Source of the DNA: Pyrodictium abyssi
GTDB lineage: Archaea > Thermoproteota > Thermoprotei_A > Sulfolobales > Pyrodictiaceae
Assembly: GCF_036323395.1 (NCBI RefSeq)
Contig: NZ_AP028907.1
Span: 1,170,001 to 1,202,000, forward strand
Direction of reading: 5' to 3'
DNA length: 32,000 nt
The translations under genes were made by a program, and so were the position numbers. This document shows positions 1 to 32,000 of this stretch, in pieces (positions within the stretch are counted from its first letter, which is position 1; the number at the start of each line of letters is the position of its first letter). The notes under the pieces are model-generated. The model was not told the DNA's origin. It searched no databases and saw nothing but the letters and a program-made list of their open reading frames with translations.

Positions 1-89
1 TCGCCGCGGGCATCTTCCACTACCGCGTCTACAGCGTCAGGGAGGTCAAGGAGTACCTGGCCGAGAGGGGCGTGGAGGTGAGGCTCTAG
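1..89 (+). CDS. hisF: 3' end of imidazole glycerol phosphate synthase cyclase subunit HisF (partial, runs off the left edge)
   Basis: Frame 3 reads AAGIFHYRVYSVREVKEYLAERGVEVRL then TAG at 87-89. This matches the typical HisF C-terminus pattern (FH...i.elK.yL...Gv.vR). It lies 2 nt upstream of hisD. Confidence 0.7.
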   Translation, partial: AAGIFHYRVYSVREVKEYLAERGVEVRL

Positions 90-91
90 CC

Positions 92-1363
92 GTGCCCCGT
101 CTAGTCTACGCCGAGTGGCCCCGGGGCCCCGGCTCCGAGGAGCTGCGGGCTCTCCTCGGGAGGAGCTACAGCCTCGACGAGTACGTGGAAAGAGTCCGCC
201 CGATCGTGGAGGACGTGAGGCGCCGGGGCTACGAGGCGGCAAGGGAGTACAGCGAGCGGTTCGACGGCGTGGGGCTCGAGGACCCCAGGGTCCCCCGGGA
301 GGTGATGAGGGAGGCCCTAGAGAGCCTCCCAGCGGAGGTAGCGGGGGCGCTTGAGAGGGCTGTGGAGGCTGTCCGGCTCTACCACGTCTCCACCCGGCCC
401 GCGGAGACCGGGGTCCCGGGGGCCCGGCTGCGCTGGCTCCCCGTGGAGCGGGTCGCCGCCTACGCGCCGGGCGGCATGCACCCCTACCCCTCCACCGTGG
501 TACACACAGTGGTGCCGGCGAGGGCTGCTGGCTGCGGCCGCGTCGTGGTGGCGTCGCCGCCGTGCCGGGGCGGGGGCTGCCGTGGGTTCCCCGTGCACCC
601 CGCTGTGCTCGCCGCAGCCTACCTCGCGGGCGCCGACATGGTCTATGCCCTGGGCGGCGCACAGGCGGTGGCGGCACTGGCCTACGGCGCCGAGCCCGTG
701 GAGCGGGTCGACATGGTGGTGGGGCCGGGGAGCCCCTACGTGCAGGCCGCTAAGCTGCTCGTGTCCGGCGTCGTCGGCGTGGACATGGTGGCCGGGCCCA
801 CGGAGCTAGCGGTGGTGGCGGACTGTAGCGCTGACCCCAGGCAGGTAGCGCTCGACATGCTGGCGGAGGCCGAGCACGGCCCCCTCAGCCTAGCGGTCCT
901 GGCGACGCCCTGCCGCGGCCTAGCCGACGAGGTCTACGAGGCCCTCCGGCGCGAGGCCCGGGAGGGCATAGGCGACCTAGCGGTGGCCGTTACCCCGGGC
1001 GTCGAGGAGGCCCTGGGGCTAGCAGCCGCGATGGCGCCGGAGCACCTTGTAGCCTACCTCGAGGACCCCGGCCCGGTGCTCGAGCGCCGCGTCGGCGCCG
1101 GGGTGGTGAGCCTAGGGGTGCCGCCAGCGCTGCTCGACTACGCCTACGGGCCGAGCCACGTGCTGCCCACCGGCGGCGCCGCGAGGTGGAGGGGCGGGCT
1201 CAGCGTCTACACCTTCCTCCGGCCCGTAGCGCACGTGGAGCCCGGGCTCGAGGAGCGCTACCTAGAGGCCGCGGTGATCCTCGCCAGGCTCGAGGGCTTC
1301 GAGAACCATGCCCGTAGCCTGGAGCACAGGCTAGAGGAGCTAAGGAGGGCGAAGAGCCGGTGA
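92..1363 (+). CDS. hisD: Histidinol dehydrogenase
   Basis: 423-aa ORF with a GTG start. HisD hallmarks are present: VGPGSPYVQAAK, AGPTELAVVAD, AEAEHGP and GPSHVLPTGGAARW. The stop overlaps the hisE start (GTGA at 1360-1363). Confidence 0.95.
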   Translation: MPRLVYAEWPRGPGSEELRALLGRSYSLDEYVERVRPIVEDVRRRGYEAAREYSERFDGVGLEDPRVPREVMREALESLPAEVAGALERAVEAVRLYHVSTRPAETGVPGARLRWLPVERVAAYAPGGMHPYPSTVVHTVVPARAAGCGRVVVASPPCRGGGCRGFPVHPAVLAAAYLAGADMVYALGGAQAVAALAYGAEPVERVDMVVGPGSPYVQAAKLLVSGVVGVDMVAGPTELAVVADCSADPRQVALDMLAEAEHGPLSLAVLATPCRGLADEVYEALRREAREGIGDLAVAVTPGVEEALGLAAAMAPEHLVAYLEDPGPVLERRVGAGVVSLGVPPALLDYAYGPSHVLPTGGAARWRGGLSVYTFLRPVAHVEPGLEERYLEAAVILARLEGFENHARSLEHRLEELRRAKSR

Positions 1364-1662
1364 GCAGCGGCTGCCTCGGGTTCCTCGAGGAGCTCGACAG
1401 GGTGATAGAGCAGCGGGCCCGGGAGCTGCCCGAGGGCAGCTACACCGCTAAGCTGCTCCGGGACCCGGCGCTGGCGGCCAGGAAGCTCGGCGAGGAGGCC
1501 GCGGAGGCCATGGTGGAGGCGCTGGCGGGGACCCGGGAGAGGCTGGTAGAGGAGGCCGCCGACCTCCTATACCACCTCATGGTGGTGCTCCGGCTCCGCG
1601 GCGCAAGCCTATGCGACGTAGCCAGGGCGCTGGAGGCGAGGGCGGGTTGGCGCCGAGGGTAG
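1360..1662 (+). CDS. hisE: Phosphoribosyl-ATP pyrophosphatase
   Basis: 100-aa ORF. SYTAKLLRD...KLGEEAAEA...EEAADLLYHLMVVL is the MazG-like HisE signature. Confidence 0.9.
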   Translation: MSSGCLGFLEELDRVIEQRARELPEGSYTAKLLRDPALAARKLGEEAAEAMVEALAGTRERLVEEAADLLYHLMVVLRLRGASLCDVARALEARAGWRRG

Positions 1663-1664
1663 CA

Positions 1665-2267
1665 GTGATACGCTACGGCGTCGGCAACATCTACAGCATC
1701 GTCTCGGGGCTGCGCCGCGCCGGCGCAGAGCCGGTGGTCGTGGACTGCCTCCGAGACCCCGGCGGGTGGGACGGCGTAGTCCTGCCCGGCGTCGGCGCCT
1801 ACGCGGCGGCCTCGATGAGGCTCCACCAGTGCGCCCAGGAGATACGCGAGGCGCTCCGGATGGGCGCCAGCCTCCTAGGCGTCTGCCTCGGCCTACAGCT
1901 GGTCTTCACGGATAGCCGCGAGGCGGGGGAGCACAGCTACGGGCTCAGCCTGCTACCCGGCACCGTGGAGAAGCTAGCAGCAGCCAAGCTGCCCCACATC
2001 GGCTGGAGCCGGGTCTACCGGGTCCCCGGCCGGGACTGCAGGCTCCTAGAGGGCGTGGAGGACGGGAGCCACTTCTACTACGTGCACAGCTACGCCTACA
2101 CCAGTGTCTGGGAGCCCTGGGTCTGCGCCGTCAGCCGCTACGGCGAGACAGTCTACGCGGCGGTCGTCGAGCAGCCGCCGGTCTACGCTACCCAGTTCCA
2201 CCCCGAGAGGAGCAGCCGCCTCGGCCAACGGGTGCTCCGCAACTGGGTCGCACTGCTCCGCAGCTAG
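1665..2267 (+). CDS. hisH: Imidazole glycerol phosphate synthase glutamine amidotransferase subunit
   Basis: The ORF is open from 1611, but the GTG at 1665, just after the hisE stop, gives the canonical N-terminus (V)IRYGVGNIYS. Motifs LPGVGAY, GVCLGLQL (nucleophile Cys), YYVHSY and QFHPERS are present. Confidence 0.9.
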   Translation: MIRYGVGNIYSIVSGLRRAGAEPVVVDCLRDPGGWDGVVLPGVGAYAAASMRLHQCAQEIREALRMGASLLGVCLGLQLVFTDSREAGEHSYGLSLLPGTVEKLAAAKLPHIGWSRVYRVPGRDCRLLEGVEDGSHFYYVHSYAYTSVWEPWVCAVSRYGETVYAAVVEQPPVYATQFHPERSSRLGQRVLRNWVALLRS

Positions 2268-2318
2268 CCCCGGCGCACCGACCGGTACACAGCCCATGCC
2301 ACACGGGGGATACCCGCC

Positions 2319-3116
2319 ATGGGGGAGGAGAAGGGCGGGGAGAGGAGGCTCATACCCGTAGCAGTGGTAGACGCTGTCACCGGCGAGCCCCTAATGCTAG
2401 CCTACGCCGACCAGGAGGCCCTAGACCTGACCAGGGAGACGGGCCTAGCCCACTTCTACTCCCGTAGCCGCGGCAGCCTCTGGCTCAAGGGCGGCTCGAG
2501 CGGCGGGCTCCTAGACGTGGTCCGGGTCCTAGGCGACTGCGACGGCGACGCAGCAGCCTACGTGGCCCGGCCCAGGCGCCACGTATGCCACCTGGGCCGG
2601 AGGAGCTGCTTCCACAACACGCTGCTCGACCGCCGCCGCGAGCTGCTCGAACAGCTGCTGGAGGAGACCCGGCCCCACACCAGGATCGATGGGGCCCGGG
2701 TGCTGCACCCCCTCGCCACCTGGGCGCCGCCCCCGCCGCCGCTCCTCACAGCGCTAGCAGCGGAGCTGCTGGCCGAGAGGATACGCTCCCGGGCAGGCCC
2801 AGGGCTCACAGCCGTGCTAGCGCCCGAGGGCCCTGGAGGCCTGCTCGCGCTCCTAGCAGCCCAGAAGCTGGCCGTACCCCTCCACCTGGCCCGCGGCGGC
2901 CGCGCCCCAGAGAGCATCGGCGAGACAGACCGCGTCGCGGTCTACGCGCCCAGCCCAGCCGAGACCCAGGAGCTCGCAGAAGAGGCGCAGAAACGAGGCG
3001 CCCATGTGGCGGCTGTGGCGGCCCTAGCAGCCCCCGCCGGCGGGGACACCGGGGGCGTAGACGTGCTCATACGGGCCGAGCATGGCCACCCACCACGCCT
3101 AAGGCTAGCACTCTAG
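2319..3116 (+). CDS. hisI: Phosphoribosyl-AMP cyclohydrolase (HisI) fused to a C-terminal degenerate type-I phosphoribosyltransferase-like domain
   Basis: The N-terminal ~105 aa (LIPVAVVD..GEPLMLAYADQEAL..THFYSRSRGSLWLKGGSSG..DCDGDA..C.LGRRSCFH) is HisI. The C-terminal ~150 aa (LTAVLAPEGPGGLLALLAAQKLAVPLHLARGG...RVAVYAPSPAETQELAEEAQKRGAHVAAVAALA) aligns by eye with the PRTase domain of the 21799-22527 protein. It lacks the acidic VDD..TG PRPP loop. Confidence 0.85.
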   Translation: MGEEKGGERRLIPVAVVDAVTGEPLMLAYADQEALDLTRETGLAHFYSRSRGSLWLKGGSSGGLLDVVRVLGDCDGDAAAYVARPRRHVCHLGRRSCFHNTLLDRRRELLEQLLEETRPHTRIDGARVLHPLATWAPPPPPLLTALAAELLAERIRSRAGPGLTAVLAPEGPGGLLALLAAQKLAVPLHLARGGRAPESIGETDRVAVYAPSPAETQELAEEAQKRGAHVAAVAALAAPAGGDTGGVDVLIRAEHGHPPRLRLAL

Positions 3117-3148
3117 CCAGGAAGCCACCATCTACACCGTAAACGCCG

Positions 3149-5319
3149 CTAGGACCACTTCCCGCAGGCCTTGGACACGGCCTCCAGGAGCCTCCTAAAC
3201 TCCTCCGCTTTCTCGAGGCCGCCGGCCCCGTCCGCCTCTAGGAGCAGCTGGGGCAGGAAACACTTTTCGCAGTCCCTCCTACGCCGCCTCCAGTACTCGT
3301 TCACAGCCCGTACCGGCCCCCGGCTGCACGGCTTGTCCCGGCAGCCCCGCAGCCCGGGCGCAGTACACGCCAGCGCCTCCATGCAGGGGCCGACTGCTAT
3401 CACCTCGGCGCCTCCGCCTAGCCTGTGCTTCTCGCGGACACTCCTCTCCCGCTCACCAGCCCGGCCCAGCTCGGCGTCGACGAGGATAACCACGCGCCGG
3501 CCGCTCCCAAGATGGGCCCTAACTATCCTAGTCATCTTCGCGCTACAGACCGGGAGGTGCAGCACCATGAAGCAGCGGAGGCCCCGGCGGCCAAGGAGCC
3601 AGCTCTAGAGCCCTCTTCGCGTAACGGTCCTCAACGACCACTACCACCCTACTACCCGCCAACGCCTCCAGCGCCCCACGCCTACCTGTCTCCAGGAGGC
3701 CGTAGAGGAGCGCCTCACTAGGCGTTACACCGAGCTCCCTCAGCTTCTCCGCGAGCCTCTCAGGGTCGCGGACCCTCCTAACCTTGGTCTCACCCGCCTC
3801 TATCTCGACCAGGGCAACCTCGTCCAGGCTCTTAGCAGCGTCAACCACCACCGGGGAGTGGGTAGCAACGATAGCCGTCGGCACGCTACGCCTAAGCTCC
3901 TCCAGCAGCAGCTCCTGGGCAGAGACGCGTGGAGACTATTCTCGAACTCGTCGACCGCGACAAGGCTGGCCCCGCTCAGCACAGCAGCCATAACAGCCAT
4001 AGTCTTCCAGGCCCCCTCGGGCACAGAAGGCTGAGCAACCTCCACATTTTCGACCACGAGCCGGAACGCCACACTGCCGTCCGGCGTAGGCTCAAAGAAC
4101 CCCGAGACACTACCAGCACCCAGAACGTCGGCAAGCACGGCAGCCACGTCCTCCGGGAGACGGCCACGCCCAAGCCGGAACAGCGCCGAGAGAAGGTTAG
4201 ACCCGTCCTCCCTGAGCCCCCGGGCTCCAGCACCTGCGGCGAACGCAGAGAACGATAATCAAGCAAACGAAGAACAACAATACCATCAATGAACAACCCA
4301 ACCAGATACGCCGCCGCAATCAATACTGCAACGATATTCGTAACTATGCTGGACCCTAGGCTCAGAGCCAGCCTCCTGGCAACACCGCCCACGATACCCG
4401 GAAACTTGCCTACCTTCTTCTTTCTTCCTGCTAGTCTGCTCACGAGGCAGCTGACAAGCTGCTCAGCAGGTTTAGTAAAGTCCAGCTTACTAAATACTAC
4501 AGCAGCTATACTCTCCCATAGAAGGTGTGAAACAATAGCATCTGCTTCTTCGAAGATATCGACCAGGTAGTTTGCTTTACCAACACGATCAAGATAGAGA
4601 TCAAGGACTCCTCTGGCCGGTATAACTTCCGCTGCAGGAGTGTCTCCGGTTAGTGACTTCTCCTCGAGTAGTGCAATGATCTGGTCTCTAAGTTGCTGTA
4701 GTAGATTATCTCTCTAAGTACTGCATACAAGAACATCTTCGGTTATTTTTGTAGCTATAGGCAAGATATCCATAGCGATACTTCCATGATACACCGGAGG
4801 TCTATGTGGCAATGATTTTGCTATTTTGAGGACCACGCCTTTCGGACTGAAAGCCTAGACAGCCTGTTCTACCAACACATACCTCGTCCTCGACTATCTG
4901 GAATTGTCCGCCGGTGCCAGATACTACAAGACTATATCTTGACTTTTCCCATACTGTCACGTATTGCTTCCTTAACGCTCTCTGCTCCCAGCTTTTCCTC
5001 TAAGAGTTTTGCTAGTTCCTCTTTGCTGCATGTGCTGCAGTCTAGGGTTATGGATATGGTTATGGGCTTGGTTTCGTCGTGCATCCATACGGCGTGGCGG
5101 TAGCCCCACCAGCGTAGGAACGGGTTGGCTACGCGGCCTCGGAGGTAGTCGAGGGTGTCCCGGAGGAGTAGCAGCGACTCTATGATGGCTGTCTTGCCTG
5201 AGCCGTTGGGGCCTACGAGTATCGTGAGCCTGGTTGGGAGCTCGAGCCTAGTATCCCCGTAGGGACTTGAAGCCGGAGACGCGTAGCTCTGCGAGCCTGC
5301 AGCAGGTGGGCCGGGGGTT
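3149..5319 (-). pseudogene. Decayed OLD-like ABC-type ATPase fused or adjacent to a TOPRIM-like domain, with multiple frameshifts and an in-frame stop
   Basis: Minus-strand fragments lie in different frames:
- ~5265-5235: VSGFKSLRG.
- 5232-4930: DTRLELPTRLTILVGPNGSGKTAIIESL (Walker A).
- Helical middle, with an in-frame TAG at 4714-4716.
- ~4250-3930: SLVAVDEFENSLHA (Walker B).
- 3884-3543: AIVATHSP (H-loop), continuing to SRVVVVVEDRY (TOPRIM Glu strand).
- 3568-3149: RRVVILVDAELG ... EVIAVGPCMEAL.
The total ATPase part (~545 aa) is the same size as the intact paralog at 17582-19183. No start codon remains. Confidence 0.7.
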
Positions 5320-5494
5320 CTACACCCTTGTTCCTCCCGTGTAGCGTAGTATAGCGGCCCGGGACGGGGGCATAAGCGTCTATGGCCCCCGGGGCGCCCG
5401 GTGATGCCGGGCCCATTGCGTACCCTGTCGTCCTGCTTGGCCGTGCATCTTTTCTCGGTGATACCGGGGGTGTTGTAGGCGGGCTCTCCCGGCC

Positions 5495-6199
5495 TTGTCT
5501 AAGCGTTTCGAGCGCATGTATGCCCGGCTGGCCGTGCTCGCGGAGAGGATGGGCGTCGGGGATCTCCTCGGCCCGGTCGTGGAGAGGCTCGCGGCGCTCT
5601 ACAGCCGGGGCGTGCTGGGCGCGAGCCACGTGGTGCTCGAGCTCGTCGCCGCTGGGTGGCTCGCCCGCGAGGGCTACACGGTGTCGGTGGAGGAGCCTGT
5701 GGACGGGCTCATAGCCGACGTGGTGGCCAGGGCGGGGCGCGAGATGCTCCTGGTGGAGGTCGAGACGGGCTACACTCCGCCCCGGTGGAGCCACGCGCCC
5801 CTAGCCTACCACGCGGCCCGGCTAGCGGCCAAGACCGCCCGGTACAGCAGGCTCGGCGACAGATTCGCCCTCGCCTACCCCCTGGGCTACGCCGCGCCCC
5901 TGCACCCCGCGCTGCTCGAGCCCCCGTGGCGCCGGAGCCAGGGGATGCTAGCGGAGCTGAAGAGCCTGGTTGACCGGTTCTACAGGAGGCCACCCATACC
6001 CCTAGAAGCCTTCATGGATGCACGTCTCGACGCTGTGCTCCTCCTCGACCCAGACAACGCCGCGGCCTACTGGGCCCCGCCGAGCCACGCCCCCGGCCTA
6101 CAGGTGCTGGCGCTCCAGGCGGCGCTCTCCACCCTGACCAGCCCCGGCGGCGAGCCAGGCACCGCCAGCCCGGTGGCGGCTACCTCTGCGCCGTCCTAG
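5495..6199 (+). CDS. Hypothetical protein with a possible PD-(D/E)xK nuclease-like core
   Basis: 234-aa ORF with host-like codon usage (TTG at 5495 or ATG at 5516). GLIADVVARAGREMLLVEVETGY resembles a D...(E)xE/K restriction-endonuclease-fold core. The opposite-strand ORF 5213-5794 is R/P-rich shadow. Confidence 0.55.
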   Translation: MSKRFERMYARLAVLAERMGVGDLLGPVVERLAALYSRGVLGASHVVLELVAAGWLAREGYTVSVEEPVDGLIADVVARAGREMLLVEVETGYTPPRWSHAPLAYHAARLAAKTARYSRLGDRFALAYPLGYAAPLHPALLEPPWRRSQGMLAELKSLVDRFYRRPPIPLEAFMDARLDAVLLLDPDNAAAYWAPPSHAPGLQVLALQAALSTLTSPGGEPGTASPVAATSAPS

Positions 6200-7577
6200 C
6201 GGCTGCTGGCTCTATAACCCGGTTGTGGTGGAGCCACTCGAGGTCTACGGCTATATGGTGCTCCTCTAGTATTGGCTCGTCCAGCCCCCGGGCTACCAGG
6301 ACGTAGTAGTTCCTGGGCGAGGCTAGCCCGGTCTCGCCCGCCTTCTCCTCGAGCTTCTCTAGCGCTCGGCGCGCGTCGGCCCTGCTCAGCCGGGCCCACT
6401 TGGCCTCGATGAAGGCCGTTGCTCTGCCGGGGCTCCTCAGCACCAGGTCTATCTCCATGCCCCGGCGCCACCAGGGCCCCGCCTGCCGCGGCTCCAGGGG
6501 CAGAATGCCCCGCTCCACCATGCGGGCGGCCAGCTGCGGCACGATTGTCTCCTCGAACGCCCGCCCCATGTAGCTGTCTAGCTCCCCGAGTATGGCGCGG
6601 CGCGCCTTCTCCACGGCGCCAGACTCTATCAGGCTCCTCAACGGGAGTATGAAGCTGAACCAGAACCTGAAGAAGTTGTCTCTGAACCGTAGCTGGACGG
6701 GCCTCCTCCTGCCCAGGGGCCGCACCCTCCCCACCAGGTCCAGCTCCTCGAGGACCTCGATGTAGCGGCCGATACTCCTCGGGTCCACTCCCGCTGCCTG
6801 GGCGGCCTCGCTCGGCTCCACCCTGCCCTCGGCGACGGCCCGCAGCAGTGCAAGGTATGTGCGGGGCTCGCGCAGCTCCTGCCGTAGCAGCAGCACCGGC
6901 TCGTCGAGGAGCGGGCTCCCGGGACGAGTAGCCTCCTCTACGAGCTTCTCAGCGGAGGCGCCGGGCCCCAGGAGCGCTAGGTAGGCCGGTGTGCCCCCGG
7001 CTACCCCGTAGAGACGGGCAGCCTCCACAGCGGTAAGCCCTGGGTTGAAGCCCCAAGCCTCCCAGAACGCCATTGGGCGTAGCCTTAGCTGCCCAGTGCG
7101 GCGGCCGTAGAGCGGCGCCCTGTAGCCGAGCAGCCGCTTCTCGAAGAAGGAGACAGAGGAGCCACAGAGCACCAGCATCATCCCGGAGCCCTTGAGGGCC
7201 GTATCTATGCTCCTCATGAGCCGGCTCGGCAGCGAGGGATCAGCCTCCACAAGGTACTGGAACTCGTCCAGCACCACCACCAGCTTGCCGCCGCCCCGGT
7301 GGAGCCGGGCGAGGGCCTCCAAGACCTCGACAACGTCCCCGGCGACAGGGAGCCCCAAGGCCTCCTTCACCGCCAGGGAGAACTCCCGGGCAAGGCTCTC
7401 GTAGGGCAGCTCAGCAGCCACGTAGTAGACGCATGGCCTGCCGCGGCAGAACCAGCGCAGCAGAAACGTCTTCCCGACACGCCTCCGCCCATACACCACT
7501 AGCAGCCGGAAGCCCGGCTCACGGTACTCCCTTTCGAGGAGCCCCAGCTCCCTCTCCCGGTCAACCAGCACCTCCAC
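6180..7577 (-). CDS. Archaeal ATPase (Arch_ATPase/AAA) with a DUF234-type C-terminal domain
   Basis: 465 aa. DRERELGLLEREY....LLVVYGRRRVGKTFLLRWF (Walker A), LVVVLDEFQYL (Walker B) and a C-terminal GMEIDLVL...AFIEAKW (DUF234-like nuclease-fold tail). Confidence 0.9.
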   Translation of the reverse strand: MEVLVDRERELGLLEREYREPGFRLLVVYGRRRVGKTFLLRWFCRGRPCVYYVAAELPYESLAREFSLAVKEALGLPVAGDVVEVLEALARLHRGGGKLVVVLDEFQYLVEADPSLPSRLMRSIDTALKGSGMMLVLCGSSVSFFEKRLLGYRAPLYGRRTGQLRLRPMAFWEAWGFNPGLTAVEAARLYGVAGGTPAYLALLGPGASAEKLVEEATRPGSPLLDEPVLLLRQELREPRTYLALLRAVAEGRVEPSEAAQAAGVDPRSIGRYIEVLEELDLVGRVRPLGRRRPVQLRFRDNFFRFWFSFILPLRSLIESGAVEKARRAILGELDSYMGRAFEETIVPQLAARMVERGILPLEPRQAGPWWRRGMEIDLVLRSPGRATAFIEAKWARLSRADARRALEKLEEKAGETGLASPRNYYVLVARGLDEPILEEHHIAVDLEWLHHNRVIEPAAARTAQR

Positions 7578-7702
7578 AGGTTTTCGCCCCTAGAGGCGGC
7601 GCCGCGAGAGGCGCTAAAACAGCTGCGACGCTCCCCGGGCCGCACCTCTTTACATGGGTGTTACCCGCGCTGCCGCGTCCAGGGCCGGGGCGGGCGTATG
7701 GG

Positions 7703-8305
7703 CTAGCTCCGCGGAGGCAGAATAGCGCCCTTAGTGGACACTACGCCGCTGCTGGGCGACAGGGCCTGCCGCAGAGCCATGCCCAGCGCCTTGAAGGCCG
7801 CCTCGGCCACGTGGTGATCGTTCCCACCGCGGAGCGTGACCACGTGCAGGGTCATCCCGGCGGCCGCGGCCAGGCTCTGCAGGAAGTGCGGAATATTCTC
7901 CGTCGCTAGGCCCCCTATAGCCTCGCGGCGCAGGGGCAGCTCCACCCAGGCCCCAGGCCGCCCCGAGTAGTCCACAGCCACCAGCACAAGCGCCTCGTCC
8001 ATAGGCACCACAGCGTAGCCGAAGCGCGCTACCCGGTAGCCCCCAGAGGCCACAGCCCGGGCCACAGCCTCGCCCAGCGCCAGCGCCAGATCCTCAGCCA
8101 CGTGGTGGTCATCCACACGCTTAACCTCCTCCACGGCTGCGCGGAGACCCCAGCCAGCGTAGTACGCCAGAGTCTCCACCATGTGGTCCAGGAACGGTAC
8201 ACCGGTCGATACACTGGTCTCCCGCAGCTCCTCTCGGTCCAGGTCCAGGTCCACAATCACCCTGGTCTCCTTTGTCCGGCGCTCAACCTTTACCCGGCGA
8301 GCCAA
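7703..8305 (-). CDS. hisB: Imidazoleglycerol-phosphate dehydratase
   Basis: VERRTKETRV.VDLDLD, GVPFLDHM and DDHHVAEDLALALG. The ORF is open to 8407, but the first 34 codons are non-homologous. The TTG at 8305 gives a canonical ~200-aa IGPD. Confidence 0.9.
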   Translation of the reverse strand: MARRVKVERRTKETRVIVDLDLDREELRETSVSTGVPFLDHMVETLAYYAGWGLRAAVEEVKRVDDHHVAEDLALALGEAVARAVASGGYRVARFGYAVVPMDEALVLVAVDYSGRPGAWVELPLRREAIGGLATENIPHFLQSLAAAAGMTLHVVTLRGGNDHHVAEAAFKALGMALRQALSPSSGVVSTKGAILPPRS

Positions 8306-9034
8306 TACAGCACACCCGGGGCCACAGAGGCCAGGCCGCCGGGTAATAGGTCCAGGGGACGGCCCAGCCGTACACGCTGTCTCGAAACAGAGGCCAGGCA
8401 GGCGCACAGGTACACCAGCCCACAGGTAAGCACACCCAGCTAACTATAGCATGCCCAAAACAACACAGCACACGTACACCAGCAGCAGAACAAAACAGCG
8501 CAAGCTACAATATGCGACAAGGCATACAGTATACTTTACACCGGCACCGCTAGAGTCGCACTATATTGCAACTTATTATCAAGGGTGCTTATACTGGGCT
8601 TGTCTTACCTGTGCCCGGGCTTAGCTGTAGCCGGGCCCCGCTACATGTTACCCCAGCGTGCACCAGGCAAGCCAGGCGCTGTAACAGTGAGACCTCCGGT
8701 AGTTAGTTAAGGAGAACCAGGTATAGACGAATTGTATACTTTAGACGTGCGCCCGGCATATAAGTGGCAAACTGCACAGTAAAACTACATGGAGAACAGA
8801 TACGGAGAAAGGTTTGAGAGGTGAACCCGTCTGTGAACAAGCTCGTATACATACTCGTACCCCTAGCGGTCGCCGCGCTAGCAGCCGCAGGCTACGTCTA
8901 CCTAGGAGGCGGAGAAGCAGCCCCAGCGACACAGACAGCAGCCACCGCTGCGCCGGCCGCGACGCAGACAGCTGCACCCCGGGGCGCCCGGGCAGGGCCA
9001 CGGCCCCGGCGCCGGCGGAGGCCCGGCAAGGGGC

Positions 9035-9589
9035 GTGGCTACCAGCGTGCAGCAGCTCCCAGCGCAGCCGCTCTCCGAGGACGAGAAGGAGAGCCTACTC
9101 TACATGGTGGAGGAGAAGCTAGCCCGTGACGCATACAACAGGCTAGCCGAGATGTACCCCGACGTACCAGTGTTCGCCAACATAGCGAGGAGCGAGCAGC
9201 AGCACGTAGACTCCGTGATGCAGCTAATAGAGAAGTACGGGCTCGACGTAGAGCTAGGGCCGCCCGGTGTGTTCCACAACCAGGAGCTACAGAGCCTCTA
9301 CAACGAGCTAGTAGACCGCGGCTCCAAGAGCCTAGAAGAAGCACTGAAAGTGGGCGCACTGATAGAGGAGAAGGACATAGTAGACCTAGAGGAATGGCTC
9401 GCTAAGACCGACAACGAGGACATCAAGCTAGTCTACGAGAACCTAATGCACGGCAGCTTCAACCACCTATGCGCCTTCACAAGGACCATGAAAAGCATGC
9501 TAGGCGTAGACTACAAGCCAGTACTCCTCGACGAAGAGACATACAACAGCATCATATCCAGCTGCCAGATGGGCGGCCCCAAGCGCTAA
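9035..9589 (+). CDS. DUF2202 ferritin-like domain protein (possibly 5'-truncated by a frameshift; see findings)
   Basis: LSEDEKESLLYMVEEKLARDAYNRLAEMYPDVPVFANIARSEQQHVDSVMQLIEKYGL is the typical DUF2202 signature. GTG start at 9035. Confidence 0.8.
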   Translation: MATSVQQLPAQPLSEDEKESLLYMVEEKLARDAYNRLAEMYPDVPVFANIARSEQQHVDSVMQLIEKYGLDVELGPPGVFHNQELQSLYNELVDRGSKSLEEALKVGALIEEKDIVDLEEWLAKTDNEDIKLVYENLMHGSFNHLCAFTRTMKSMLGVDYKPVLLDEETYNSIISSCQMGGPKR

Positions 9590-10121
9590 AGGAATACAGA
9601 GAGAACACAGCCCCAGGGCACAACCCCCTACACAGCACCAACACCCCGACACACGCCACACGCATGAACGTATTTTCTCGCCCCAGGCAGGGACAAGCCC
9701 TCTGCCAGACACCACAGCGAGCGTTAGTGTTACCGTATTCAGTTAGCCTCGGAATACAGCATCTATGGGCAATGTCAGGTCAACGGATTGACCCAAGGTC
9801 TTCGCTGTCACTAAGAATTGATGACAGAAAGGTTAAGTACATGCAGTCAGGCAAGTGATAATCAATAGAGCTGACGGGAGAGGCCTATCCTGTTACAGTC
9901 CTGCATCATGTTAAATACTTTGGCGGGCTGAGAATGCTTTAGGATTTAGTAAAGCATGAATTGAAGCCACCGTCAAATGGACAAAGTGAGATTCAGAGAG
10001 CAAGCATGAAGCTCGTTGCGGGAATTACGGAATCAACAAATTTAGTTGTTTATGAAGTAAGGCGTGTTGAAACGCAGTGTAATTGATTGCTACTATGTGG
10101 CTGAGAATGATTAGACAGAGT

Positions 10122-11129
10122 CTAATTCTCTGCTATGTTATTTGGATGCTGTTTAAGCGATTCTACTAGCTCTTTCACCTTTTGCCAGCATAGGTATTCT
10201 CTCGACAGTCTAGCCAGTTCATTATCTATGTTGGCTACTTCTTTCCAGTCCACACAGCGCAAATATTGGTCATTAGCTAAATCTATGGAAAAGACCCTTA
10301 GGACAAGATATGTGATTATTCCACTGACATCGATAAACTTGTTGAGGTATTTCAGCAGGTATTCGGGAACGGGTTCAAGTTCTATCCAATCCCTATAGGT
10401 AGCAATTCTAGCACCCGTCTCCAAGAATCTGGGATGAACACGGTGTGCATGTCCAGAGAGTTCGCTGTAATAGTCATGTATTATTTTAAAAAGATGGCCA
10501 TCTATAATGCCCCAGTTCTTTAACTGTTCTAGAAGCTTGGCGAATGCAGCACTTGGATTAAAATCTGTCAGCTTACTTTCCATTAAGTCAAACAAGTATG
10601 CTGATGGTACAATTCTACTATCTCCTATTTCTTTCTCGATAAGCTCTAGCAGCTCTTTAAAGCTCTTAGCAGCTTTAAAGCCATTTATCTTCTTCAGATT
10701 CACTGCATTCTTACGGTATTGCGGTATTGCCAGTAGGTCAAAGATTATGCCACGGATAACACTCTCTAGCGCATTACGCAGTTCGCTGAAAGCTACACTG
10801 TAATAGCCTGTAAGAGCTGATAGAAGAGAATACCTCATAAGCATTACAGCATCATAATGATAGACTATTAGTGCTGTATGTAGTTGCCAAAACTCGTTGA
10901 AGATCTCCTCGTTGCATACATTTTTTGAAGGCATAAGACCAACAATTAATTCTCCAGAGCTGTTCATTGCACTCATTAAGTTATCAATTATCTCAGCCAC
11001 GCTCAACGTGCTATAAACCGATGGTAAAGCCTCAATATTATCGCTCACTTTGCTAATGTGAGTGCTCATATTTTTTGAATATGTATAGTACAAAATCGGT
11101 AATTCGTGCAAGCTTACGTAAAGTTTCAT
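10122..11129 (-). CDS. Hypothetical helical protein, a distant member of the same family as 12304-13038 and 13255-14037 (HEPN/DUF4145-like, tentative)
   Basis: 335-aa AT-rich ORF. It shares two blocks with the paralogs: LTGYYSVAFSELRNALESVIRGIIFDL and GIIDGHLFKIIHDYYSELSGHAHRVHP. Compare ALRQILEAITIAVYMD and YGLLSSYIHPF in the 13255 protein. Confidence 0.6.
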   Translation of the reverse strand: MKLYVSLHELPILYYTYSKNMSTHISKVSDNIEALPSVYSTLSVAEIIDNLMSAMNSSGELIVGLMPSKNVCNEEIFNEFWQLHTALIVYHYDAVMLMRYSLLSALTGYYSVAFSELRNALESVIRGIIFDLLAIPQYRKNAVNLKKINGFKAAKSFKELLELIEKEIGDSRIVPSAYLFDLMESKLTDFNPSAAFAKLLEQLKNWGIIDGHLFKIIHDYYSELSGHAHRVHPRFLETGARIATYRDWIELEPVPEYLLKYLNKFIDVSGIITYLVLRVFSIDLANDQYLRCVDWKEVANIDNELARLSREYLCWQKVKELVESLKQHPNNIAEN

Positions 11130-11467
11130 CCTCGTTCTTATTATTGTTACTCCGTAGCTCCACAGCTATCCCTAAGCTCTTTATAGACAACCAAGAAGCT
11201 ATATTTAAATTTTATAGTATAATTTCCTCGATTACTCTGTAAAAGGGCTCATACAAGGACAAGGGATGACCGTATAATGGTTCCGTATAATGATAGGAAA
11301 CCACGAGACACTTAGTCTGACGCTTTAGAGTCCATAATCTGCAGAATCTAGCTCTATGCACGATACGTCGGTAACCGGGATGAGCTTGAATGAAATAGCC
11401 CTGTAAGAATCCAAGAAGCTAGATATCAGCTTACAAGCACTTCATGTTATAATGATTGGCGTGATTC

Positions 11468-11983
11468 TTATAATGAGCTTTTTATCCTTAACGCTGGCCC
11501 TAATTGATAGCACATTATAATTCTTCTCGAGTTGTCTAGCATGATTTTTAGGGTGATAATGTTGAGGGCTTTCCTGGAGGCAAGTAATGTCCCAGCCAGC
11601 AGGCTGGCTAGGAGGAGTTTAGCAGCCGTTTGGATGTAGCTGGCCTTTTCTACTAGCTGACTATAGGCTTCTGGTCGAAGACGCCGTGCTACATTGTCTA
11701 CGAGATGTTGTGCTACATGCTCGTCGAGGACCAGAGCGCTAGAATAGAGTGCCCTCATAGCATAGCTTTTGCCGGTATTCGGTGGGCCTAGGGGCAGGGT
11801 CACGTCTCCTAGCGATAGCTCTGCGCTTCGGACGGGGCCGAAGTTCTCTAGGATAAGCTTCACTGGAGGTTCCCCTGCATATAGCCGCTGCACTCCTAGC
11901 CCTACCGGGCAGGGGCGACGCCCTATCAGCCTACCGTCACGCTCACAGCATGCCATTCTCCTGGGCGGTACATGAGACAGCAT
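11468..11983 (-). pseudogene. N-terminal relic of a P-loop (SMC/ABC-like AAA) ATPase
   Basis: VKLILENFGPVRSAELSLGDVTLPLGPPNTGKSYAMRAL is the N-terminal strand plus Walker A of an AAA_15/21/23-type ATPase. The ORF stops after ~170 aa with no Walker B or signature motif downstream. Its 5' part is distinctly GC-richer than the surrounding island. Confidence 0.5.
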
Positions 11984-12303
11984 AAGCAGAAACCTTCTAA
12001 GGGTACATGAGGAGCGACTATCCTGTAGCTTGGGTTATTGCCCTTCTCAGGGCCGTCTCAGAGGACTGGTACCTAACTAAACATGGCTCTAATCTATGCC
12101 TAGCTCCTTGCTTGGCCCCGACAACAGTCAGCCGGCCAAGTGCGAACCGTAGCCTGATTCCCGGATGATGGGCGGGCTTAATTTGCGGGACTTTTTTATA
12201 GCAGATCCTGGCAACTGGTAATGAAACGGATGAGATGCATGCATGAGATAATGTTGGTAAGGCTGAGCACTTAAGGGATGTATCCGATGAGCTTGATTCA
12301 CTT

Positions 12304-13038
12304 GTGGAAATGGAGTATGGGCTTGTATGGGCTGCATGCAAGTATGGTCTAGAGAATTTCAAGTACGCGGCGAGGAATGCTCGTGGGTTTATTCAGTCTT
12401 GTAGCGAGCTATCGGATACAGTTGAAGAGGTCTTCATGAAGTATTTTGTTGATATCGAGGATAACCTAGTAGGGGAGACTGTAACGCCTGCGGCACTACT
12501 CTACGTTATCGTGCCTCTAGGGTTTTTGTCCTATGTTTGCACGGTGGCTCTTCATGGCGCGTTGCCTTATGCAGCGGCTGGCCTAAGGCTTATTGTTGAA
12601 GCATTAACACTATCAGTATATGTTGATACTAAGTTTCCGGATAAAAGCTATGAGGAAAAACTAGACCTAATGTCAGAGAAGTATAATACATTTAGTGCCG
12701 TTGCTGAGGAGCTAAGAAGGTATGCAAAGATAGATAATAGACTTATAGATGACGTTATTACTGTATGGCGTGAAACATCAGCCTATCTCCACTTTGTTAA
12801 TCGTGCCCGAAGGGCTGGTGCGAAAGGCATACTCCGCCTAGTCGAGAAATATGTAGAGGAGCACGGTGCTCCTCCAAGCGGCTTCACTATACCGTTGCCA
12901 ACAGAGTTCCTCTTCGAGCATGATGCCAAGGAGCTAAGAAGGCTGGAAGAACTAATTAGATTAGTTACCAAGATTGTGCCTGGACTCCTTGAAGCCTGGG
13001 CAAGAACGCTCAGAGAGCACAGAGCTGGAGCTAACTAG
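12304..13038 (+). CDS. Hypothetical helical protein, paralog of 13255-14037 (HEPN/DUF4145-like, tentative)
   Basis: 244 aa. It is clearly alignable to the next gene: FMKYFVDIED / FLKYFVYIEE; LSYVCTVALHGALPYAAAGLRLIVEALTLSVYVDT / PGYVCTSILQAAIPLAYFALRQILEAITIAVYMDT; WRETSAYLHFV / YGLLSSYIHPF; EEHGAPPSGFT / DEHGIPPTFAT. Confidence 0.7.
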   Translation: MEMEYGLVWAACKYGLENFKYAARNARGFIQSCSELSDTVEEVFMKYFVDIEDNLVGETVTPAALLYVIVPLGFLSYVCTVALHGALPYAAAGLRLIVEALTLSVYVDTKFPDKSYEEKLDLMSEKYNTFSAVAEELRRYAKIDNRLIDDVITVWRETSAYLHFVNRARRAGAKGILRLVEKYVEEHGAPPSGFTIPLPTEFLFEHDAKELRRLEELIRLVTKIVPGLLEAWARTLREHRAGAN

Positions 13039-13284
13039 TTCTCCTATTCTTGGTTATGGCCGGAGACCGATACTGGATAACATCGGTGGTTGCAGTTACA
13101 AGTGAGTTTGTTGAAGAGTCACTGAGAAGAACTTGATTGATGCAAGCGTGTTATTCACTGTGTAGCTAGTCTCTAATAGCTGATAGGCTGATAGTATGTA
13201 TTGTGAAAAATATAAATAGATAAGAATGCTAGCTAGATACTGTCAAGCCGTGAAGTGTATACATGGCTGGAGGGATCTGATGGG

Positions 13285-14037
13285 ATGAAGTTAAAGGAGG
13301 AGCGTGGGGAGTTTGAGCAATTGAAGCGCTTTTACGTTGAGAATAGCTGCGAGGTAGCGCATAGTAACTTTAACTACATCCTTAAGATTGATAAAGGCTT
13401 GATCATAGCCTGTGACGAGTTCTATGAAATATGCATAGAGTTGTTTCTCAAGTACTTTGTATACATAGAGGAAAGTATAAAGGGAATCGACCCGGAGACA
13501 TACTTTAAGAGATATCTCCTGCCCTCCGTGCTTTTCTACATAGTAGCGCCGTTTCCTGGCTATGTGTGTACAAGCATACTCCAGGCCGCAATACCCCTTG
13601 CATACTTTGCGCTTAGGCAGATACTTGAGGCAATTACAATAGCCGTGTATATGGACACATGTCCGAGGTACAAGAACCTAGACTATGAAAGAAAGGCAAG
13701 GGAGGCCAGAAGGCTCACATTCTCTGATACACTTGGCTACTTTGAGCGGATAGACAGAGGACTCGCAGAGAACCTCAGAAGACTCTACGGTCTCCTCTCG
13801 AGCTACATACATCCCTTTGCCAGGAAGGGCCTGGGAGGTCTTGTGAGCCTTGCCGACAGATCGCTAGACGAGCATGGTATTCCTCCAACCTTCGCAACTG
13901 CATTTGCATTATCAAAATACACGGGAGGTAAGGCCGACGAGACTGAGCTTGCCAGGTTAAAGAAAACGATATATGAGACAGCTAGGCTAGTCATAGAACT
14001 AATAAACGTATGGCTCATGTACATTGCCAGAGGGTAA
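13285..14037 (+). CDS. Hypothetical helical protein, paralog of 12304-13038 (HEPN/DUF4145-like, tentative)
   Basis: The ORF is open from the GTG at 13255. The ATG at 13285 is preceded by GGAGGG. An AAAATATAAATAG TATA-like box lies at ~13209-13221. Paralogy evidence is given for the previous feature. Confidence 0.7.
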   Translation: MKLKEERGEFEQLKRFYVENSCEVAHSNFNYILKIDKGLIIACDEFYEICIELFLKYFVYIEESIKGIDPETYFKRYLLPSVLFYIVAPFPGYVCTSILQAAIPLAYFALRQILEAITIAVYMDTCPRYKNLDYERKAREARRLTFSDTLGYFERIDRGLAENLRRLYGLLSSYIHPFARKGLGGLVSLADRSLDEHGIPPTFATAFALSKYTGGKADETELARLKKTIYETARLVIELINVWLMYIARG

Positions 14038-14062
14038 CTGCAGAAAACGGGACTGGCATAGT

Positions 14063-15034
14063 TTATATCAGAAAGGTGTGCAGTTCCACGGATAGGTTTC
14101 TTGCTGCTAGGTCTACAGTATCTATTCGTCCCTCGGCTATCAGTTCTAGTAGCTTTTCAGCTGTTAGCTTAGCTTTATCTTCTCTTGTTATCCTCCTAGC
14201 AGCTTCTAGGATTGGTTTTAGGTTATCCTTTGAGAGCGTATGTATTGCTTCGCGTGCCTCTTCTTCAAGATTTTCTCGCAGAGCTCTTGCTAGTAGCTCT
14301 GTCGGTGTTTTGCCGTCTGTGCGTACTATTATTACTGCTATGGGTTTGTCCCGATGATGTCTTGCCAGTAATTTTGCGTAGCGTGCTGCCTGTAGTAATG
14401 GATTATGGCTCGCCGTTGCTATAGTTCCTTCCTCGGGAGTCTTTATTTCAAAAACTACTGCCATGCCAGTACAGTCTACATAAAGGTCTAGCCTTGCTCC
14501 AGTCGCAAAGTAGTGCTCCAAGTTTACAGTTTCACAGTCGGGAGGAAGTAAACTGCAAAGAACATGTTTTAACGCCTCCTTGAATGTCTCTCCGTCAAGC
14601 CTTAGAGTGAAGAGTGTGTCCAAGATTATTATGAGCTTTTCTGCGGTATTGTCTGAGGGTATTAAACTGAGTAGCTGCCCTACATGTGCCGCTACGTCTG
14701 TAGGACTTATTCCCGTCGAATACTGCATAGTATGATGTTGACTTCTGCATCTTACTGTAAGTGCATCCCAAGGTATGCTATCGTAGTGTTGCAGCCTCAT
14801 CACTTTGAGTCCTCTAACACTATGTCTAACAATGTAGGCTTTCCATTTCTCCTCAAGCTTTTCAGCAGCTTCAGGACTTATTGTCTCTACTTTCCTTACT
14901 ATGTTTCTATAGGTCTCTAGGGGCACGCAGACCAAGTCACCTACGTTCTCGCCTAACGATGATAGGATTATCTCAGACAGTGCGAGGTAGAGGGCTGTTT
15001 TGTCAACCGTTTTCCGCCTCGTTTTCCTCCTCAA
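14063..15034 (-). CDS. PD-(D/E)xK nuclease-fold protein with a basic N-terminus and a helical C-terminal tail
   Basis: 323 aa. The TTG start lies 4 nt after the stop of the upstream gene and is preceded by GGAGGT. The core is E173-H..ARLD183LYVD186...VVFE196IK198, followed by LLQAARYAKLL and PIAVIIVRTDG. This order is typical of PDDEXK/Rpn-like nucleases. The N-terminus is MRRKTRRKT. Confidence 0.7.
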   Translation of the reverse strand: MRRKTRRKTVDKTALYLALSEIILSSLGENVGDLVCVPLETYRNIVRKVETISPEAAEKLEEKWKAYIVRHSVRGLKVMRLQHYDSIPWDALTVRCRSQHHTMQYSTGISPTDVAAHVGQLLSLIPSDNTAEKLIIILDTLFTLRLDGETFKEALKHVLCSLLPPDCETVNLEHYFATGARLDLYVDCTGMAVVFEIKTPEEGTIATASHNPLLQAARYAKLLARHHRDKPIAVIIVRTDGKTPTELLARALRENLEEEAREAIHTLSKDNLKPILEAARRITREDKAKLTAEKLLELIAEGRIDTVDLAARNLSVELHTFLI

Positions 15035-15038
15035 GCGC

Positions 15039-16367
15039 TCATACCTCCGAGGCTATTTCGTTGGCGATTTTTGTCTTGGTAAGCTGTATAGAGTCCCTTA
15101 GTGGTTCGAGGAGAAGGCTTCTGATTTCCTCTCTAATCCGGCTTTCAGACATACTTGAGTAGGTGAACATGGAGAGATTAAGCATGTTTATGCCAAGATA
15201 GTTGTAAGTTGAGTTATTTATAGCTAAGCTTCTAGTCTCGGCCGGCACAGCGCCTACTATTAGATCAAGATCGAGTCCATTGCGTGGCAATCTGAGGGAG
15301 AAGAATGTTATTTGGGGCGTTCCCTTGGCCTCAAGATCGTTAAAGAATTCGTCAGGATCCTTGTAGTTTAGTAGTTGCGCTGCTACTTCTTCTGCTGACA
15401 CCTTTCTATCAGGACCTATTATGCCCCCATACGCTATTATACGATACTTTATCCCACTCACGCGAAGTACAACAGCTTTGCCGCCACGCCTTTTTACTTG
15501 ACCGTATAGGGCTTTCGCCAGCCTATTGGGGCCAATAGCGTTTATAACATCATAACCTGTTAACGTATCTACATCCCTGTTACTAGCATAACGTATTATC
15601 GCTTGAAACGCTGCTGTGAACGTTCTAACTTGTTTGGTTATAATACTTGGCCCATACAAGCGGACCTCTATTCCGCTTATATCGCTATTTGGACTCACTA
15701 AAGCTATTCCAGCAGGCTGGTAGCTTGTGAAACGTATGCTCGGGGAGCTAAGATTTAGAGTCCCTCCTATCGACACTCCAAGGTTTACCACACGTAGAGA
15801 TCCTGAAGCAAGCAGAAGTGGTATCCAATCTCGTCCTCCCACTCTTATATAGGGGCTATCTCGTCTAGTTAAGGGTAGAATCCATAAATTAGTGCCCCTA
15901 TAGCTATACATGAAGCCTCTCTCATAAACTACTAATGCAGCCCTTCTATCTACTTGTCTATTTGTAACGAGCTCTCCTCTATTAACCTCAAATTCCAGCC
16001 TTGTGCTATCAACGGGTTTAAGCGTTGCCTCGTTGCTCGGGAGTATACCTGCAACCATATCATCTATAAGCTCGCTAGGTCTAGCGTTTTGAGGAAATAA
16101 GAATACTATACGCCCTCTTGAATAAAGGTTAAGTTCCTGATTATTCTTAATATCGTCAACTATACTTTGTATGAGGTCCTCTTGGTGTATCTTTCCAAGA
16201 CACTCATACCTACCAAGAGGCCTCTTTTTAATTGATGTATAGCAGTCAGCTAGCTGTTGCAAAGTCTTGGTGGGAGTGGCTTGTTGCAGAAACACATAGT
16301 AGGGTATAGCGTCTGCAGAGAACTTCCTTATTGTGCTGGACATGCCTACCCCTATAGTGGCTAACAC
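15039..16367 (-). CDS. Unknown beta-rich protein; candidate divergent, catalytically inactive short Argonaute (MID-PIWI-like). This is a hypothesis from motif order only.
   Basis: 442-aa ORF from the GTG at 16367; the ATG at 16343 gives 434 aa. An ATATATAAT TATA-like box lies at 16378-16386. Ordered motifs (aa numbering from 16367):
- YYVFLQQ (23-29).
- RIVFLFPQ (86-93).
- ILPSN (108-112).
- RGTNLWIL (157-164; compare the PIWI motif K-L-G-G-x-x-W-x-L).
- NLGVSIGGT (195-203).
- AVVLRVSG (298-305; compare the hRDG strand, which is HVSG in Archaeoglobus Piwi).
There is no P-loop and no DEDX set. Confidence 0.45.
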   Translation of the reverse strand: MLATIGVGMSSTIRKFSADAIPYYVFLQQATPTKTLQQLADCYTSIKKRPLGRYECLGKIHQEDLIQSIVDDIKNNQELNLYSRGRIVFLFPQNARPSELIDDMVAGILPSNEATLKPVDSTRLEFEVNRGELVTNRQVDRRAALVVYERGFMYSYRGTNLWILPLTRRDSPYIRVGGRDWIPLLLASGSLRVVNLGVSIGGTLNLSSPSIRFTSYQPAGIALVSPNSDISGIEVRLYGPSIITKQVRTFTAAFQAIIRYASNRDVDTLTGYDVINAIGPNRLAKALYGQVKRRGGKAVVLRVSGIKYRIIAYGGIIGPDRKVSAEEVAAQLLNYKDPDEFFNDLEAKGTPQITFFSLRLPRNGLDLDLIVGAVPAETRSLAINNSTYNYLGINMLNLSMFTYSSMSESRIREEIRSLLLEPLRDSIQLTKTKIANEIASEV

Positions 16368-16448
16368 TATAGGTGAGATATATAATGCTGCAGTACTATT
16401 GAGCCAGCTAGGCCAACTAAGGCGTCTCTAAGTTCCATAGCACCATAA

Positions 16449-16679
16449 TCATCGCATGCATCTACTACCATCCCCTAGAAGCCTCATGGTGGTTTGATCG
16501 AGGCTTACCAGCTCGAGTCTGATTCTCTTCCTGTCTAGCTCGTATTCTCTTGTTGCCTCGGCTTCGTCGGGGAGGGGTTCATCTACGCCTAGAAGCCTTT
16601 CCTCTAGCAGGGCCTCGATCCGCTTCAGCGTAGCCTGGAGACCGCGTATCTCCTCTAGTAGCTGTTTCTCTACAGACAA
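16449..16679 (-). CDS. Small coiled-coil protein (antitoxin-like archaeal family), uncertain
   Basis: 76 aa with a TTG start. LLEEIRGLQATLKRIEALLEERLLGVDEPLPDEAEATREYELDRKR..ELVSL resembles small archaeal helical proteins that end in a ...vsLeel motif. It is GC-richer than its neighbours. Confidence 0.4.
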   Translation of the reverse strand: MSVEKQLLEEIRGLQATLKRIEALLEERLLGVDEPLPDEAEATREYELDRKRIRLELVSLDQTTMRLLGDGSRCMR

Positions 16680-16789
16680 GCTACTAGGGCACCCCGTTGC
16701 TACGGTATGAGCAGGCTCTGGGGGCGGTTAAGCTGCTCCTTCTATCTTCACGTCCTGGCCTCTAGCCTTAGGGAAATACATGGAAACAA

Positions 16790-17545
16790 TTAGAGCAGCC
16801 TAACTATAAACGAGTCCAGGTCTGTGTCCTCCAAGCCGTCTTGTATGCCTGCTATCAGCTCCCGCAGCATAGCCCTCCATGCCGGGTCAGCATTGTCTAT
16901 AAGATGCTTCACCTTCTCCACCACAACTGTCACTCCAGCCTCCTTCACATTTCTTGGCAACTCTCCTTCAACTACCTCATGGCAGTGCTTTCTCACGTCT
17001 TTATCACAGTATTCTACACTAGTAATGGGACTTCTCGGCACTACTAGTGCTATCCAGCATTCCGCACTACATTTCCACGACGCTATGCATATCTTAGGTC
17101 TGTCAGGCCGCCTAATACATAGTGACGCAAAGTACTTACCTCCGTGCTGTATTGGTTGAACTTCTTTATCCTTCTTGTTTCTCACAATGATCTCTTGTAT
17201 GATTTTCCAAAGTCTTTGATAATACTCGTTTGCCCTATCAGTAGGCCTATCTGAATCGCTATCCACTATTACCGCCAGACACACTTCTGCATTAGGGACA
17301 GACCGAATGAATGCTTCAGTGGCTTTAATTATTTCTTTCGTGGCATCCCTTACATTCTTTATCCCTCCGGCTGGATATATAGCAATGCATCCTGCATCGA
17401 GGAAGCATTCCCACATGTATTCTTTTATTTCTTCTATGTTACTGGAATAGTAGAGGTCATAGTTATCCGAGACCGCAGCACCTAAGAGATAGACGTCATA
17501 CAATCCCTCTGTTACTATGATCGCGTATTTACAGCCACTTAGCAA
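16790..17545 (-). CDS. TOPRIM-like (DUF4435/OLD-type) putative nuclease, partner of the upstream ABC ATPase
   Basis: 251 aa. The TTG start is preceded by AGGAGGTG, 36 nt after the ATPase stop. The pattern AIIVTEGLYDVYLL (TOPRIM Glu) ... IYPAGGIKNV ... LAVIVDSDSD (DxDxD) matches the DUF4435/OLD TOPRIM layout. Confidence 0.65.
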   Translation of the reverse strand: MLSGCKYAIIVTEGLYDVYLLGAAVSDNYDLYYSSNIEEIKEYMWECFLDAGCIAIYPAGGIKNVRDATKEIIKATEAFIRSVPNAEVCLAVIVDSDSDRPTDRANEYYQRLWKIIQEIIVRNKKDKEVQPIQHGGKYFASLCIRRPDRPKICIASWKCSAECWIALVVPRSPITSVEYCDKDVRKHCHEVVEGELPRNVKEAGVTVVVEKVKHLIDNADPAWRAMLRELIAGIQDGLEDTDLDSFIVRLL

Positions 17546-17581
17546 CGCTATGCACCTCCTGCTATGCTATTGACTAGGGAG

Positions 17582-19183
17582 CTATATGCCGCGCAACTCT
17601 ATACCTATTTCCTTTGCCTCTAAGATCTCTCTGCCCTTAAATACTGAGTATACCTCTCCGTTCGACATCAAGACAGTCTTAACCTTGTCGAGAACACCAT
17701 GCCTCATAGCTCTTTTGGCGATAAAGCGTATCAGCTCCATGCTATGAGTGCTGAGCAACACAAGAGCACTAGGATTCTCTTTAGTAGCTCTCGCTATGCT
17801 ATCTGCAAGTACCATTAAGTAGCCTGGGTGGAGTCCAGTCTCGGGCTCTTCAAGGATAAGTACTGTCTGGGGCTGCCTCCTAGCTAGAACTAGACCTGCT
17901 AGCAAGGCTAATAGCAGCAGGGTACCATCGCCGAGTAACGCTGCAGGTATTCTCATACCGTCCTTTCTCAGAAGGACTTCATTCTCTTTAATGATAGGAT
18001 CCTCTAGATTGAGACTTCTGATGCTTCTAATAACGTTACCATAGTCTCTAAGGAGTCCAAGATCATGAACTTTGTCTACTATTTTCTCTAAGGTATTTGC
18101 GCCAAAGATTTCATGGCGGATAACAGTACTTCTTCGAAATACTGTGTAAACATTCCATTCCGTCTTTTCATTGGCCTTTCCATCGTTGAGGTTTACTCTG
18201 TACTGTGCTGTCCATAAGTTATCTATAGTCCTTCTCAGTTTCTTCCATATACACCGCCTAATCATTTTTCCTAGTTCTTTACCTAGCTGGAGCTTAGCGT
18301 AGACTGAATATAAGTCTTTTAATTCAGCTCTCTCTAAGATTATCCCTGTCATATTTATTATGTTACGTACGAAGACTGCTTCAAGATTACTAAGTTCTTC
18401 GTAGTATTGTTTCTCCTTGCTTACACCCATTCTAAAGCGTGGCAAGTATAAGTAGGATGATCCATTCAGCTTTATAACTATGCTATCATCTATGATTGGC
18501 CTAATTATCCTGTTGACATGCTCCCTTAGGGTTAATGCTGCAGATTTTAGGGCAGGCTCACTTTTGTATATACTTCTCGCTAAACTTTCTGGAAGCAATA
18601 TAGGTTGTACTATTTTTTCTATCGATAACCTTTCTTCACAAGTTGATTCTGCAAGATGAGCTATAATGTACCCTATAGTGAACATTATCGTTGTTAACGC
18701 TTCACCCTCTCTAGTGTAGCTAGCAAAGGCTTTTCTGAGACATCTGTATGCTTCGCCTTCACTTGTCAGCTCATCGTAGAGGCTTTCTCTGATTTTTTGA
18801 AGCATCATACATAGGAATTGATTATTTATTGTGCTATTTGGCTTAGCTATCCTTACTATTCGGGCGCCTTGGTCATCCATCTTGAGATTTAGATTTATGG
18901 TTGCCTCTTCTCTGCATGTCAAGTTCAATAGCCTACTTGGGTGCCCAGCGAGCTTGTCGTCTATTATCATGCGGGCTATGTCGTTGCCGAGCCAGTCTTG
19001 TAGGCTAGGTGCTGAGAATGCGAGGGCTAATGCCTCGAGGACTGAGGATTTGCCGGCGTTATTCCTGCCGGTGAGTATAGTTATCGGAGCCAGCTCTAGC
19101 TTAACCTCTTTTACTCCTCTGAAGCACTTGATCTTGGCTACGCCAATAGGGCTATCCTGCTTGGTCTCTTTTGCTTGCTCCAT
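17582..19183 (-). CDS. ABC-type AAA ATPase of the AAA_15/AAA_21 (OLD N-terminal / AriA / RloA-like) family
   Basis: 533 aa. Walker A TGRNNAGKSSVLEAL, a long helical insert, a signature-like LLGDGT, Walker B VLILEEPETGLHP and H-loop LLSTHS. Confidence 0.9.
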   Translation of the reverse strand: MEQAKETKQDSPIGVAKIKCFRGVKEVKLELAPITILTGRNNAGKSSVLEALALAFSAPSLQDWLGNDIARMIIDDKLAGHPSRLLNLTCREEATINLNLKMDDQGARIVRIAKPNSTINNQFLCMMLQKIRESLYDELTSEGEAYRCLRKAFASYTREGEALTTIMFTIGYIIAHLAESTCEERLSIEKIVQPILLPESLARSIYKSEPALKSAALTLREHVNRIIRPIIDDSIVIKLNGSSYLYLPRFRMGVSKEKQYYEELSNLEAVFVRNIINMTGIILERAELKDLYSVYAKLQLGKELGKMIRRCIWKKLRRTIDNLWTAQYRVNLNDGKANEKTEWNVYTVFRRSTVIRHEIFGANTLEKIVDKVHDLGLLRDYGNVIRSIRSLNLEDPIIKENEVLLRKDGMRIPAALLGDGTLLLLALLAGLVLARRQPQTVLILEEPETGLHPGYLMVLADSIARATKENPSALVLLSTHSMELIRFIAKRAMRHGVLDKVKTVLMSNGEVYSVFKGREILEAKEIGIELRGI

Positions 19184-19369
19184 AGCCCTCCCACTCCACC
19201 TACAGGCTACAATGCATTATACCGTTTCAAAACCATGAGTGTCGATGCCGGGTTCGATACCGTGAGCTTTCGGCTGTGGAGGGTTCATAGCTGTACTGGT
19301 CTTTGCGGCTCTTAAGTACCCTGCCCGGGAATGTGTGGCGTTGCTGGTGCTCGGGGTCTTTTGCAGTCT

Positions 19370-20116
19370 TTATAGTATGCCTAGTGGGTTGAGCCGCCAG
19401 GTGTAGAGGGCCATGCCTGCTACTGCCTCGTCGTAGCCCATGGCGGCGAGGAGCTCTAGGTCCCGGGGGCCCGCTATGCCCCCGCTGTATGCTAGCCGGG
19501 GTGCGCCGGCCTCCCGGGCCTGCCGGGCTAGCCTGGCTGCGCGGTGGAGGTCTACGCCGCGCTGCTCGCCCTCGTGGAAGACCTGGGTGTAGAATAGCCC
19601 CCAGATGCCGCGGGTGCTTGCTGCCTGCTTCACGGCCTCGGCTAGGGTCATGGGCTCCCTGCTGCGCCACGCGCTTGTGGCGGGTAGCGCGTCCCAGTGC
19701 TCCTCGACGGCTGGGACCAGTACGCCGGGGCCTAGCGCGTCCACGGCCTCCTGGAGGAACTCGGGGCGGCGGAGCCACGCGCTCGCGACCACCAGGCGGT
19801 CGGCGCCCGCGCTGTGGGCCTCTTCTAGGGCGTCTATGCTCCGGAGCCCGCCGCCTAGCTGTATCGTGGCCCCTGTCTCCCTCTTGGCCCACTCCACGAG
19901 CTCTAGGACGCACCTGCTAGGCCTGCCCCTGGCCGCGCCGTCCAGGTCGACTATGTGGAGGACCGTGGCGCCGAGGCTGTGCCAGAGCAGGACGAGGCGC
20001 CGTGGGTCTCCGAGGCGTAGCCCGGTGCCGGGCACGCCCCGGACCAGCTTGACGGCCTCGCAGCCGGCCACGTCTATGCTGGGTACGAGCCGGGGCCTGG
20101 AGAGGAGGCTTGGCAT
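19370..20116 (-). CDS. hisA: ProFAR isomerase (HisA)
   Basis: The ATG at 20116 lies 2 nt after the hisG stop; the ORF is open to 20233, but that extension is R/P-rich. Motifs VPSIDVAGCEAVKLVRG, LHIVDLDGA, IQLGGGLRS and AYSGGIAG. Confidence 0.9.
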   Translation of the reverse strand: MPSLLSRPRLVPSIDVAGCEAVKLVRGVPGTGLRLGDPRRLVLLWHSLGATVLHIVDLDGAARGRPSRCVLELVEWAKRETGATIQLGGGLRSIDALEEAHSAGADRLVVASAWLRRPEFLQEAVDALGPGVLVPAVEEHWDALPATSAWRSREPMTLAEAVKQAASTRGIWGLFYTQVFHEGEQRGVDLHRAARLARQAREAGAPRLAYSGGIAGPRDLELLAAMGYDEAVAGMALYTWRLNPLGIL

Positions 20117-20118
20117 GG

Positions 20119-20988
20119 CTAGGGTATCACCCTGTCCACGCTGAGCACTAGTATGTCGCGGGCGCCGCGCCGCCGGGCCTCGACGAGGACGTGGGCTAGC
20201 CTGTCCTCCGGCACCACTGTTATCACCTCCCACATGGGCCGGGGGCCCTCCACCCTGGCTATCGTGGGCCCCGACATCGAGGGGAGCGCCTCTACTACGC
20301 GCTGTAGGGCCTCCTCCGGCACGTTCATGAGTACTAGCTTGTAGCCCCGGGCCCGTAGCACGCTCCTCACAGCCTCGACGATGACCTCTACGAGGGGGTC
20401 CTCTGGGTCTACGTGGCTGCCCCGGATCAGCTTGGCCTCTGTCCGCATGACCTCGGCTACTACGCGTAGCCCGTGCAGCCTAAGTGTGGTCCCGGTCGAG
20501 GATACGTCGAGTATGGCGTCTGCCACGCCGAGCCTGGGCATGGCCTCGGCGGAGCCTGTTATCCTGATTATCCTCGCCCTGACCCCTAGCTTCTCGAAGA
20601 ACCTCCGGGCTATGTTGACGAACTTGGTCGCCACCCGGACCCCGTCGGGGAGGTCTCTTGGGCTCTCCACCGGCGCCTCCTCGGGCACTGCTACCACGAG
20701 GCGGGCGCGGCCGATGCCCAGGCCCTCGACTATCTCCAGGCCCTCGCCGCTGTGCTCCTCTATGTAGTCGAGCCCCGTGATGCCGAGCTCTGCGCCGCCC
20801 GCAGAGACTATCGCCGGTATGTCCTCGGGCCGGACGTAGACCAGGGACACGTTCTCCCAGTTCGTGGGCACTATCAGCGCGCGGGTCGCGTCGGGGCTGT
20901 AGAGGGGCTCTATGCCCGCAGCCTCTAGTAGGCGGAGCACAGGGTCCCTTAGCCGGCCCTTGCTGGGAACCGCTATCCTCACACCCAC
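20119..20988 (-). CDS. hisG: ATP phosphoribosyltransferase (long form)
   Basis: 289 aa with a GTG start. RIAVPSKGRL..P.L.LLE.AGI, the central PRPP-binding region (DVSSTGTTLR) and a C-terminal regulatory-domain-sized tail. Confidence 0.95.
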   Translation of the reverse strand: MGVRIAVPSKGRLRDPVLRLLEAAGIEPLYSPDATRALIVPTNWENVSLVYVRPEDIPAIVSAGGAELGITGLDYIEEHSGEGLEIVEGLGIGRARLVVAVPEEAPVESPRDLPDGVRVATKFVNIARRFFEKLGVRARIIRITGSAEAMPRLGVADAILDVSSTGTTLRLHGLRVVAEVMRTEAKLIRGSHVDPEDPLVEVIVEAVRSVLRARGYKLVLMNVPEEALQRVVEALPSMSGPTIARVEGPRPMWEVITVVPEDRLAHVLVEARRRGARDILVLSVDRVIP

Positions 20989-21355
20989 TCCGCGCTCACC
21001 TCCCTAGGAGCCCTCCCCGGTGGACTGCTGGGGGCGAGAACCGGTCTACGCGTAGGCCAGGGCTCTGCTCCAGCCCCGCGCGGCGCCCGCTGGCCCGGGA
21101 GAACGGGGCGGCATGCCGGGCGACCGGGCTCTACTCCTCTACGCCTGGAGGTGAACCCGGTTCATCTCCAGCCCCTCCTCCCTCCACGTGAATGGGCTAG
21201 CCTTCCCACCAGGGTTTTAAACATAGGGCCCCGGCCCTGGGTGCAATAACGCATAGTGTAGGCGGCTACGCCATATTTTACCCTAGCAGCTCTCACAAGG
21301 TCGCTACGACGCGTAGAGGAGAGCCTAGCGGCTACGCCTGGTGGTGGACTAGGCC

Positions 21356-21802
21356 TTGGAGGGCCGCGAGGATAGGGAGCTAGAGAAGCTGATAGAGGAC
21401 ATGGTGCGGAGGATAGTCTCTCGCCCGGCCGTAGAGGAGCCTGAGGGCGGGGACGAGGAGCAGCCGGTGCGGCTCGTGCTGGACGACCGTGAGCTGGAGA
21501 AGCGTATCTGCAGCAAGCCGGTGGCGGTAGTGCTGTTCACGAGCCCTGGGTGCCCGGCTTGCCACGCCTACCGGCCGATATTCTACAGCTACGCTGACCG
21601 GGCACGCCGCAGGCACCGGGGCAAGGTGGAGTTCATCGAGGCCGACGTCTACCACGTGTACGACAAGGCGGTGGAGCTCGGCATATCCGCTACGCCTACT
21701 ACCGTAGTGTTCCGGCGCTGCCGCCCCGTAGACGGTTTCGTTGGCATGGTGGACGAGGAGACCCTGGCCGAGATAGTCGAGCCCCACCTGGCCAGCGCCT
21801 AG
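21356..21802 (+). CDS. Thioredoxin-fold protein (CPAC active site) with an acidic N-terminal extension
   Basis: VVLFTSPGCPACHAYRPIF...ISATPTTVVF. The start is uncertain: TTG at 21356 or ATG at 21401. Confidence 0.8.
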   Translation: MEGREDRELEKLIEDMVRRIVSRPAVEEPEGGDEEQPVRLVLDDRELEKRICSKPVAVVLFTSPGCPACHAYRPIFYSYADRARRRHRGKVEFIEADVYHVYDKAVELGISATPTTVVFRRCRPVDGFVGMVDEETLAEIVEPHLASA

Positions 21803-22527
21803 AGCCCTGGCATCCTTCTCTTCATGCCCGGCTTAGTGAGGTATATCAGGGCGTCTACCTGGTCTACGCCGCTGGTTTCGCGCCACTCCTCCCCGACCAC
21901 CGCTATGGCGGCTACGGCCTCTATCCTGGCGCGCGCTTCCTCGACCAGCATGCGGAGAGCGCGGAGCGTGCGCCCCGTCTCCACTATGTCGTCTACTATG
22001 AGCACGCTGTCGCTCCGGCCTAGCGCGCCCCGGGGTATACAGAAGCTGGGCTCCCCGGGGCTACATTGCTCCTCCTCGGGTAGCCCGAGGCGCCGGCGCG
22101 CCACGGTGAAGGGCGTCTCGAGGGCTAGGCTTAGGCTGGCGGCGAGGGGTATACCCGAGGCCTCGGGGACGAGTATCCTTGTTATCCTCTTGCCCTGGAG
22201 TCGGCGGGCGTAGTAGAGCGTGACGAGGAGCAGGTACAGCGGCTCGGTGAGCACCACGCTCGTGTCTAGGACGCCCCCGGTCTCGGCCATCCTCTCGGCT
22301 AGGGCGCGGCGCGGGTCAGCGAGCCTCCAGAGCCCCTCGAGGATCTCCACGGCCTTCTCGGGGCTGGGGAGGCTCTTCCCGGTCACGTAGCGGGATAGGA
22401 GGGGCGCGGGCACCCCGGTGGCCCGGGATAGCTCCCGGTAGCTGTACTTCCTCTTGGCTAGCCGGAGGGCCGCGGCGACGTTGAGGGATAGCCGGGCCCT
22501 CTCTAGCCTCTCCGAGCCGCCTGCCAT
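21799..22527 (-). CDS. HTH DNA-binding domain fused to a type-I phosphoribosyltransferase domain (putative transcriptional regulator)
   Basis: The N-terminus SYRELSRATGVPAPLLSRYVTGK is an HTH. The C-terminus ILVPEASGIPLAASLSLAL and SVLIVDDIVETGRTLRAL is an intact PRPP-binding loop. Confidence 0.85.
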   Translation of the reverse strand: MAGGSERLERARLSLNVAAALRLAKRKYSYRELSRATGVPAPLLSRYVTGKSLPSPEKAVEILEGLWRLADPRRALAERMAETGGVLDTSVVLTEPLYLLLVTLYYARRLQGKRITRILVPEASGIPLAASLSLALETPFTVARRRLGLPEEEQCSPGEPSFCIPRGALGRSDSVLIVDDIVETGRTLRALRMLVEEARARIEAVAAIAVVGEEWRETSGVDQVDALIYLTKPGMKRRMPGL

Positions 22528-22655
22528 GCTGCCAGCGCACCACCGCCGCGATGACGCGTTGTTAAACAGGCTGATTGAACAACCCGGGTGGTACTCGTTG
22601 AAGAACCCGCTTATAAACAGTAAACCGGGCCGCCGCCCGGCATGGGAGTTGAGTC

Positions 22656-24008
22656 GTGGCCTCTAGGCGCGAGTTCATTAAGATACTCGGAGCGGGCGTA
22701 GCCGGCCTAGTCGTGGGCGCAGGCCTAGGCTACAGCCTACGCGGCTCCCCGCAGCCCCGGGAGACCACCACTAGCCCTGCCCAGGCCGGGGGCCAGGCCC
22801 CGGCCGCCTCGGGCGGGGCCCGCAAGGTGAAGGCGCTCTGGGTCTACGTGGGCCCGATAGGCGACTATGGCTGGACCCACGCCCATAACCAGGGCCGGGT
22901 GAACGCGGAGAAGGCGCTCAAGGGCCTCGTGGAGACAAAGTACCTGGAGAAGGTGGCCGAGGACCAGGCCTACCCCGCGATAAAGCAAGCTCTCGAGCAG
23001 GAGCACTTCGACGCGGTGTTCGCCACCAGCTTCGGCTTCATGGACGCCGTGAAGAGGCTGGCCAAGGAGTACCCAGACGTGATGTTCTACCACTGTAGCG
23101 GCCCCTGGGAGGCCTTCAAGGACCTGCCCAACGTAGCCACCTACTTCTCCGAGTTCTACCAGCTATACTACCTCAACGGCATAGCCGCCGGCGCCGTGAC
23201 AGAGACCTGCAGGGTAGGCTACGTGCCCGCCTTCCTGATACCAGAGGTAGTGCGCCACATAAACGCCTACGCCCTAGGCGCGGTCCACGGAGCCAAGCTC
23301 ATGGGCAAGTGCGGTGGCGGCGAGAACCTCGAGATCTACGTCACAGCGCCGCTACGCAGCTGGTTCAACCCAGACAAGGCCCGCCAGTACGCAGAGACCC
23401 TCATCAACCAGTACAAGGTGGACGTCATAGCCTTCACAGAGGACTCCACCGCCGTGCTCGAGACAGCGGCCGAGTACGGCGTGTACAGCTTCAGCCACTA
23501 CAGCAACATGCTAGACTACTTCACCCACGGCAAGGGCGCCGAGAGCGAGATAGCCAAGAAGATAGCCAAGGCGCACCTAACCGGCCAGGTGGCCGACTGG
23601 ACACCGATATACGTCTACCTCCTAGCCAAGAAGATAACCGGCGTAGCCGAGAAGGAGGACATCTGGGCCAGGATAGGCGACTTCGTCCCGATACGCTGGA
23701 GAAGGCCCGTCAACGAGTCCACGGCCGGCAAGCCCGAGGGCGCAGCCTACCTAGCACCGCTAAACACCGAGGTCATACCAGCCAAGGCCGTGGAGGAGAT
23801 CAAGAGGCTCTACGAGGACATGAAGGAGCTGCTATTCGAGCCCTTCACCGGCCCGATACGCGGCTACACGATAGACCCTGCTAGCGGTAAGCAGGTCGGC
23901 GACGTAGAGGAGAAGGTGCCGGCTGGCGTCCGCTGGGGCCGCAACGAGCTCTGGAGCGAGAAGACGATGAACTGGTTCTACGAGAAGATAATAACCCTAG
24001 GCGGCTGA
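22656..24008 (+). CDS. BMP-family (PnrA-like) substrate-binding protein with a twin-arginine signal
   Basis: GTG start. SRREFIKILGAGVAGLVVGAGLG is a Tat motif plus h-region. VYVGPIGDYGWTHAHNQG and the overall layout are typical of the Bmp/basic membrane protein family. Confidence 0.9.
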   Translation: MASRREFIKILGAGVAGLVVGAGLGYSLRGSPQPRETTTSPAQAGGQAPAASGGARKVKALWVYVGPIGDYGWTHAHNQGRVNAEKALKGLVETKYLEKVAEDQAYPAIKQALEQEHFDAVFATSFGFMDAVKRLAKEYPDVMFYHCSGPWEAFKDLPNVATYFSEFYQLYYLNGIAAGAVTETCRVGYVPAFLIPEVVRHINAYALGAVHGAKLMGKCGGGENLEIYVTAPLRSWFNPDKARQYAETLINQYKVDVIAFTEDSTAVLETAAEYGVYSFSHYSNMLDYFTHGKGAESEIAKKIAKAHLTGQVADWTPIYVYLLAKKITGVAEKEDIWARIGDFVPIRWRRPVNESTAGKPEGAAYLAPLNTEVIPAKAVEEIKRLYEDMKELLFEPFTGPIRGYTIDPASGKQVGDVEEKVPAGVRWGRNELWSEKTMNWFYEKIITLGG

Positions 24009-24112
24009 CGATCCGGCGCTCTTCATCCGAGTAGGTAATAAGGGCGGCCTGCTCTATCTTTTCTCTTTAACTTGGTGTAGGCTCTGCCTTGGCCGGAGAC
24101 CCTATAGGCAAC

Positions 24113-24970
24113 ATGATATTCTTCCTGTTCTGGCTCCTCCTGCTCTTCAGCATAATGGAGCCGATAATCAGCCTCCGCCGGCTACAGGCAGCGAGGCTGG
24201 CGCTGATACGCCGGATGGAGCAGAAGTACGGCTGGCGAGTAGTCACGCTCATACACCGCGAGGAGAGGGTAACCTTCTTCGGTATCCCGATACAGCGGTT
24301 CATAGACATCGACGACTCCGAGGCAGTACTGAGGGCGATAAGGACGACGCCCCCGGATAAGCCGATAGCACTGATACTCCACACGCCGGGCGGCCTAGTG
24401 CTAGCGGCGAGCCAGATAGCTAGGGCGCTGAAGAGGCACCCAGGCAAGAAGATAGTCATAGTGCCACACTACGCTATGAGCGGCGGCACCCTCATCGCGC
24501 TAGCTGCGGACGAGATACTCATGGACCCCAATGCTGTGCTCGGCCCGCTAGACCCCCAGCTCTCCCTAGGCCCCCAGGGCCCAGTAGTGCCAGCCCCGAG
24601 CATACTCAAGGTAGCCAAGATGAAGGGCGAGAAGGCCAGCGACACGACGCTGATAATAGCGGACATAGCGGAGAAGGCTATCATGGAGATGCAGGAGGTC
24701 ATAACAGAGCTGCTCCGCGACAAGATGGGCGAAGAGAAGGCCCGCGAAGTGGCCAGGATCCTCACCGAGGGCAGGTGGACTCACGACTACCCGATAACCG
24801 TGGAGAAGGCCCGGGAGCTAGGCCTACCAGTGAAGACCGAGGTGCCCCCGGAGGTGTACGAACTCATGGCCCTGTACCCCCAGGCGCCGCACAACAGGCC
24901 TGGCGTAGAGTTCATCCCCCAGCCGCTGCCACAGCAGCCAGTCCGCCGCGGCCAGGGAGCCTCCAACTAG
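24113..24970 (+). CDS. SDH-family (ClpP-fold) membrane-anchored serine protease
   Basis: The ORF is open from the TTG at 24089; the ATG at 24113 gives MIFFLFWLLLLFSIM (a TM anchor). LILHTPGGLVLAASQIARALK....VPHYAMSGGTLIALAADEILM is the SDH_sah / periplasmic ClpP-class signature. Confidence 0.85.
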   Translation: MIFFLFWLLLLFSIMEPIISLRRLQAARLALIRRMEQKYGWRVVTLIHREERVTFFGIPIQRFIDIDDSEAVLRAIRTTPPDKPIALILHTPGGLVLAASQIARALKRHPGKKIVIVPHYAMSGGTLIALAADEILMDPNAVLGPLDPQLSLGPQGPVVPAPSILKVAKMKGEKASDTTLIIADIAEKAIMEMQEVITELLRDKMGEEKAREVARILTEGRWTHDYPITVEKARELGLPVKTEVPPEVYELMALYPQAPHNRPGVEFIPQPLPQQPVRRGQGASN

Positions 24971-25052
24971 CCGCCGCACCTGGGTTTGTTTCCGGCTTCT
25001 CCCTTCTCCCGGTCGTTCTCCCTAACGCTTAGGAGTACTCGAGGCCGCTGGC

Positions 25053-26062
25053 GTGCTGAAGGCGGACAAGGTCGACGCGGGGGCCCTTAAGAGGCTCTGG
25101 AACCGGCTGGGCTTCCACGAGTACGGGCCGCCCTACGAGGCTAAGCGCGTCCTCGTGGAGCCGGGGCGCGGGAAGAGGCTCGAGGATATAGGCAGGTGCG
25201 ACCCGTCGAGAAGTTCCAGCCGGGCTGCATAGACTACGCTGAGGACGCGGTGGTCGTCGACCTGGTTAAGGCAGGGAAGAGGCAGAGCGTGGTCGCCAGG
25301 GTTATCGAGAAGAGGCTCCGCGACGCCCTAGCCGAGAAGGATCCCCGTGGCTCCTTGAGGCGGTAGAGGAGTACCGTGGCTATAAGGAGTCGTGGGGCGA
25401 GAAGCCGCTACTACTCCGCGACCTCGCCTCGGGCCTACTCGCTAGCGAGGCGGTGGCCATAGTCTACCCGCCCCGCCGTGGCTTCGGGCTGCTGGGGAAG
25501 AGGCCCCACCGCTGTGTGTGGAGGCTCTACAGCTCCAGGCTGAGGGCCAGGGTTGGGCGGGGACGGCCGTGTCCGCGTATACCGGGACACGGCGCTCGTG
25601 CAGCTAGACTCCCCGGTGGCGGGCGAGTACCAGGACTACACCTACGGGCTCCTCGTGGAGGGGCTCCACGGCTCGTCCCCGGAGCTCATAAGGCTCGGCC
25701 TAGCCACGCTCTGCGTCTACCTGAGGAGGGCCCACGGTGTCCCCCTGGGGCTCCTCAAGTACAGCGTCTACGCGCTCGGCGAGAAGAGGCTGATAGAGAT
25801 CCACGAGGAGGCTGCTGCCGGCCTACTGGTGCAGCTAGACTGGGCCCAGGTCTCCCGCGGCCTACAGGGCTACCGCCCAGGCGACCTGGACGAGATACTG
25901 CTGCTAGAGCTGGACGAGTACGCCTACCAGGCCCTAGAGAGCCTCGGCTTCGACTGGCAGCGCGCAGCCGCGGAGGCAGCGCGTATAGCCGATACGCTGG
26001 CCGGTAGGCAGAGGGTCGAAGTAGCCCTAGCAGGCCGTAGGATACGGGTGTCTAAGCCATAG
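25053..26062 (+). pseudogene. Hypothetical gene disrupted by about three frameshifts; the last intact frame is 25553-26062
   Basis: Coding-like, GC3-rich segments follow each other in different frames:
- 25053-~25200: VLKADKVDAGALKRLWNRLGFHEYGPPYEAKRVLVEPG.
- ~25200-25350: VEKFQPGCIDYAEDAVVVDLVKAGKRQSVVARVIEKRL.
- ~25350-25545: PWLLEAVEEYRGYKESWGEKPLLLRDLASG...
- 25553-26062: the 169-aa ORF.
The shifts fall at C/G runs. Confidence 0.5.
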
Positions 26063-26104
26063 AGGAGCCACGAAATCGGAAGCATAGCAGCCGTCGCGCA
26101 CCCG

Positions 26105-26635
26105 GTGGAGGTCGAGGGCCTCCAGGCAAAGCTCCTCCTAGCCGCCGTGGCCTACTACGACGGCTCGGACACGCTCTTCGCCGTGGACCTGGTCTTCCCG
26201 GGGCAGAGGAGGCCCCCGGACACGCTCCTAGAGCTGGAGATGAGGGTTCTATCCGACGTCGAGTACGAGGGGATGAGGCTGGCGGCCTTCGACCCCCGCG
26301 TCGAGGCCGCGGAGCTCCAGCGGGCTGGGCTACGCATGCTCTCCCGCATCGTAGAGTCCAGGGTCGTCAACGTCTCCAGGGAGCTAGAGACGCGGCTAGG
26401 CATCCGGGTAGAGGACCCAGCATGGCTCGCCGAGCACATACGCGTCGAGGACCAGGCCTGGGCAGAGCAGCCCAGCCCCGAGGACCTCCAGAAGGTGCTC
26501 GAAGCACTAGGCCAGAAGCTACGAGGCGCCCGCCCACCAGCATGGCTCGAAGACAGGCTCCGAAGGCTACTAACCGGCTTCGCCAGGGCAGTCTACCTAG
26601 CCCTACTAGCAGCCGAAGCCACGCAGCAGGGCTAG
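26105..26635 (+). CDS. Hypothetical protein
   Basis: 176 aa with a GTG start and host-like codon usage. It contains an internal near-repeat: RVEDPAWLAEH / RVEDQAWAEQ. No family was recognised. Confidence 0.55.
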   Translation: MEVEGLQAKLLLAAVAYYDGSDTLFAVDLVFPGQRRPPDTLLELEMRVLSDVEYEGMRLAAFDPRVEAAELQRAGLRMLSRIVESRVVNVSRELETRLGIRVEDPAWLAEHIRVEDQAWAEQPSPEDLQKVLEALGQKLRGARPPAWLEDRLRRLLTGFARAVYLALLAAEATQQG

Positions 26636-26724
26636 CCTTGTGCCCCCGCACGCCACGAGCCACGCCGTGGTTATGGGGCAGAGCGCCGGCGCATGGCCGC
26701 GCATCTACCGCTACCAGGGCCGGG

Positions 26725-27138
26725 TCATAGCACTAGTATGGTGTTTATGCCTAGCTTCTCCGCCGCTTCTGCTTGCTTTCTGTCGCATGTAAGGAGCCTA
26801 GCCCGGTGGCTAGCCGCCTGTGCGACGTATAGCGCGTCGTACACGGTCAACCCCGTGTCAATGGCTATTTCAAGCGCTTTTTCGAGATAGGCTTCCTCGT
26901 CCTCGACGGTGATTACTCTACCCTCTACAAGCCTCGTGAGCACCCTGTACTTCTCCAGGGCTACCGTCCTGCTTATAACCCGGTGGATAACAGCCGCCTT
27001 CCATACAGCGTTCAGCGTCTCCTTGAGCGCATGGTCCAGCGTAACACTCCTCTCCGCCACCAGGTACCTAGCGATACCTCTCCAACCCTCCTCCTTTAGG
27101 ACGTACTTGGCCAGCGCCGAGGCATCAACTACTATCAC
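26725..27138 (-). CDS. vapC: PIN-domain toxin VapC
   Basis: 137 aa. MIVVDASAL..., ...YDALYVAQA..., ...LLTCDRK. It overlaps the upstream antitoxin gene by 14 nt. Confidence 0.9.
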   Translation of the reverse strand: MIVVDASALAKYVLKEEGWRGIARYLVAERSVTLDHALKETLNAVWKAAVIHRVISRTVALEKYRVLTRLVEGRVITVEDEEAYLEKALEIAIDTGLTVYDALYVAQAASHRARLLTCDRKQAEAAEKLGINTILVL

Positions 27139-27355
27139 GGTCCTCCCTCACAGATCTAGCTGCGAAGCCCCTAGGTAGCTCTGGATGATTCTTCATCATC
27201 TCCTCTATCTCGCGGATAGCCTTTAGCCTCTCATAGTACTCTACCCGCTCCTCGAGGAACCTTACTATCTCGCTCCTCCAGTCCACAGTGTCCTTTAGCG
27301 CCTCAAGCCTCTTCTTAAGCTCCCGGGGTACCCGTATACTTAGTACCTCGCTCAC
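27125..27355 (-). CDS. vapB: VapB-type (RHH/CopG-like) antitoxin
   Basis: The GTG at 27355 gives (V)SEVLSIRVPRELKKRLEALKDTVDWRSEIVRFLEERVEYYERLK. The longer ORF to 27622 is non-coding-looking and runs through the repeat region and the mobB start. Confidence 0.75.
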   Translation of the reverse strand: MSEVLSIRVPRELKKRLEALKDTVDWRSEIVRFLEERVEYYERLKAIREIEEMMKNHPELPRGFAARSVREDRDSS

Positions 27356-27415
27356 ACCGTACACCGTGTATCCACGTACACCGTAGACCGTAATAATAGC
27401 GCTACCGTATACCGT
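27356..27415. promoter_or_regulatory. Three phased 12-nt boxes ACCGTANACCGT (24-bp spacing) in the vapB/mobB divergent intergenic region; candidate operator array
   Basis: The boxes start at 27356 (ACCGTACACCGT), 27380 (ACCGTAGACCGT) and 27404 (ACCGTATACCGT). An AT-rich TAATAATA lies between boxes 2 and 3. The array begins immediately upstream of the vapB start codon. Confidence 0.45.
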
Positions 27416-27499
27416 TACGCCTCGCCTCCGAGTTGCAGAGGCGAGGCCTTCTTTGACCCTCCGCCGTGCTCTCTGGGCGCCTAGGGGCTGTACCTGGGC

Positions 27500-27985
27500 T
27501 TGCAGCTCGTACTCGTGACCGGGTCCGGCAGCAAGGTTGGGAAGACCACGCTCGGGACGATGCTTGTCGGGAAGCTGGCCAGGCGGGGCCAGCGCGTAGC
27601 CGTGGTAAAGCACGTGCACCACGGGGTGGACTACCGGGTCAAGGACACAGGGCGCTACCTGGGAGCCGGCGCCCTGCGGGTCGCCGCACTAGGCCCCGGA
27701 GAGTACATGGTGGTCGAGAAGAGGCGCATAGGCCTCTGGGAGGCCCTCAGCCTACTAGGCGGCGCCGACGTGGTGGTCGTGGAAGGGTTCCGGGAGCAGC
27801 TAGGCGAGGTCCTCGGCCGCGGCGGCTGCGCCGTCTACATAGCCCGCGAGCCCGGCGAGGAGCCGCCGGTACGCAGCGAGAAGCTAGTAGTAACGGATAG
27901 CAGCGAGCTAGAACGTGCTCTCAGGACAGTGCTAGAGCTGCTAGATAGGGGGCTCTGCCAAGCTAACTGGCAACAGAGCCCCTAG
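27500..27985 (+). CDS. mobB: Molybdopterin-guanine dinucleotide biosynthesis adapter protein MobB
   Basis: 161 aa with a TTG start. LVLVTGSGSKVGKTTL (P-loop), VAVVKH, KDTGRY and ADVVVVEGF. Confidence 0.85.
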   Translation: MQLVLVTGSGSKVGKTTLGTMLVGKLARRGQRVAVVKHVHHGVDYRVKDTGRYLGAGALRVAALGPGEYMVVEKRRIGLWEALSLLGGADVVVVEGFREQLGEVLGRGGCAVYIAREPGEEPPVRSEKLVVTDSSELERALRTVLELLDRGLCQANWQQSP

Positions 27986-28032
27986 GAGGATGTTACGAAT
28001 CCGGCAGCATTTCCTAGAGTAATTCTCCAGGG

Positions 28033-28476
28033 TTAGCCCGGCTCTTGAAGTTGATCGAGTGATAGGACACGGGGTTCTTCGCCGAGTAGCTCTGCTAGTC
28101 TCTTTGCTTCTTTATTCACCTTCCTGGCGAGCTTTTTATCCTCCGTTATAAGGGTTAGGTGGTTTTCCGAAGCCGCTACTACGTAGGCTGAATCGTAGAA
28201 GGTAGTCCGGAGTTCATGAGCTACGGTAAGGACCAGAATAGGGTCCCTAGGAGCCACGATATTCATCCTCTCTATGAGAGCATAAGCGGCTTTTAGCACA
28301 TCCTTAGCCTCTACCACGGACAGAGTGCCCAGGAGTGTGGACTCCTTCCAGACGGCATTCCCGACCTTGTAGAGCGCCAAGCTTATGGTGTAACTGCCGC
28401 GTAGCACCTCGTATGCTCTTGACCCGTACCTTCTTATAGCCATTAGTATGCTAGAAGCGTCGAAGAGGGCTTTCAC
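28033..28476 (-). CDS. vapC: PIN-domain toxin VapC
   Basis: 147 aa. The GTG start overlaps the antitoxin stop (GTGA). MKALFDASSIL..., ...YDSAYVVAA..., ...LITEDKKL. Confidence 0.85.
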   Translation of the reverse strand: MKALFDASSILMAIRRYGSRAYEVLRGSYTISLALYKVGNAVWKESTLLGTLSVVEAKDVLKAAYALIERMNIVAPRDPILVLTVAHELRTTFYDSAYVVAASENHLTLITEDKKLARKVNKEAKRLAELLGEEPRVLSLDQLQEPG

Positions 28477-28703
28477 CTCTCCTCCCTCATTGACCTAATT
28501 GTTTCGACTATCCGCTCCTCCGGTACCTTCTCAAGGATCTTTCCAGCCCTCTCCAGCATCTTCTTTACTTCCTCTTCCTCCCTCTTGGCAACCTCTTCCT
28601 CCAGAGCTCTGTTTATAACCTCGCTGACATCAATACGGTACTTGCGGAGTTTATCCCAGAGTTCTTTCCGAATCCTCGTAGACACGGTAACATAAGACTC
28701 CAT
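28473..28703 (-). CDS. vapB: VapB-type antitoxin
   Basis: 76 aa. VTVSTRIRKELWDKLRKYRIDVSEVINRALEEEV has an RHH-like N-terminus and a charged helical tail. It overlaps vapC by 4 nt. Confidence 0.75.
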   Translation of the reverse strand: MESYVTVSTRIRKELWDKLRKYRIDVSEVINRALEEEVAKREEEEVKKMLERAGKILEKVPEERIVETIRSMREER

Positions 28704-28934
28704 AGCTGCTCCACCAGCACGTACTGCGTAAACCGTTGTGCAAATACATTACTCTGACTAGCATGCACAGGCCAGAGTCCGGCAGCGGGCTACAAGAACA
28801 GTGGATAAAGGCCACACATACTGTGGGAGCCAGAGCAGCTGATAGGCATAAGGGCTCCGCAACAGCCTGAGCCGTGTACGGCCTCTGCGCCGTCGGCGCC
28901 TAAGAGGGGCAGAAGAGGCTACAGAGAGGAGGGG

Positions 28935-29795
28935 GTGGCGGCTACGTCTGTCCTGCCTGGGGAGCTGTGGGGCCTCGTGGCCCGGTTGCTTGAGGCTCTT
29001 GACCGTGAGGAGTTGCGGTTCTCGGGGACGCGTACGCTCCGGGGCCACTCGCTCCTCGTGGCCTACTACGCCTCCGTCATAGCTGCTAGGCTTGGCCTGG
29101 ACCCCGTGGTGTACTACCTGGCGGGGCTCCTCCACGACTACGGTAAGCTGGAGGCACGGGCCCGGGGCCTAGACGAGGAGGAGTACACCGCCGGGGCGGC
29201 CCGGGGCCTGCTAGAGGGGCTCGGCGCGCCTAGGCAGCTAGCCGAGGCTGTCGCGGAGGTCCTCCGCCGCGGGACCACCGGCGACCCGGTGCTCGGCGAC
29301 GCCGACGTTGTCTCGAAGCTCGGGCTCCGAGGCCTCGCCGAGTTCGTGGCGAAGTGGACTGCGCGGGGCAGCGACCTTGCAGGGATGCTGGTCGAAGGGC
29401 TCCCCAGGGAGCTGACGGTGGCCCGTAACGTGGACAGGTACCTCTGCACCGGGGCCGCCAGGGAGATCGCAGCGCAGCTCGCCGGGGAGACGCTGGAGGC
29501 CTACAGGAGGCTCCTAGAGGAGGCTGAGGAGGCGCTAGGCCTAGGCCTCCGGCTAGAGGAGAGAAGCGTCGAGGACGTAACCGCCGTCTTCGTCGCGCTA
29601 GAGCGCTGCCCCCGCTGCCTCCGGGAGGGGCTCGAGAAGCGCCTAGAGCCGCGCCGAGGCCGAGTATGCAGGGGCTACAAGCTTGTGCACTGGTGCCCCC
29701 GCTGCGGCTGGACAGGTTCCGGCGGAGTATGCCTCCCGAGGAGGCGCTGCACAGGTTCAGAGGCTGGTGACGCGTGCCCGGCCTGCCGGGGGTAG
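28935..29795 (+). CDS. HD-domain phosphohydrolase-like protein with a C-terminal Cys-rich (zinc-ribbon-like) tail
   Basis: GHSLLVAYYASVIAARLGLDP....LAGLLHDYGKL (HD motif). The C-terminus is CPRC...CRGYKLVHWCPRC...CPAC. GTG start. Confidence 0.8.
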   Translation: MAATSVLPGELWGLVARLLEALDREELRFSGTRTLRGHSLLVAYYASVIAARLGLDPVVYYLAGLLHDYGKLEARARGLDEEEYTAGAARGLLEGLGAPRQLAEAVAEVLRRGTTGDPVLGDADVVSKLGLRGLAEFVAKWTARGSDLAGMLVEGLPRELTVARNVDRYLCTGAAREIAAQLAGETLEAYRRLLEEAEEALGLGLRLEERSVEDVTAVFVALERCPRCLREGLEKRLEPRRGRVCRGYKLVHWCPRCGWTGSGGVCLPRRRCTGSEAGDACPACRG

Positions 29796-29854
29796 ACGGT
29801 CTGCCTCCCATCCACGCGTAGTAGAACGTATCAGCCTCCGGCGCTACGGGGCGT

Positions 29855-30571
29855 GTGTCTGGGGTTTCTGGCCTCTTGGCCGAGGAGTGCAGGGTACGGG
29901 TCATAGGGCTTGTGGGCGGGGCTTTCCTGGACGAGGAGCACAGCGTGGAAGGGGCCTCCACCGCGGGCGAGCTGGTCGAGAGGCTCGGCCTGGGCGGCGC
30001 AGCGGTATACGCTGGCGGCAGGAGGCTCGAGCCCAGCGACCAGCTGCCAAGAGGCTGCCAGGGCGTAGCCGTGCTCGCCCCGCCGCCCGGCGTGCTGCTC
30101 GCCAGGGTAGCCGAGCCCGGAGAGAGGGTGGACCTCGACGGGCTCTCCCGGCTCATGGCCCGGCGCGCAACGCTACTGGGAGGCGGCGCCCTCGTAGCCT
30201 TCATGGGGTTCGTGAAGGGCCGGGTAGGCGGCGCGGAGGTCTCGAGGCTGGAGTACGAGGCGCTGGAGCCCCACGCCACCAGGAGGCTCCGGGAGCTCGC
30301 CGAGAAGTACGCAGGGCTCCCCGGCGTGATAGACGTCGCCGCTATACACTACCAGGGGGGCCTCGGGCCCGGCGACCCCACGATATACATCCTAGTAACC
30401 GCCGTGACCCGTAGCATCGCGTTCCACGCTGCCGCACTGCTGCTGGAGGAGGTCAAGCACAGTGTCCCGATATACAAGCTCGAGCGCCGTAGCGACGGCG
30501 ACTACTGGATACTAGGCGACGGCACAAGGATACCCCGAGGAACAGAACGACAAACACACCCACAACTATAA
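29855..30571 (+). CDS. moaE: Molybdopterin synthase MoaD-like/MoaE fusion
   Basis: The C-terminal ~140 aa (GALVAFMGFVKGR...LEYEALEPHA...IHYQGGLGPGDPTIYILVTAVTRSIAFHAAALLLEEVKHSVPIYKLE....YWIL) is MoaE. The N-terminal ~85 aa, ending VAVLAPPPG, is ThiS/MoaD-like. Confidence 0.85.
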   Translation: MSGVSGLLAEECRVRVIGLVGGAFLDEEHSVEGASTAGELVERLGLGGAAVYAGGRRLEPSDQLPRGCQGVAVLAPPPGVLLARVAEPGERVDLDGLSRLMARRATLLGGGALVAFMGFVKGRVGGAEVSRLEYEALEPHATRRLRELAEKYAGLPGVIDVAAIHYQGGLGPGDPTIYILVTAVTRSIAFHAAALLLEEVKHSVPIYKLERRSDGDYWILGDGTRIPRGTERQTHPQL

Positions 30572-30873
30572 ATCCTCTAGCACACGCCCGGAACTAAACT
30601 TGAAGTTCCAGCTCTAGTACTCAGCTTCCTCCGGCCAGGTTTCAACCACCTAGATACACGTCATCCTCAAGTCCATGAGCCAACTACAAAGCTCCTACCG
30701 ACTCATTACGACGTTATTCTGATATAATTTATAAATTAATAATTAATCTCTAGCCTCACCGTTTTGCAGCTCTAAAGACGAGCAGTAACTCTTACATCTT
30801 ACATTAATAACGAATATAAGCAAAGCCTATAATGTAATAAAAATAAACAAAGGTATAGACATTAGTAATCATC

Positions 30874-31950
30874 CTAGACGAGCAATTTAAGTATATCTAC
30901 GACTCGTCCTATTTCGCCTAAGAGATGTTCTAACAAACTCTCTTCTCCATTTTCATTTTTACGGTGAAGATATCTAATAACGGCTGCACGAGTACATGGT
31001 GCATTATTCTTGCCACTATTTGATTTAAATAGAGCAATATTTCTGAAAACATCACAGGTTACTTCTGATATAATCTTAGTATCATCCTGCATATTGATAT
31101 TCACTTTTTCTATACTCTTCATGCTGTCTTCAGGTATATATTTATCAGCGATACATTCGATTTTTCCTTCAATTCTTTTCCAGATATCCAGCTGGTAAAA
31201 GTTCAGAATAGGGTATATCTCCACATCTCCTATTTGTTTTCTAATTTTCTCTACTTCTTTAAAATCTTTGTGTATCTTATCTAAAATCTTTACATGTGAA
31301 AACGAATTTGTATGTGGGATGTCGGTTTGGCCTAAGCCGTGCCCGCCCCCCGTATTCCCCGTATTTCTACATTCTTTAGGTAAATCAGGTAAATCATATA
31401 GTAATGCGAGAGCCCTTGTATCTATTAAGTATATAATTCGTACTCTCATGCCTCGAGATACTACCTTCTCTTCCTTTCGGAGGAGTTCAACCAGCATCTT
31501 CAAGAGATCAGAGAAGTCTTTCGGGTTGAACGTTAGTATTGGTGATAAATCGATAATGACGTTTAGTGTGCTTTCCCCCTCTAAGTGTTGCAAGTGTTGC
31601 CTAATAATGTCCAAGATGCTAGCCACAATAAGTGCCGTATTTGATACAATGACTGCAAGCATCATATCTTTTTCCTTGGTTCCAGCTACATCGTAGATAT
31701 GCACCTTATCATTATCTCTAAGCATGTAGCGGTTAAATTTAATTACTTTGCCTACTTCATTATCTTCCGACCTCAACAGCAACGTTAGAGGAAAGGGTGT
31801 TGCAGGATCCAATGATATACATATGCTCTCGCCTTTATTATGCTGTCCAAAGGTGCTGCATAGTGCAGACGCTATAAGCGACTTCCCAGTACCACCCTTA
31901 TGCGAAGTAACAATATACAAGTTTATAACCGGATTATATCTGCCTGCCAT
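30874..31950 (-). CDS. ParA/MinD-like (SIMIBI) P-loop ATPase with a long C-terminal extension, in an AT-rich segment
   Basis: 358 aa. Deviant Walker A VTSHKGGTGKSLIASAL and a Walker B-like LNVIIDLSP. The ~170 C-terminal residues are unassigned. Confidence 0.7.
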   Translation of the reverse strand: MAGRYNPVINLYIVTSHKGGTGKSLIASALCSTFGQHNKGESICISLDPATPFPLTLLLRSEDNEVGKVIKFNRYMLRDNDKVHIYDVAGTKEKDMMLAVIVSNTALIVASILDIIRQHLQHLEGESTLNVIIDLSPILTFNPKDFSDLLKMLVELLRKEEKVVSRGMRVRIIYLIDTRALALLYDLPDLPKECRNTGNTGGGHGLGQTDIPHTNSFSHVKILDKIHKDFKEVEKIRKQIGDVEIYPILNFYQLDIWKRIEGKIECIADKYIPEDSMKSIEKVNINMQDDTKIISEVTCDVFRNIALFKSNSGKNNAPCTRAAVIRYLHRKNENGEESLLEHLLGEIGRVVDILKLLV

Positions 31951-32000
31951 CCCATATTACCTCCTAGCTTAGTTCATCACATAGGTAGAGAAGCGTTGCA

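Follow-up and report, generated by a model that had tools for sequence, protein, structure and literature searches.

A very probable pseudogenised two-gene cassette of an ABC ATPase with a TOPRIM protein in Pyrodictium abyssi

Results

Positions 3149-5373 on the minus strand of a 32,000-nucleotide stretch of the Pyrodictium abyssi genome (hereafter the window; contig NZ_AP028907.1, positions 1,170,001 to 1,202,000) very probably hold a pseudogenised cassette of two genes, one for an ABC ATPase, the other for a TOPRIM protein. The disabled copy is nearly full-length, and the module consists of a 572-aa ATPase and a 170-aa partner encoded on the same strand. The orthologous pair of P. delaneyi is 85.7% identical at the nucleotide level, fully syntenic and intact in both genes; relative to it, the window copy carries two nonsense codons, six frameshifts, a 30-nt deletion and one lost stop, and it is these frame-breaking indels and premature stops that mark it as a pseudogene. 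When stitched across its frames, the translation of the locus is 85% identical in amino acids to the intact P. delaneyi protein of 572 aa (E 1e-283), and a tblastn search with that protein covers its residues 2-571 by six HSPs, spread over three frames, a likeness far beyond chance. An earlier description of the window, made from the letters only (the sequence-only reading), had proposed a dead gene locus holding an ABC-type ATPase and a TOPRIM-type protein. The first proposal is supported by DNA and codon alignments, by tblastn across frames and by clean neighbouring genes, and the second by Pfam, fold and family searches. The same description had placed the locus at 3149-5319 and seen no start codon; the lower boundary stands, but the orthologous ATG lies at 5373-5371, 54 nt past the upper one, and the true span is 3149-5373. 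The locus is a case of ordinary gene loss, and a fairly recent one.

The lesions were listed from a DNA alignment (to L001:10001-11719, the P. delaneyi locus), a codon alignment and tblastn across frames. The ATPase pseudogene (3681-5373, minus strand), which is orthologous to P. delaneyi Pdsh_06475 (P0001), retains its start codon (5371-5373), which the alignment matches to the P. delaneyi ATG. Reading from there, the alignments place a nonsense codon at 5320-5322 (CAG to TAG, orthologue codon 17), a +1 insertion of a G at 5258 (position approximate within a run of G), a +1 insertion of an A at 4937, a +1 insertion of a G at 4855 and, between 4735 and 4736, a deletion of 30 nt that P. delaneyi has, which does not shift the frame. 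The in-frame TAG at 4716-4714, reported before from the sequence, is indeed present and constitutes the second nonsense codon (again CAG to TAG, orthologue codon 228). It is followed by a 4-nt deletion (GCAG) between 4221 and 4222 and by a +2 insertion (TC) at 3924-3925. The dispersal of the motifs over at least four frames, as first described, reduces to three minus-strand frames with six switches between them. Programmed frameshifting and stop-codon readthrough were ruled out as explanations; the lesions are too many and too varied, and none is conserved in relatives.

The ATPase motifs do follow one another on the minus strand in the order noticed at the outset: Walker A (GPNGSGKT, 5190-5213), Walker B with the D-loop (VAVDEFENSLH, 3929-3961), which lies in a frame other than that of Walker A, and the H-loop (ATHSP, 3852-3866). 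Residues D484, F486 and E487 of the second motif and T513, H514 and S515 of the third are invariant in the family alignment. The N-terminal fragment that bears Walker A matches AAA_15, AAA_21 and SMC_N in Pfam, with 32.8 bits for AAA_15 (cut-off 32.1) and 30.2 bits for AAA_21 (cut-off 27), and the intact P. delaneyi orthologue scores 62 bits with AAA_21 and 48.5 bits with AAA_15. With its three motifs in order and its Pfam matches above the gathering scores, the gene falls in the AAA_15/AAA_21 clade of SMC/Rad50-head-like ATPases. The AF2 model of the ATPase (pLDDT 85) finds its fold matches among SMC/Rad50 heads, PtuA and the Thermus scotoductus OLD protein (6p74).

The partner pseudogene (3149-3662, minus strand), orthologous to P. 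delaneyi Pyrde_1376 (P0022), encoded a 170-aa RloB/DUF4276/Mad4-like TOPRIM protein and keeps its TTG start (3660-3662) in the alignment. Its only frameshift, a +1 insertion of a G at 3600, cuts the strand that carries the catalytic Glu (VVVVEDRY) off from the remainder: the first TOPRIM strand (SRVVVVVEDRY, 3621-3653) is in the frame of ATHSP, and VVILVDAELG (3464-3493) and EVIAVGPCMEAL (3371-3406) share a different one, just as had been stated for this second half of the TOPRIM domain. Consistently, tblastn of the 170-aa protein gives two HSPs in two frames that cover residues 3-168. What remains open is an ORF of 139 aa from an ATG (3149-3568), without strand 1 and the catalytic Glu and with substitutions at conserved positions (D92G, L103P, H129R, Y133C and R136C); over its last 128 aa it does not differ from P0023, which the protein database lists as a hypothetical protein of P. 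abyssi. A second remnant ORF lies at 3543-3884.

Assignment of the partner to the TOPRIM superfamily comes from its conserved acidic residues and from sequence and fold similarity. In the AF2 model (pLDDT 92), strands alternate with helices, VVEDRY ends strand 1 (E7-11) and D63-A-E65 ends strand 3 (E57-63), and across 47 aligned family members E96 never varies and D63 hardly does. At the second acidic position Pyrodictium has E (DxE), where the other members have either E or D. The conserved Glu after strand 1 and the DxD-type motif after strand 3 are those of TOPRIM proteins, here of the RloB/DUF4276/Mad4 branch. In a viral library, an RloB-like protein matches the fold best (170 columns, TM 0.63, E 7e-4); the top PDB match, the C-terminal TOPRIM region of an OLD protein (6njv), is weak (E 3.7e-3, TM 0.35), no PDB fold match reaches E<=0.001, and the partner-family profile gave nothing significant against PDB sequences. 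Among the 47 family members, 12 match DUF4276 and 12 match RloB in Pfam, and 27 match mad4 and eight match HEC-01B in PADLOC; members also match the AbiLii and ATPase-Toprim_I-B models. On its own, the 170-aa protein of P. delaneyi matches nothing in Pfam, even at E<=10, or in NCBIfam, and its mad4 match reaches only 20 bits (E 1.9e-4). DUF4276 and RloB are members of the Toprim superfamily, and Mad4 is a homologue of DUF4276 (PMC12065111). The partner further has a conserved Cys-rich segment with C94, C100, C108 and C113.

Gene order at L001 and L002, both from P. delaneyi, is the same as in the window: hisB, a DUF234 ATPase, a 235-aa gene, the 572-aa ATPase, the 170-aa gene, hisI and hisH. 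By this synteny, the locus predates the split of P. abyssi and P. delaneyi. When contigs were scanned with a degenerate P-loop pattern, at least six true relatives appeared among the matches listed; other Pyrodictium genomes, such as that of P. occultum, were not among them. In a Desulfurococcaceae MAG (L005), a copy of the cassette has decayed independently. Judging from the intact relatives, the ancestor of the two species would have carried two separate, tightly coupled genes in a histidine-biosynthesis neighbourhood, between hisI and the 235-aa gene: a 572-aa SMC/Rad50-head-like ABC ATPase and, 20 nt downstream, a 170-aa Cys-rich RloB/DUF4276/Mad4-like TOPRIM protein. On the way to P. abyssi both genes were then disabled, at a time that is recent compared with the species split.

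The timing can be read from the substitution pattern. Relative to P. delaneyi, dN/dS is 0.17 for the ATPase and 0.15 for the partner, equal to the intact neighbours (0.12-0.21), which indicates that selection acted through most of the divergence time and that decay is recent; moreover, few window-specific changes fall at residues conserved in outgroups. An older acquisition undergoing decay, which its composition had suggested, is therefore not supported. Its middle is in fact AT-richer than its ends (0.43-0.47 GC vs 0.62-0.70), but the intact P. delaneyi gene has a like profile (0.43-0.49 in the middle), and the AT-rich middle is no sign of an uneven adaptation of GC content during decay. Disabling lesions are many relative to missense drift, a pattern that is unusual for evolutionary decay.

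An alternative is that both genes are functional and that the deposited P. abyssi genome contains errors, of sequencing or of assembly, which appear as frameshifts and stops. Such errors could account for the single-base insertions, which make up four of the six frameshifts and some of which lengthen a run of G, and would also fit the dN/dS values and conserved-site changes, which show almost no relaxed constraint. Other lesions, however, are of kinds not typical of homopolymer errors: two C-to-T changes to TAG, deletions of 4 and 30 nt and an insertion of 2 nt. The 2.2-kb pair has six frame-breaking indels and six neighbouring genes of like divergence (~6.4 kb, 84-91% nucleotide identity to P. 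delaneyi) have none, so that the lesions are specific to the locus and do not reflect a general problem of assembly quality. Two of the partner's substitutions, D92G and Y133C, further hit conserved or invariant positions of the family, and the only protein that a search found from this locus under the name of P. abyssi is the 128-aa remnant. We thus regard sequencing error as very unlikely and true gene loss as the better explanation.

The junction between the two genes bears on a second alternative, namely that a true fused OLD-like ATPase-TOPRIM gene once existed in the P. abyssi lineage and later decayed. As the sequence-only reading pointed out, the frame of the H-loop does run into the first strand of the partner (SRVVVVVEDRY) with no stop in between, and the locus had accordingly been described as fused. 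The alignment gives a different account: the stop of the ATPase, TAG in P. delaneyi, is AGG here (3681-3683), and 2 nt were deleted (at ~3674) from the former intergenic spacer (3663-3680), which brings the frames of ATPase and partner into phase. The junction is open because of these two changes. Fusion is not far-fetched in such systems, since in two relatives (L003 and L004) the genes lie in the same frame a single stop apart, one mutation from fusing, and since ariA and ariB of PARIS are sometimes fused (PMC11464382). Nevertheless, the in-phase junction takes two separate changes in a gene that is broken upstream by seven lesions, and the partner keeps its own TTG start. All intact loci among the matches listed have two ORFs: in P. 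delaneyi, Pyrofollis japonicus and four MAG loci, the partner has an ORF of its own that comes immediately after that of the ATPase. Neither the 21 ATPase relatives (427-581 aa) nor the 61 partner-family representatives (72-236 aa) include a protein of fused length, and these ORFs and lengths do not fit OLD class 1 or 2, in which both domains lie in one polypeptide. On these alignments, the open junction appears accidental and secondary, not ancestral, and an original fusion is highly improbable.

A second ATPase pair lies intact in the window, at 16790-19183, and the decayed locus had been taken for a second copy of it. This relationship does not hold: when the 533-aa and 251-aa proteins of the intact pair were searched against the locus by tblastn, the P-loop of the former was all that aligned (E 0.049) and the 251-aa protein had no match. 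Likewise, when the partner-family profile was compared with the 251-aa protein by hhalign, the probability was 0.8%, and the full-length similarity of both proteins that defines a paralogue was not found. The intact pair is carried by a ~9.6-kb low-GC insertion (~9600-19250, 38-47% GC) that is absent from P. delaneyi. A decayed duplicate of this pair is hardly credible as an explanation of the locus, for although both ATPases match AAA_15/AAA_21 and the same PADLOC ATPase models and both partners have E...DxD/E-type motifs, alignment stops at the P-loop and leaves out the partners, the decayed pair has its syntenic orthologue in P. delaneyi and the intact one sits on an island that this species is without. 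By sequence comparison, the two pairs belong to a common superfamily and have no recent common origin. A direct-repeat search at the island borders returned short, chance-level matches only, the island's 442-aa ORF had no tblastn match in phage genomes, and tRNA and Rfam scans of the window revealed no RNA gene and no tRNA attachment site that could explain the locus or the island.

Discussion

By analogy, the intact cassette most likely worked like the OLD-like modules that couple an ABC ATPase to a TOPRIM protein (HEC-01, MADS3-4, RloA/B and PARIS). In such a scheme, an oligomer of the ATPase would sense a trigger derived from an invader and control the cutting of nucleic acid by a metal-dependent TOPRIM nuclease. 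Small TOPRIM-like nucleases of this type have been linked to defence against viruses. A function in defence is one that we infer from this analogy; the P. abyssi copy is no longer capable of it. In Pyrodictium the cassette sits amid housekeeping genes, which speaks against a defence reading.

A wider and doubtful reading is that the intact cassette represents a distinct, undescribed archaeal branch of OLD-like two-gene systems, with an ABC ATPase and a 170-aa Cys-rich mini RloB-like TOPRIM protein, and that its loss in P. abyssi is linked to the gain of the island. The cassette is found in Pyrodictiaceae and Desulfurococcaceae and sporadically in other archaea, and in Pyrodictium it is inherited vertically in the his neighbourhood under purifying selection. 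If this reading were true, the foreign low-GC island ~12 kb away, which brings an analogous and unrelated pair of an AAA_15 ATPase and a TOPRIM-like protein, would point to functional replacement or incompatibility, and the independently decayed copy of L005 would fit rapid turnover.

While the pseudogene itself is unremarkable, the locus offers a clean, datable case in which a hyperthermophilic archaeon has turned over genes of the defence type: a vertically inherited cassette was recently lost, and an unrelated analogue is present on a new island nearby. Two annotations should be corrected: the 128-aa "hypothetical protein" P0023 represents the end of a TOPRIM gene that is broken, and the locus consists of two pseudogenes, not of a fused OLD-like gene. 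The intact relatives of P. delaneyi and Pyrofollis japonicus are small, thermostable members, with high-confidence models, of the poorly characterised RloB/DUF4276/Mad4 TOPRIM branch, and are thus fit for biochemistry.

Comparison with known systems

HEC-01 (Hma-embedded candidate 01, a candidate system of PADLOC) resembles the cassette in its layout of two genes, that of an ABC ATPase coming first and that of a small TOPRIM protein, standing alone, second. Among PADLOC models, HEC-01A matches the intact ATPase orthologue best (85.5 bits, with no curated PADLOC cut-off applied), and the HEC-01B model that eight of the 47 partner-family members match is not matched by the P. delaneyi partner. 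Unlike HEC-01, the Pyrodictium family is archaeal and lies outside any Hma system, its partner is shorter (170 aa) and has the Cys-rich segment, and the window copy is dead. In its sole published test, HEC-01, the candidate class closest to the cassette, gave no protection (bioRxiv 10.1101/2024.01.29.577857), which also speaks against a defence function.

Mad3 and Mad4, the ATPase and the DUF4276 TOPRIM protein of the methylation-associated defence system (MADS), are similar in that the ATPase matches mad3 at 60 bits and the best mad4 match in the partner family reaches E 1.5e-8; MADS3-4 is counted among the ABC ATPase and TOPRIM systems (PMC11464382). In contrast, the NCBIfam MAD3 equivalog model gives 46.9 bits, where its cut-off is 420, and the genes nearby are the his genes, the DUF234 ATPase and the 235-aa gene, with no methyltransferase or other mad gene among them.

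Similarity to RloA/RloB, a pair of AAA_21 ATPase and RloB TOPRIM protein linked to type I R-M, lies in the partner, whose best fold match is RloB-like over its full length and whose family matches Pfam RloB in a quarter of its members, whereas the P. delaneyi partner has no such match and the type I R-M context is absent from the Pyrodictium locus. The partner also has a DPCMEAL motif, which may resemble the NPCFE(l/h)W motif of RloB.

The OLD nucleases (P2 Old and Thermus scotoductus OLD of class 1, Gabija GajA of class 2) likewise combine an ABC ATPase with a TOPRIM nuclease, and fold searches link both proteins to them, the ATPase to the T. scotoductus protein and the partner to the C-terminal region of Xanthomonas OLD (6njv). 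OLD and GajA are nevertheless single polypeptides, whereas intact members of the Pyrodictium family have two genes and the apparent fusion in the window is a lesion. The partner also differs in lacking a match to TOPRIM_OLD (PF20469), its family matching DUF4276 and RloB instead.

PARIS differs in its effector, AriB, which is twice the size of the Pyrodictium partner and belongs to DUF4435; in Pfam and PADLOC, neither the partner nor its family matched AriB or DUF4435. It is close in organisation, with two separate genes, an ATPase and then a TOPRIM effector, and AriA models match the ATPase at 60 bits. A mechanistic analogy, in which an ATPase scaffold would release or activate the nuclease upon a trigger, is plausible (PMC11464382).

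A two-gene ATPase-TOPRIM module is inactivated in P. abyssi

The minus strand from 3149 to 5373 carries a recently pseudogenised two-gene module, an ABC ATPase followed by a RloB/DUF4276-type TOPRIM protein (hereafter the partner). The sequence-only reading was largely right in what it observed, and its interpretation as a decayed ATPase and TOPRIM is supported. Three-frame translation of the minus strand between 3100 and 5450 recovered all of its motifs in the order it gave: the Walker A sequence GPNGSGKT (5213-5190), VAVDEFENSLH in a different frame (3961-3929), the H-loop ATHSP (3866-3852) and, in the same frame with zero stops in between, SRVVVVVEDRY (3653-3621), then VVILVDAELG (3493-3464) and EVIAVGPCMEAL (3406-3371), which share yet another frame. 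The N-terminal ATPase fragment passes the Pfam cut-offs for AAA_15, AAA_21 and AAA_23, and the Walker B/H-loop fragment gives a weak AAA_21 match. When stitched together, the translated fragments matched an intact 572-aa P. delaneyi protein (P0001, Pdsh_06475; E 1e-283, 85% identity); 20 further relatives (427-581 aa) each aligned to the ATPase part of the query only. The sequence downstream of the ATPase has its counterpart in a protein of 170 aa that P. delaneyi encodes separately (P0022, Pyrde_1376). Frameshift-aware tblastn likewise recovered ATPase residues 2-571 as six HSPs in three frames and partner residues 3-168 as two HSPs. P0023, a 128-aa "hypothetical protein [Pyrodictium abyssi]", is identical to the C-terminal 128 aa encoded by window ORF 3149-3568.

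Two P. delaneyi loci, L001 and L002, show full synteny with the window: hisB, the ATPase_2/DUF234 ATPase, an unknown gene of 235 aa, the 572-aa ATPase, the 170-aa gene, hisI, hisH and hisD follow in this order. Both loci belong to the draft GCA_002194565.1 (contigs NCQP01000003.1 and NCQP01000005.1) and are 100% identical across the 2252 nt compared; the doubling reflects either redundancy in the assembly or a large duplication. In the window, a conserved 234-aa protein outside any Pfam family (5495-6199, plus strand; weak NCBIfam match to PRK14678, E 0.007, labelled only "hypothetical protein") converges with the ATPase_2/DUF234 "archaeal ATPase" gene (6180-7577, minus strand), their 3' ends overlapping by 20 nt. 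Since both genes also adjoin the cassette in P. delaneyi, all four genes may form a single non-his insert within the his neighbourhood.

Lesions were called from a DNA alignment of the window with L001 (85.7% identity across the gene pair), codon-wise comparison and coordinate checks. The ATPase pseudogene (3681-5373, minus strand) retains its ATG (5373-5371), which had been thought missing. It is interrupted by CAG-to-TAG changes at codon 17 (5322-5320) and codon 228 (4716-4714, the in-frame TAG already noticed), by +1 frameshifts at about 5258, at 4937 and at 4855, by a -4 frameshift at about 4222 and a +2 frameshift at about 3925, and has lost 30 nt in frame at about 4736. Its stop codon is lost (TAG now AGG, 3683-3681), and a 2-nt spacer deletion at about 3674 brings its frame in phase with the partner start. 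The partner pseudogene (3149-3662, minus strand) keeps its TTG start (3662-3660) and carries a +1 frameshift at about 3600 and two in-frame deletions of 3 nt each. The P. abyssi copy is unable to make either a full-length ATPase or a full-length partner.

Decay is recent and confined to the locus

Relative to P. delaneyi, not one frame-breaking indel occurs in six genes nearby: hisD, hisH, hisI, the 235-aa gene, the DUF234 ATPase and hisB (~6.4 kb in total, 84-91% nucleotide identity). The damage is thus specific to the ATPase/partner locus, strong evidence against generally poor sequencing quality as the source of the lesions.

Compared with P. delaneyi, the window copies of ATPase and partner have dN/dS values of 0.17 and 0.15, respectively, level with intact neighbour genes (0.12-0.21). 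At outgroup-conserved residues, the ATPase shows two window-specific changes (R443S, D451E) vs one in P. delaneyi, and the partner five (D92G, L103P, H129R, Y133C, R136C) vs two. We conclude from these values that purifying selection acted during most of the divergence and that the genes were disabled recently, measured against the species split. Disabling lesions are numerous relative to missense drift. Their spectrum is odd: alongside two C>T nonsense changes and one stop loss there are six frameshift indels, yet dN/dS is unchanged and very few changes touch conserved residues. Either the decay is very recent, with indel-rich mutation, or some lesions need support from reads.

The AT-rich middle of the locus had been attributed to uneven amelioration during decay, but the intact P. 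delaneyi orthologue has an equal dip (0.43-0.49 GC vs 0.43-0.47 in the window). The dip coincides with a poorly conserved helical insertion separating the two ATPase lobes, and is intrinsic to the ATPase gene. Overall GC of the two orthologues (0.58 and 0.56) lies below that of their neighbours (0.63-0.72), which fits a cassette of old foreign origin, acquired before the P. abyssi/P. delaneyi split.

The locus is neither a fused gene nor a copy of the low-GC pair

The uninterrupted frame from H-loop to TOPRIM had suggested a fused, OLD-like form, but intact relatives carry two ORFs. In P. delaneyi, the ATPase closes with TAG and the partner begins 20 nt on in a different frame; ORFs are also separate in Pyrofollis japonicus (L063), a Pyrodictiaceae MAG (L003), Desulfurococcaceae MAGs (L004, L006, L007) and a further MAG (L064). 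An exhaustive search of 1.84 billion proteins with the partner-family profile yielded no more than 61 representatives, each 72-236 aa long. Opening the junction requires two changes, in a gene already broken upstream, and the apparent fusion is a by-product of decay. In L003 (1450-1560) and L004 (7300-7420), the two genes lie in one frame with a single stop codon between them (in L004: TGA, three codons, TTG). There, a single point mutation would suffice for a true fusion, yet no fused form was seen in databases.

The locus had also been called a second copy of the pair at 16790-19183, but the 533-aa ATPase of that pair matches it at the P-loop only (E 0.049), its 251-aa protein has zero matches in the same search, and the partner profile gives that protein 0.8% probability. 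The intact pair (251-aa protein, 16790-17545; AAA_15 ATPase, 17582-19183) sits in a stretch of 38-47% GC from about 9600 to 19250, vs ~70% in its flanks. This stretch splits DUF2202 (9035-9589) from hisA (19370-20233), which are neighbours in P. delaneyi; P. abyssi thus carries the stretch as an insertion. Its other ORFs have no Pfam matches, its 442-aa ORF matches no phage, searches showed no tRNA or integrase in it, and its borders lack convincing repeats. GC falls sharply a second time, to 35-41%, at 30500-32000, where a 358-aa ORF (30874-31950, minus strand) has a weak CbiA/ParA-type match; a further foreign element may begin at this end of the window.

Relation to known ATPase-TOPRIM systems

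The AF2 model of the ATPase (pLDDT 85) matches the fold of SMC, cohesin, condensin and Rad50 heads, and also PtuA of Septu/retron systems and Thermus scotoductus OLD. Its best PADLOC match is HEC-01A (85.5 bits), followed by mad3 and AriA (60 bits each) and GajA (about 51 bits); it scores far under the cut-offs of the MAD3 and PtuA NCBIfam equivalogs. A solo divergent relative (P0016, L065:6001-7659; 34% identity) has a degenerate Walker B region (VAVDGFEDGL) and a long, charged C-terminal tail; no partner gene comes after it, the next gene being a Peptidase_M55.

The AF2 model of the partner (pLDDT 92) comprises four strand-helix units, then a helical bundle. Its top match in a viral structure library is a RloB-like protein (TM 0.63, 170 columns, E 7e-4), alongside scattered DnaG and topoisomerase TOPRIM matches; the top PDB match, the Xanthomonas OLD C-terminal TOPRIM region (6njv), is weak (E 3.7e-3, TM 0.35). 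PADLOC mad4 matches 27 of the 47 partner-family members, Pfam DUF4276 and RloB 12 each, and PADLOC HEC-01B, AbiLii and ATPase-Toprim_I-B 8, 4 and 3, respectively. A conserved Glu behind strand 1 (VVEDRY), D63-x-E/D65 behind strand 3 and the invariant E96 behind strand 4 are compatible with TOPRIM chemistry. Four Cys common to close relatives (C94, C100, C108, C113) might conceivably bind zinc.

By analogy with PARIS and other OLD-like systems, the ATPase of intact relatives is likely to oligomerise and, on sensing a trigger, to control the TOPRIM nuclease. The Pyrofollis cassette adjoins a tyrosine integrase, a PIN gene and NurA, and the other loci examined have housekeeping-gene surroundings. 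The same cassette has decayed independently in an uncultured Desulfurococcaceae MAG (L005:3449-4995, CAYXOO010000093.1): the ATPase P-loop is destroyed, TAA and TAG codons lie in frame, the Walker B Glu codon has become TAG, and numerous stops interrupt the partner region. These varied contexts and the L005 decay fit patchy, high-turnover defence-type cassettes.

ABC ATPases are combined with TOPRIM domains in OLD, Gabija, retron-linked and PARIS systems, and also in MADS3-4 and AbiL (PMC11464382). DUF4276, of which Mad4 is a homologue, and RloB both fall in the Toprim superfamily (PMC12065111). HEC-01 pairs an ABC ATPase with a separate TOPRIM protein and gave no defence in the single test reported (bioRxiv 10.1101/2024.01.29.577857). 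The module inactivated in P. abyssi is thus of a known type, the two-gene ABC ATPase with a RloB/DUF4276-type TOPRIM, and comes from a small archaeal family that lacks annotation.

Follow-up and report, generated by a model that had tools for sequence, protein, structure and literature searches.

The histidine cluster of Pyrodictium abyssi contains a block of foreign, AT-rich DNA. The best explanation, to which we give a probability of about 0.65, places the block at a fixed chromosomal hotspot, between hisA and DUF2202/hisB, where variable DNA acquired by horizontal transfer was assembled in at least three steps and carries cargo mainly for defence. We class it as an integrase-less variable hotspot with a probable role in defence, including a probable antiviral ATPase pair alongside several orphan genes, and as a well-documented example of a known phenomenon rather than a new kind of element. 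All positions are those of the window, the whole 32,000-nt stretch of DNA that was analysed.

Composition and edges of the low-GC block

The block and its two flanking genes are located as follows.

8821..9589, + strand: DUF2202 gene, left flank (Pfam DUF2202, E 9e-47; GC3 0.76)
9590..19369, no strand: whole low-GC block, from the DUF2202 stop to the hisA stop, defined by contrast in GC, GC3 and tetranucleotide composition
19370..20116, - strand: hisA, right flank (Pfam His_biosynth), whose stop codon is the right edge of the block

In 500-nt windows, GC is 0.65-0.76 in core DNA versus 0.37-0.55 over ~9750-19250. Taken as a whole, the block has a GC of about 0.45, against 0.65-0.72 for core DNA. 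A two-state HMM calls a single low-GC segment in this region (9333-19378, mean GC 0.45), and places its left boundary inside the DUF2202 gene only because the overall GC of that gene is low (0.56), its GC3 being core-like. The core genes hisD, hisH, hisI, hisB, hisA, hisG, Bmp, and SDH have a GC3 of 0.79-0.89, whereas the island genes A-I have 0.39-0.56. With correction for base composition, the tetranucleotide correlation r is 0.68-0.82 between core segments and 0.50-0.71 between island segments, but 0.27-0.52 between island and core. The sequence-only reading of this DNA had described an abrupt change of composition at both edges and proposed sliding-window GC and tetranucleotide profiles as a check; these profiles bear it out, as GC, GC3, and tetranucleotide composition are all discontinuous. 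Its left edge, after the DUF2202 gene, holds directly past the stop at 9589. We set the right edge at the hisA stop codon (19370), which is 187 nt from the ATPase start at 19183, in agreement with the earlier estimate of about 190 nt. The HMM also calls low-GC segments elsewhere in the window, at 4247-5089, 8441-8859, 27879-28764, and 30541-32000.

States of the site in relatives and layers of the block

The comparison with relatives covered four or five genomes or populations, and the interval between hisA and DUF2202/hisB was seen in four states: that of the window, the L045 type, the L006 type, and the empty L007 type. In the empty state, found in the related population L007/L008, hisG, hisA, and hisB are contiguous with a 134-nt spacer, which supports the earlier placement of the block within the histidine neighbourhood. 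Similarity of L007 to the window breaks off at 19371 and picks up at 8270, and the DUF2202 gene, which accompanies the island in sister populations, is missing. L045, L046, and L047, whose core genes are 89-93% identical to those of the window, have the order hisA, ATPase, partner, 2.7 kb of other genes, DUF2202, and hisB. They are colinear with the window over 21228-16752, and after the 2.7 kb, which holds a MazE-like ORF, a PIN-like fragment, and an ATPase_2 gene, similarity returns at 9512. L006 carries hisA, an 81-codon stump of the ATPase gene I, 3.8 kb of unrelated low-GC ORFs, and DUF2202; its similarity to the window stops at 19368 on the hisA side and resumes at 9599 on the DUF2202 side. 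The same sample yielded L006 and L045. In the more distant relatives L001, L013, and L014, the island is absent and the order, in GC-rich DNA, is hisG-hisA-PAP2. On synteny alone, with hisA-hisB in L007 and hisA-PAP2 in the distant relatives, the absence of the island from L007 may be a secondary loss. The alignment to relatives that had been suggested thus yielded an empty site in L007/L008 and junctions at 19371, 16752, and 9512/9599. Independent metagenome contigs span the hisA-I junction (L003, L045, and L046), the H-DUF2202-hisB junctions (L002 and L045), and the hisA-DUF2202 junction (L006), and hence chimeric assembly is ruled out.

The four states indicate that the block has two layers, and three features mark their history.

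16751..16752, no strand: breakpoint, end of similarity to sister populations, ~38 nt past the H stop codon
12032..12116, - strand: 85-nt relic, 3' end of a GC-rich ATPase_2 (PF01637) gene that sister populations have at this position
17100..17545, - strand: recombination tract in H (residues 1 to ~130), ~450 nt, with an identity dip and a dS jump

By these comparisons, the older layer (16752-19369) is the pair of an ABC ATPase and its partner, genes I and H, which is common to relatives and under purifying selection. This right-hand 2.6 kb occupies the same site in sister populations with a divergence about that of core genes; the island is accordingly not the single unit it had been taken for. 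The GC of I-H is ~0.43 in P. abyssi and sister populations alike. The blastn matches of L002-L005 and L045-L047 all end at 16752. On the other side of this breakpoint, the alignments define a strain-specific layer of 7.2 kb (9513-16751), which holds the relic of a displaced gene. The relic matches L002, L003, L045, L046, and L047 at 76% identity (E 1e-9) and is colinear with them in the right orientation. Within the tract in H, identity to L003 falls from ~0.9 to 0.57-0.67, recovering to 0.83-0.91 beyond it, and dS is 1.70 (dN 0.34, dN/dS 0.2) against 0.21-0.53 in the flanks. Three cargo sets at one site in relatives, the relic, and this dS are direct evidence for the earlier proposal of repeated recombination rather than one clean integration. 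The same reading had pointed to two "GC-rich patches" as a sign of recombination between foreign and resident DNA; the patches are not resident DNA, as they peak at 0.50-0.58 GC, an intermediate value below the resident level. A real resident-type relic does adjoin the first patch, without being the patch itself, and the second lies at the 16751/16752 breakpoint.

The search for mobility machinery was negative, as the sequence-only reading had anticipated. Integrase or transposase domains were absent from the nine main ORFs in searches against Pfam, NCBIfam, and PHROGs, and neither tRNAs nor Rfam matches were found. Direct and inverted repeats, sought at the edges and over the whole window, occur only at chance level (14-25 nt), so that no junction has a direct repeat above chance. 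No microhomology was seen at the mapped breakpoints, including 16751/16752, and no junction signature points to a joining mechanism. The proposed BLAST check against viruses and plasmids was negative: tblastn and blastn gave neither a protein nor a DNA match among INPHARED phages and PLSDB plasmids; IMG/VR has no relatives of D, I, or A.

Genes of the block

The earlier count of eight or nine ORFs is settled at nine, although B is only a gene fragment. The genes correspond to PABY_12940-13010 of P. abyssi, and the proteins of H, C, E, G, I, and hisA (P0004) are 100% identical to those of this species.

17582..19183, - strand: gene I (PABY_13010), 533-aa ABC-type ATPase of the AAA_15/AAA_21 group (Pfam, PADLOC)
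16790..17545, - strand: gene H, 251-aa partner of I, 36 nt downstream of it
16449..16679, - strand: gene G (PABY_12990), 76-aa small ORF of intermediate GC (0.53), covering the second "GC-rich patch"
15039..16367, - strand: gene F, 442-aa orphan with one homologue, first of the F-E cassette
14063..15034, - strand: gene E (PABY_12970), 323 aa, second of the F-E cassette (motif, sub-threshold profiles)
13255..14037, + strand: gene D, 260 aa, small archaeal all-helical family (alignment, AF2 model)
12304..13038, + strand: gene C (PABY_12950), 244-aa tandem paralogue of D (sequence comparison)
11468..11983, - strand: ORF B (PABY_12940), truncated N-terminal P-loop fragment of a second AAA_15-type ATPase (PADLOC, Pfam)
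10122..11129, - strand: gene A, 335-aa orphan, no family match

Gene I is, from its profile matches, the sole gene of the block with a firm family assignment. It has a Walker A motif (GRNNAGKSS), a Walker B motif (VLILEEPE), and STHS near the C-terminus, and matches AAA_21 (E 2e-22) and AAA_15 (E 7.5e-22), the latter over residues 17-485 of 533 and profile positions 7-374 of 374. In PADLOC, it matches the AriA models (E 7e-23 and 1e-22) as well as HEC-01A, NsnB, PDC-M38A, and AbiLi (1e-18 to 1e-21); as several sister ATPase models score nearly equally, these matches define the family but not the subfamily. We rejected an OLD-family nuclease, with ATPase and Toprim in one polypeptide, since no Toprim family is among the Pfam matches and the weak PDB match to OLD nuclease 6p74 covers the N-terminal P-loop only. 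Gene I has ~90% amino-acid identity to the L003/L045 homologues at the same site. Its dS is 0.32 (vs L003) and that of hisB is 0.23 (vs L002), for the same lineage pair. The dN/dS values of 0.15 for I and 0.24 for H indicate that both genes are under purifying selection.

Gene H has only three homologues among 5.8e9 proteins, each adjoining the same ATPase where the contig reaches, and the I-H pair is kept together or, as in L006, lost together. The invariant motifs of H (VTEG...AGG...VDSDxD) hint, through VTEG and DSDxD only, at a Toprim-like fold, a weak reading. PADLOC gives weak PDC-M38B matches (E 0.003-0.01), which were not found for the other two members of the family. H has no Pfam match; neither H nor its two homologues match DUF4435 or Toprim in Pfam even at E up to 5, and the H sequence matches nothing in the PDB, including the solved AriB and OLD structures. 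Its structure model has a pLDDT of 43.6 and is unusable.

Genes F and E form what the relatives show to be a portable cassette. The pair recurs in L009/L010 as an F homologue, a 3-4 nt gap, and an E homologue, in another genomic setting, beside sugar-biosynthesis genes. Gene F has a single homologue among 5.8e9 proteins (P0124, 53% identity) and no match in Pfam, PADLOC, PHROG, PDB, phage, or plasmid sets. Gene E is probably a PD-(D/E)XK nuclease, an assignment from the motif only: D183...E196-I-K198 is kept in the 43%-identical L009 homologue, while PDDEXK_4 (E 0.024, 15.0 bits, cut-off 22.3) and PDDEXK_9 (E 0.08, 13.3 bits, cut-off 25.5) fall below threshold and PADLOC matches are weak (E 0.002-0.006). 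Gene G has no family match in Pfam, PADLOC, NCBIfam, or PHROGs and is not beside the F-E pair in L009.

Genes C and D are paralogues (32% identity, E 2e-31) of a family with 40 representatives among 1.84e9. A 29-sequence alignment has R121, E125, D134, and H186 invariant, with R and H 65 residues apart. The all-helical AF2 model of D is confident (pLDDT 92.5, pTM 0.89). D has no Pfam or PDB match by sequence, and its model has no significant Foldseek match in the PDB or BFVD; a HEPN four-helix fold was considered for D and rejected, the HEPN protein 1ufb appearing only at rank 37 (E 3, TM 0.26/0.46). Gene A has no family match in Pfam, PADLOC, NCBIfam, or PHROGs, and searches of IMG/VR and JGI metagenomes gave no relatives. 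An R-x3-E-x8-D helix may link it distantly to C/D, though this is only a hint (hhalign against the C/D profile: E 0.0067, 35 columns, probability 5.7%). ORF B, which covers most of the first "GC-rich patch", aligns by residues 42 to ~123 only with positions 2-82 of ~460-residue PADLOC profiles, and matches PDC-M47A (E 6e-8), PD-T4-4_A (E 8e-8), and AAA_15 (E 0.0013). The firm PADLOC matches of the block are those of I and fragment B; H is weak, and A, C, D, F, and G have none. The sequence-only reading had listed HEPN-like proteins, ATPases, and nucleases. The first are not supported, as A, C, and D lack a HEPN family match and an Rx4-6H motif, and the model of D lacks a significant HEPN match. 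The ATPases and nucleases are overstated: the former amount to one intact gene and one fragment, the latter to a motif-only PD-(D/E)XK assignment and a weak Toprim reading of H.

Assembly of the block, competing explanations, and known systems

The variable-hotspot reading would involve the following steps. DUF2202, the GC-rich ATPase_2 gene, and low-GC I-H would have entered between hisA and hisB, in one or more events, in an ancestor common with the sister populations. The P. abyssi lineage would then have exchanged most of what lay between H and DUF2202, giving G, F-E, and C-D on one side of the surviving ATPase_2 relic and the B fragment and A on the other. Finally, the 5' part of H would have been exchanged for a more divergent allele via homologous recombination. 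Turnover would not rely on a site-specific integrase: incoming DNA would recombine with the conserved flanks, and illegitimate joins would also contribute. The cargo is predicted to serve mainly in defence against viruses or plasmids. I-H would resemble split OLD/PARIS/AbiL-type systems, in which an ABC ATPase, as sensor or scaffold, has control over a small effector of nuclease-like type; a nuclease would also be part of the two-gene F-E cassette; and C and D, perhaps joined by A, would be helical proteins that share a conserved polar site (R/E/D/H). Two points speak against the defence reading: of the nine ORFs only I is solidly tied by statistics to known defence families, and six others (H, F, G, A, C, and D) are orphans. 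AAA_15/21 ATPases are not exclusive to defence.

The island could be real and mosaic with cargo other than defence, in which case a permissive intergenic site would have accumulated selfish addiction modules or accessory genes of unrelated function. We regard this as unlikely, though it is the most credible of the alternatives. In its favour, no family could be assigned to six of the nine ORFs, sister populations have remnants of toxin-antitoxin genes (MazE-like and PIN-like) at this place, and F-E and C/D homologues elsewhere adjoin sugar-biosynthesis clusters and not known defence genes. However, purifying selection acts on the best-characterised gene, which encodes an AriA/OLD/AbiL-type ATPase and has a dedicated partner, the block also has a second defence-type ATPase fragment (PD-T4-4_A) and a PD-(D/E)XK-like protein, and fast cargo turnover with allele swapping is typical of conflict systems. 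It is improbable that one integrated virus, plasmid, or integrative element left the block as its decayed remnant, with integrase and attachment sites gone. An old integration would fit the low GC, the orphan genes, and the place right after a gene stop codon, but the searches returned no integrase, tRNA, or repeats, no match in the phage and plasmid sets, and no IMG/VR relatives of D, I, or A, and the two layers, the resident-type relic mid-block, and the different cargos in relatives need several events. Least probable by far is a native low GC, due to functional constraint in a resident region or to an assembly artefact, with no horizontal transfer. The steady GC of I-H across lineages, with no sign of amelioration over dS ~0.3, would suit it; set against it are the junction-spanning metagenome contigs, the GC3 contrast, and the lack of the block in L007, L008, L001, and L013, and the empty site and GC3 contrast largely refute it.

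The variable-hotspot reading has parallels in known systems. The hotspots cDHS1/cDHS2 of Pseudomonas aeruginosa (PMC10250203) likewise occupy a fixed site between conserved housekeeping genes, with cargo that differs by genome, mostly genes of unknown function, and many occupied sites without a mobile gene; among core-gene-flanked defence hotspots of that species, a mobile gene was not detectable in 29-47% of the occupied sites (PMC10250203). The present case differs in its host, a hyperthermophilic archaeon, and in the much smaller size of the island (~10 kb); the defence role of the cargo is predicted only, and no tRNA or tmRNA lies at a flank, whereas both cDHS flanks carry one (PMC10250203). 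The genomic islands of Halorubrum ezzemoulense, found by pan-genome comparison (PMC11078007), are similar strain-variable accessory archaeal blocks that come to light when close relatives are compared. Gene E shares with the PD-(D/E)XK superfamily the D...E-x-K core, conserved in both known members, but is below Pfam thresholds, its N-terminal 160 residues have no assignment, and its partner F belongs to no known family. The I-H pair is comparable to PARIS (AriA/AriB; PMC11464382, PMC12409363), AbiL, and PDC-M38. Unlike AriB, partner H has no DUF4435/Toprim match and only three relatives; like these systems, the pair consists of an ATPase, scoring 1e-18 to 1e-23 against AriA, AbiLi, and PDC-M38A, followed 36 nt on by a conserved partner of ~250 aa.

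A compositionally foreign block between DUF2202 and hisA

In 500-nt windows, GC content is 0.65-0.76 across most of the window and 0.37-0.55 at ~9750-19250. A two-state HMM delineates a single low-GC segment here, 9333-19378, with a mean GC of 0.45. Third codon positions give a sharper contrast between island and core than overall GC does. GC3 is 0.79-0.89 in the core genes hisD, hisH, hisI, hisB, hisA, hisG, Bmp, and SDH protease versus 0.39-0.56 in the nine island ORFs, which are referred to as A to I. Corrected for base composition, tetranucleotide usage correlates at r = 0.68-0.82 between core segments, 0.50-0.71 between island segments, and only 0.27-0.52 between island and core. The island is compositionally foreign DNA, and each of these measures confirms the compositional shift noticed in the sequence-only reading. 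The edges also lie where that reading placed them. On the left, the island begins directly past the stop codon of DUF2202 (9589); on the right, it is bounded by the stop codon of hisA (19370), 187 nt from the start of the ATPase gene I (19183). As the GC3 of DUF2202 is core-like (0.76) despite its low overall GC (0.56), this gene belongs to the flank rather than to the cargo. The two embedded GC-rich patches of the sequence-only reading have an intermediate GC of only 0.50-0.58 and are not resident-like. The first adjoins the relic of an ATPase_2 gene, and the second sits at the 16751/16752 breakpoint.

Genes of the window (window coordinates)
hisD: 92-1363, + strand; surrounding gene
hisE, hisH, hisI: hisI at 2319-3116, + strand; surrounding genes
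ATPase_2/DUF234 gene: 6180-7577, - strand; surrounding gene
hisB: 7703-8305, - strand; surrounding gene
DUF2202: 8821-9589, + strand; between hisB and the island
A: 10122-11129, - strand; 335 aa, no family
B: 11468-11983, - strand; 171 aa, truncated ATPase gene
C: 12304-13038, + strand; 244 aa, paralogue of D
D: 13255-14037, + strand; 260 aa, paralogue of C
E: 14063-15034, - strand; 323 aa, PD-(D/E)XK-like at motif level
F: 15039-16367, - strand; 442 aa, no family
G: 16449-16679, - strand; 76 aa, no family
H: 16790-17545, - strand; 251 aa, no Pfam match, weak PDC-M38B match (E 0.003-0.01)
I: 17582-19183, - strand; 533 aa, AAA_15/AAA_21 ATPase
hisA, hisG: right of the island, - strand; surrounding genes
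thioredoxin, HTH-PRTase, Bmp, SDH protease: beyond hisA/hisG; surrounding genes

H, hisA, C, E, G, and I have 100% identity to P. abyssi proteins, and the annotation of PABY_12940 to PABY_13010 is hypothetical throughout, save one "AAA family ATPase". The DUF2202 gene occupies two reading frames, with an N-terminal membrane anchor in ORF 8821-9129 and the DUF2202 domain in ORF 9035-9589. It is intact (246 aa) in the related contig L006, whose anchor is the same (28 aa aligned at 64% identity), and a 3'-truncated form (116 aa) occurs in L045 and L002, two contigs of sister populations. The frameshift falls in a low-complexity linker and would reflect a pseudogene, a sequencing error, or an internal restart. 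A metagenome scan with DUF2202 returned relatives at 40-61% identity only, the Pyrodictium locus not being among them.

The lack of mobility features remarked on from the sequence alone holds in our searches. None of the nine main island ORFs has an integrase or transposase domain. No tRNA, Rfam family, or MITE-like repeat was found, tandem repeats amount to one trivial case, and flanking or dispersed repeats do not rise above chance level. The mapped breakpoints show neither microhomology nor duplication. The viral or plasmid relatives that the earlier reading proposed to look for did not appear: F and 8 kb of island DNA have no match among phages and plasmids, and D, I, and A have none in IMG/VR.

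States of the site in related populations

Alignment of the window with metagenome contigs of relatives identified an empty site and mapped the junctions at 19371, 16752, 9512, and 9599. In L007 (17.4 kb) and L008, which share ~78% nucleotide identity with the window, hisG-hisA-hisB are contiguous with a 134-nt spacer. Their similarity to the window stops at 19371 and restarts at 8270, and they lack DUF2202 as well as all island genes. Three closer contigs (L045, L046, and L047; core genes 89-93% identical, same overall gene order) represent sister populations, and the shorter contigs L002-L005 share this type. Colinearity with the window extends from hisG across I and H and ends at 16752, ~38 nt past the stop codon of H. 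Beyond this point they carry 2.7 kb unrelated to the window, before similarity resumes from 9512, at the 3' end of DUF2202. The 2.7 kb contain a 95-aa MazE/AbrB-like ORF, a PIN-like fragment, and a GC-rich 334-aa ATPase_2 gene. L006, 88.6% identical on hisG-hisA, has I reduced to its first 81 codons, followed by 3.8 kb of low-GC ORFs, none similar to the window, and similarity restarts at 9599 with DUF2202. Hence, the site has at least four states: it is empty, it holds one of two alternative cargos, or it carries the mosaic of P. abyssi. At this very junction a related genome lacks the block, and close relatives have other genes in the interval. Whether this is gain here or loss in L007, the polarity rests more on composition than on phylogeny. 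More distant relatives (L001, L013, and L014; HisA 63-64%) have hisG-hisA-PAP2-...-IleRS in GC-rich DNA. A hisA-based contig scan returned only a 63%-identical Hyperthermus MAG, which is not syntenic downstream and is uninformative on the junctions.

L006 and L045 both come from ENA sample ERZ23486590 and represent co-occurring Pyrodictium-like populations with different cargo at the hisA/DUF2202 site. Specifically, one has an intact I-H pair and ATPase_2, and the other has an 81-aa I stump and five orphan ORFs. This pair points to a hotspot that is polymorphic within one community.

The island does not form a single unit but consists of two layers, the I-H pair as the older one and 9513-16751 (7.2 kb) as the strain-specific one. 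The strain-specific DNA is itself composite. The 85 nt at 12032-12116 match the final codons of the sister-population ATPase_2 gene at 76% identity (E 1e-9), colinear and in the correct orientation relative to the sister populations. This relic divides the strain-specific DNA into G/F-E/D/C (12117-16751) and B/A (9590-12031), so that at least two replacements or insertions are needed. Within the older layer, L003 is matched at ~0.9 identity over 19250-17600, at only 0.57-0.67 over 17545-17100 after a sharp drop, and again at 0.83-0.91 over 17160-16790. The divergent tract covers residues 1-130 of H. We rejected positive selection as the cause of the divergence at the N-terminus of H, since dS increases there to the same degree as dN (dS 1.70, dN 0.34, dN/dS 0.2, versus dS 0.21-0.53 in the rest of H and I). 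As synonymous and non-synonymous divergence go up together, the tract marks an allele swap by homologous recombination. The window version preserves remains of displaced DNA alongside a tract recombined within a gene. Repeated recombination, suggested earlier from the sequence, is now directly supported by the alternative cargos, the relic, and the allele-swap tract. The dS of I (0.32) is similar to that of hisB (0.23), and dN/dS is 0.15 for I and 0.24 for H overall. Judging from these substitution rates, the I-H pair is inherited and has stayed functional ever since the sister populations diverged. Its GC shows no drift towards host GC over that time.

Two different PF01637 "archaeal ATPase" genes occur in the neighbourhood, both GC-rich in contrast to the remaining variable DNA. 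The one at 6180-7577 (- strand), with a DUF234 domain, lies downstream of hisB; it is present in the L045 type and absent in L007. The other (L045 12967-13965) is the 334-aa gene of the sister-population island, of which the window keeps the 85-nt relic only.

Aside from the island, the window varies in other places. In the window and L045-L047, the hisD-hisE-hisH-hisI block (window 1-3121, L007 11995-15045) lies in inverted orientation to hisG-hisA-hisB, whereas in L007 the his genes G, A, B, F, D, E, H, and I all run in one direction; the inversion therefore predates the split between P. abyssi and the L045 type. A second strain-specific indel at 3122-5367 (2.2 kb versus 265 nt in L045-L047) includes a low-GC stretch at 4247-5089 (0.46) and three ORFs without a Pfam match (3149-3568, 3976-4443, and 4289-4570). 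The third, at 25023-27259, is a GC-rich (~0.66) insertion relative to L045, which has two ORFs without a family (25453-26007 and 26105-26635) and a PIN-domain gene (26725-27138, - strand, E 6e-12). The region 30541-32000 is low in GC (0.38, GC3 0.36) and has a ParA/CbiA-like ORF (30874-31950, - strand) with a weak match. Similarity to L007 stops at ~30520, near its start; L045 stops there as well, but simply as its contig position 1 falls at this point. Another island, extending past the window, may have its edge here.

Gene sets carried by the island

I matches AAA_21 (E 2e-22) and AAA_15 (E 7.5e-22) in Pfam, and AriA (E 7e-23), HEC-01A, NsnB, PDC-M38A, and AbiLi in PADLOC. Walker A, Walker B, and H-loop are all readable in its translation. 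B matches only the first ~80 positions of 460-residue defence-ATPase profiles, over residues 42 to ~123, and is a truncated gene. H has three homologues among 5.8e9 proteins, with the same ATPase adjacent at this locus wherever the contig reaches. Profile searches of H against PADLOC, Pfam, and PDB gave only uL16-like noise, and a structure model from the three-sequence alignment has a pLDDT of 43.6. The motifs VTEG and DSDxD are the sole pointers to Toprim; every family-level test for Toprim/DUF4435 failed.

The only homologue of F (53% identity) lies in L009/L010, where a homologue of E (43% identity) again follows after a gap of 3-4 nt, in a different context adjoining dTDP-sugar and glycosyltransferase genes. 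As the pair recurs together in another context, F-E is a portable two-gene cassette. The PD-(D/E)XK matches of E are below threshold, and D183...E196-x-K198 is conserved in its only homologue; by this motif, E is likely a PD-(D/E)XK nuclease. Pfam and PADLOC scans of neighbour genes in L006 and L009 gave nothing meaningful.

C and D share 32% identity (E 2e-31), and their profile finds 40 representatives among 1.84e9 proteins. Named members, annotated as hypothetical, are in archaeal MAGs (Hecatellales and Nanoarchaeota), and a homologue whose context is available (L015) lies among orphan ORFs and adjoins a sugar-biosynthesis cluster. An alignment of 29 sequences has the invariant columns R121, E125, D134, and H186. 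The family has no match among Pfam and PDB sequences. The AlphaFold model of D is confident and all-helical (pLDDT 92.5, pTM 0.89), and fold searches of PDB (best match E 0.5, TM 0.37) and BFVD turned up no significant neighbour. The sequence-only reading lists HEPN-like proteins among the island genes, but motif, family, and fold are all against this identity, the HEPN protein 1ufb ranking 37th (E 3) against the model of D. The C/D family may represent an uncharacterised enzyme fold. By hhalign, A aligns with C/D along the R-x3-E-x8-D helix only (E 0.0067, probability 5.7%), a hint on which we did not adopt A as a third paralogue. No relatives of A were found in the metagenome scan.

Turnover of the locus and its possible role

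Incoming DNA would recombine against conserved flanks, hisA on one side and DUF2202/hisB on the other, with I-H serving as a possible internal anchor. Illegitimate joins would add to the turnover, and site-specific integration would not be involved. Turnover of this kind fits the absence of integrase, att repeats, and tRNA target. The island cargo may serve defence. We give a probability of about three in ten to the reading that the island is a small reservoir of still uncharacterised archaeal conflict systems, in which at least one of I-H, F-E, and C/D (with or without A) is an anti-virus or anti-plasmid system of hyperthermophilic archaea with a new mechanism, and that such systems are exchanged by flank-guided recombination without an integrase. 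The C/D family in this list is helical, its R-x3-E-x8-D...H site is invariant, and it resembles no structure in PDB or BFVD.

Pyrodictiaceae grow above 100 °C, and to our knowledge almost nothing is known of their gene flux and virus defence. The locus offers a clean natural experiment, with one site, four states, mapped breakpoints, a surviving relic, and an allele-swap tract, and shows integrase-free, apparently recombination-driven turnover of accessory genes in these archaea. Accessory or defence islands of variable content and low GC are familiar from conserved hotspots, and the phenomenon is expected here; the value of the locus is that of a documented example and a source of candidates. 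Above routine are the four-state comparison in an extreme hyperthermophile family, the mapped allele-swap tract, and three very rare gene sets flagged as defence candidates, namely H, F-E, and the C/D family.

By analogy, the I-H pair may resemble split systems of an ABC ATPase and an effector. The two components of PARIS are an ABC ATPase of 55 kDa and a Toprim nuclease (PMC11464382); I-H is similar in having an ABC ATPase and a partner gene, and differs in that H has no Toprim/DUF4435 family match. The integrase-free turnover has a parallel in bacterial defence hotspots flanked by core genes, where 29-47% of occupied sites are without a detectable mobile gene (PMC10250203).

Follow-up and report, generated by a model that had tools for sequence, protein, structure and literature searches.

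Two adjacent genes, designated A and B, were found on the minus strand of the window (the whole 32,000-nucleotide stretch of Pyrodictium abyssi DNA that was analyzed). The features of the locus are as follows.

14063..15034, minus strand: gene B, 323 aa, TTG start (PABY_12970)
14378..14518, minus strand: predicted nuclease active-site region of B (E173, D183, E196-x-K198, Q215-xxx-Y219)
15032..15048, minus strand: coupling junction between A and B, read from sequence
15039..16343, minus strand: gene A, 434 aa from ATG, RefSeq WP_338248394.1, orphan family
15039-16367, minus strand: longer ORF of gene A, 442 aa from GTG at 16367
15654..16022, minus strand: central run of A, ~9–11 consecutive beta strands predicted (DSSP, low confidence)
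15813..15905, minus strand: best-conserved A-family motif, SY(R/G)G..W..PL ... G(G)R.WIP(F/L)L, kept to relatives of 30% identity
16378..16385, minus strand: TATA-box-like element TTATATAT, ~38 nt upstream of the A ATG, read from sequence

Both ORFs had been placed on the minus strand by a first-pass annotation. ORF reading confirmed them, and the quoted motifs were found at the residues given (RGTNLWIL at aa 157–164 of A; E173, D183 and E196-x-K198 of B). RefSeq gives the 434-aa form of A and the alignment with the homolog P0001 (53–55% identity, E = 6e-149) begins at M9, so that M9 is the likely start of A. The B sequence matches a hypothetical protein of P. abyssi at 100% identity, and B homologs with 58% identity (E = 3e-111) and 43% identity (E = 9e-78) were found. 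A and B are real genes rather than chance ORFs.

At the junction, GGAGGT (15043-15048) lies inside the last codons of A and is followed by the TGA stop (15039-15041), a 4-nt spacer and the TTG start of B (15032-15034), to read ...TCGGAGGTATGA gcgc TTG. The comparison comprised P. abyssi and both metagenomic contigs that cover the junction (L001 and L003); the P0005 and P0007 contigs are ≤1.5 kb. Both L001 and L003 repeat the arrangement, with A then B, GAGG, the stop codon, 3–6 nt and a TTG for B, and the layout is kept in 3/3 loci showing it. The translational coupling proposed from the GGAGGT and the 4-nt gap thus gained comparative support. The first-pass proposal for the module as a whole had hinged on synteny of the pair elsewhere, and A and B are adjacent in L001 and L003 too; no other gene is common to the three loci.

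The element GGGGTAGG directly before the A ATG is a putative ribosome-binding site of the A-B unit, and L001 carries TTTATATA and GGGGGTG at the equivalent positions upstream of its A gene. The TATA-like and SD-like elements may constitute a promoter and a ribosome-binding site of the unit's own. A scan for sigma-70 promoters and intrinsic terminators, models that are not applicable to archaea, gave background level.

In P. abyssi, an insertion of ~45% GC in surroundings of ~68% GC carries the module; histidine-biosynthesis genes stand on either side, and an OLD/AbiL/AriA-like AAA_15/AAA_21 ATPase adjoins it. In L001 the stretch that carries it is likewise low in GC, with genes for sugar-nucleotide biosynthesis on either side. 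The other neighbors of A-B in these two loci are mostly orphan genes, those in L001 being all uncharacterised, and the contigs that carry the A and B homologs differ considerably in base composition. Neither direct repeats of att type nor tRNA targets nor integrases were detected at the island borders, and none of the PADLOC defense-system models matched the A-B pair. The description of the region as a variable defense-type island was borne out by the low-GC insertion and by the ATPase beside it.

The A family is very small. Its relatives were only P0001, P0005, P0006 and a fragment on L003; ~4 distinct members were counted among 15 billion proteins. An exhaustive phmmer search with A against 1.84 billion representatives returned 5 proteins at E ≤ 0.001, and among 5.8 billion proteins a word-indexed search yielded 1 match and a profile search 4 matches. 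The back-translated alignment patterns of A or B matched nothing in GTDB genomes, JGI metagenome contigs or IMG/VR, and tblastn against PLSDB gave nothing meaningful; guilt by association is therefore based on very few loci. Such a patchy, very rare distribution is typical of accessory or defense genes.

No reproducible match was obtained when A, whole or divided into domains, was run against Pfam, NCBIfam, PHROGs, PADLOC and PDB sequences, in agreement with the earlier statement that A carries no P-loop or other common signature. P0004, P0008 and P0005 had no Pfam match of any kind at E ≤ 10. Within the window, A and B have no paralogs, and A has no internal repeats. Judged by its sequence, A belongs to a new, extremely rare family and has no recognisable domain or conserved catalytic constellation.

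AlphaFold2 models of A were of low confidence (mean pLDDT 30.4 with 2 sequences, and 40.7 with pTM 0.37 with 5 sequences). Two independent runs nevertheless agreed on the beta-strand run at 15654..16022, where pLDDT was 50–61 in the better model. When the better of these low-confidence models was compared with the PDB by Foldseek, no match reached E ≤ 0.001 and the best TM scores were 0.13/0.23. The top matches, a START domain and a clathrin propeller, were uninformative.

The layout of B comprises an N-terminal region of ~165 aa, a predicted PD-(D/E)xK core and a helical C-terminal tail. The D...(D/E)xK signature, an upstream acidic residue and the QxxxY of the RecB/Cas4-like branch are all present, and the three B sequences compared (P. 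abyssi, L001 and L003; 43–58% identity) all share E173, D183, E196, K198, Q215 and Y219. Several matches, all below gathering cut-offs, fall within B residues ~166–289 and converge on the same ~90 residues. These are PDDEXK_4 (E = 0.024) and PDDEXK_9 (E = 0.082 with full-length B, 0.027 with P0003 and 0.009 with the isolated core); NERD (E = 0.036); PADLOC PDC-S26 (E = 0.0019); a Cas-associated PHROG; and SfsA 4da2 (E = 0.058), where D183 and the strand with E-x-K fall on the corresponding SfsA motifs. No PD-(D/E)xK match of B reached a curated threshold, and the L001 homolog had no family match at E ≤ 0.1. The invariant motif residues and the converging matches point to a PD-(D/E)xK core in the C-terminal half of B, as the first-pass annotation had placed it, and B is probably a PD-(D/E)xK nuclease.

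The same annotation had read A as a short-pAgo-like MID-PIWI protein, similar in size to AfPiwi. This claim failed in every calibrated comparison. At a cut-off of E ≤ 1, A, P0001 and P0005 were matched by none of the PADLOC pAgo models; five genuine short pAgos, by comparison, matched 13–18 of these models each (E = 1e-144 to 1e-206). The A family was also aligned by hhalign to pAgo profiles derived from 23 real sequences (short, long MID-PIWI, full-length and combined). Its probability was 0.1–0.4%, whereas genuine pAgos used as controls, singly or at Neff 1–1.7, reached 98–99.6%. A forced global alignment of A to pAgo scored 6.2, no better than the block-shuffled null (3.3 ± 2.5), and the control scored 129 against 15.7 ± 8.3. 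The A-family HMM retrieved no Argonaute at E ≤ 10 among 177,635 PDB sequences.

The Pfam Piwi model also misses genuine short pAgos; a Pfam negative alone is thus insufficient to dismiss a pAgo claim, and that of A was set aside as evidence. Claims of this kind call for PADLOC pAgo models or custom profile-profile tests. The positions proposed as the MID pocket of A (RIVFLFPQNA and ILPSN) are not conserved within its family, being RILFIFLYNL and ILPQD in P0001, and RTKIGFVFPKYG and NIPKR in P0005, and no MID domain alignment of A to the pAgo profiles was obtainable by hhalign. The RGTNLWIL stretch that had been likened to the PIWI KLGG motif is spanned by the family's own top signature (15813..15905). 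A PAZ_4 match to A (25 residues, E = 0.16) was dismissed as noise, since it did not recur in P0001. The resemblance of A to pAgo motifs is an interpretation, not an observation.

Short pAgos are associated with an APAZ-domain protein in 93% of cases (PMC6299218). The B family gave hhalign probabilities of 0.0–0.2% against 7 real APAZ partners, a comparison of limited power in which a single TIR-APAZ vs. Mrr/SMEK-APAZ control itself reached 0.3%. When archaeal APAZ was aligned with bacterial APAZ the probability was 86%, with >200 APAZ columns aligned. Against the nucleases encoded beside long-B pAgos, B reached 0.5%, with no detectable relation.

Among known systems, SPARDA-type short pAgos (DUF4365/Mrr-APAZ, with SMEK- and HNH-APAZ variants) resemble A-B in joining a ~430–540-aa non-catalytic protein to a PD-(D/E)xK-type nuclease, and short pAgo nuclease systems are two-gene operons in mobile or defense contexts (PMC10810196, PMC12774872, PMC6299218). 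Genuine nuclease-effector examples were fetched (L022, L023, L024 and L026). In contrast to these systems, A has no detectable MID-PIWI and B no detectable APAZ, and the nuclease is C-terminal in B but N-terminal in their effectors. In all real short-pAgo systems fetched the partner gene is upstream of the pAgo, whereas gene B is downstream of A. Archaeoglobus fulgidus AfAgo (AfPiwi) forms a heterodimer with the protein of the neighboring gene (PMC10954474), and A-B is likewise archaeal, with the product of a neighboring gene as partner. However, AfAgo is a genuine MID-PIWI protein with an N-L1-L2 partner, whereas A matches no Argonaute chain of the PDB set at E ≤ 10 and its partner is a predicted nuclease.

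The pPIWI-RE triad combines a divergent PIWI protein with a protein of the restriction-endonuclease fold whose N-terminal domain is helical, encoded by close or overlapping genes that spread horizontally; it is bacterial, keeps the strict order REase, DinG helicase, pPIWI-RE, and needs DinG (PMC3702460). The A-B unit differs in having no helicase and in encoding the nuclease last instead of first. None of the pPIWI_RE Pfam models, whose sensitivity to divergent members is uncalibrated, matched A at E ≤ 10. In the long-B pAgo operons of Rhizobium and Runella plasmids a PD-(D/E)xK nuclease gene is paired with that of an inactive Argonaute, which it abuts or overlaps, an arrangement close to that of A-B, but there the nuclease is upstream of a 790–830-aa pAgo. 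The best matches of B, all sub-threshold, are to uncharacterised candidate defense genes with PD-(D/E)xK effectors, such as PDC-S26, and to SfsA-like or Cas4/RecB-like nucleases. They align over the D...ExK core, but a partner resembling A is absent from all these families.

We favor, with a probability of roughly 0.4, the reading that A-B is an autonomous, horizontally mobile bicistronic module in which B would be the nuclease effector and A its partner, with a likely role in defense against mobile genetic elements or in competition between them. The unit would have a TATA-type promoter of its own ahead of A, and B would be translated by coupling to A, through the GAGG in the last codons of A, the 3–6-nt gap and the TTG. 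With coupled translation the two proteins would be made together, and we infer that they probably work as a complex. The effector B would be a metal-dependent DNA nuclease of the PD-(D/E)xK superfamily, RecB/Cas4-like and with the QxxxY motif. To A is left, by default assignment, the part of a non-enzymatic sensor or regulatory subunit that may sense or bind the target and license or direct B.

The distribution of the pair, and what accompanies it, bear on two other readings. In one of them, A-B would serve the life cycle of a mobile element (replication initiation, recombination or integration) and have no role in host defense, the locus being the remnant of an integrated plasmid or virus. 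A would then act as initiator or bind DNA, and B would be the nuclease that processes it. The mostly orphan neighbors would fit, as would the low-GC insertions that split conserved clusters of genes in two separate genomes; so would the nuclease itself, since PD-(D/E)xK nucleases are common in archaeal viruses and plasmids. However, neither an integrase, a replication-protein or capsid signature, a tRNA target nor flanking direct repeats are found nearby, searches of IMG/VR and PLSDB gave no relatives, and A and B travel together alone, without a larger element backbone. In P. abyssi, moreover, the immediate neighbor encodes an OLD/AbiL-like ATPase, a typical member of defense islands, and we consider an element-serving function unlikely. 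The same mobile, patchy distribution, together with a tight, translationally coupled pair in which the putative inhibitor gene comes first, would also suit an addiction (toxin-antitoxin-like) module, in which A binds and restrains a toxic nuclease B and so stabilises the host island. At 434 aa, however, A is far above typical antitoxins in size and complexity, and neither protein matches a TA family in Pfam, NCBIfam, PADLOC or PHROGs, which makes such a module rather improbable. In mechanism it overlaps the preferred reading, because abortive-infection systems often resemble TA pairs.

An Argonaute mechanism is the least probable of these readings and, in our view, very unlikely. Here A would be a hyper-divergent, catalytically dead MID-PIWI/RNase H-like protein carrying a small nucleic-acid guide, and target recognition would activate the B nuclease; this would amount to a new archaeal system of Argonaute type, without APAZ and with the gene order inverted. 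The size of A comes close to that of the short pAgos in the reference set (469–539 aa), a nuclease partner is also found in SPARDA and long-B pAgo/nuclease systems (PMC10810196), and with ~4 sequences (Neff 1.7) in the A family profile methods have limited reach. The best local hhalign puts RDWIPLL...NLGVSIGG of A on the first catalytic strand of TtAgo (...LAVGFDAGG), at noise level (P = 0.13, 0.45%), and the PAZ_4 match that P0001 lacks could be added to these points. Against them stand the PADLOC, hhalign and shuffled-alignment tests, negative while their controls succeeded, the negative PDB HMM search and the variable MID-pocket positions. No APAZ similarity was detected in B, and its N-terminal ~165 aa are fewer than the >200 columns over which real APAZ partners align. 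Both low-confidence AlphaFold2 runs are all-beta at aa ~115–238, where the alpha/beta fold of MID/PIWI would be expected, and no Argonaute appears in the Foldseek top 50 of the low-confidence A model.

What the first-pass annotation had kept in reserve, an uncharacterised two-gene nuclease module, is supported. A-B is an uncharacterised accessory pair of a hyperthermophilic archaeon, with a probable PD-(D/E)xK nuclease and a partner family of ~4 known members. Should A prove to have a novel fold, or to recognize foreign nucleic acid in a novel way, the pair would add to the poorly charted defense repertoire of Thermoproteota, and a heat-stable, partner-controlled nuclease could have practical use.

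The name AMMECR1, given automatically by UniProt to a truncated GenBank call of A, found no support, and no AMMECR1 structure was among the PDB sequence matches of the A family at E ≤ 10. The GenBank record cuts A to 206 aa, and the UniProt label of this fragment, 'AMMECR1 domain-containing', needs correction.

The A-B gene pair on the Pyrodictium abyssi chromosome (Thermoproteota, Desulfurococcales) is real, conserved and self-contained. Both open reading frames are present where the first-pass annotation had placed them:

15039-16367, minus strand: gene A, 442 aa counted from a GTG
14063-15034, minus strand: gene B, 323 aa, TTG start

The closest homolog of A aligns from M9 only and the RefSeq call is 434 aa, so that the ATG at 16343 is the most likely start codon. 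Protein B is 100% identical to PABY_12970, a P. abyssi hypothetical protein. GenBank BES81731.1 (PABY_12980) covers only the C-terminal 206 aa of A, and the automatic UniProt name of this fragment, 'AMMECR1 domain-containing protein', found no support in Pfam or PDB sequence searches.

The junction reads ...TCGGAGGTATGA-gcgc-TTG, bearing out the earlier description of a 4-nt gap and a GGAGGT within the last A codons. The one full-length homolog of A, P0001 (53-55% identity, E = 6e-149), is encoded on metagenomic contigs L001 and L002, and 3 nt after its gene lies a 313-aa ORF 43% identical to B (E = 9e-78). Contig L003 (2.4 kb) carries another B homolog, P0003 (58% identity), and its upstream end codes for the C-terminal 90 residues of an A homolog that shares 73% identity with A of the window. 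The junction follows one scheme at all three loci: ...GAGG(T/C)(A/G)-stop at the end of A, a 3-6 nt gap, and the TTG start of B. A TTATATA-type box ~35-40 nt before the A start codon and a GGGGT motif immediately ahead of it, in both the window and L001, suggest that the pair has its own archaeal promoter. By all-against-all BLASTP, the P. abyssi island shares no genes besides A and B with the remaining loci.

Residues E173, D183, E196-x-K198 and Q215-xxx-Y219 are invariant in the three B sequences. RecB/Cas4-like nucleases within the PD-(D/E)xK superfamily are characterised by a D...(D/E)xK motif with QxxxY after it. Curated family models gave no match to B at threshold; several independent sub-threshold matches converge on the same ~90 residues, namely PDDEXK_4 (E = 0.024), PDDEXK_9 (E = 0.082 with B, 0.027 with P0003 and 0.009 with the isolated core), NERD (E = 0.036 with P0003), PADLOC PDC-S26 (E = 0.0019) and a 'CRISPR/Cas system associated' PHROG (E = 0.038). 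The PD-(D/E)xK protein SfsA (PDB 4da2) matched at E = 0.058, in an alignment that places both D183 and the E-x-K strand on their counterparts. B is probably a PD-(D/E)xK nuclease, its predicted core being preceded by ~165 N-terminal residues and followed by a helical C-terminal tail, both without a domain assignment.

Protein A had zero matches in Pfam, NCBIfam, PHROGs, PADLOC and PDB sequences. Among 1.84 billion cluster representatives searched exhaustively with phmmer, only five A-family proteins reached E <= 0.001:

P0001: the full-length homolog
P0004: truncated GenBank copy of A
P0005: 317-aa fragment, 30% identity
P0006: 187-aa fragment, 31% identity
P0007: 153-aa N-terminal fragment, related to P0005

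The family gained no more members when GTDB genomes, JGI metagenome contigs, IMG/VR and PLSDB were scanned. P0005 and P0007 carry an identical terminal peptide, SPVSYTHLTLPTN, at the end of their contigs (L004 and L005), which suggests an artefact of sequencing adapters or of assembly, not genuine protein sequence.

The first-pass annotation had read A as an inactive MID-PIWI protein resembling short prokaryotic Argonautes (pAgos). As references, 14 real long and 9 real short pAgos were taken from PLSDB, the latter with TIR-, DUF4365-, SMEK-APAZ or archaeal partners; a TtAgo fragment (100% identity to pTT27) served solely as seed. Pfam PF02171 missed five of five genuine short pAgos (L019, L024, L025, L027 and L028; best E = 0.16), which makes the lack of a Pfam match for A uninformative, and dismissing short-pAgo candidates on a Pfam negative alone is not sound practice. 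In RefSeq, the genuine short pAgos on plasmids L019 and L021-L028 are labelled 'hypothetical protein'. The PADLOC pAgo models found all five controls (13-18 models each, E 1e-144 to 1e-206), and no match to A, P0001 or P0005 was obtained at E <= 1.

With hhalign, the A-family profile (Neff 1.7) reached probabilities of 0.1-0.4% when compared with pAgo profiles, be they short, long MID-PIWI, full-length or combined. Control probabilities were 99.6% for all nine short vs. long pAgos, 99.0% for three archaeal short pAgos (Neff 1.7) and 98.1-98.5% for single sequences (Neff 1). Forced global alignment of A to the short-pAgo profile gave 6.2 vs. a block-shuffled null of 3.3 ± 2.5, with 3 of 12 shuffles reaching the observed score; the control reached 129 vs. 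15.7 ± 8.3. The proposed MID-pocket residues are not conserved even inside the A family.

Two low-confidence AF2 runs on A (mean pLDDT 30.4 with two sequences; 40.7, pTM 0.37, with five) both predicted ~9-11 consecutive beta strands at residues ~115-238, then helices. The modeled strand run is unlike the alternating alpha/beta layout of MID-PIWI, which at this low model confidence is no more than a hint. A Foldseek search with the better model gave no hit at E <= 0.001 (best TM 0.13/0.23), and its top 50 contained no Argonaute.

The pair lies in a ~45% GC stretch (~9500-19200) inside ~65-70% GC DNA, flanked on both sides by histidine-biosynthesis genes. Features of the island and its flanks are, from left to right:

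92-1363: histidinol dehydrogenase (hisD-like), further left
2319-3116: PRA-CH, further left
7703-8407: IGPD, left side
11468-11983, minus strand: 171-aa ORF whose matches to the ATPase models AAA_15, PD-T4-4_A and PDC-M47A (E down to 6e-8) are confined to their N-terminal P-loop part
12304-13038 and 13255-14037, plus strand: two adjacent paralogous genes (32% identity, E = 2e-31), convergent with B, no family assignment found
16449-16679, minus strand: 76-aa ORF, ~105-110 nt from both A and the ATPase pair, no family match
16790-19183, minus strand: 533-aa AAA_15/AAA_21 ATPase and 251-aa protein, directly upstream of A
19370-20233: His_biosynth, right side
20119-20988: HisG, right side

A search at the island for an integrase, a tRNA gene and flanking direct repeats found none. 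The ATPase matches AriA, AbiLi, OLD, GajA and PDC-M38A models (best E = 7e-23), and the 251-aa protein, 36 nt after it, matches PDC-M38B weakly; together they are probably a split OLD/AbiL/PARIS-type two-gene defence system, to which a PDB sequence search added nothing. Toprim-like motifs (IIVTEG..., VIVDSDSD) are visible by eye in the 251-aa protein. The 171-aa ORF resembles the truncated remains of a second defence gene of the ATPase type. In L001, A-B also occupies a low-GC stretch (7000-14000), between sugar-nucleotide biosynthesis genes (dTDP-sugar/epimerase), and its neighbours are orphans throughout. Labelling the P. abyssi island as defence-type is reasonable, on the basis of one neighbouring system.

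These data suggest, with a probability of about 0.4, that A-B is a mobile, autonomously expressed pair, in which translation of B would be coupled to that of A. The effector in this model would be B, a PD-(D/E)xK nuclease of the RecB/Cas4-like type, controlled or targeted by A, which would itself be a non-enzymatic protein of a new and very rare family; the pair would probably act in defence or in conflict between elements. It is unlikely that the pair serves the life cycle of the mobile element itself, and quite unlikely that it is an addiction module. The Argonaute reading of A failed wherever a membership test with adequate controls was possible, and a cryptic PIWI-like fold is highly improbable. 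The sole point in favour of a pAgo-like system is the best local hhalign alignment, which places RDWIPLL...NLGVSIGG on the first catalytic strand region of TtAgo (...LAVGFDAGG) at a noise-level score (P = 0.13). At the system level, 93% of short pAgos are tied to an APAZ domain (Ryazansky et al., PMC6299218); the B family scored 0.0-0.2% by hhalign against seven real APAZ partners, a comparison of limited power (controls 86% and only 0.3%). B showed no detectable relation to nucleases adjoining long-B pAgos (hhalign 0.5%), and both gene order and domain order in short-pAgo systems are opposite to those of A-B. The pPIWI-RE triad depends on a DinG helicase and begins with its nuclease gene (PMC3702460), whereas A-B has no DinG helicase and its nuclease gene is not first. 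A-B as a pAgo-like system is given very little credence. The fallback of the first-pass annotation holds: a two-gene nuclease module, as yet uncharacterised, within a variable island.

Hyperthermophile genomes commonly contain orphan nuclease pairs, and the evidence so far does not point to a new mechanism; given how extremely rare A is and how low the confidence of its fold models, there is still some scope for surprise.

Downstream of the pair in L001, a 237-aa ORF (12969-13682), without match in Pfam and PADLOC scans, has a D...ECK-like string (YDDVRLFVECKGG), possibly a further nuclease motif. On the left of the P. abyssi island, an archaeal ATPase_2 + DUF234 (+DUF4143/HTH) protein (6180-7577, minus strand) adjoins the IGPD gene. 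A second patch of low GC (38%; 30874-31950, minus strand), at the window's right end, carries a ParA/MinD-like (CbiA) ORF and may belong to another inserted element.

Follow-up and report, generated by a model that had tools for sequence, protein, structure and literature searches.

Two adjacent genes on the minus strand of the window (the whole 32,000-nucleotide stretch of Pyrodictium abyssi DNA that was analysed) appear from sequence comparison to form a distant archaeal relative of the PADLOC candidate system PDC-M38. The first encodes a 533-aa protein that is assigned by its profile matches to the OLD/AriA/GajA-type ABC ATPases (AAA_15/AAA_21), and the second a 251-aa partner that we classify as a divergent archaeal branch of DUF3226, cysteine-rich and found in Thermoproteota, with homology in its N-terminal half. 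The explanation we favour, at somewhat better than even odds when taken as a whole, is that the pair is a self-contained, horizontally mobile two-gene defence cassette of foreign composition, with the OLD-type ATPase acting as a sensor and the DUF3226-branch partner as a metal-dependent nuclease.

The gene pair

The ATPase gene (17582-19183, minus strand, ATG start) comes first and is followed by the partner gene (16790-17545, minus strand, TTG start) across a 36-nt spacer (17546-17581, minus strand) that can be read directly in the sequence; both ORFs are intact. A Shine-Dalgarno-like AGGAGGTG (17553-17560, minus strand) lies 7 nt upstream of the partner's TTG, and this start is supported by the N-terminus (M/L)LxxC, which is conserved throughout the partner family. 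Full-length homologues exist for both proteins, at 86-32% identity for the ATPase and 68-23% for the partner, and we therefore take the two to be real genes rather than chance ORFs. A sequence-only reading of this DNA had described two intact adjacent genes of 533 and 251 aa with a 36-nt gap and AGGAGGTG before the second, and this description holds; all of the motifs that it quoted are present, four in the ATPase and three (IIVTEG, YPAGGIKNV and VIVDSDSD) in the partner.

Antisense ORFs at 16824-17159 and 18831-19238 were dropped, as nothing supports them. A 76-aa downstream ORF (16449-16679) was considered for the role of third component and rejected, since it shows no homology to the 93-aa ORF present in the relatives. 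An apparent 'MLSGC' lipobox in the partner was also discounted, the motif being at the extreme N-terminus with no preceding signal peptide. No structured RNAs or repeats were found in the locus.

Conservation and genomic setting of the cassette

The partner gene directly follows the ATPase gene in all eight contexts, among unrelated neighbours and always after a short gap (21-62 nt), and the gene order noted in the sequence-only reading is thus that of a conserved cassette. Pairwise identities of the ATPases and partners co-vary (Pearson r=0.95), and the GC content of the cassette is below that of its flanks in six of seven loci. Outside the window, the neighbours in most homologous contexts have housekeeping rather than defence functions, which counts against a defence role.

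In the window the cassette forms the hisA-proximal end of a low-GC island (9600-19230) that is recognizable by composition and flanking genes and interrupts the his operon, with hisA on one side and DUF2202/hisB on the other. GC content is about 40-48% around both genes and about 64-70% in the flanking DNA, and an archaeal island, as proposed earlier, is indeed present; a related locus (L001) has the same hotspot with other cargo. The island was also considered as a tRNA-linked integrative element, and this was rejected: a tRNA gene and long direct repeats are lacking, and none of the island genes scanned matched an integrase. The proposal that the pair and an adjacent 'Argonaute-like' module make up a composite defence locus fared poorly. 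The 442-aa neighbour concerned has no match in any library searched, and it is missing from the related locus L001/L002; the adjacency is not conserved, and a functionally linked composite locus is therefore not supported.

A tightly coupled two-gene cassette with foreign GC content, a patchy distribution and variable neighbourhoods could also be a selfish toxin-antitoxin or addiction module that stabilizes the island and confers no antiviral immunity, and Pfam calls AAA_21 a 'putative AbiEii toxin' domain. We regard this as distinctly unlikely. The tested AAA_15/21 two-gene relatives (PARIS, Gabija and AbiL) act in phage defence (PMC11464382, 10.1101/2024.01.29.577857, PMC10568477), the bacterial DUF3226 pair described below was nominated through its embedding in RM, BREX and DISARM loci (10.1101/2024.01.29.577857), and a fifth bacterial AAA_15/21 and DUF3226 pair found here adjoins an MmeI-type RM gene; moreover, addiction and defence roles are not mutually exclusive. 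By analogy with such relatives, the cassette is probably a virus-defence module.

The ATPase

Pfam AAA_21 (2.2e-22) and AAA_15 (7.5e-22) both match the 533-aa protein above their cut-offs, in agreement with the AAA_15/AAA_21 assignment and the OLD/AriA type proposed from the sequence, and eight archaeal homologues were found. Its best solved relative is TsOLD (PDB 6P74, E=5.6e-5). The nucleotide-binding motifs were examined in nine ATPases with identities down to 26%. Invariant residues are G39, N41, G44, K45, S46 and S47 in the Walker A/P-loop GRNNAGKSS (residues 39-47; 19043-19069, minus strand), G418, D419 and G420 in the ABC signature-like LLGDGT (residues 416-421; 17921-17938, minus strand), E446, E448, G450, H452 and P453 in the Walker B/D-loop ILEEPETGLHP (residues 443-453; 17825-17857, minus strand), and S478, T479 and H480 in the H-loop STHS (residues 478-481; 17741-17752, minus strand). 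The long insert that had been noted is also present: relative to the 342-aa bacterial ATPase P0015, a variable segment of about 280 aa occupies residues ~116-395 of the minus-strand gene product, with conservation of 0.42-0.50 as against 0.65-0.69 in the lobes.

Weak matches of the ATPase to SMC_N, RecF, Rad50 and an archaea-specific SMC-related protein raise the alternative of a housekeeping SMC/Rad50/RecF-like ATPase that acts in DNA repair together with an accessory subunit. These scores are, however, far under the family cut-offs (25.5 versus 40 bits for SMC_N, 27.6 versus 172 for RecF, and 15.8 versus 700 for Rad50), and since SMC_N and RecF fall so far short, no grouping with housekeeping ABC/SMC proteins is seen. 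The cassette lies in a low-GC island, and the family is extremely rare, with 13 clusters among 1.84 billion proteins and none confirmed by the signature pattern in 185,579 GTDB species representatives; because of this rare distribution the alternative is effectively refuted, and we give it hardly any credence.

PADLOC profiles for AriA, HEC-01A, NsnB, PDC-M38A, AbiLi, Old and GajA all match the ATPase. The top matches carry the label AriA, with HEC-01A, NsnB, PDC-M38A and AbiLi nearly equal. The two 'AriA' models are 304 and 373 positions long, which are the lengths of Pfam AAA_21 and AAA_15, and for this reason they are probably generic.

The partner family and its relationship to DUF3226

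The partner belongs to a small family with 13 representatives among the 1.84 billion proteins, the named members of which come from Crenarchaeota/Thermoproteota MAGs; a pattern search for the family signature in the GTDB species representatives gave no confirmed relative. The window partner matches no Pfam or NCBIfam model, and neither it nor DUF3226 has a match in PHROGs.

Four motifs are conserved. Motif 1, IIVTEGLYD (17495-17521, minus strand), comprises strand beta1 and the start of the following helix and contains IIVTEG (residues 9-14); its E13, G14 and D17 occur in 13 of 14 archaeal members, and the four bacterial DUF3226 proteins have all three. YPAGGIKNV follows at residues 57-65. Motif 2, VDSDSD (17249-17266, minus strand), lies within VIVDSDSD (residues 92-99) at the end of strand beta4 and includes D95, S96, D97 and D99, of which D95 and S96 are invariant and D97 is kept in 13 of 15 members (N in two); at this position the bacterial DUF3226 proteins have D-x-D-x-E. 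Motif 3 is the family signature SWKCSAECW (17054-17080, minus strand), and Motif 4 is C180-x4-R185-x2-C188-H189 (16979-17008, minus strand). W157, C159, C163 and W164 of Motif 3 are invariant and E162 is present in 14 of 15 members (D in one), whereas the bacterial proteins lack its Cys and Trp residues and have P-x5-G-T-L-E-D in the equivalent place. In Motif 4, C180 and C188 are invariant, with R185 in 14 of 15 members and H189 in 9 of 15. An acidic core of E13, D17, D95, D97 and E162 is thus kept in the archaeal branch, and the E...DxD-type acidic motifs picked out earlier prove to be the most conserved residues of the partner family.

Several comparisons link this family to DUF3226. Pfam DUF3226 (PF11536) gives matches below its gathering threshold of 27 bits in 5 of 15 members, the best being P0019 (2.2e-5, 24.8 bits), and none in the window partner; these matches begin at the EGxxD strand and run on to the DSD strand. 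In hhalign the family aligns with one repaired genuine DUF3226 protein at E=3.1e-5 and with a 4-sequence DUF3226 alignment at E=3.7e-7 (Prob 92.9%, 105 columns). The homology is confined to the N-terminal ~110 residues, in which E13, G14, D17, G61, D95 and D97 are common to the archaeal family and bacterial DUF3226, and the C-terminal halves (~140 residues) do not align.

Genuine bacterial DUF3226 proteins (85.8, 54.9, 54.5 and 30.1 bits) are likewise encoded next to AAA_15/21 genes, beginning 1-5 nt after them or overlapping them, in four lineages. With the fifth pair mentioned above, the bacterial loci are L012, L022, L023, L024 and L014-16. P0015 matches PDC-M38A at 6e-45 and its partner matches PDC-M38B models only, and we identify the bacterial pair with PDC-M38. 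The window partner also matches PDC-M38B models only in PADLOC, weakly (E=0.003-0.01), and the window ATPase matches PDC-M38A at 1.7e-19, which is not its top match. Two other archaeal members have no match at E<=0.01. Plasmids yielded nothing similar to P0015 in a tblastn search. PDC-M38 appears only in a supplementary table of the proposing preprint, in which PDC systems are explicitly untested candidates (Payne et al., 10.1101/2024.01.29.577857), and one large ATPase family, FAM_00005, is there paired with HEC-01, PDC-M07, PDC-M38 and PDC-M47 partners (10.1101/2024.01.29.577857). In the literature searched, DUF3226, PF11536 and PDC-M38 occur in no paper's main text, and no experiments on DUF3226 or PDC-M38 were found.

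The archaeal pairs resemble PDC-M38 in having an ABC ATPase gene followed at once by that of a small alpha/beta protein, and in the N-terminal core of that protein, hhhEGxxD ... xG(x)xN ... (V/L)D(S/A)D(x)(D/E)xP..R. They differ from it in that the archaeal ATPases are 485-586 aa long as against about 340-360 aa in bacteria, the difference being an insert of about 200-280 aa; in that the archaeal partners have 8-10 conserved cysteines and SWxCSxECW, which the bacterial ones lack; in the weakness of the window partner's matches, with the DUF3226 threshold not reached and the C-terminal ~140 residues unaligned; and in their hosts, which for the window family are hyperthermophilic Thermoproteota.

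Cysteine makes up 4-5.7% of partner residues, about four times the proportion in the cognate ATPases, and the enrichment is thus specific to the partner. The most likely role of these cysteines is to bind Zn or an Fe-S cluster or to make disulfides, and in this way to keep the effector stable, or under control, at about 100 C. Their abundance also brings up the alternative that the partner is no nuclease and acts instead as a metal- or redox-sensing regulator, an adaptor or an antitoxin-like inhibitor, the effector being the ATPase or an unlinked host factor; the partner has no significant match to a nuclease fold or family, and its top weak Foldseek matches are P-loop-like alpha/beta proteins. 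We think this unlikely, since the residues shared with the cysteine-poor bacterial DUF3226 proteins are strand-end acidic and glycine residues, which mark a metal-dependent catalytic site rather than a sensor based on cysteines, and the cysteines themselves were added in this lineage only.

Structure of the partner and the TOPRIM question

A confident AlphaFold (AF2) model of the partner (pLDDT 87.4) is built of beta and alpha units in alternation, E13 following beta1 and D95/D97 following beta4; a model from only three sequences (pLDDT 43.6) was set aside. The TOPRIM fold is said to consist of a four-stranded parallel sheet of order 2-1-3-4 in which a Glu follows beta1 and a DxD follows beta3 (Aravind et al. 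1998), and relative to this definition the partner model has one beta-alpha unit more between the two motifs. The partner may have a TOPRIM-type fold. In favour of this are the conserved E13, D17, D95, D97 and E162 and the position of Motif 1, which hhalign places in register with LLVEGxxE/D, the Glu strand of the OLD/GajA TOPRIM (P=0.004-0.016, over only 17-18 columns). This short alignment is the only such signal in the comparisons with TOPRIM nucleases; the OLD-like_TOPRIM model reaches no better than E=0.18, in 1 of 15 family members.

The sequence-only reading had called the partner DUF4435-like and TOPRIM, and here the searches went against it. The window partner has no match to DUF4435, OLD-like_TOPRIM, RloB or DUF4276 even at E<=10, and up to E<=1 none of the 15 members of the family shows a DUF4435 match; a lack of such matches was the first half of what that reading itself said would speak against its assignment. 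When the partner model was compared by Foldseek with PDB and BFVD, no match reached E<=0.001 and no TOPRIM protein was among the matches listed, with P-loop-like alpha/beta folds, not nucleases, as the top weak matches. HMM profile searches of PDB sequences (A1, A3 and merged A6) returned noise only (for example uL16, Rpo4 and ARF) and no TOPRIM chain. The comparison of the family with full-length P2 Old in hhalign was negative (Prob 0.3%); the P2 Old relatives in IMG/VR, at 73-100% identity, are too close for a TOPRIM profile.

Comparison with PARIS and other ATPase-effector pairs

In PARIS an AriA6:AriB3 complex (AriA-AriB structure, PDB 8UX9) releases AriB on induction by a trigger, followed by tRNA cleavage, and the acidic residues of AriB, a DUF4435 (PF14491) TOPRIM protein, are E26, D30, D88, E90 and E122 (PMC11464382). 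The earlier identification of the window pair as PARIS, alias class 4 split OLD nuclease, would make the partner a DUF4435-type tRNA-cleaving TOPRIM nuclease that is freed from an AriA hexamer on a viral trigger. The two systems do share an ATPase-then-effector split with the same gene order and similar sizes, an AAA_15/21-type ATPase with inserts encoded directly upstream, AriA as the top PADLOC label of that ATPase, and an effector acidic pattern E-x3-D ... D-x-(D/E) ... E like that of AriB. However, neither Pfam nor PADLOC finds DUF4435 or AriB in any of the 15 family members; AriB is absent from the 50 Foldseek PDB matches listed, none of which reaches E<=0.001; and the AriA label comes from probably generic models, with HEC-01A, NsnB, PDC-M38A and AbiLi scoring nearly as high. 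The partner is also cysteine-rich, its spacing from E to DxD is 82 aa as against 62 aa in AriB, and its detectable homology is to DUF3226/PDC-M38 instead. We consider a bona fide PARIS system very unlikely.

An ABC ATPase with a separate TOPRIM effector is a theme that has been described (10.1101/2024.01.29.577857; PMC10568477), and the window pair can be compared with other systems of this kind. HEC-01, an ABC ATPase with a TOPRIM protein, also has two genes, and the window ATPase matches HEC-01A models at 8e-21 to 1e-12; one partner-family member matches HEC-01B, though not significantly (E=0.015). When assayed, HEC-01 did not protect (10.1101/2024.01.29.577857), and so it provides no functional precedent. 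In OLD classes 1-3 (P2 Old, TsOLD and GajA) a single polypeptide carries the fused ATPase and TOPRIM domains, and the class-specific neighbour is none, the UvrD-like GajB, or a retron RT (PMC10568477). The window ATPase is of the same Pfam families with Walker A and B intact, but the ATPase and partner are separate genes without a helicase/UvrD-like or RT neighbour, and the partner lacks whole-domain similarity to the OLD TOPRIM. The AbiL system (AbiLi, an AAA_21 ATPase, and AbiLii, an RloB TOPRIM-like protein) has the same split architecture, and the window ATPase matches AbiLi at 7e-18, but no partner-family member has a Pfam RloB match. The C-terminal '...CFExW...' motif of RloB may resemble the partner's SWxCSxECW.

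A possible mechanism

Complex formation, nuclease activity and a defence function of the pair are inferred by analogy. In the mechanism we envisage, translation of the partner would be coupled to the ATPase gene through the strong Shine-Dalgarno sequence in the 36-nt spacer, and an ATPase dimer or oligomer, by analogy with PARIS, OLD/Gabija and HEC-01, would sense the trigger and regulate the system, the variable insert probably serving this purpose, and would hold or control the partner. The partner's acidic cluster (E13, D17, D95, D97 and E162) may bind a divalent metal, and once triggered the partner would cleave nucleic acid; the outcome could be restriction of a virus or plasmid, or abortive infection.

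A more speculative proposal, to which we attach only tentative and well short of even belief, is that the partner founds an archaea-specific effector family without solved relatives. The DUF3226-derived acidic core would here be joined to a cysteine-rich module (SWxCSxECW, C-x7-C-H and further Cys) that binds Zn or Fe-S beside the catalytic Glu, giving a metal-cluster- or redox-gated nuclease under the control of an OLD-type ABC ATPase, in what would be an antiviral system of a new class in hyperthermophiles. If this reading of a cysteine-gated nuclease is true, it offers the first functional handle on DUF3226/PDC-M38, and cysteines that bind a metal cluster next to the active site would mean that systems of this class can be regulated on a new principle; if the cysteines bind no such cluster, the pair adds a further divergent example to an architecture that is already familiar.

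Pairs of an ABC ATPase and a small nuclease (OLD, Gabija, PARIS, AbiL and HEC-01) make up one of the main themes of immunity in prokaryotes, and the experimental work on them is nearly all bacterial. With an orphan Thermoproteota family now tied to DUF3226, itself the partner component of PDC-M38, this theme appears to reach organisms that grow near 100 C, where the insert of the ATPase is much larger and the effector is rich in cysteine. The locus provides a small, well-defined, thermostable two-protein system in which the conserved residues are mapped for mutagenesis.

A two-gene cassette at the end of a low-GC island

Both genes of this Pyrodictium abyssi cassette lie on the minus strand: a 533-aa ABC ATPase with an ATG start (17582–19183) and a 251-aa Cys-rich partner with a TTG start (16790–17545), exactly where the sequence-only reading had placed them and with all of the motifs that it quoted. 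They are separated by a 36-nt spacer in which AGGAGGTG (17553–17560), a translational-coupling signal, stands 7 nt ahead of the partner TTG. Full-length homologues were found for both ORFs, so both genes are real and intact, and the TTG start is supported by an (M/L)LxxC N-terminus kept across the partner family.

The cassette occupies the hisA-proximal end of an island of foreign composition (~9600–19230, ~9.6–19.2 kb)—about 40–48% GC, versus about 64–70% in the surrounding DNA—that interrupts the histidine operon, with hisA (19370–20233) and hisG (20119–20988) on the cassette side and DUF2202 (9035–9589) and hisB/IGPD (7703–8407) on the far side. Searches turned up neither tRNA genes nor Rfam families nor long direct repeats, and none of the island genes scanned matches an integrase. 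Read by eye, the island/hisA junction (19184–19260) contains a candidate archaeal promoter, the TATA-like GGTATAATG ~40 nt 5' of the ATPase ATG, and a candidate SD, GGGAGGG, 4–10 nt 5' of it. Elsewhere in the island, a 171-aa ORF (11468–11983, minus strand) resembles AAA_15 in its N-terminal Walker A fragment, GPPNTGKS (Pfam E=0.0013), and matches the 533-aa ATPase by BLASTP (E=0.006); the island probably once carried a second ABC ATPase gene, of which this ORF is what is left.

The ATPase is of the OLD/AriA type and is paired with its partner

The ATPase half of the earlier claim is borne out. The protein matches Pfam AAA_21 (2.2e-22) and AAA_15 (7.5e-22), both well over cut-offs, and falls far under those for SMC_N (25.5 bits, cut-off 40), RecF (27.6, 172) and Rad50 (15.8, 700); by sequence its closest solved relative is TsOLD (6P74, E=5.6e-5). 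Its catalytic motifs are intact, and across nine aligned ATPases, with identity down to 26%, invariant residues are found in the Walker A (G39, N41, G44-K45-S46-S47), the signature-like motif (G418-D419-G420), the Walker B (E446, E448, G450, H452, P453) and the H-loop (S478-T479-H480). The majority fraction is 0.65–0.69 in the ATPase lobes versus 0.42–0.50 in the ~280-aa insert, which a 342-aa bacterial relative, P0015, largely lacks. PADLOC returns near-equal matches to AriA, HEC-01A, NsnB, PDC-M38A, AbiLi, PDC-M07A, Old, MAD3 and GajA; the two 'AriA' models have the same lengths as Pfam AAA_21 and AAA_15 and are therefore probably generic.

The partner follows a 485–586-aa AAA_15/21 ATPase by 21–62 nt in the window and in the homologous loci L002, L005, L007, L018, L019 and L020. 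Locus L042 (3297–3950) has a 217-aa AAA_21/AAA_15 C-terminal gene call, with the partner P0019 50 nt on, and its ATPase may be truncated or split. The pairing is strict: the ATPase-then-partner order holds in 8/8 contexts, among unrelated neighbours. The two proteins co-diverge, with pairwise identities correlated at Pearson 0.95 and Spearman 0.86 (21 locus pairs, non-independent), the partner diverging faster, and cassette GC is below that of the flanks in 6/7 loci. A downstream 76-aa ORF was ruled out as a third component because it is not conserved, leaving a two-gene module. At L009 3219–8352 (also L010), the ATPase relative P0012 (486 aa) lacks the Cys-rich partner, consistent with effectors being exchangeable; the proteins of 540 and 535 aa that flank it, neither with a Pfam match, may serve ATPases of this clade as another effector set.

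A rare, Cys-rich partner family

The DUF4435 identity proposed for the partner finds no support: the 251-aa protein has no Pfam or NCBIfam match even at E≤10, and its only PADLOC matches are to PDC-M38B, the partner component of a phage-defence candidate, and are weak (E=0.003–0.01). The family is nearly an orphan. Word-indexed searching gave two relatives among 5.8 billion proteins, exhaustive profile searching with HMMER gave 13 among 1.84 billion representatives, and a signature pattern yielded 0 confirmed relatives in 185,579 GTDB representative genomes; the named members are Crenarchaeota/Thermoproteota MAGs.

In the 15-sequence family alignment (A3), E13, G14 and D17 are kept in 13/14 members, G61 in 12/14 and D97 in 13/15; D95 and S96 are invariant, and P101 and R104 are conserved. 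Further on, W157, C159, C163 and W164 are invariant, as are C143, C180 and C188, with E162 and R185 each in 14/15. Other cysteines are also well kept (C47, C53 and C89 in 14 members each, C5 in 12/13, C153 in 11/15). Cys makes up 4.0–5.7% of partner-family residues, compared with 0.8–1.5% in the cognate ATPases and 1.1–1.9% in bacterial DUF3226 proteins, which makes the enrichment a peculiarity of this chemically unusual family. The lineage-specific cysteines, among them a CxxxC flanking E162 on both sides and a Cx7C-H, may provide metal sites (Zn or Fe-S) or be joined in disulfides.

A distant archaeal relative of PDC-M38

When each partner-family member was scanned against Pfam, 5/15 matched DUF3226 (PF11536), the best (2.2e-5, 24.8 bits) slightly below the 27-bit cut-off; all matches align residues ~8–112 with profile positions 2–83, from the EGxxD strand through the DSD strand. 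Independently of these scans, the weak bacterial ATPase relative P0015 (Ca. Schekmanbacteria MAG) is followed by a DUF3226 gene (L012 5026–5837, also L013 and L021), whose start overlaps the ATPase stop (ATGA). All three records have a frameshift just 5' of the LDSD motif, and the gene caller retained only the C-terminal 162 aa; the repaired protein is full-length and scores 54.5 bits. It corresponds to the window protein motif for motif: VYVIIEGVLDVAFL and YAIIVTEGLYDVYLL, respectively, at motif 1, ALRNASGLTNI and IYPAGGIKNV at motif 2, and EAFIRTECQPEAVAIVLDSDEEP..R and EAFIRSVPNAEVCLAVIVDSDSDRP..R at motif 3.

An AAA_15/21 ATPase is followed 1–5 nt on by DUF3226 in Thiomargarita, a Pseudomonadota MAG and a Lachnospiraceae MAG as well (85.8, 54.9 and 30.1 bits). 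A fifth pair (L014 476–5217, also L015 and L016) consists of an AAA_21 ATPase and an N-terminal DUF3226 fragment (E=3e-15 against the profile) at the contig end; it directly follows an MmeI-type methyltransferase/restriction gene and a SLFN/HATPase/Fic-like gene, a defence-type embedding. By hhalign, the archaeal family aligns with the single repaired L012 sequence at E=3.1e-5 and with a 4-sequence DUF3226 alignment at E=3.7e-7 (Prob 92.9%, 105 columns), E13, G14, D17, G61, D95 and D97 being common to both; no alignment was obtained between the C-terminal halves.

P0015 is a strong PDC-M38A match (6e-45) and its partner matches PDC-M38B models only, which identifies PDC-M38 as an AAA_15/21 plus DUF3226 pair and makes the archaeal window cassette a distant relative of this system. 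The PDC set comprises 145 candidate systems nominated through 'guilt-by-embedding' in RM, BREX and DISARM loci (10.1101/2024.01.29.577857), and according to its supplement one big ATPase family pairs with HEC-01, PDC-M07, PDC-M38 and PDC-M47 partners. In the literature searched, DUF3226, PF11536 and PDC-M38 are absent from main texts, PDC-M38 being mentioned only in that supplement. The partner family ties an uncharacterised Pfam family and a PADLOC candidate to hyperthermophilic archaea.

The partner is not demonstrably a TOPRIM protein

AlphaFold2 modelling of the partner gave a pLDDT of 43.6 with 3 sequences versus a confident 87.4 (pTM 0.86) with 15. Strands and helices alternate in the model (b7–12, a15–25, b30–33, a37–47, b53–58, a62–82, b88–95, a101–120), followed by a hairpin (b132–135/b139–144), b151–157 and a helical C-terminal part. 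The conserved acidic residues stand at strand ends: E13 after beta1, D95/D97 at the end of beta4, and E162 at the start of the post-beta7 helix.

The linear pattern hhhEGxxD...hhhxxGG...hhVDSD...E agrees with the TOPRIM strands of the OLD family (P2 Old LLVEGKTE...ICIVAVDGKGS...RILADCD; GajA LLIEGPSE...IIKTDND; TsOLD LLVEGYGD...CIAVVDCGGK), and the acidic pattern matches the catalytic residues of AriB, E26, D30, D88, E90 and E122 (PMC11464382). In a local hhalign comparison with a thin OLD TOPRIM core, motif 1 falls in register over 17–18 columns (Prob 3–9%), with P of 0.004 for the merged profile and 0.013–0.016 for each family, and there are single weak family matches to OLD-like_TOPRIM (0.18), DUF3854 (0.049) and HEC-01B (0.015). 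No alignment with TOPRIM spans the whole domain, and hhalign with full-length P2 Old gives Prob 0.3%. Canonical TOPRIM has one beta-alpha unit fewer between the Glu and DxD strands; by published residue numbers this spacing is 62 aa in AriB (PMC11464382), compared with 82 aa in the partner.

When PDB sequences were searched with the profiles A1, A3 and the merged A6, only noise came back, and Foldseek detected no structural match in PDB or BFVD at E≤1e-3, with AriB, OLD, GajA and DnaG chains absent among the 50 matches listed. The top weak matches (E about 0.006–0.03) go to designed P-loop-like folds and to SIMIBI NTPases. The TOPRIM core has strand order 2-1-3-4; an extra edge strand after beta1 would give 2-3-1-4-5, an order consistent with the P-loop-like matches.

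Of the original proposal of a PARIS/OLD-like ATPase plus TOPRIM pair, then, the gene pair, its motifs and the ATPase type stand, and PARIS membership and a DUF4435 partner do not. The locus is not a member of PARIS; it represents, in archaea, a new and Cys-rich form of the familiar ABC-ATPase plus DUF3226 (PDC-M38-type) architecture. On the model of PARIS, OLD/Gabija and HEC-01, the ATPase would use its variable insert to sense a cue derived from the invader and would control the partner, a putative divalent-metal-dependent nuclease that could act in restriction or abortive infection.

Neighbouring genes and the his-operon hotspot

The adjacent module had been called Argonaute-like, its position being taken to suggest a composite defence locus. 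The 442-aa protein concerned (15039–16367, minus strand) has no match in Pfam, PADLOC, NCBIfam, PHROGs or PDB sequences, and the 323-aa neighbour (14063–15034, minus strand) shows only sub-threshold PD-(D/E)XK hints (PDDEXK_4 E=0.024). Both genes are absent from the his-operon hotspot of the related contigs L001 and L002, where the pair is accompanied by a 93-aa ORF and an ATPase_2 gene; their adjacency to the cassette is therefore not a conserved feature, and there is no support for a functional composite locus. The cargo in L001, a metagenomic relative, is shorter than and different from the window island, and the region looks like a variable hotspot. In two divergent archaeal contigs (L007 2669–5937 and L018 2957–6693) the cassette adjoins an EMG1 (PF03587) gene, which may mark another recurrent insertion site or be a coincidence.
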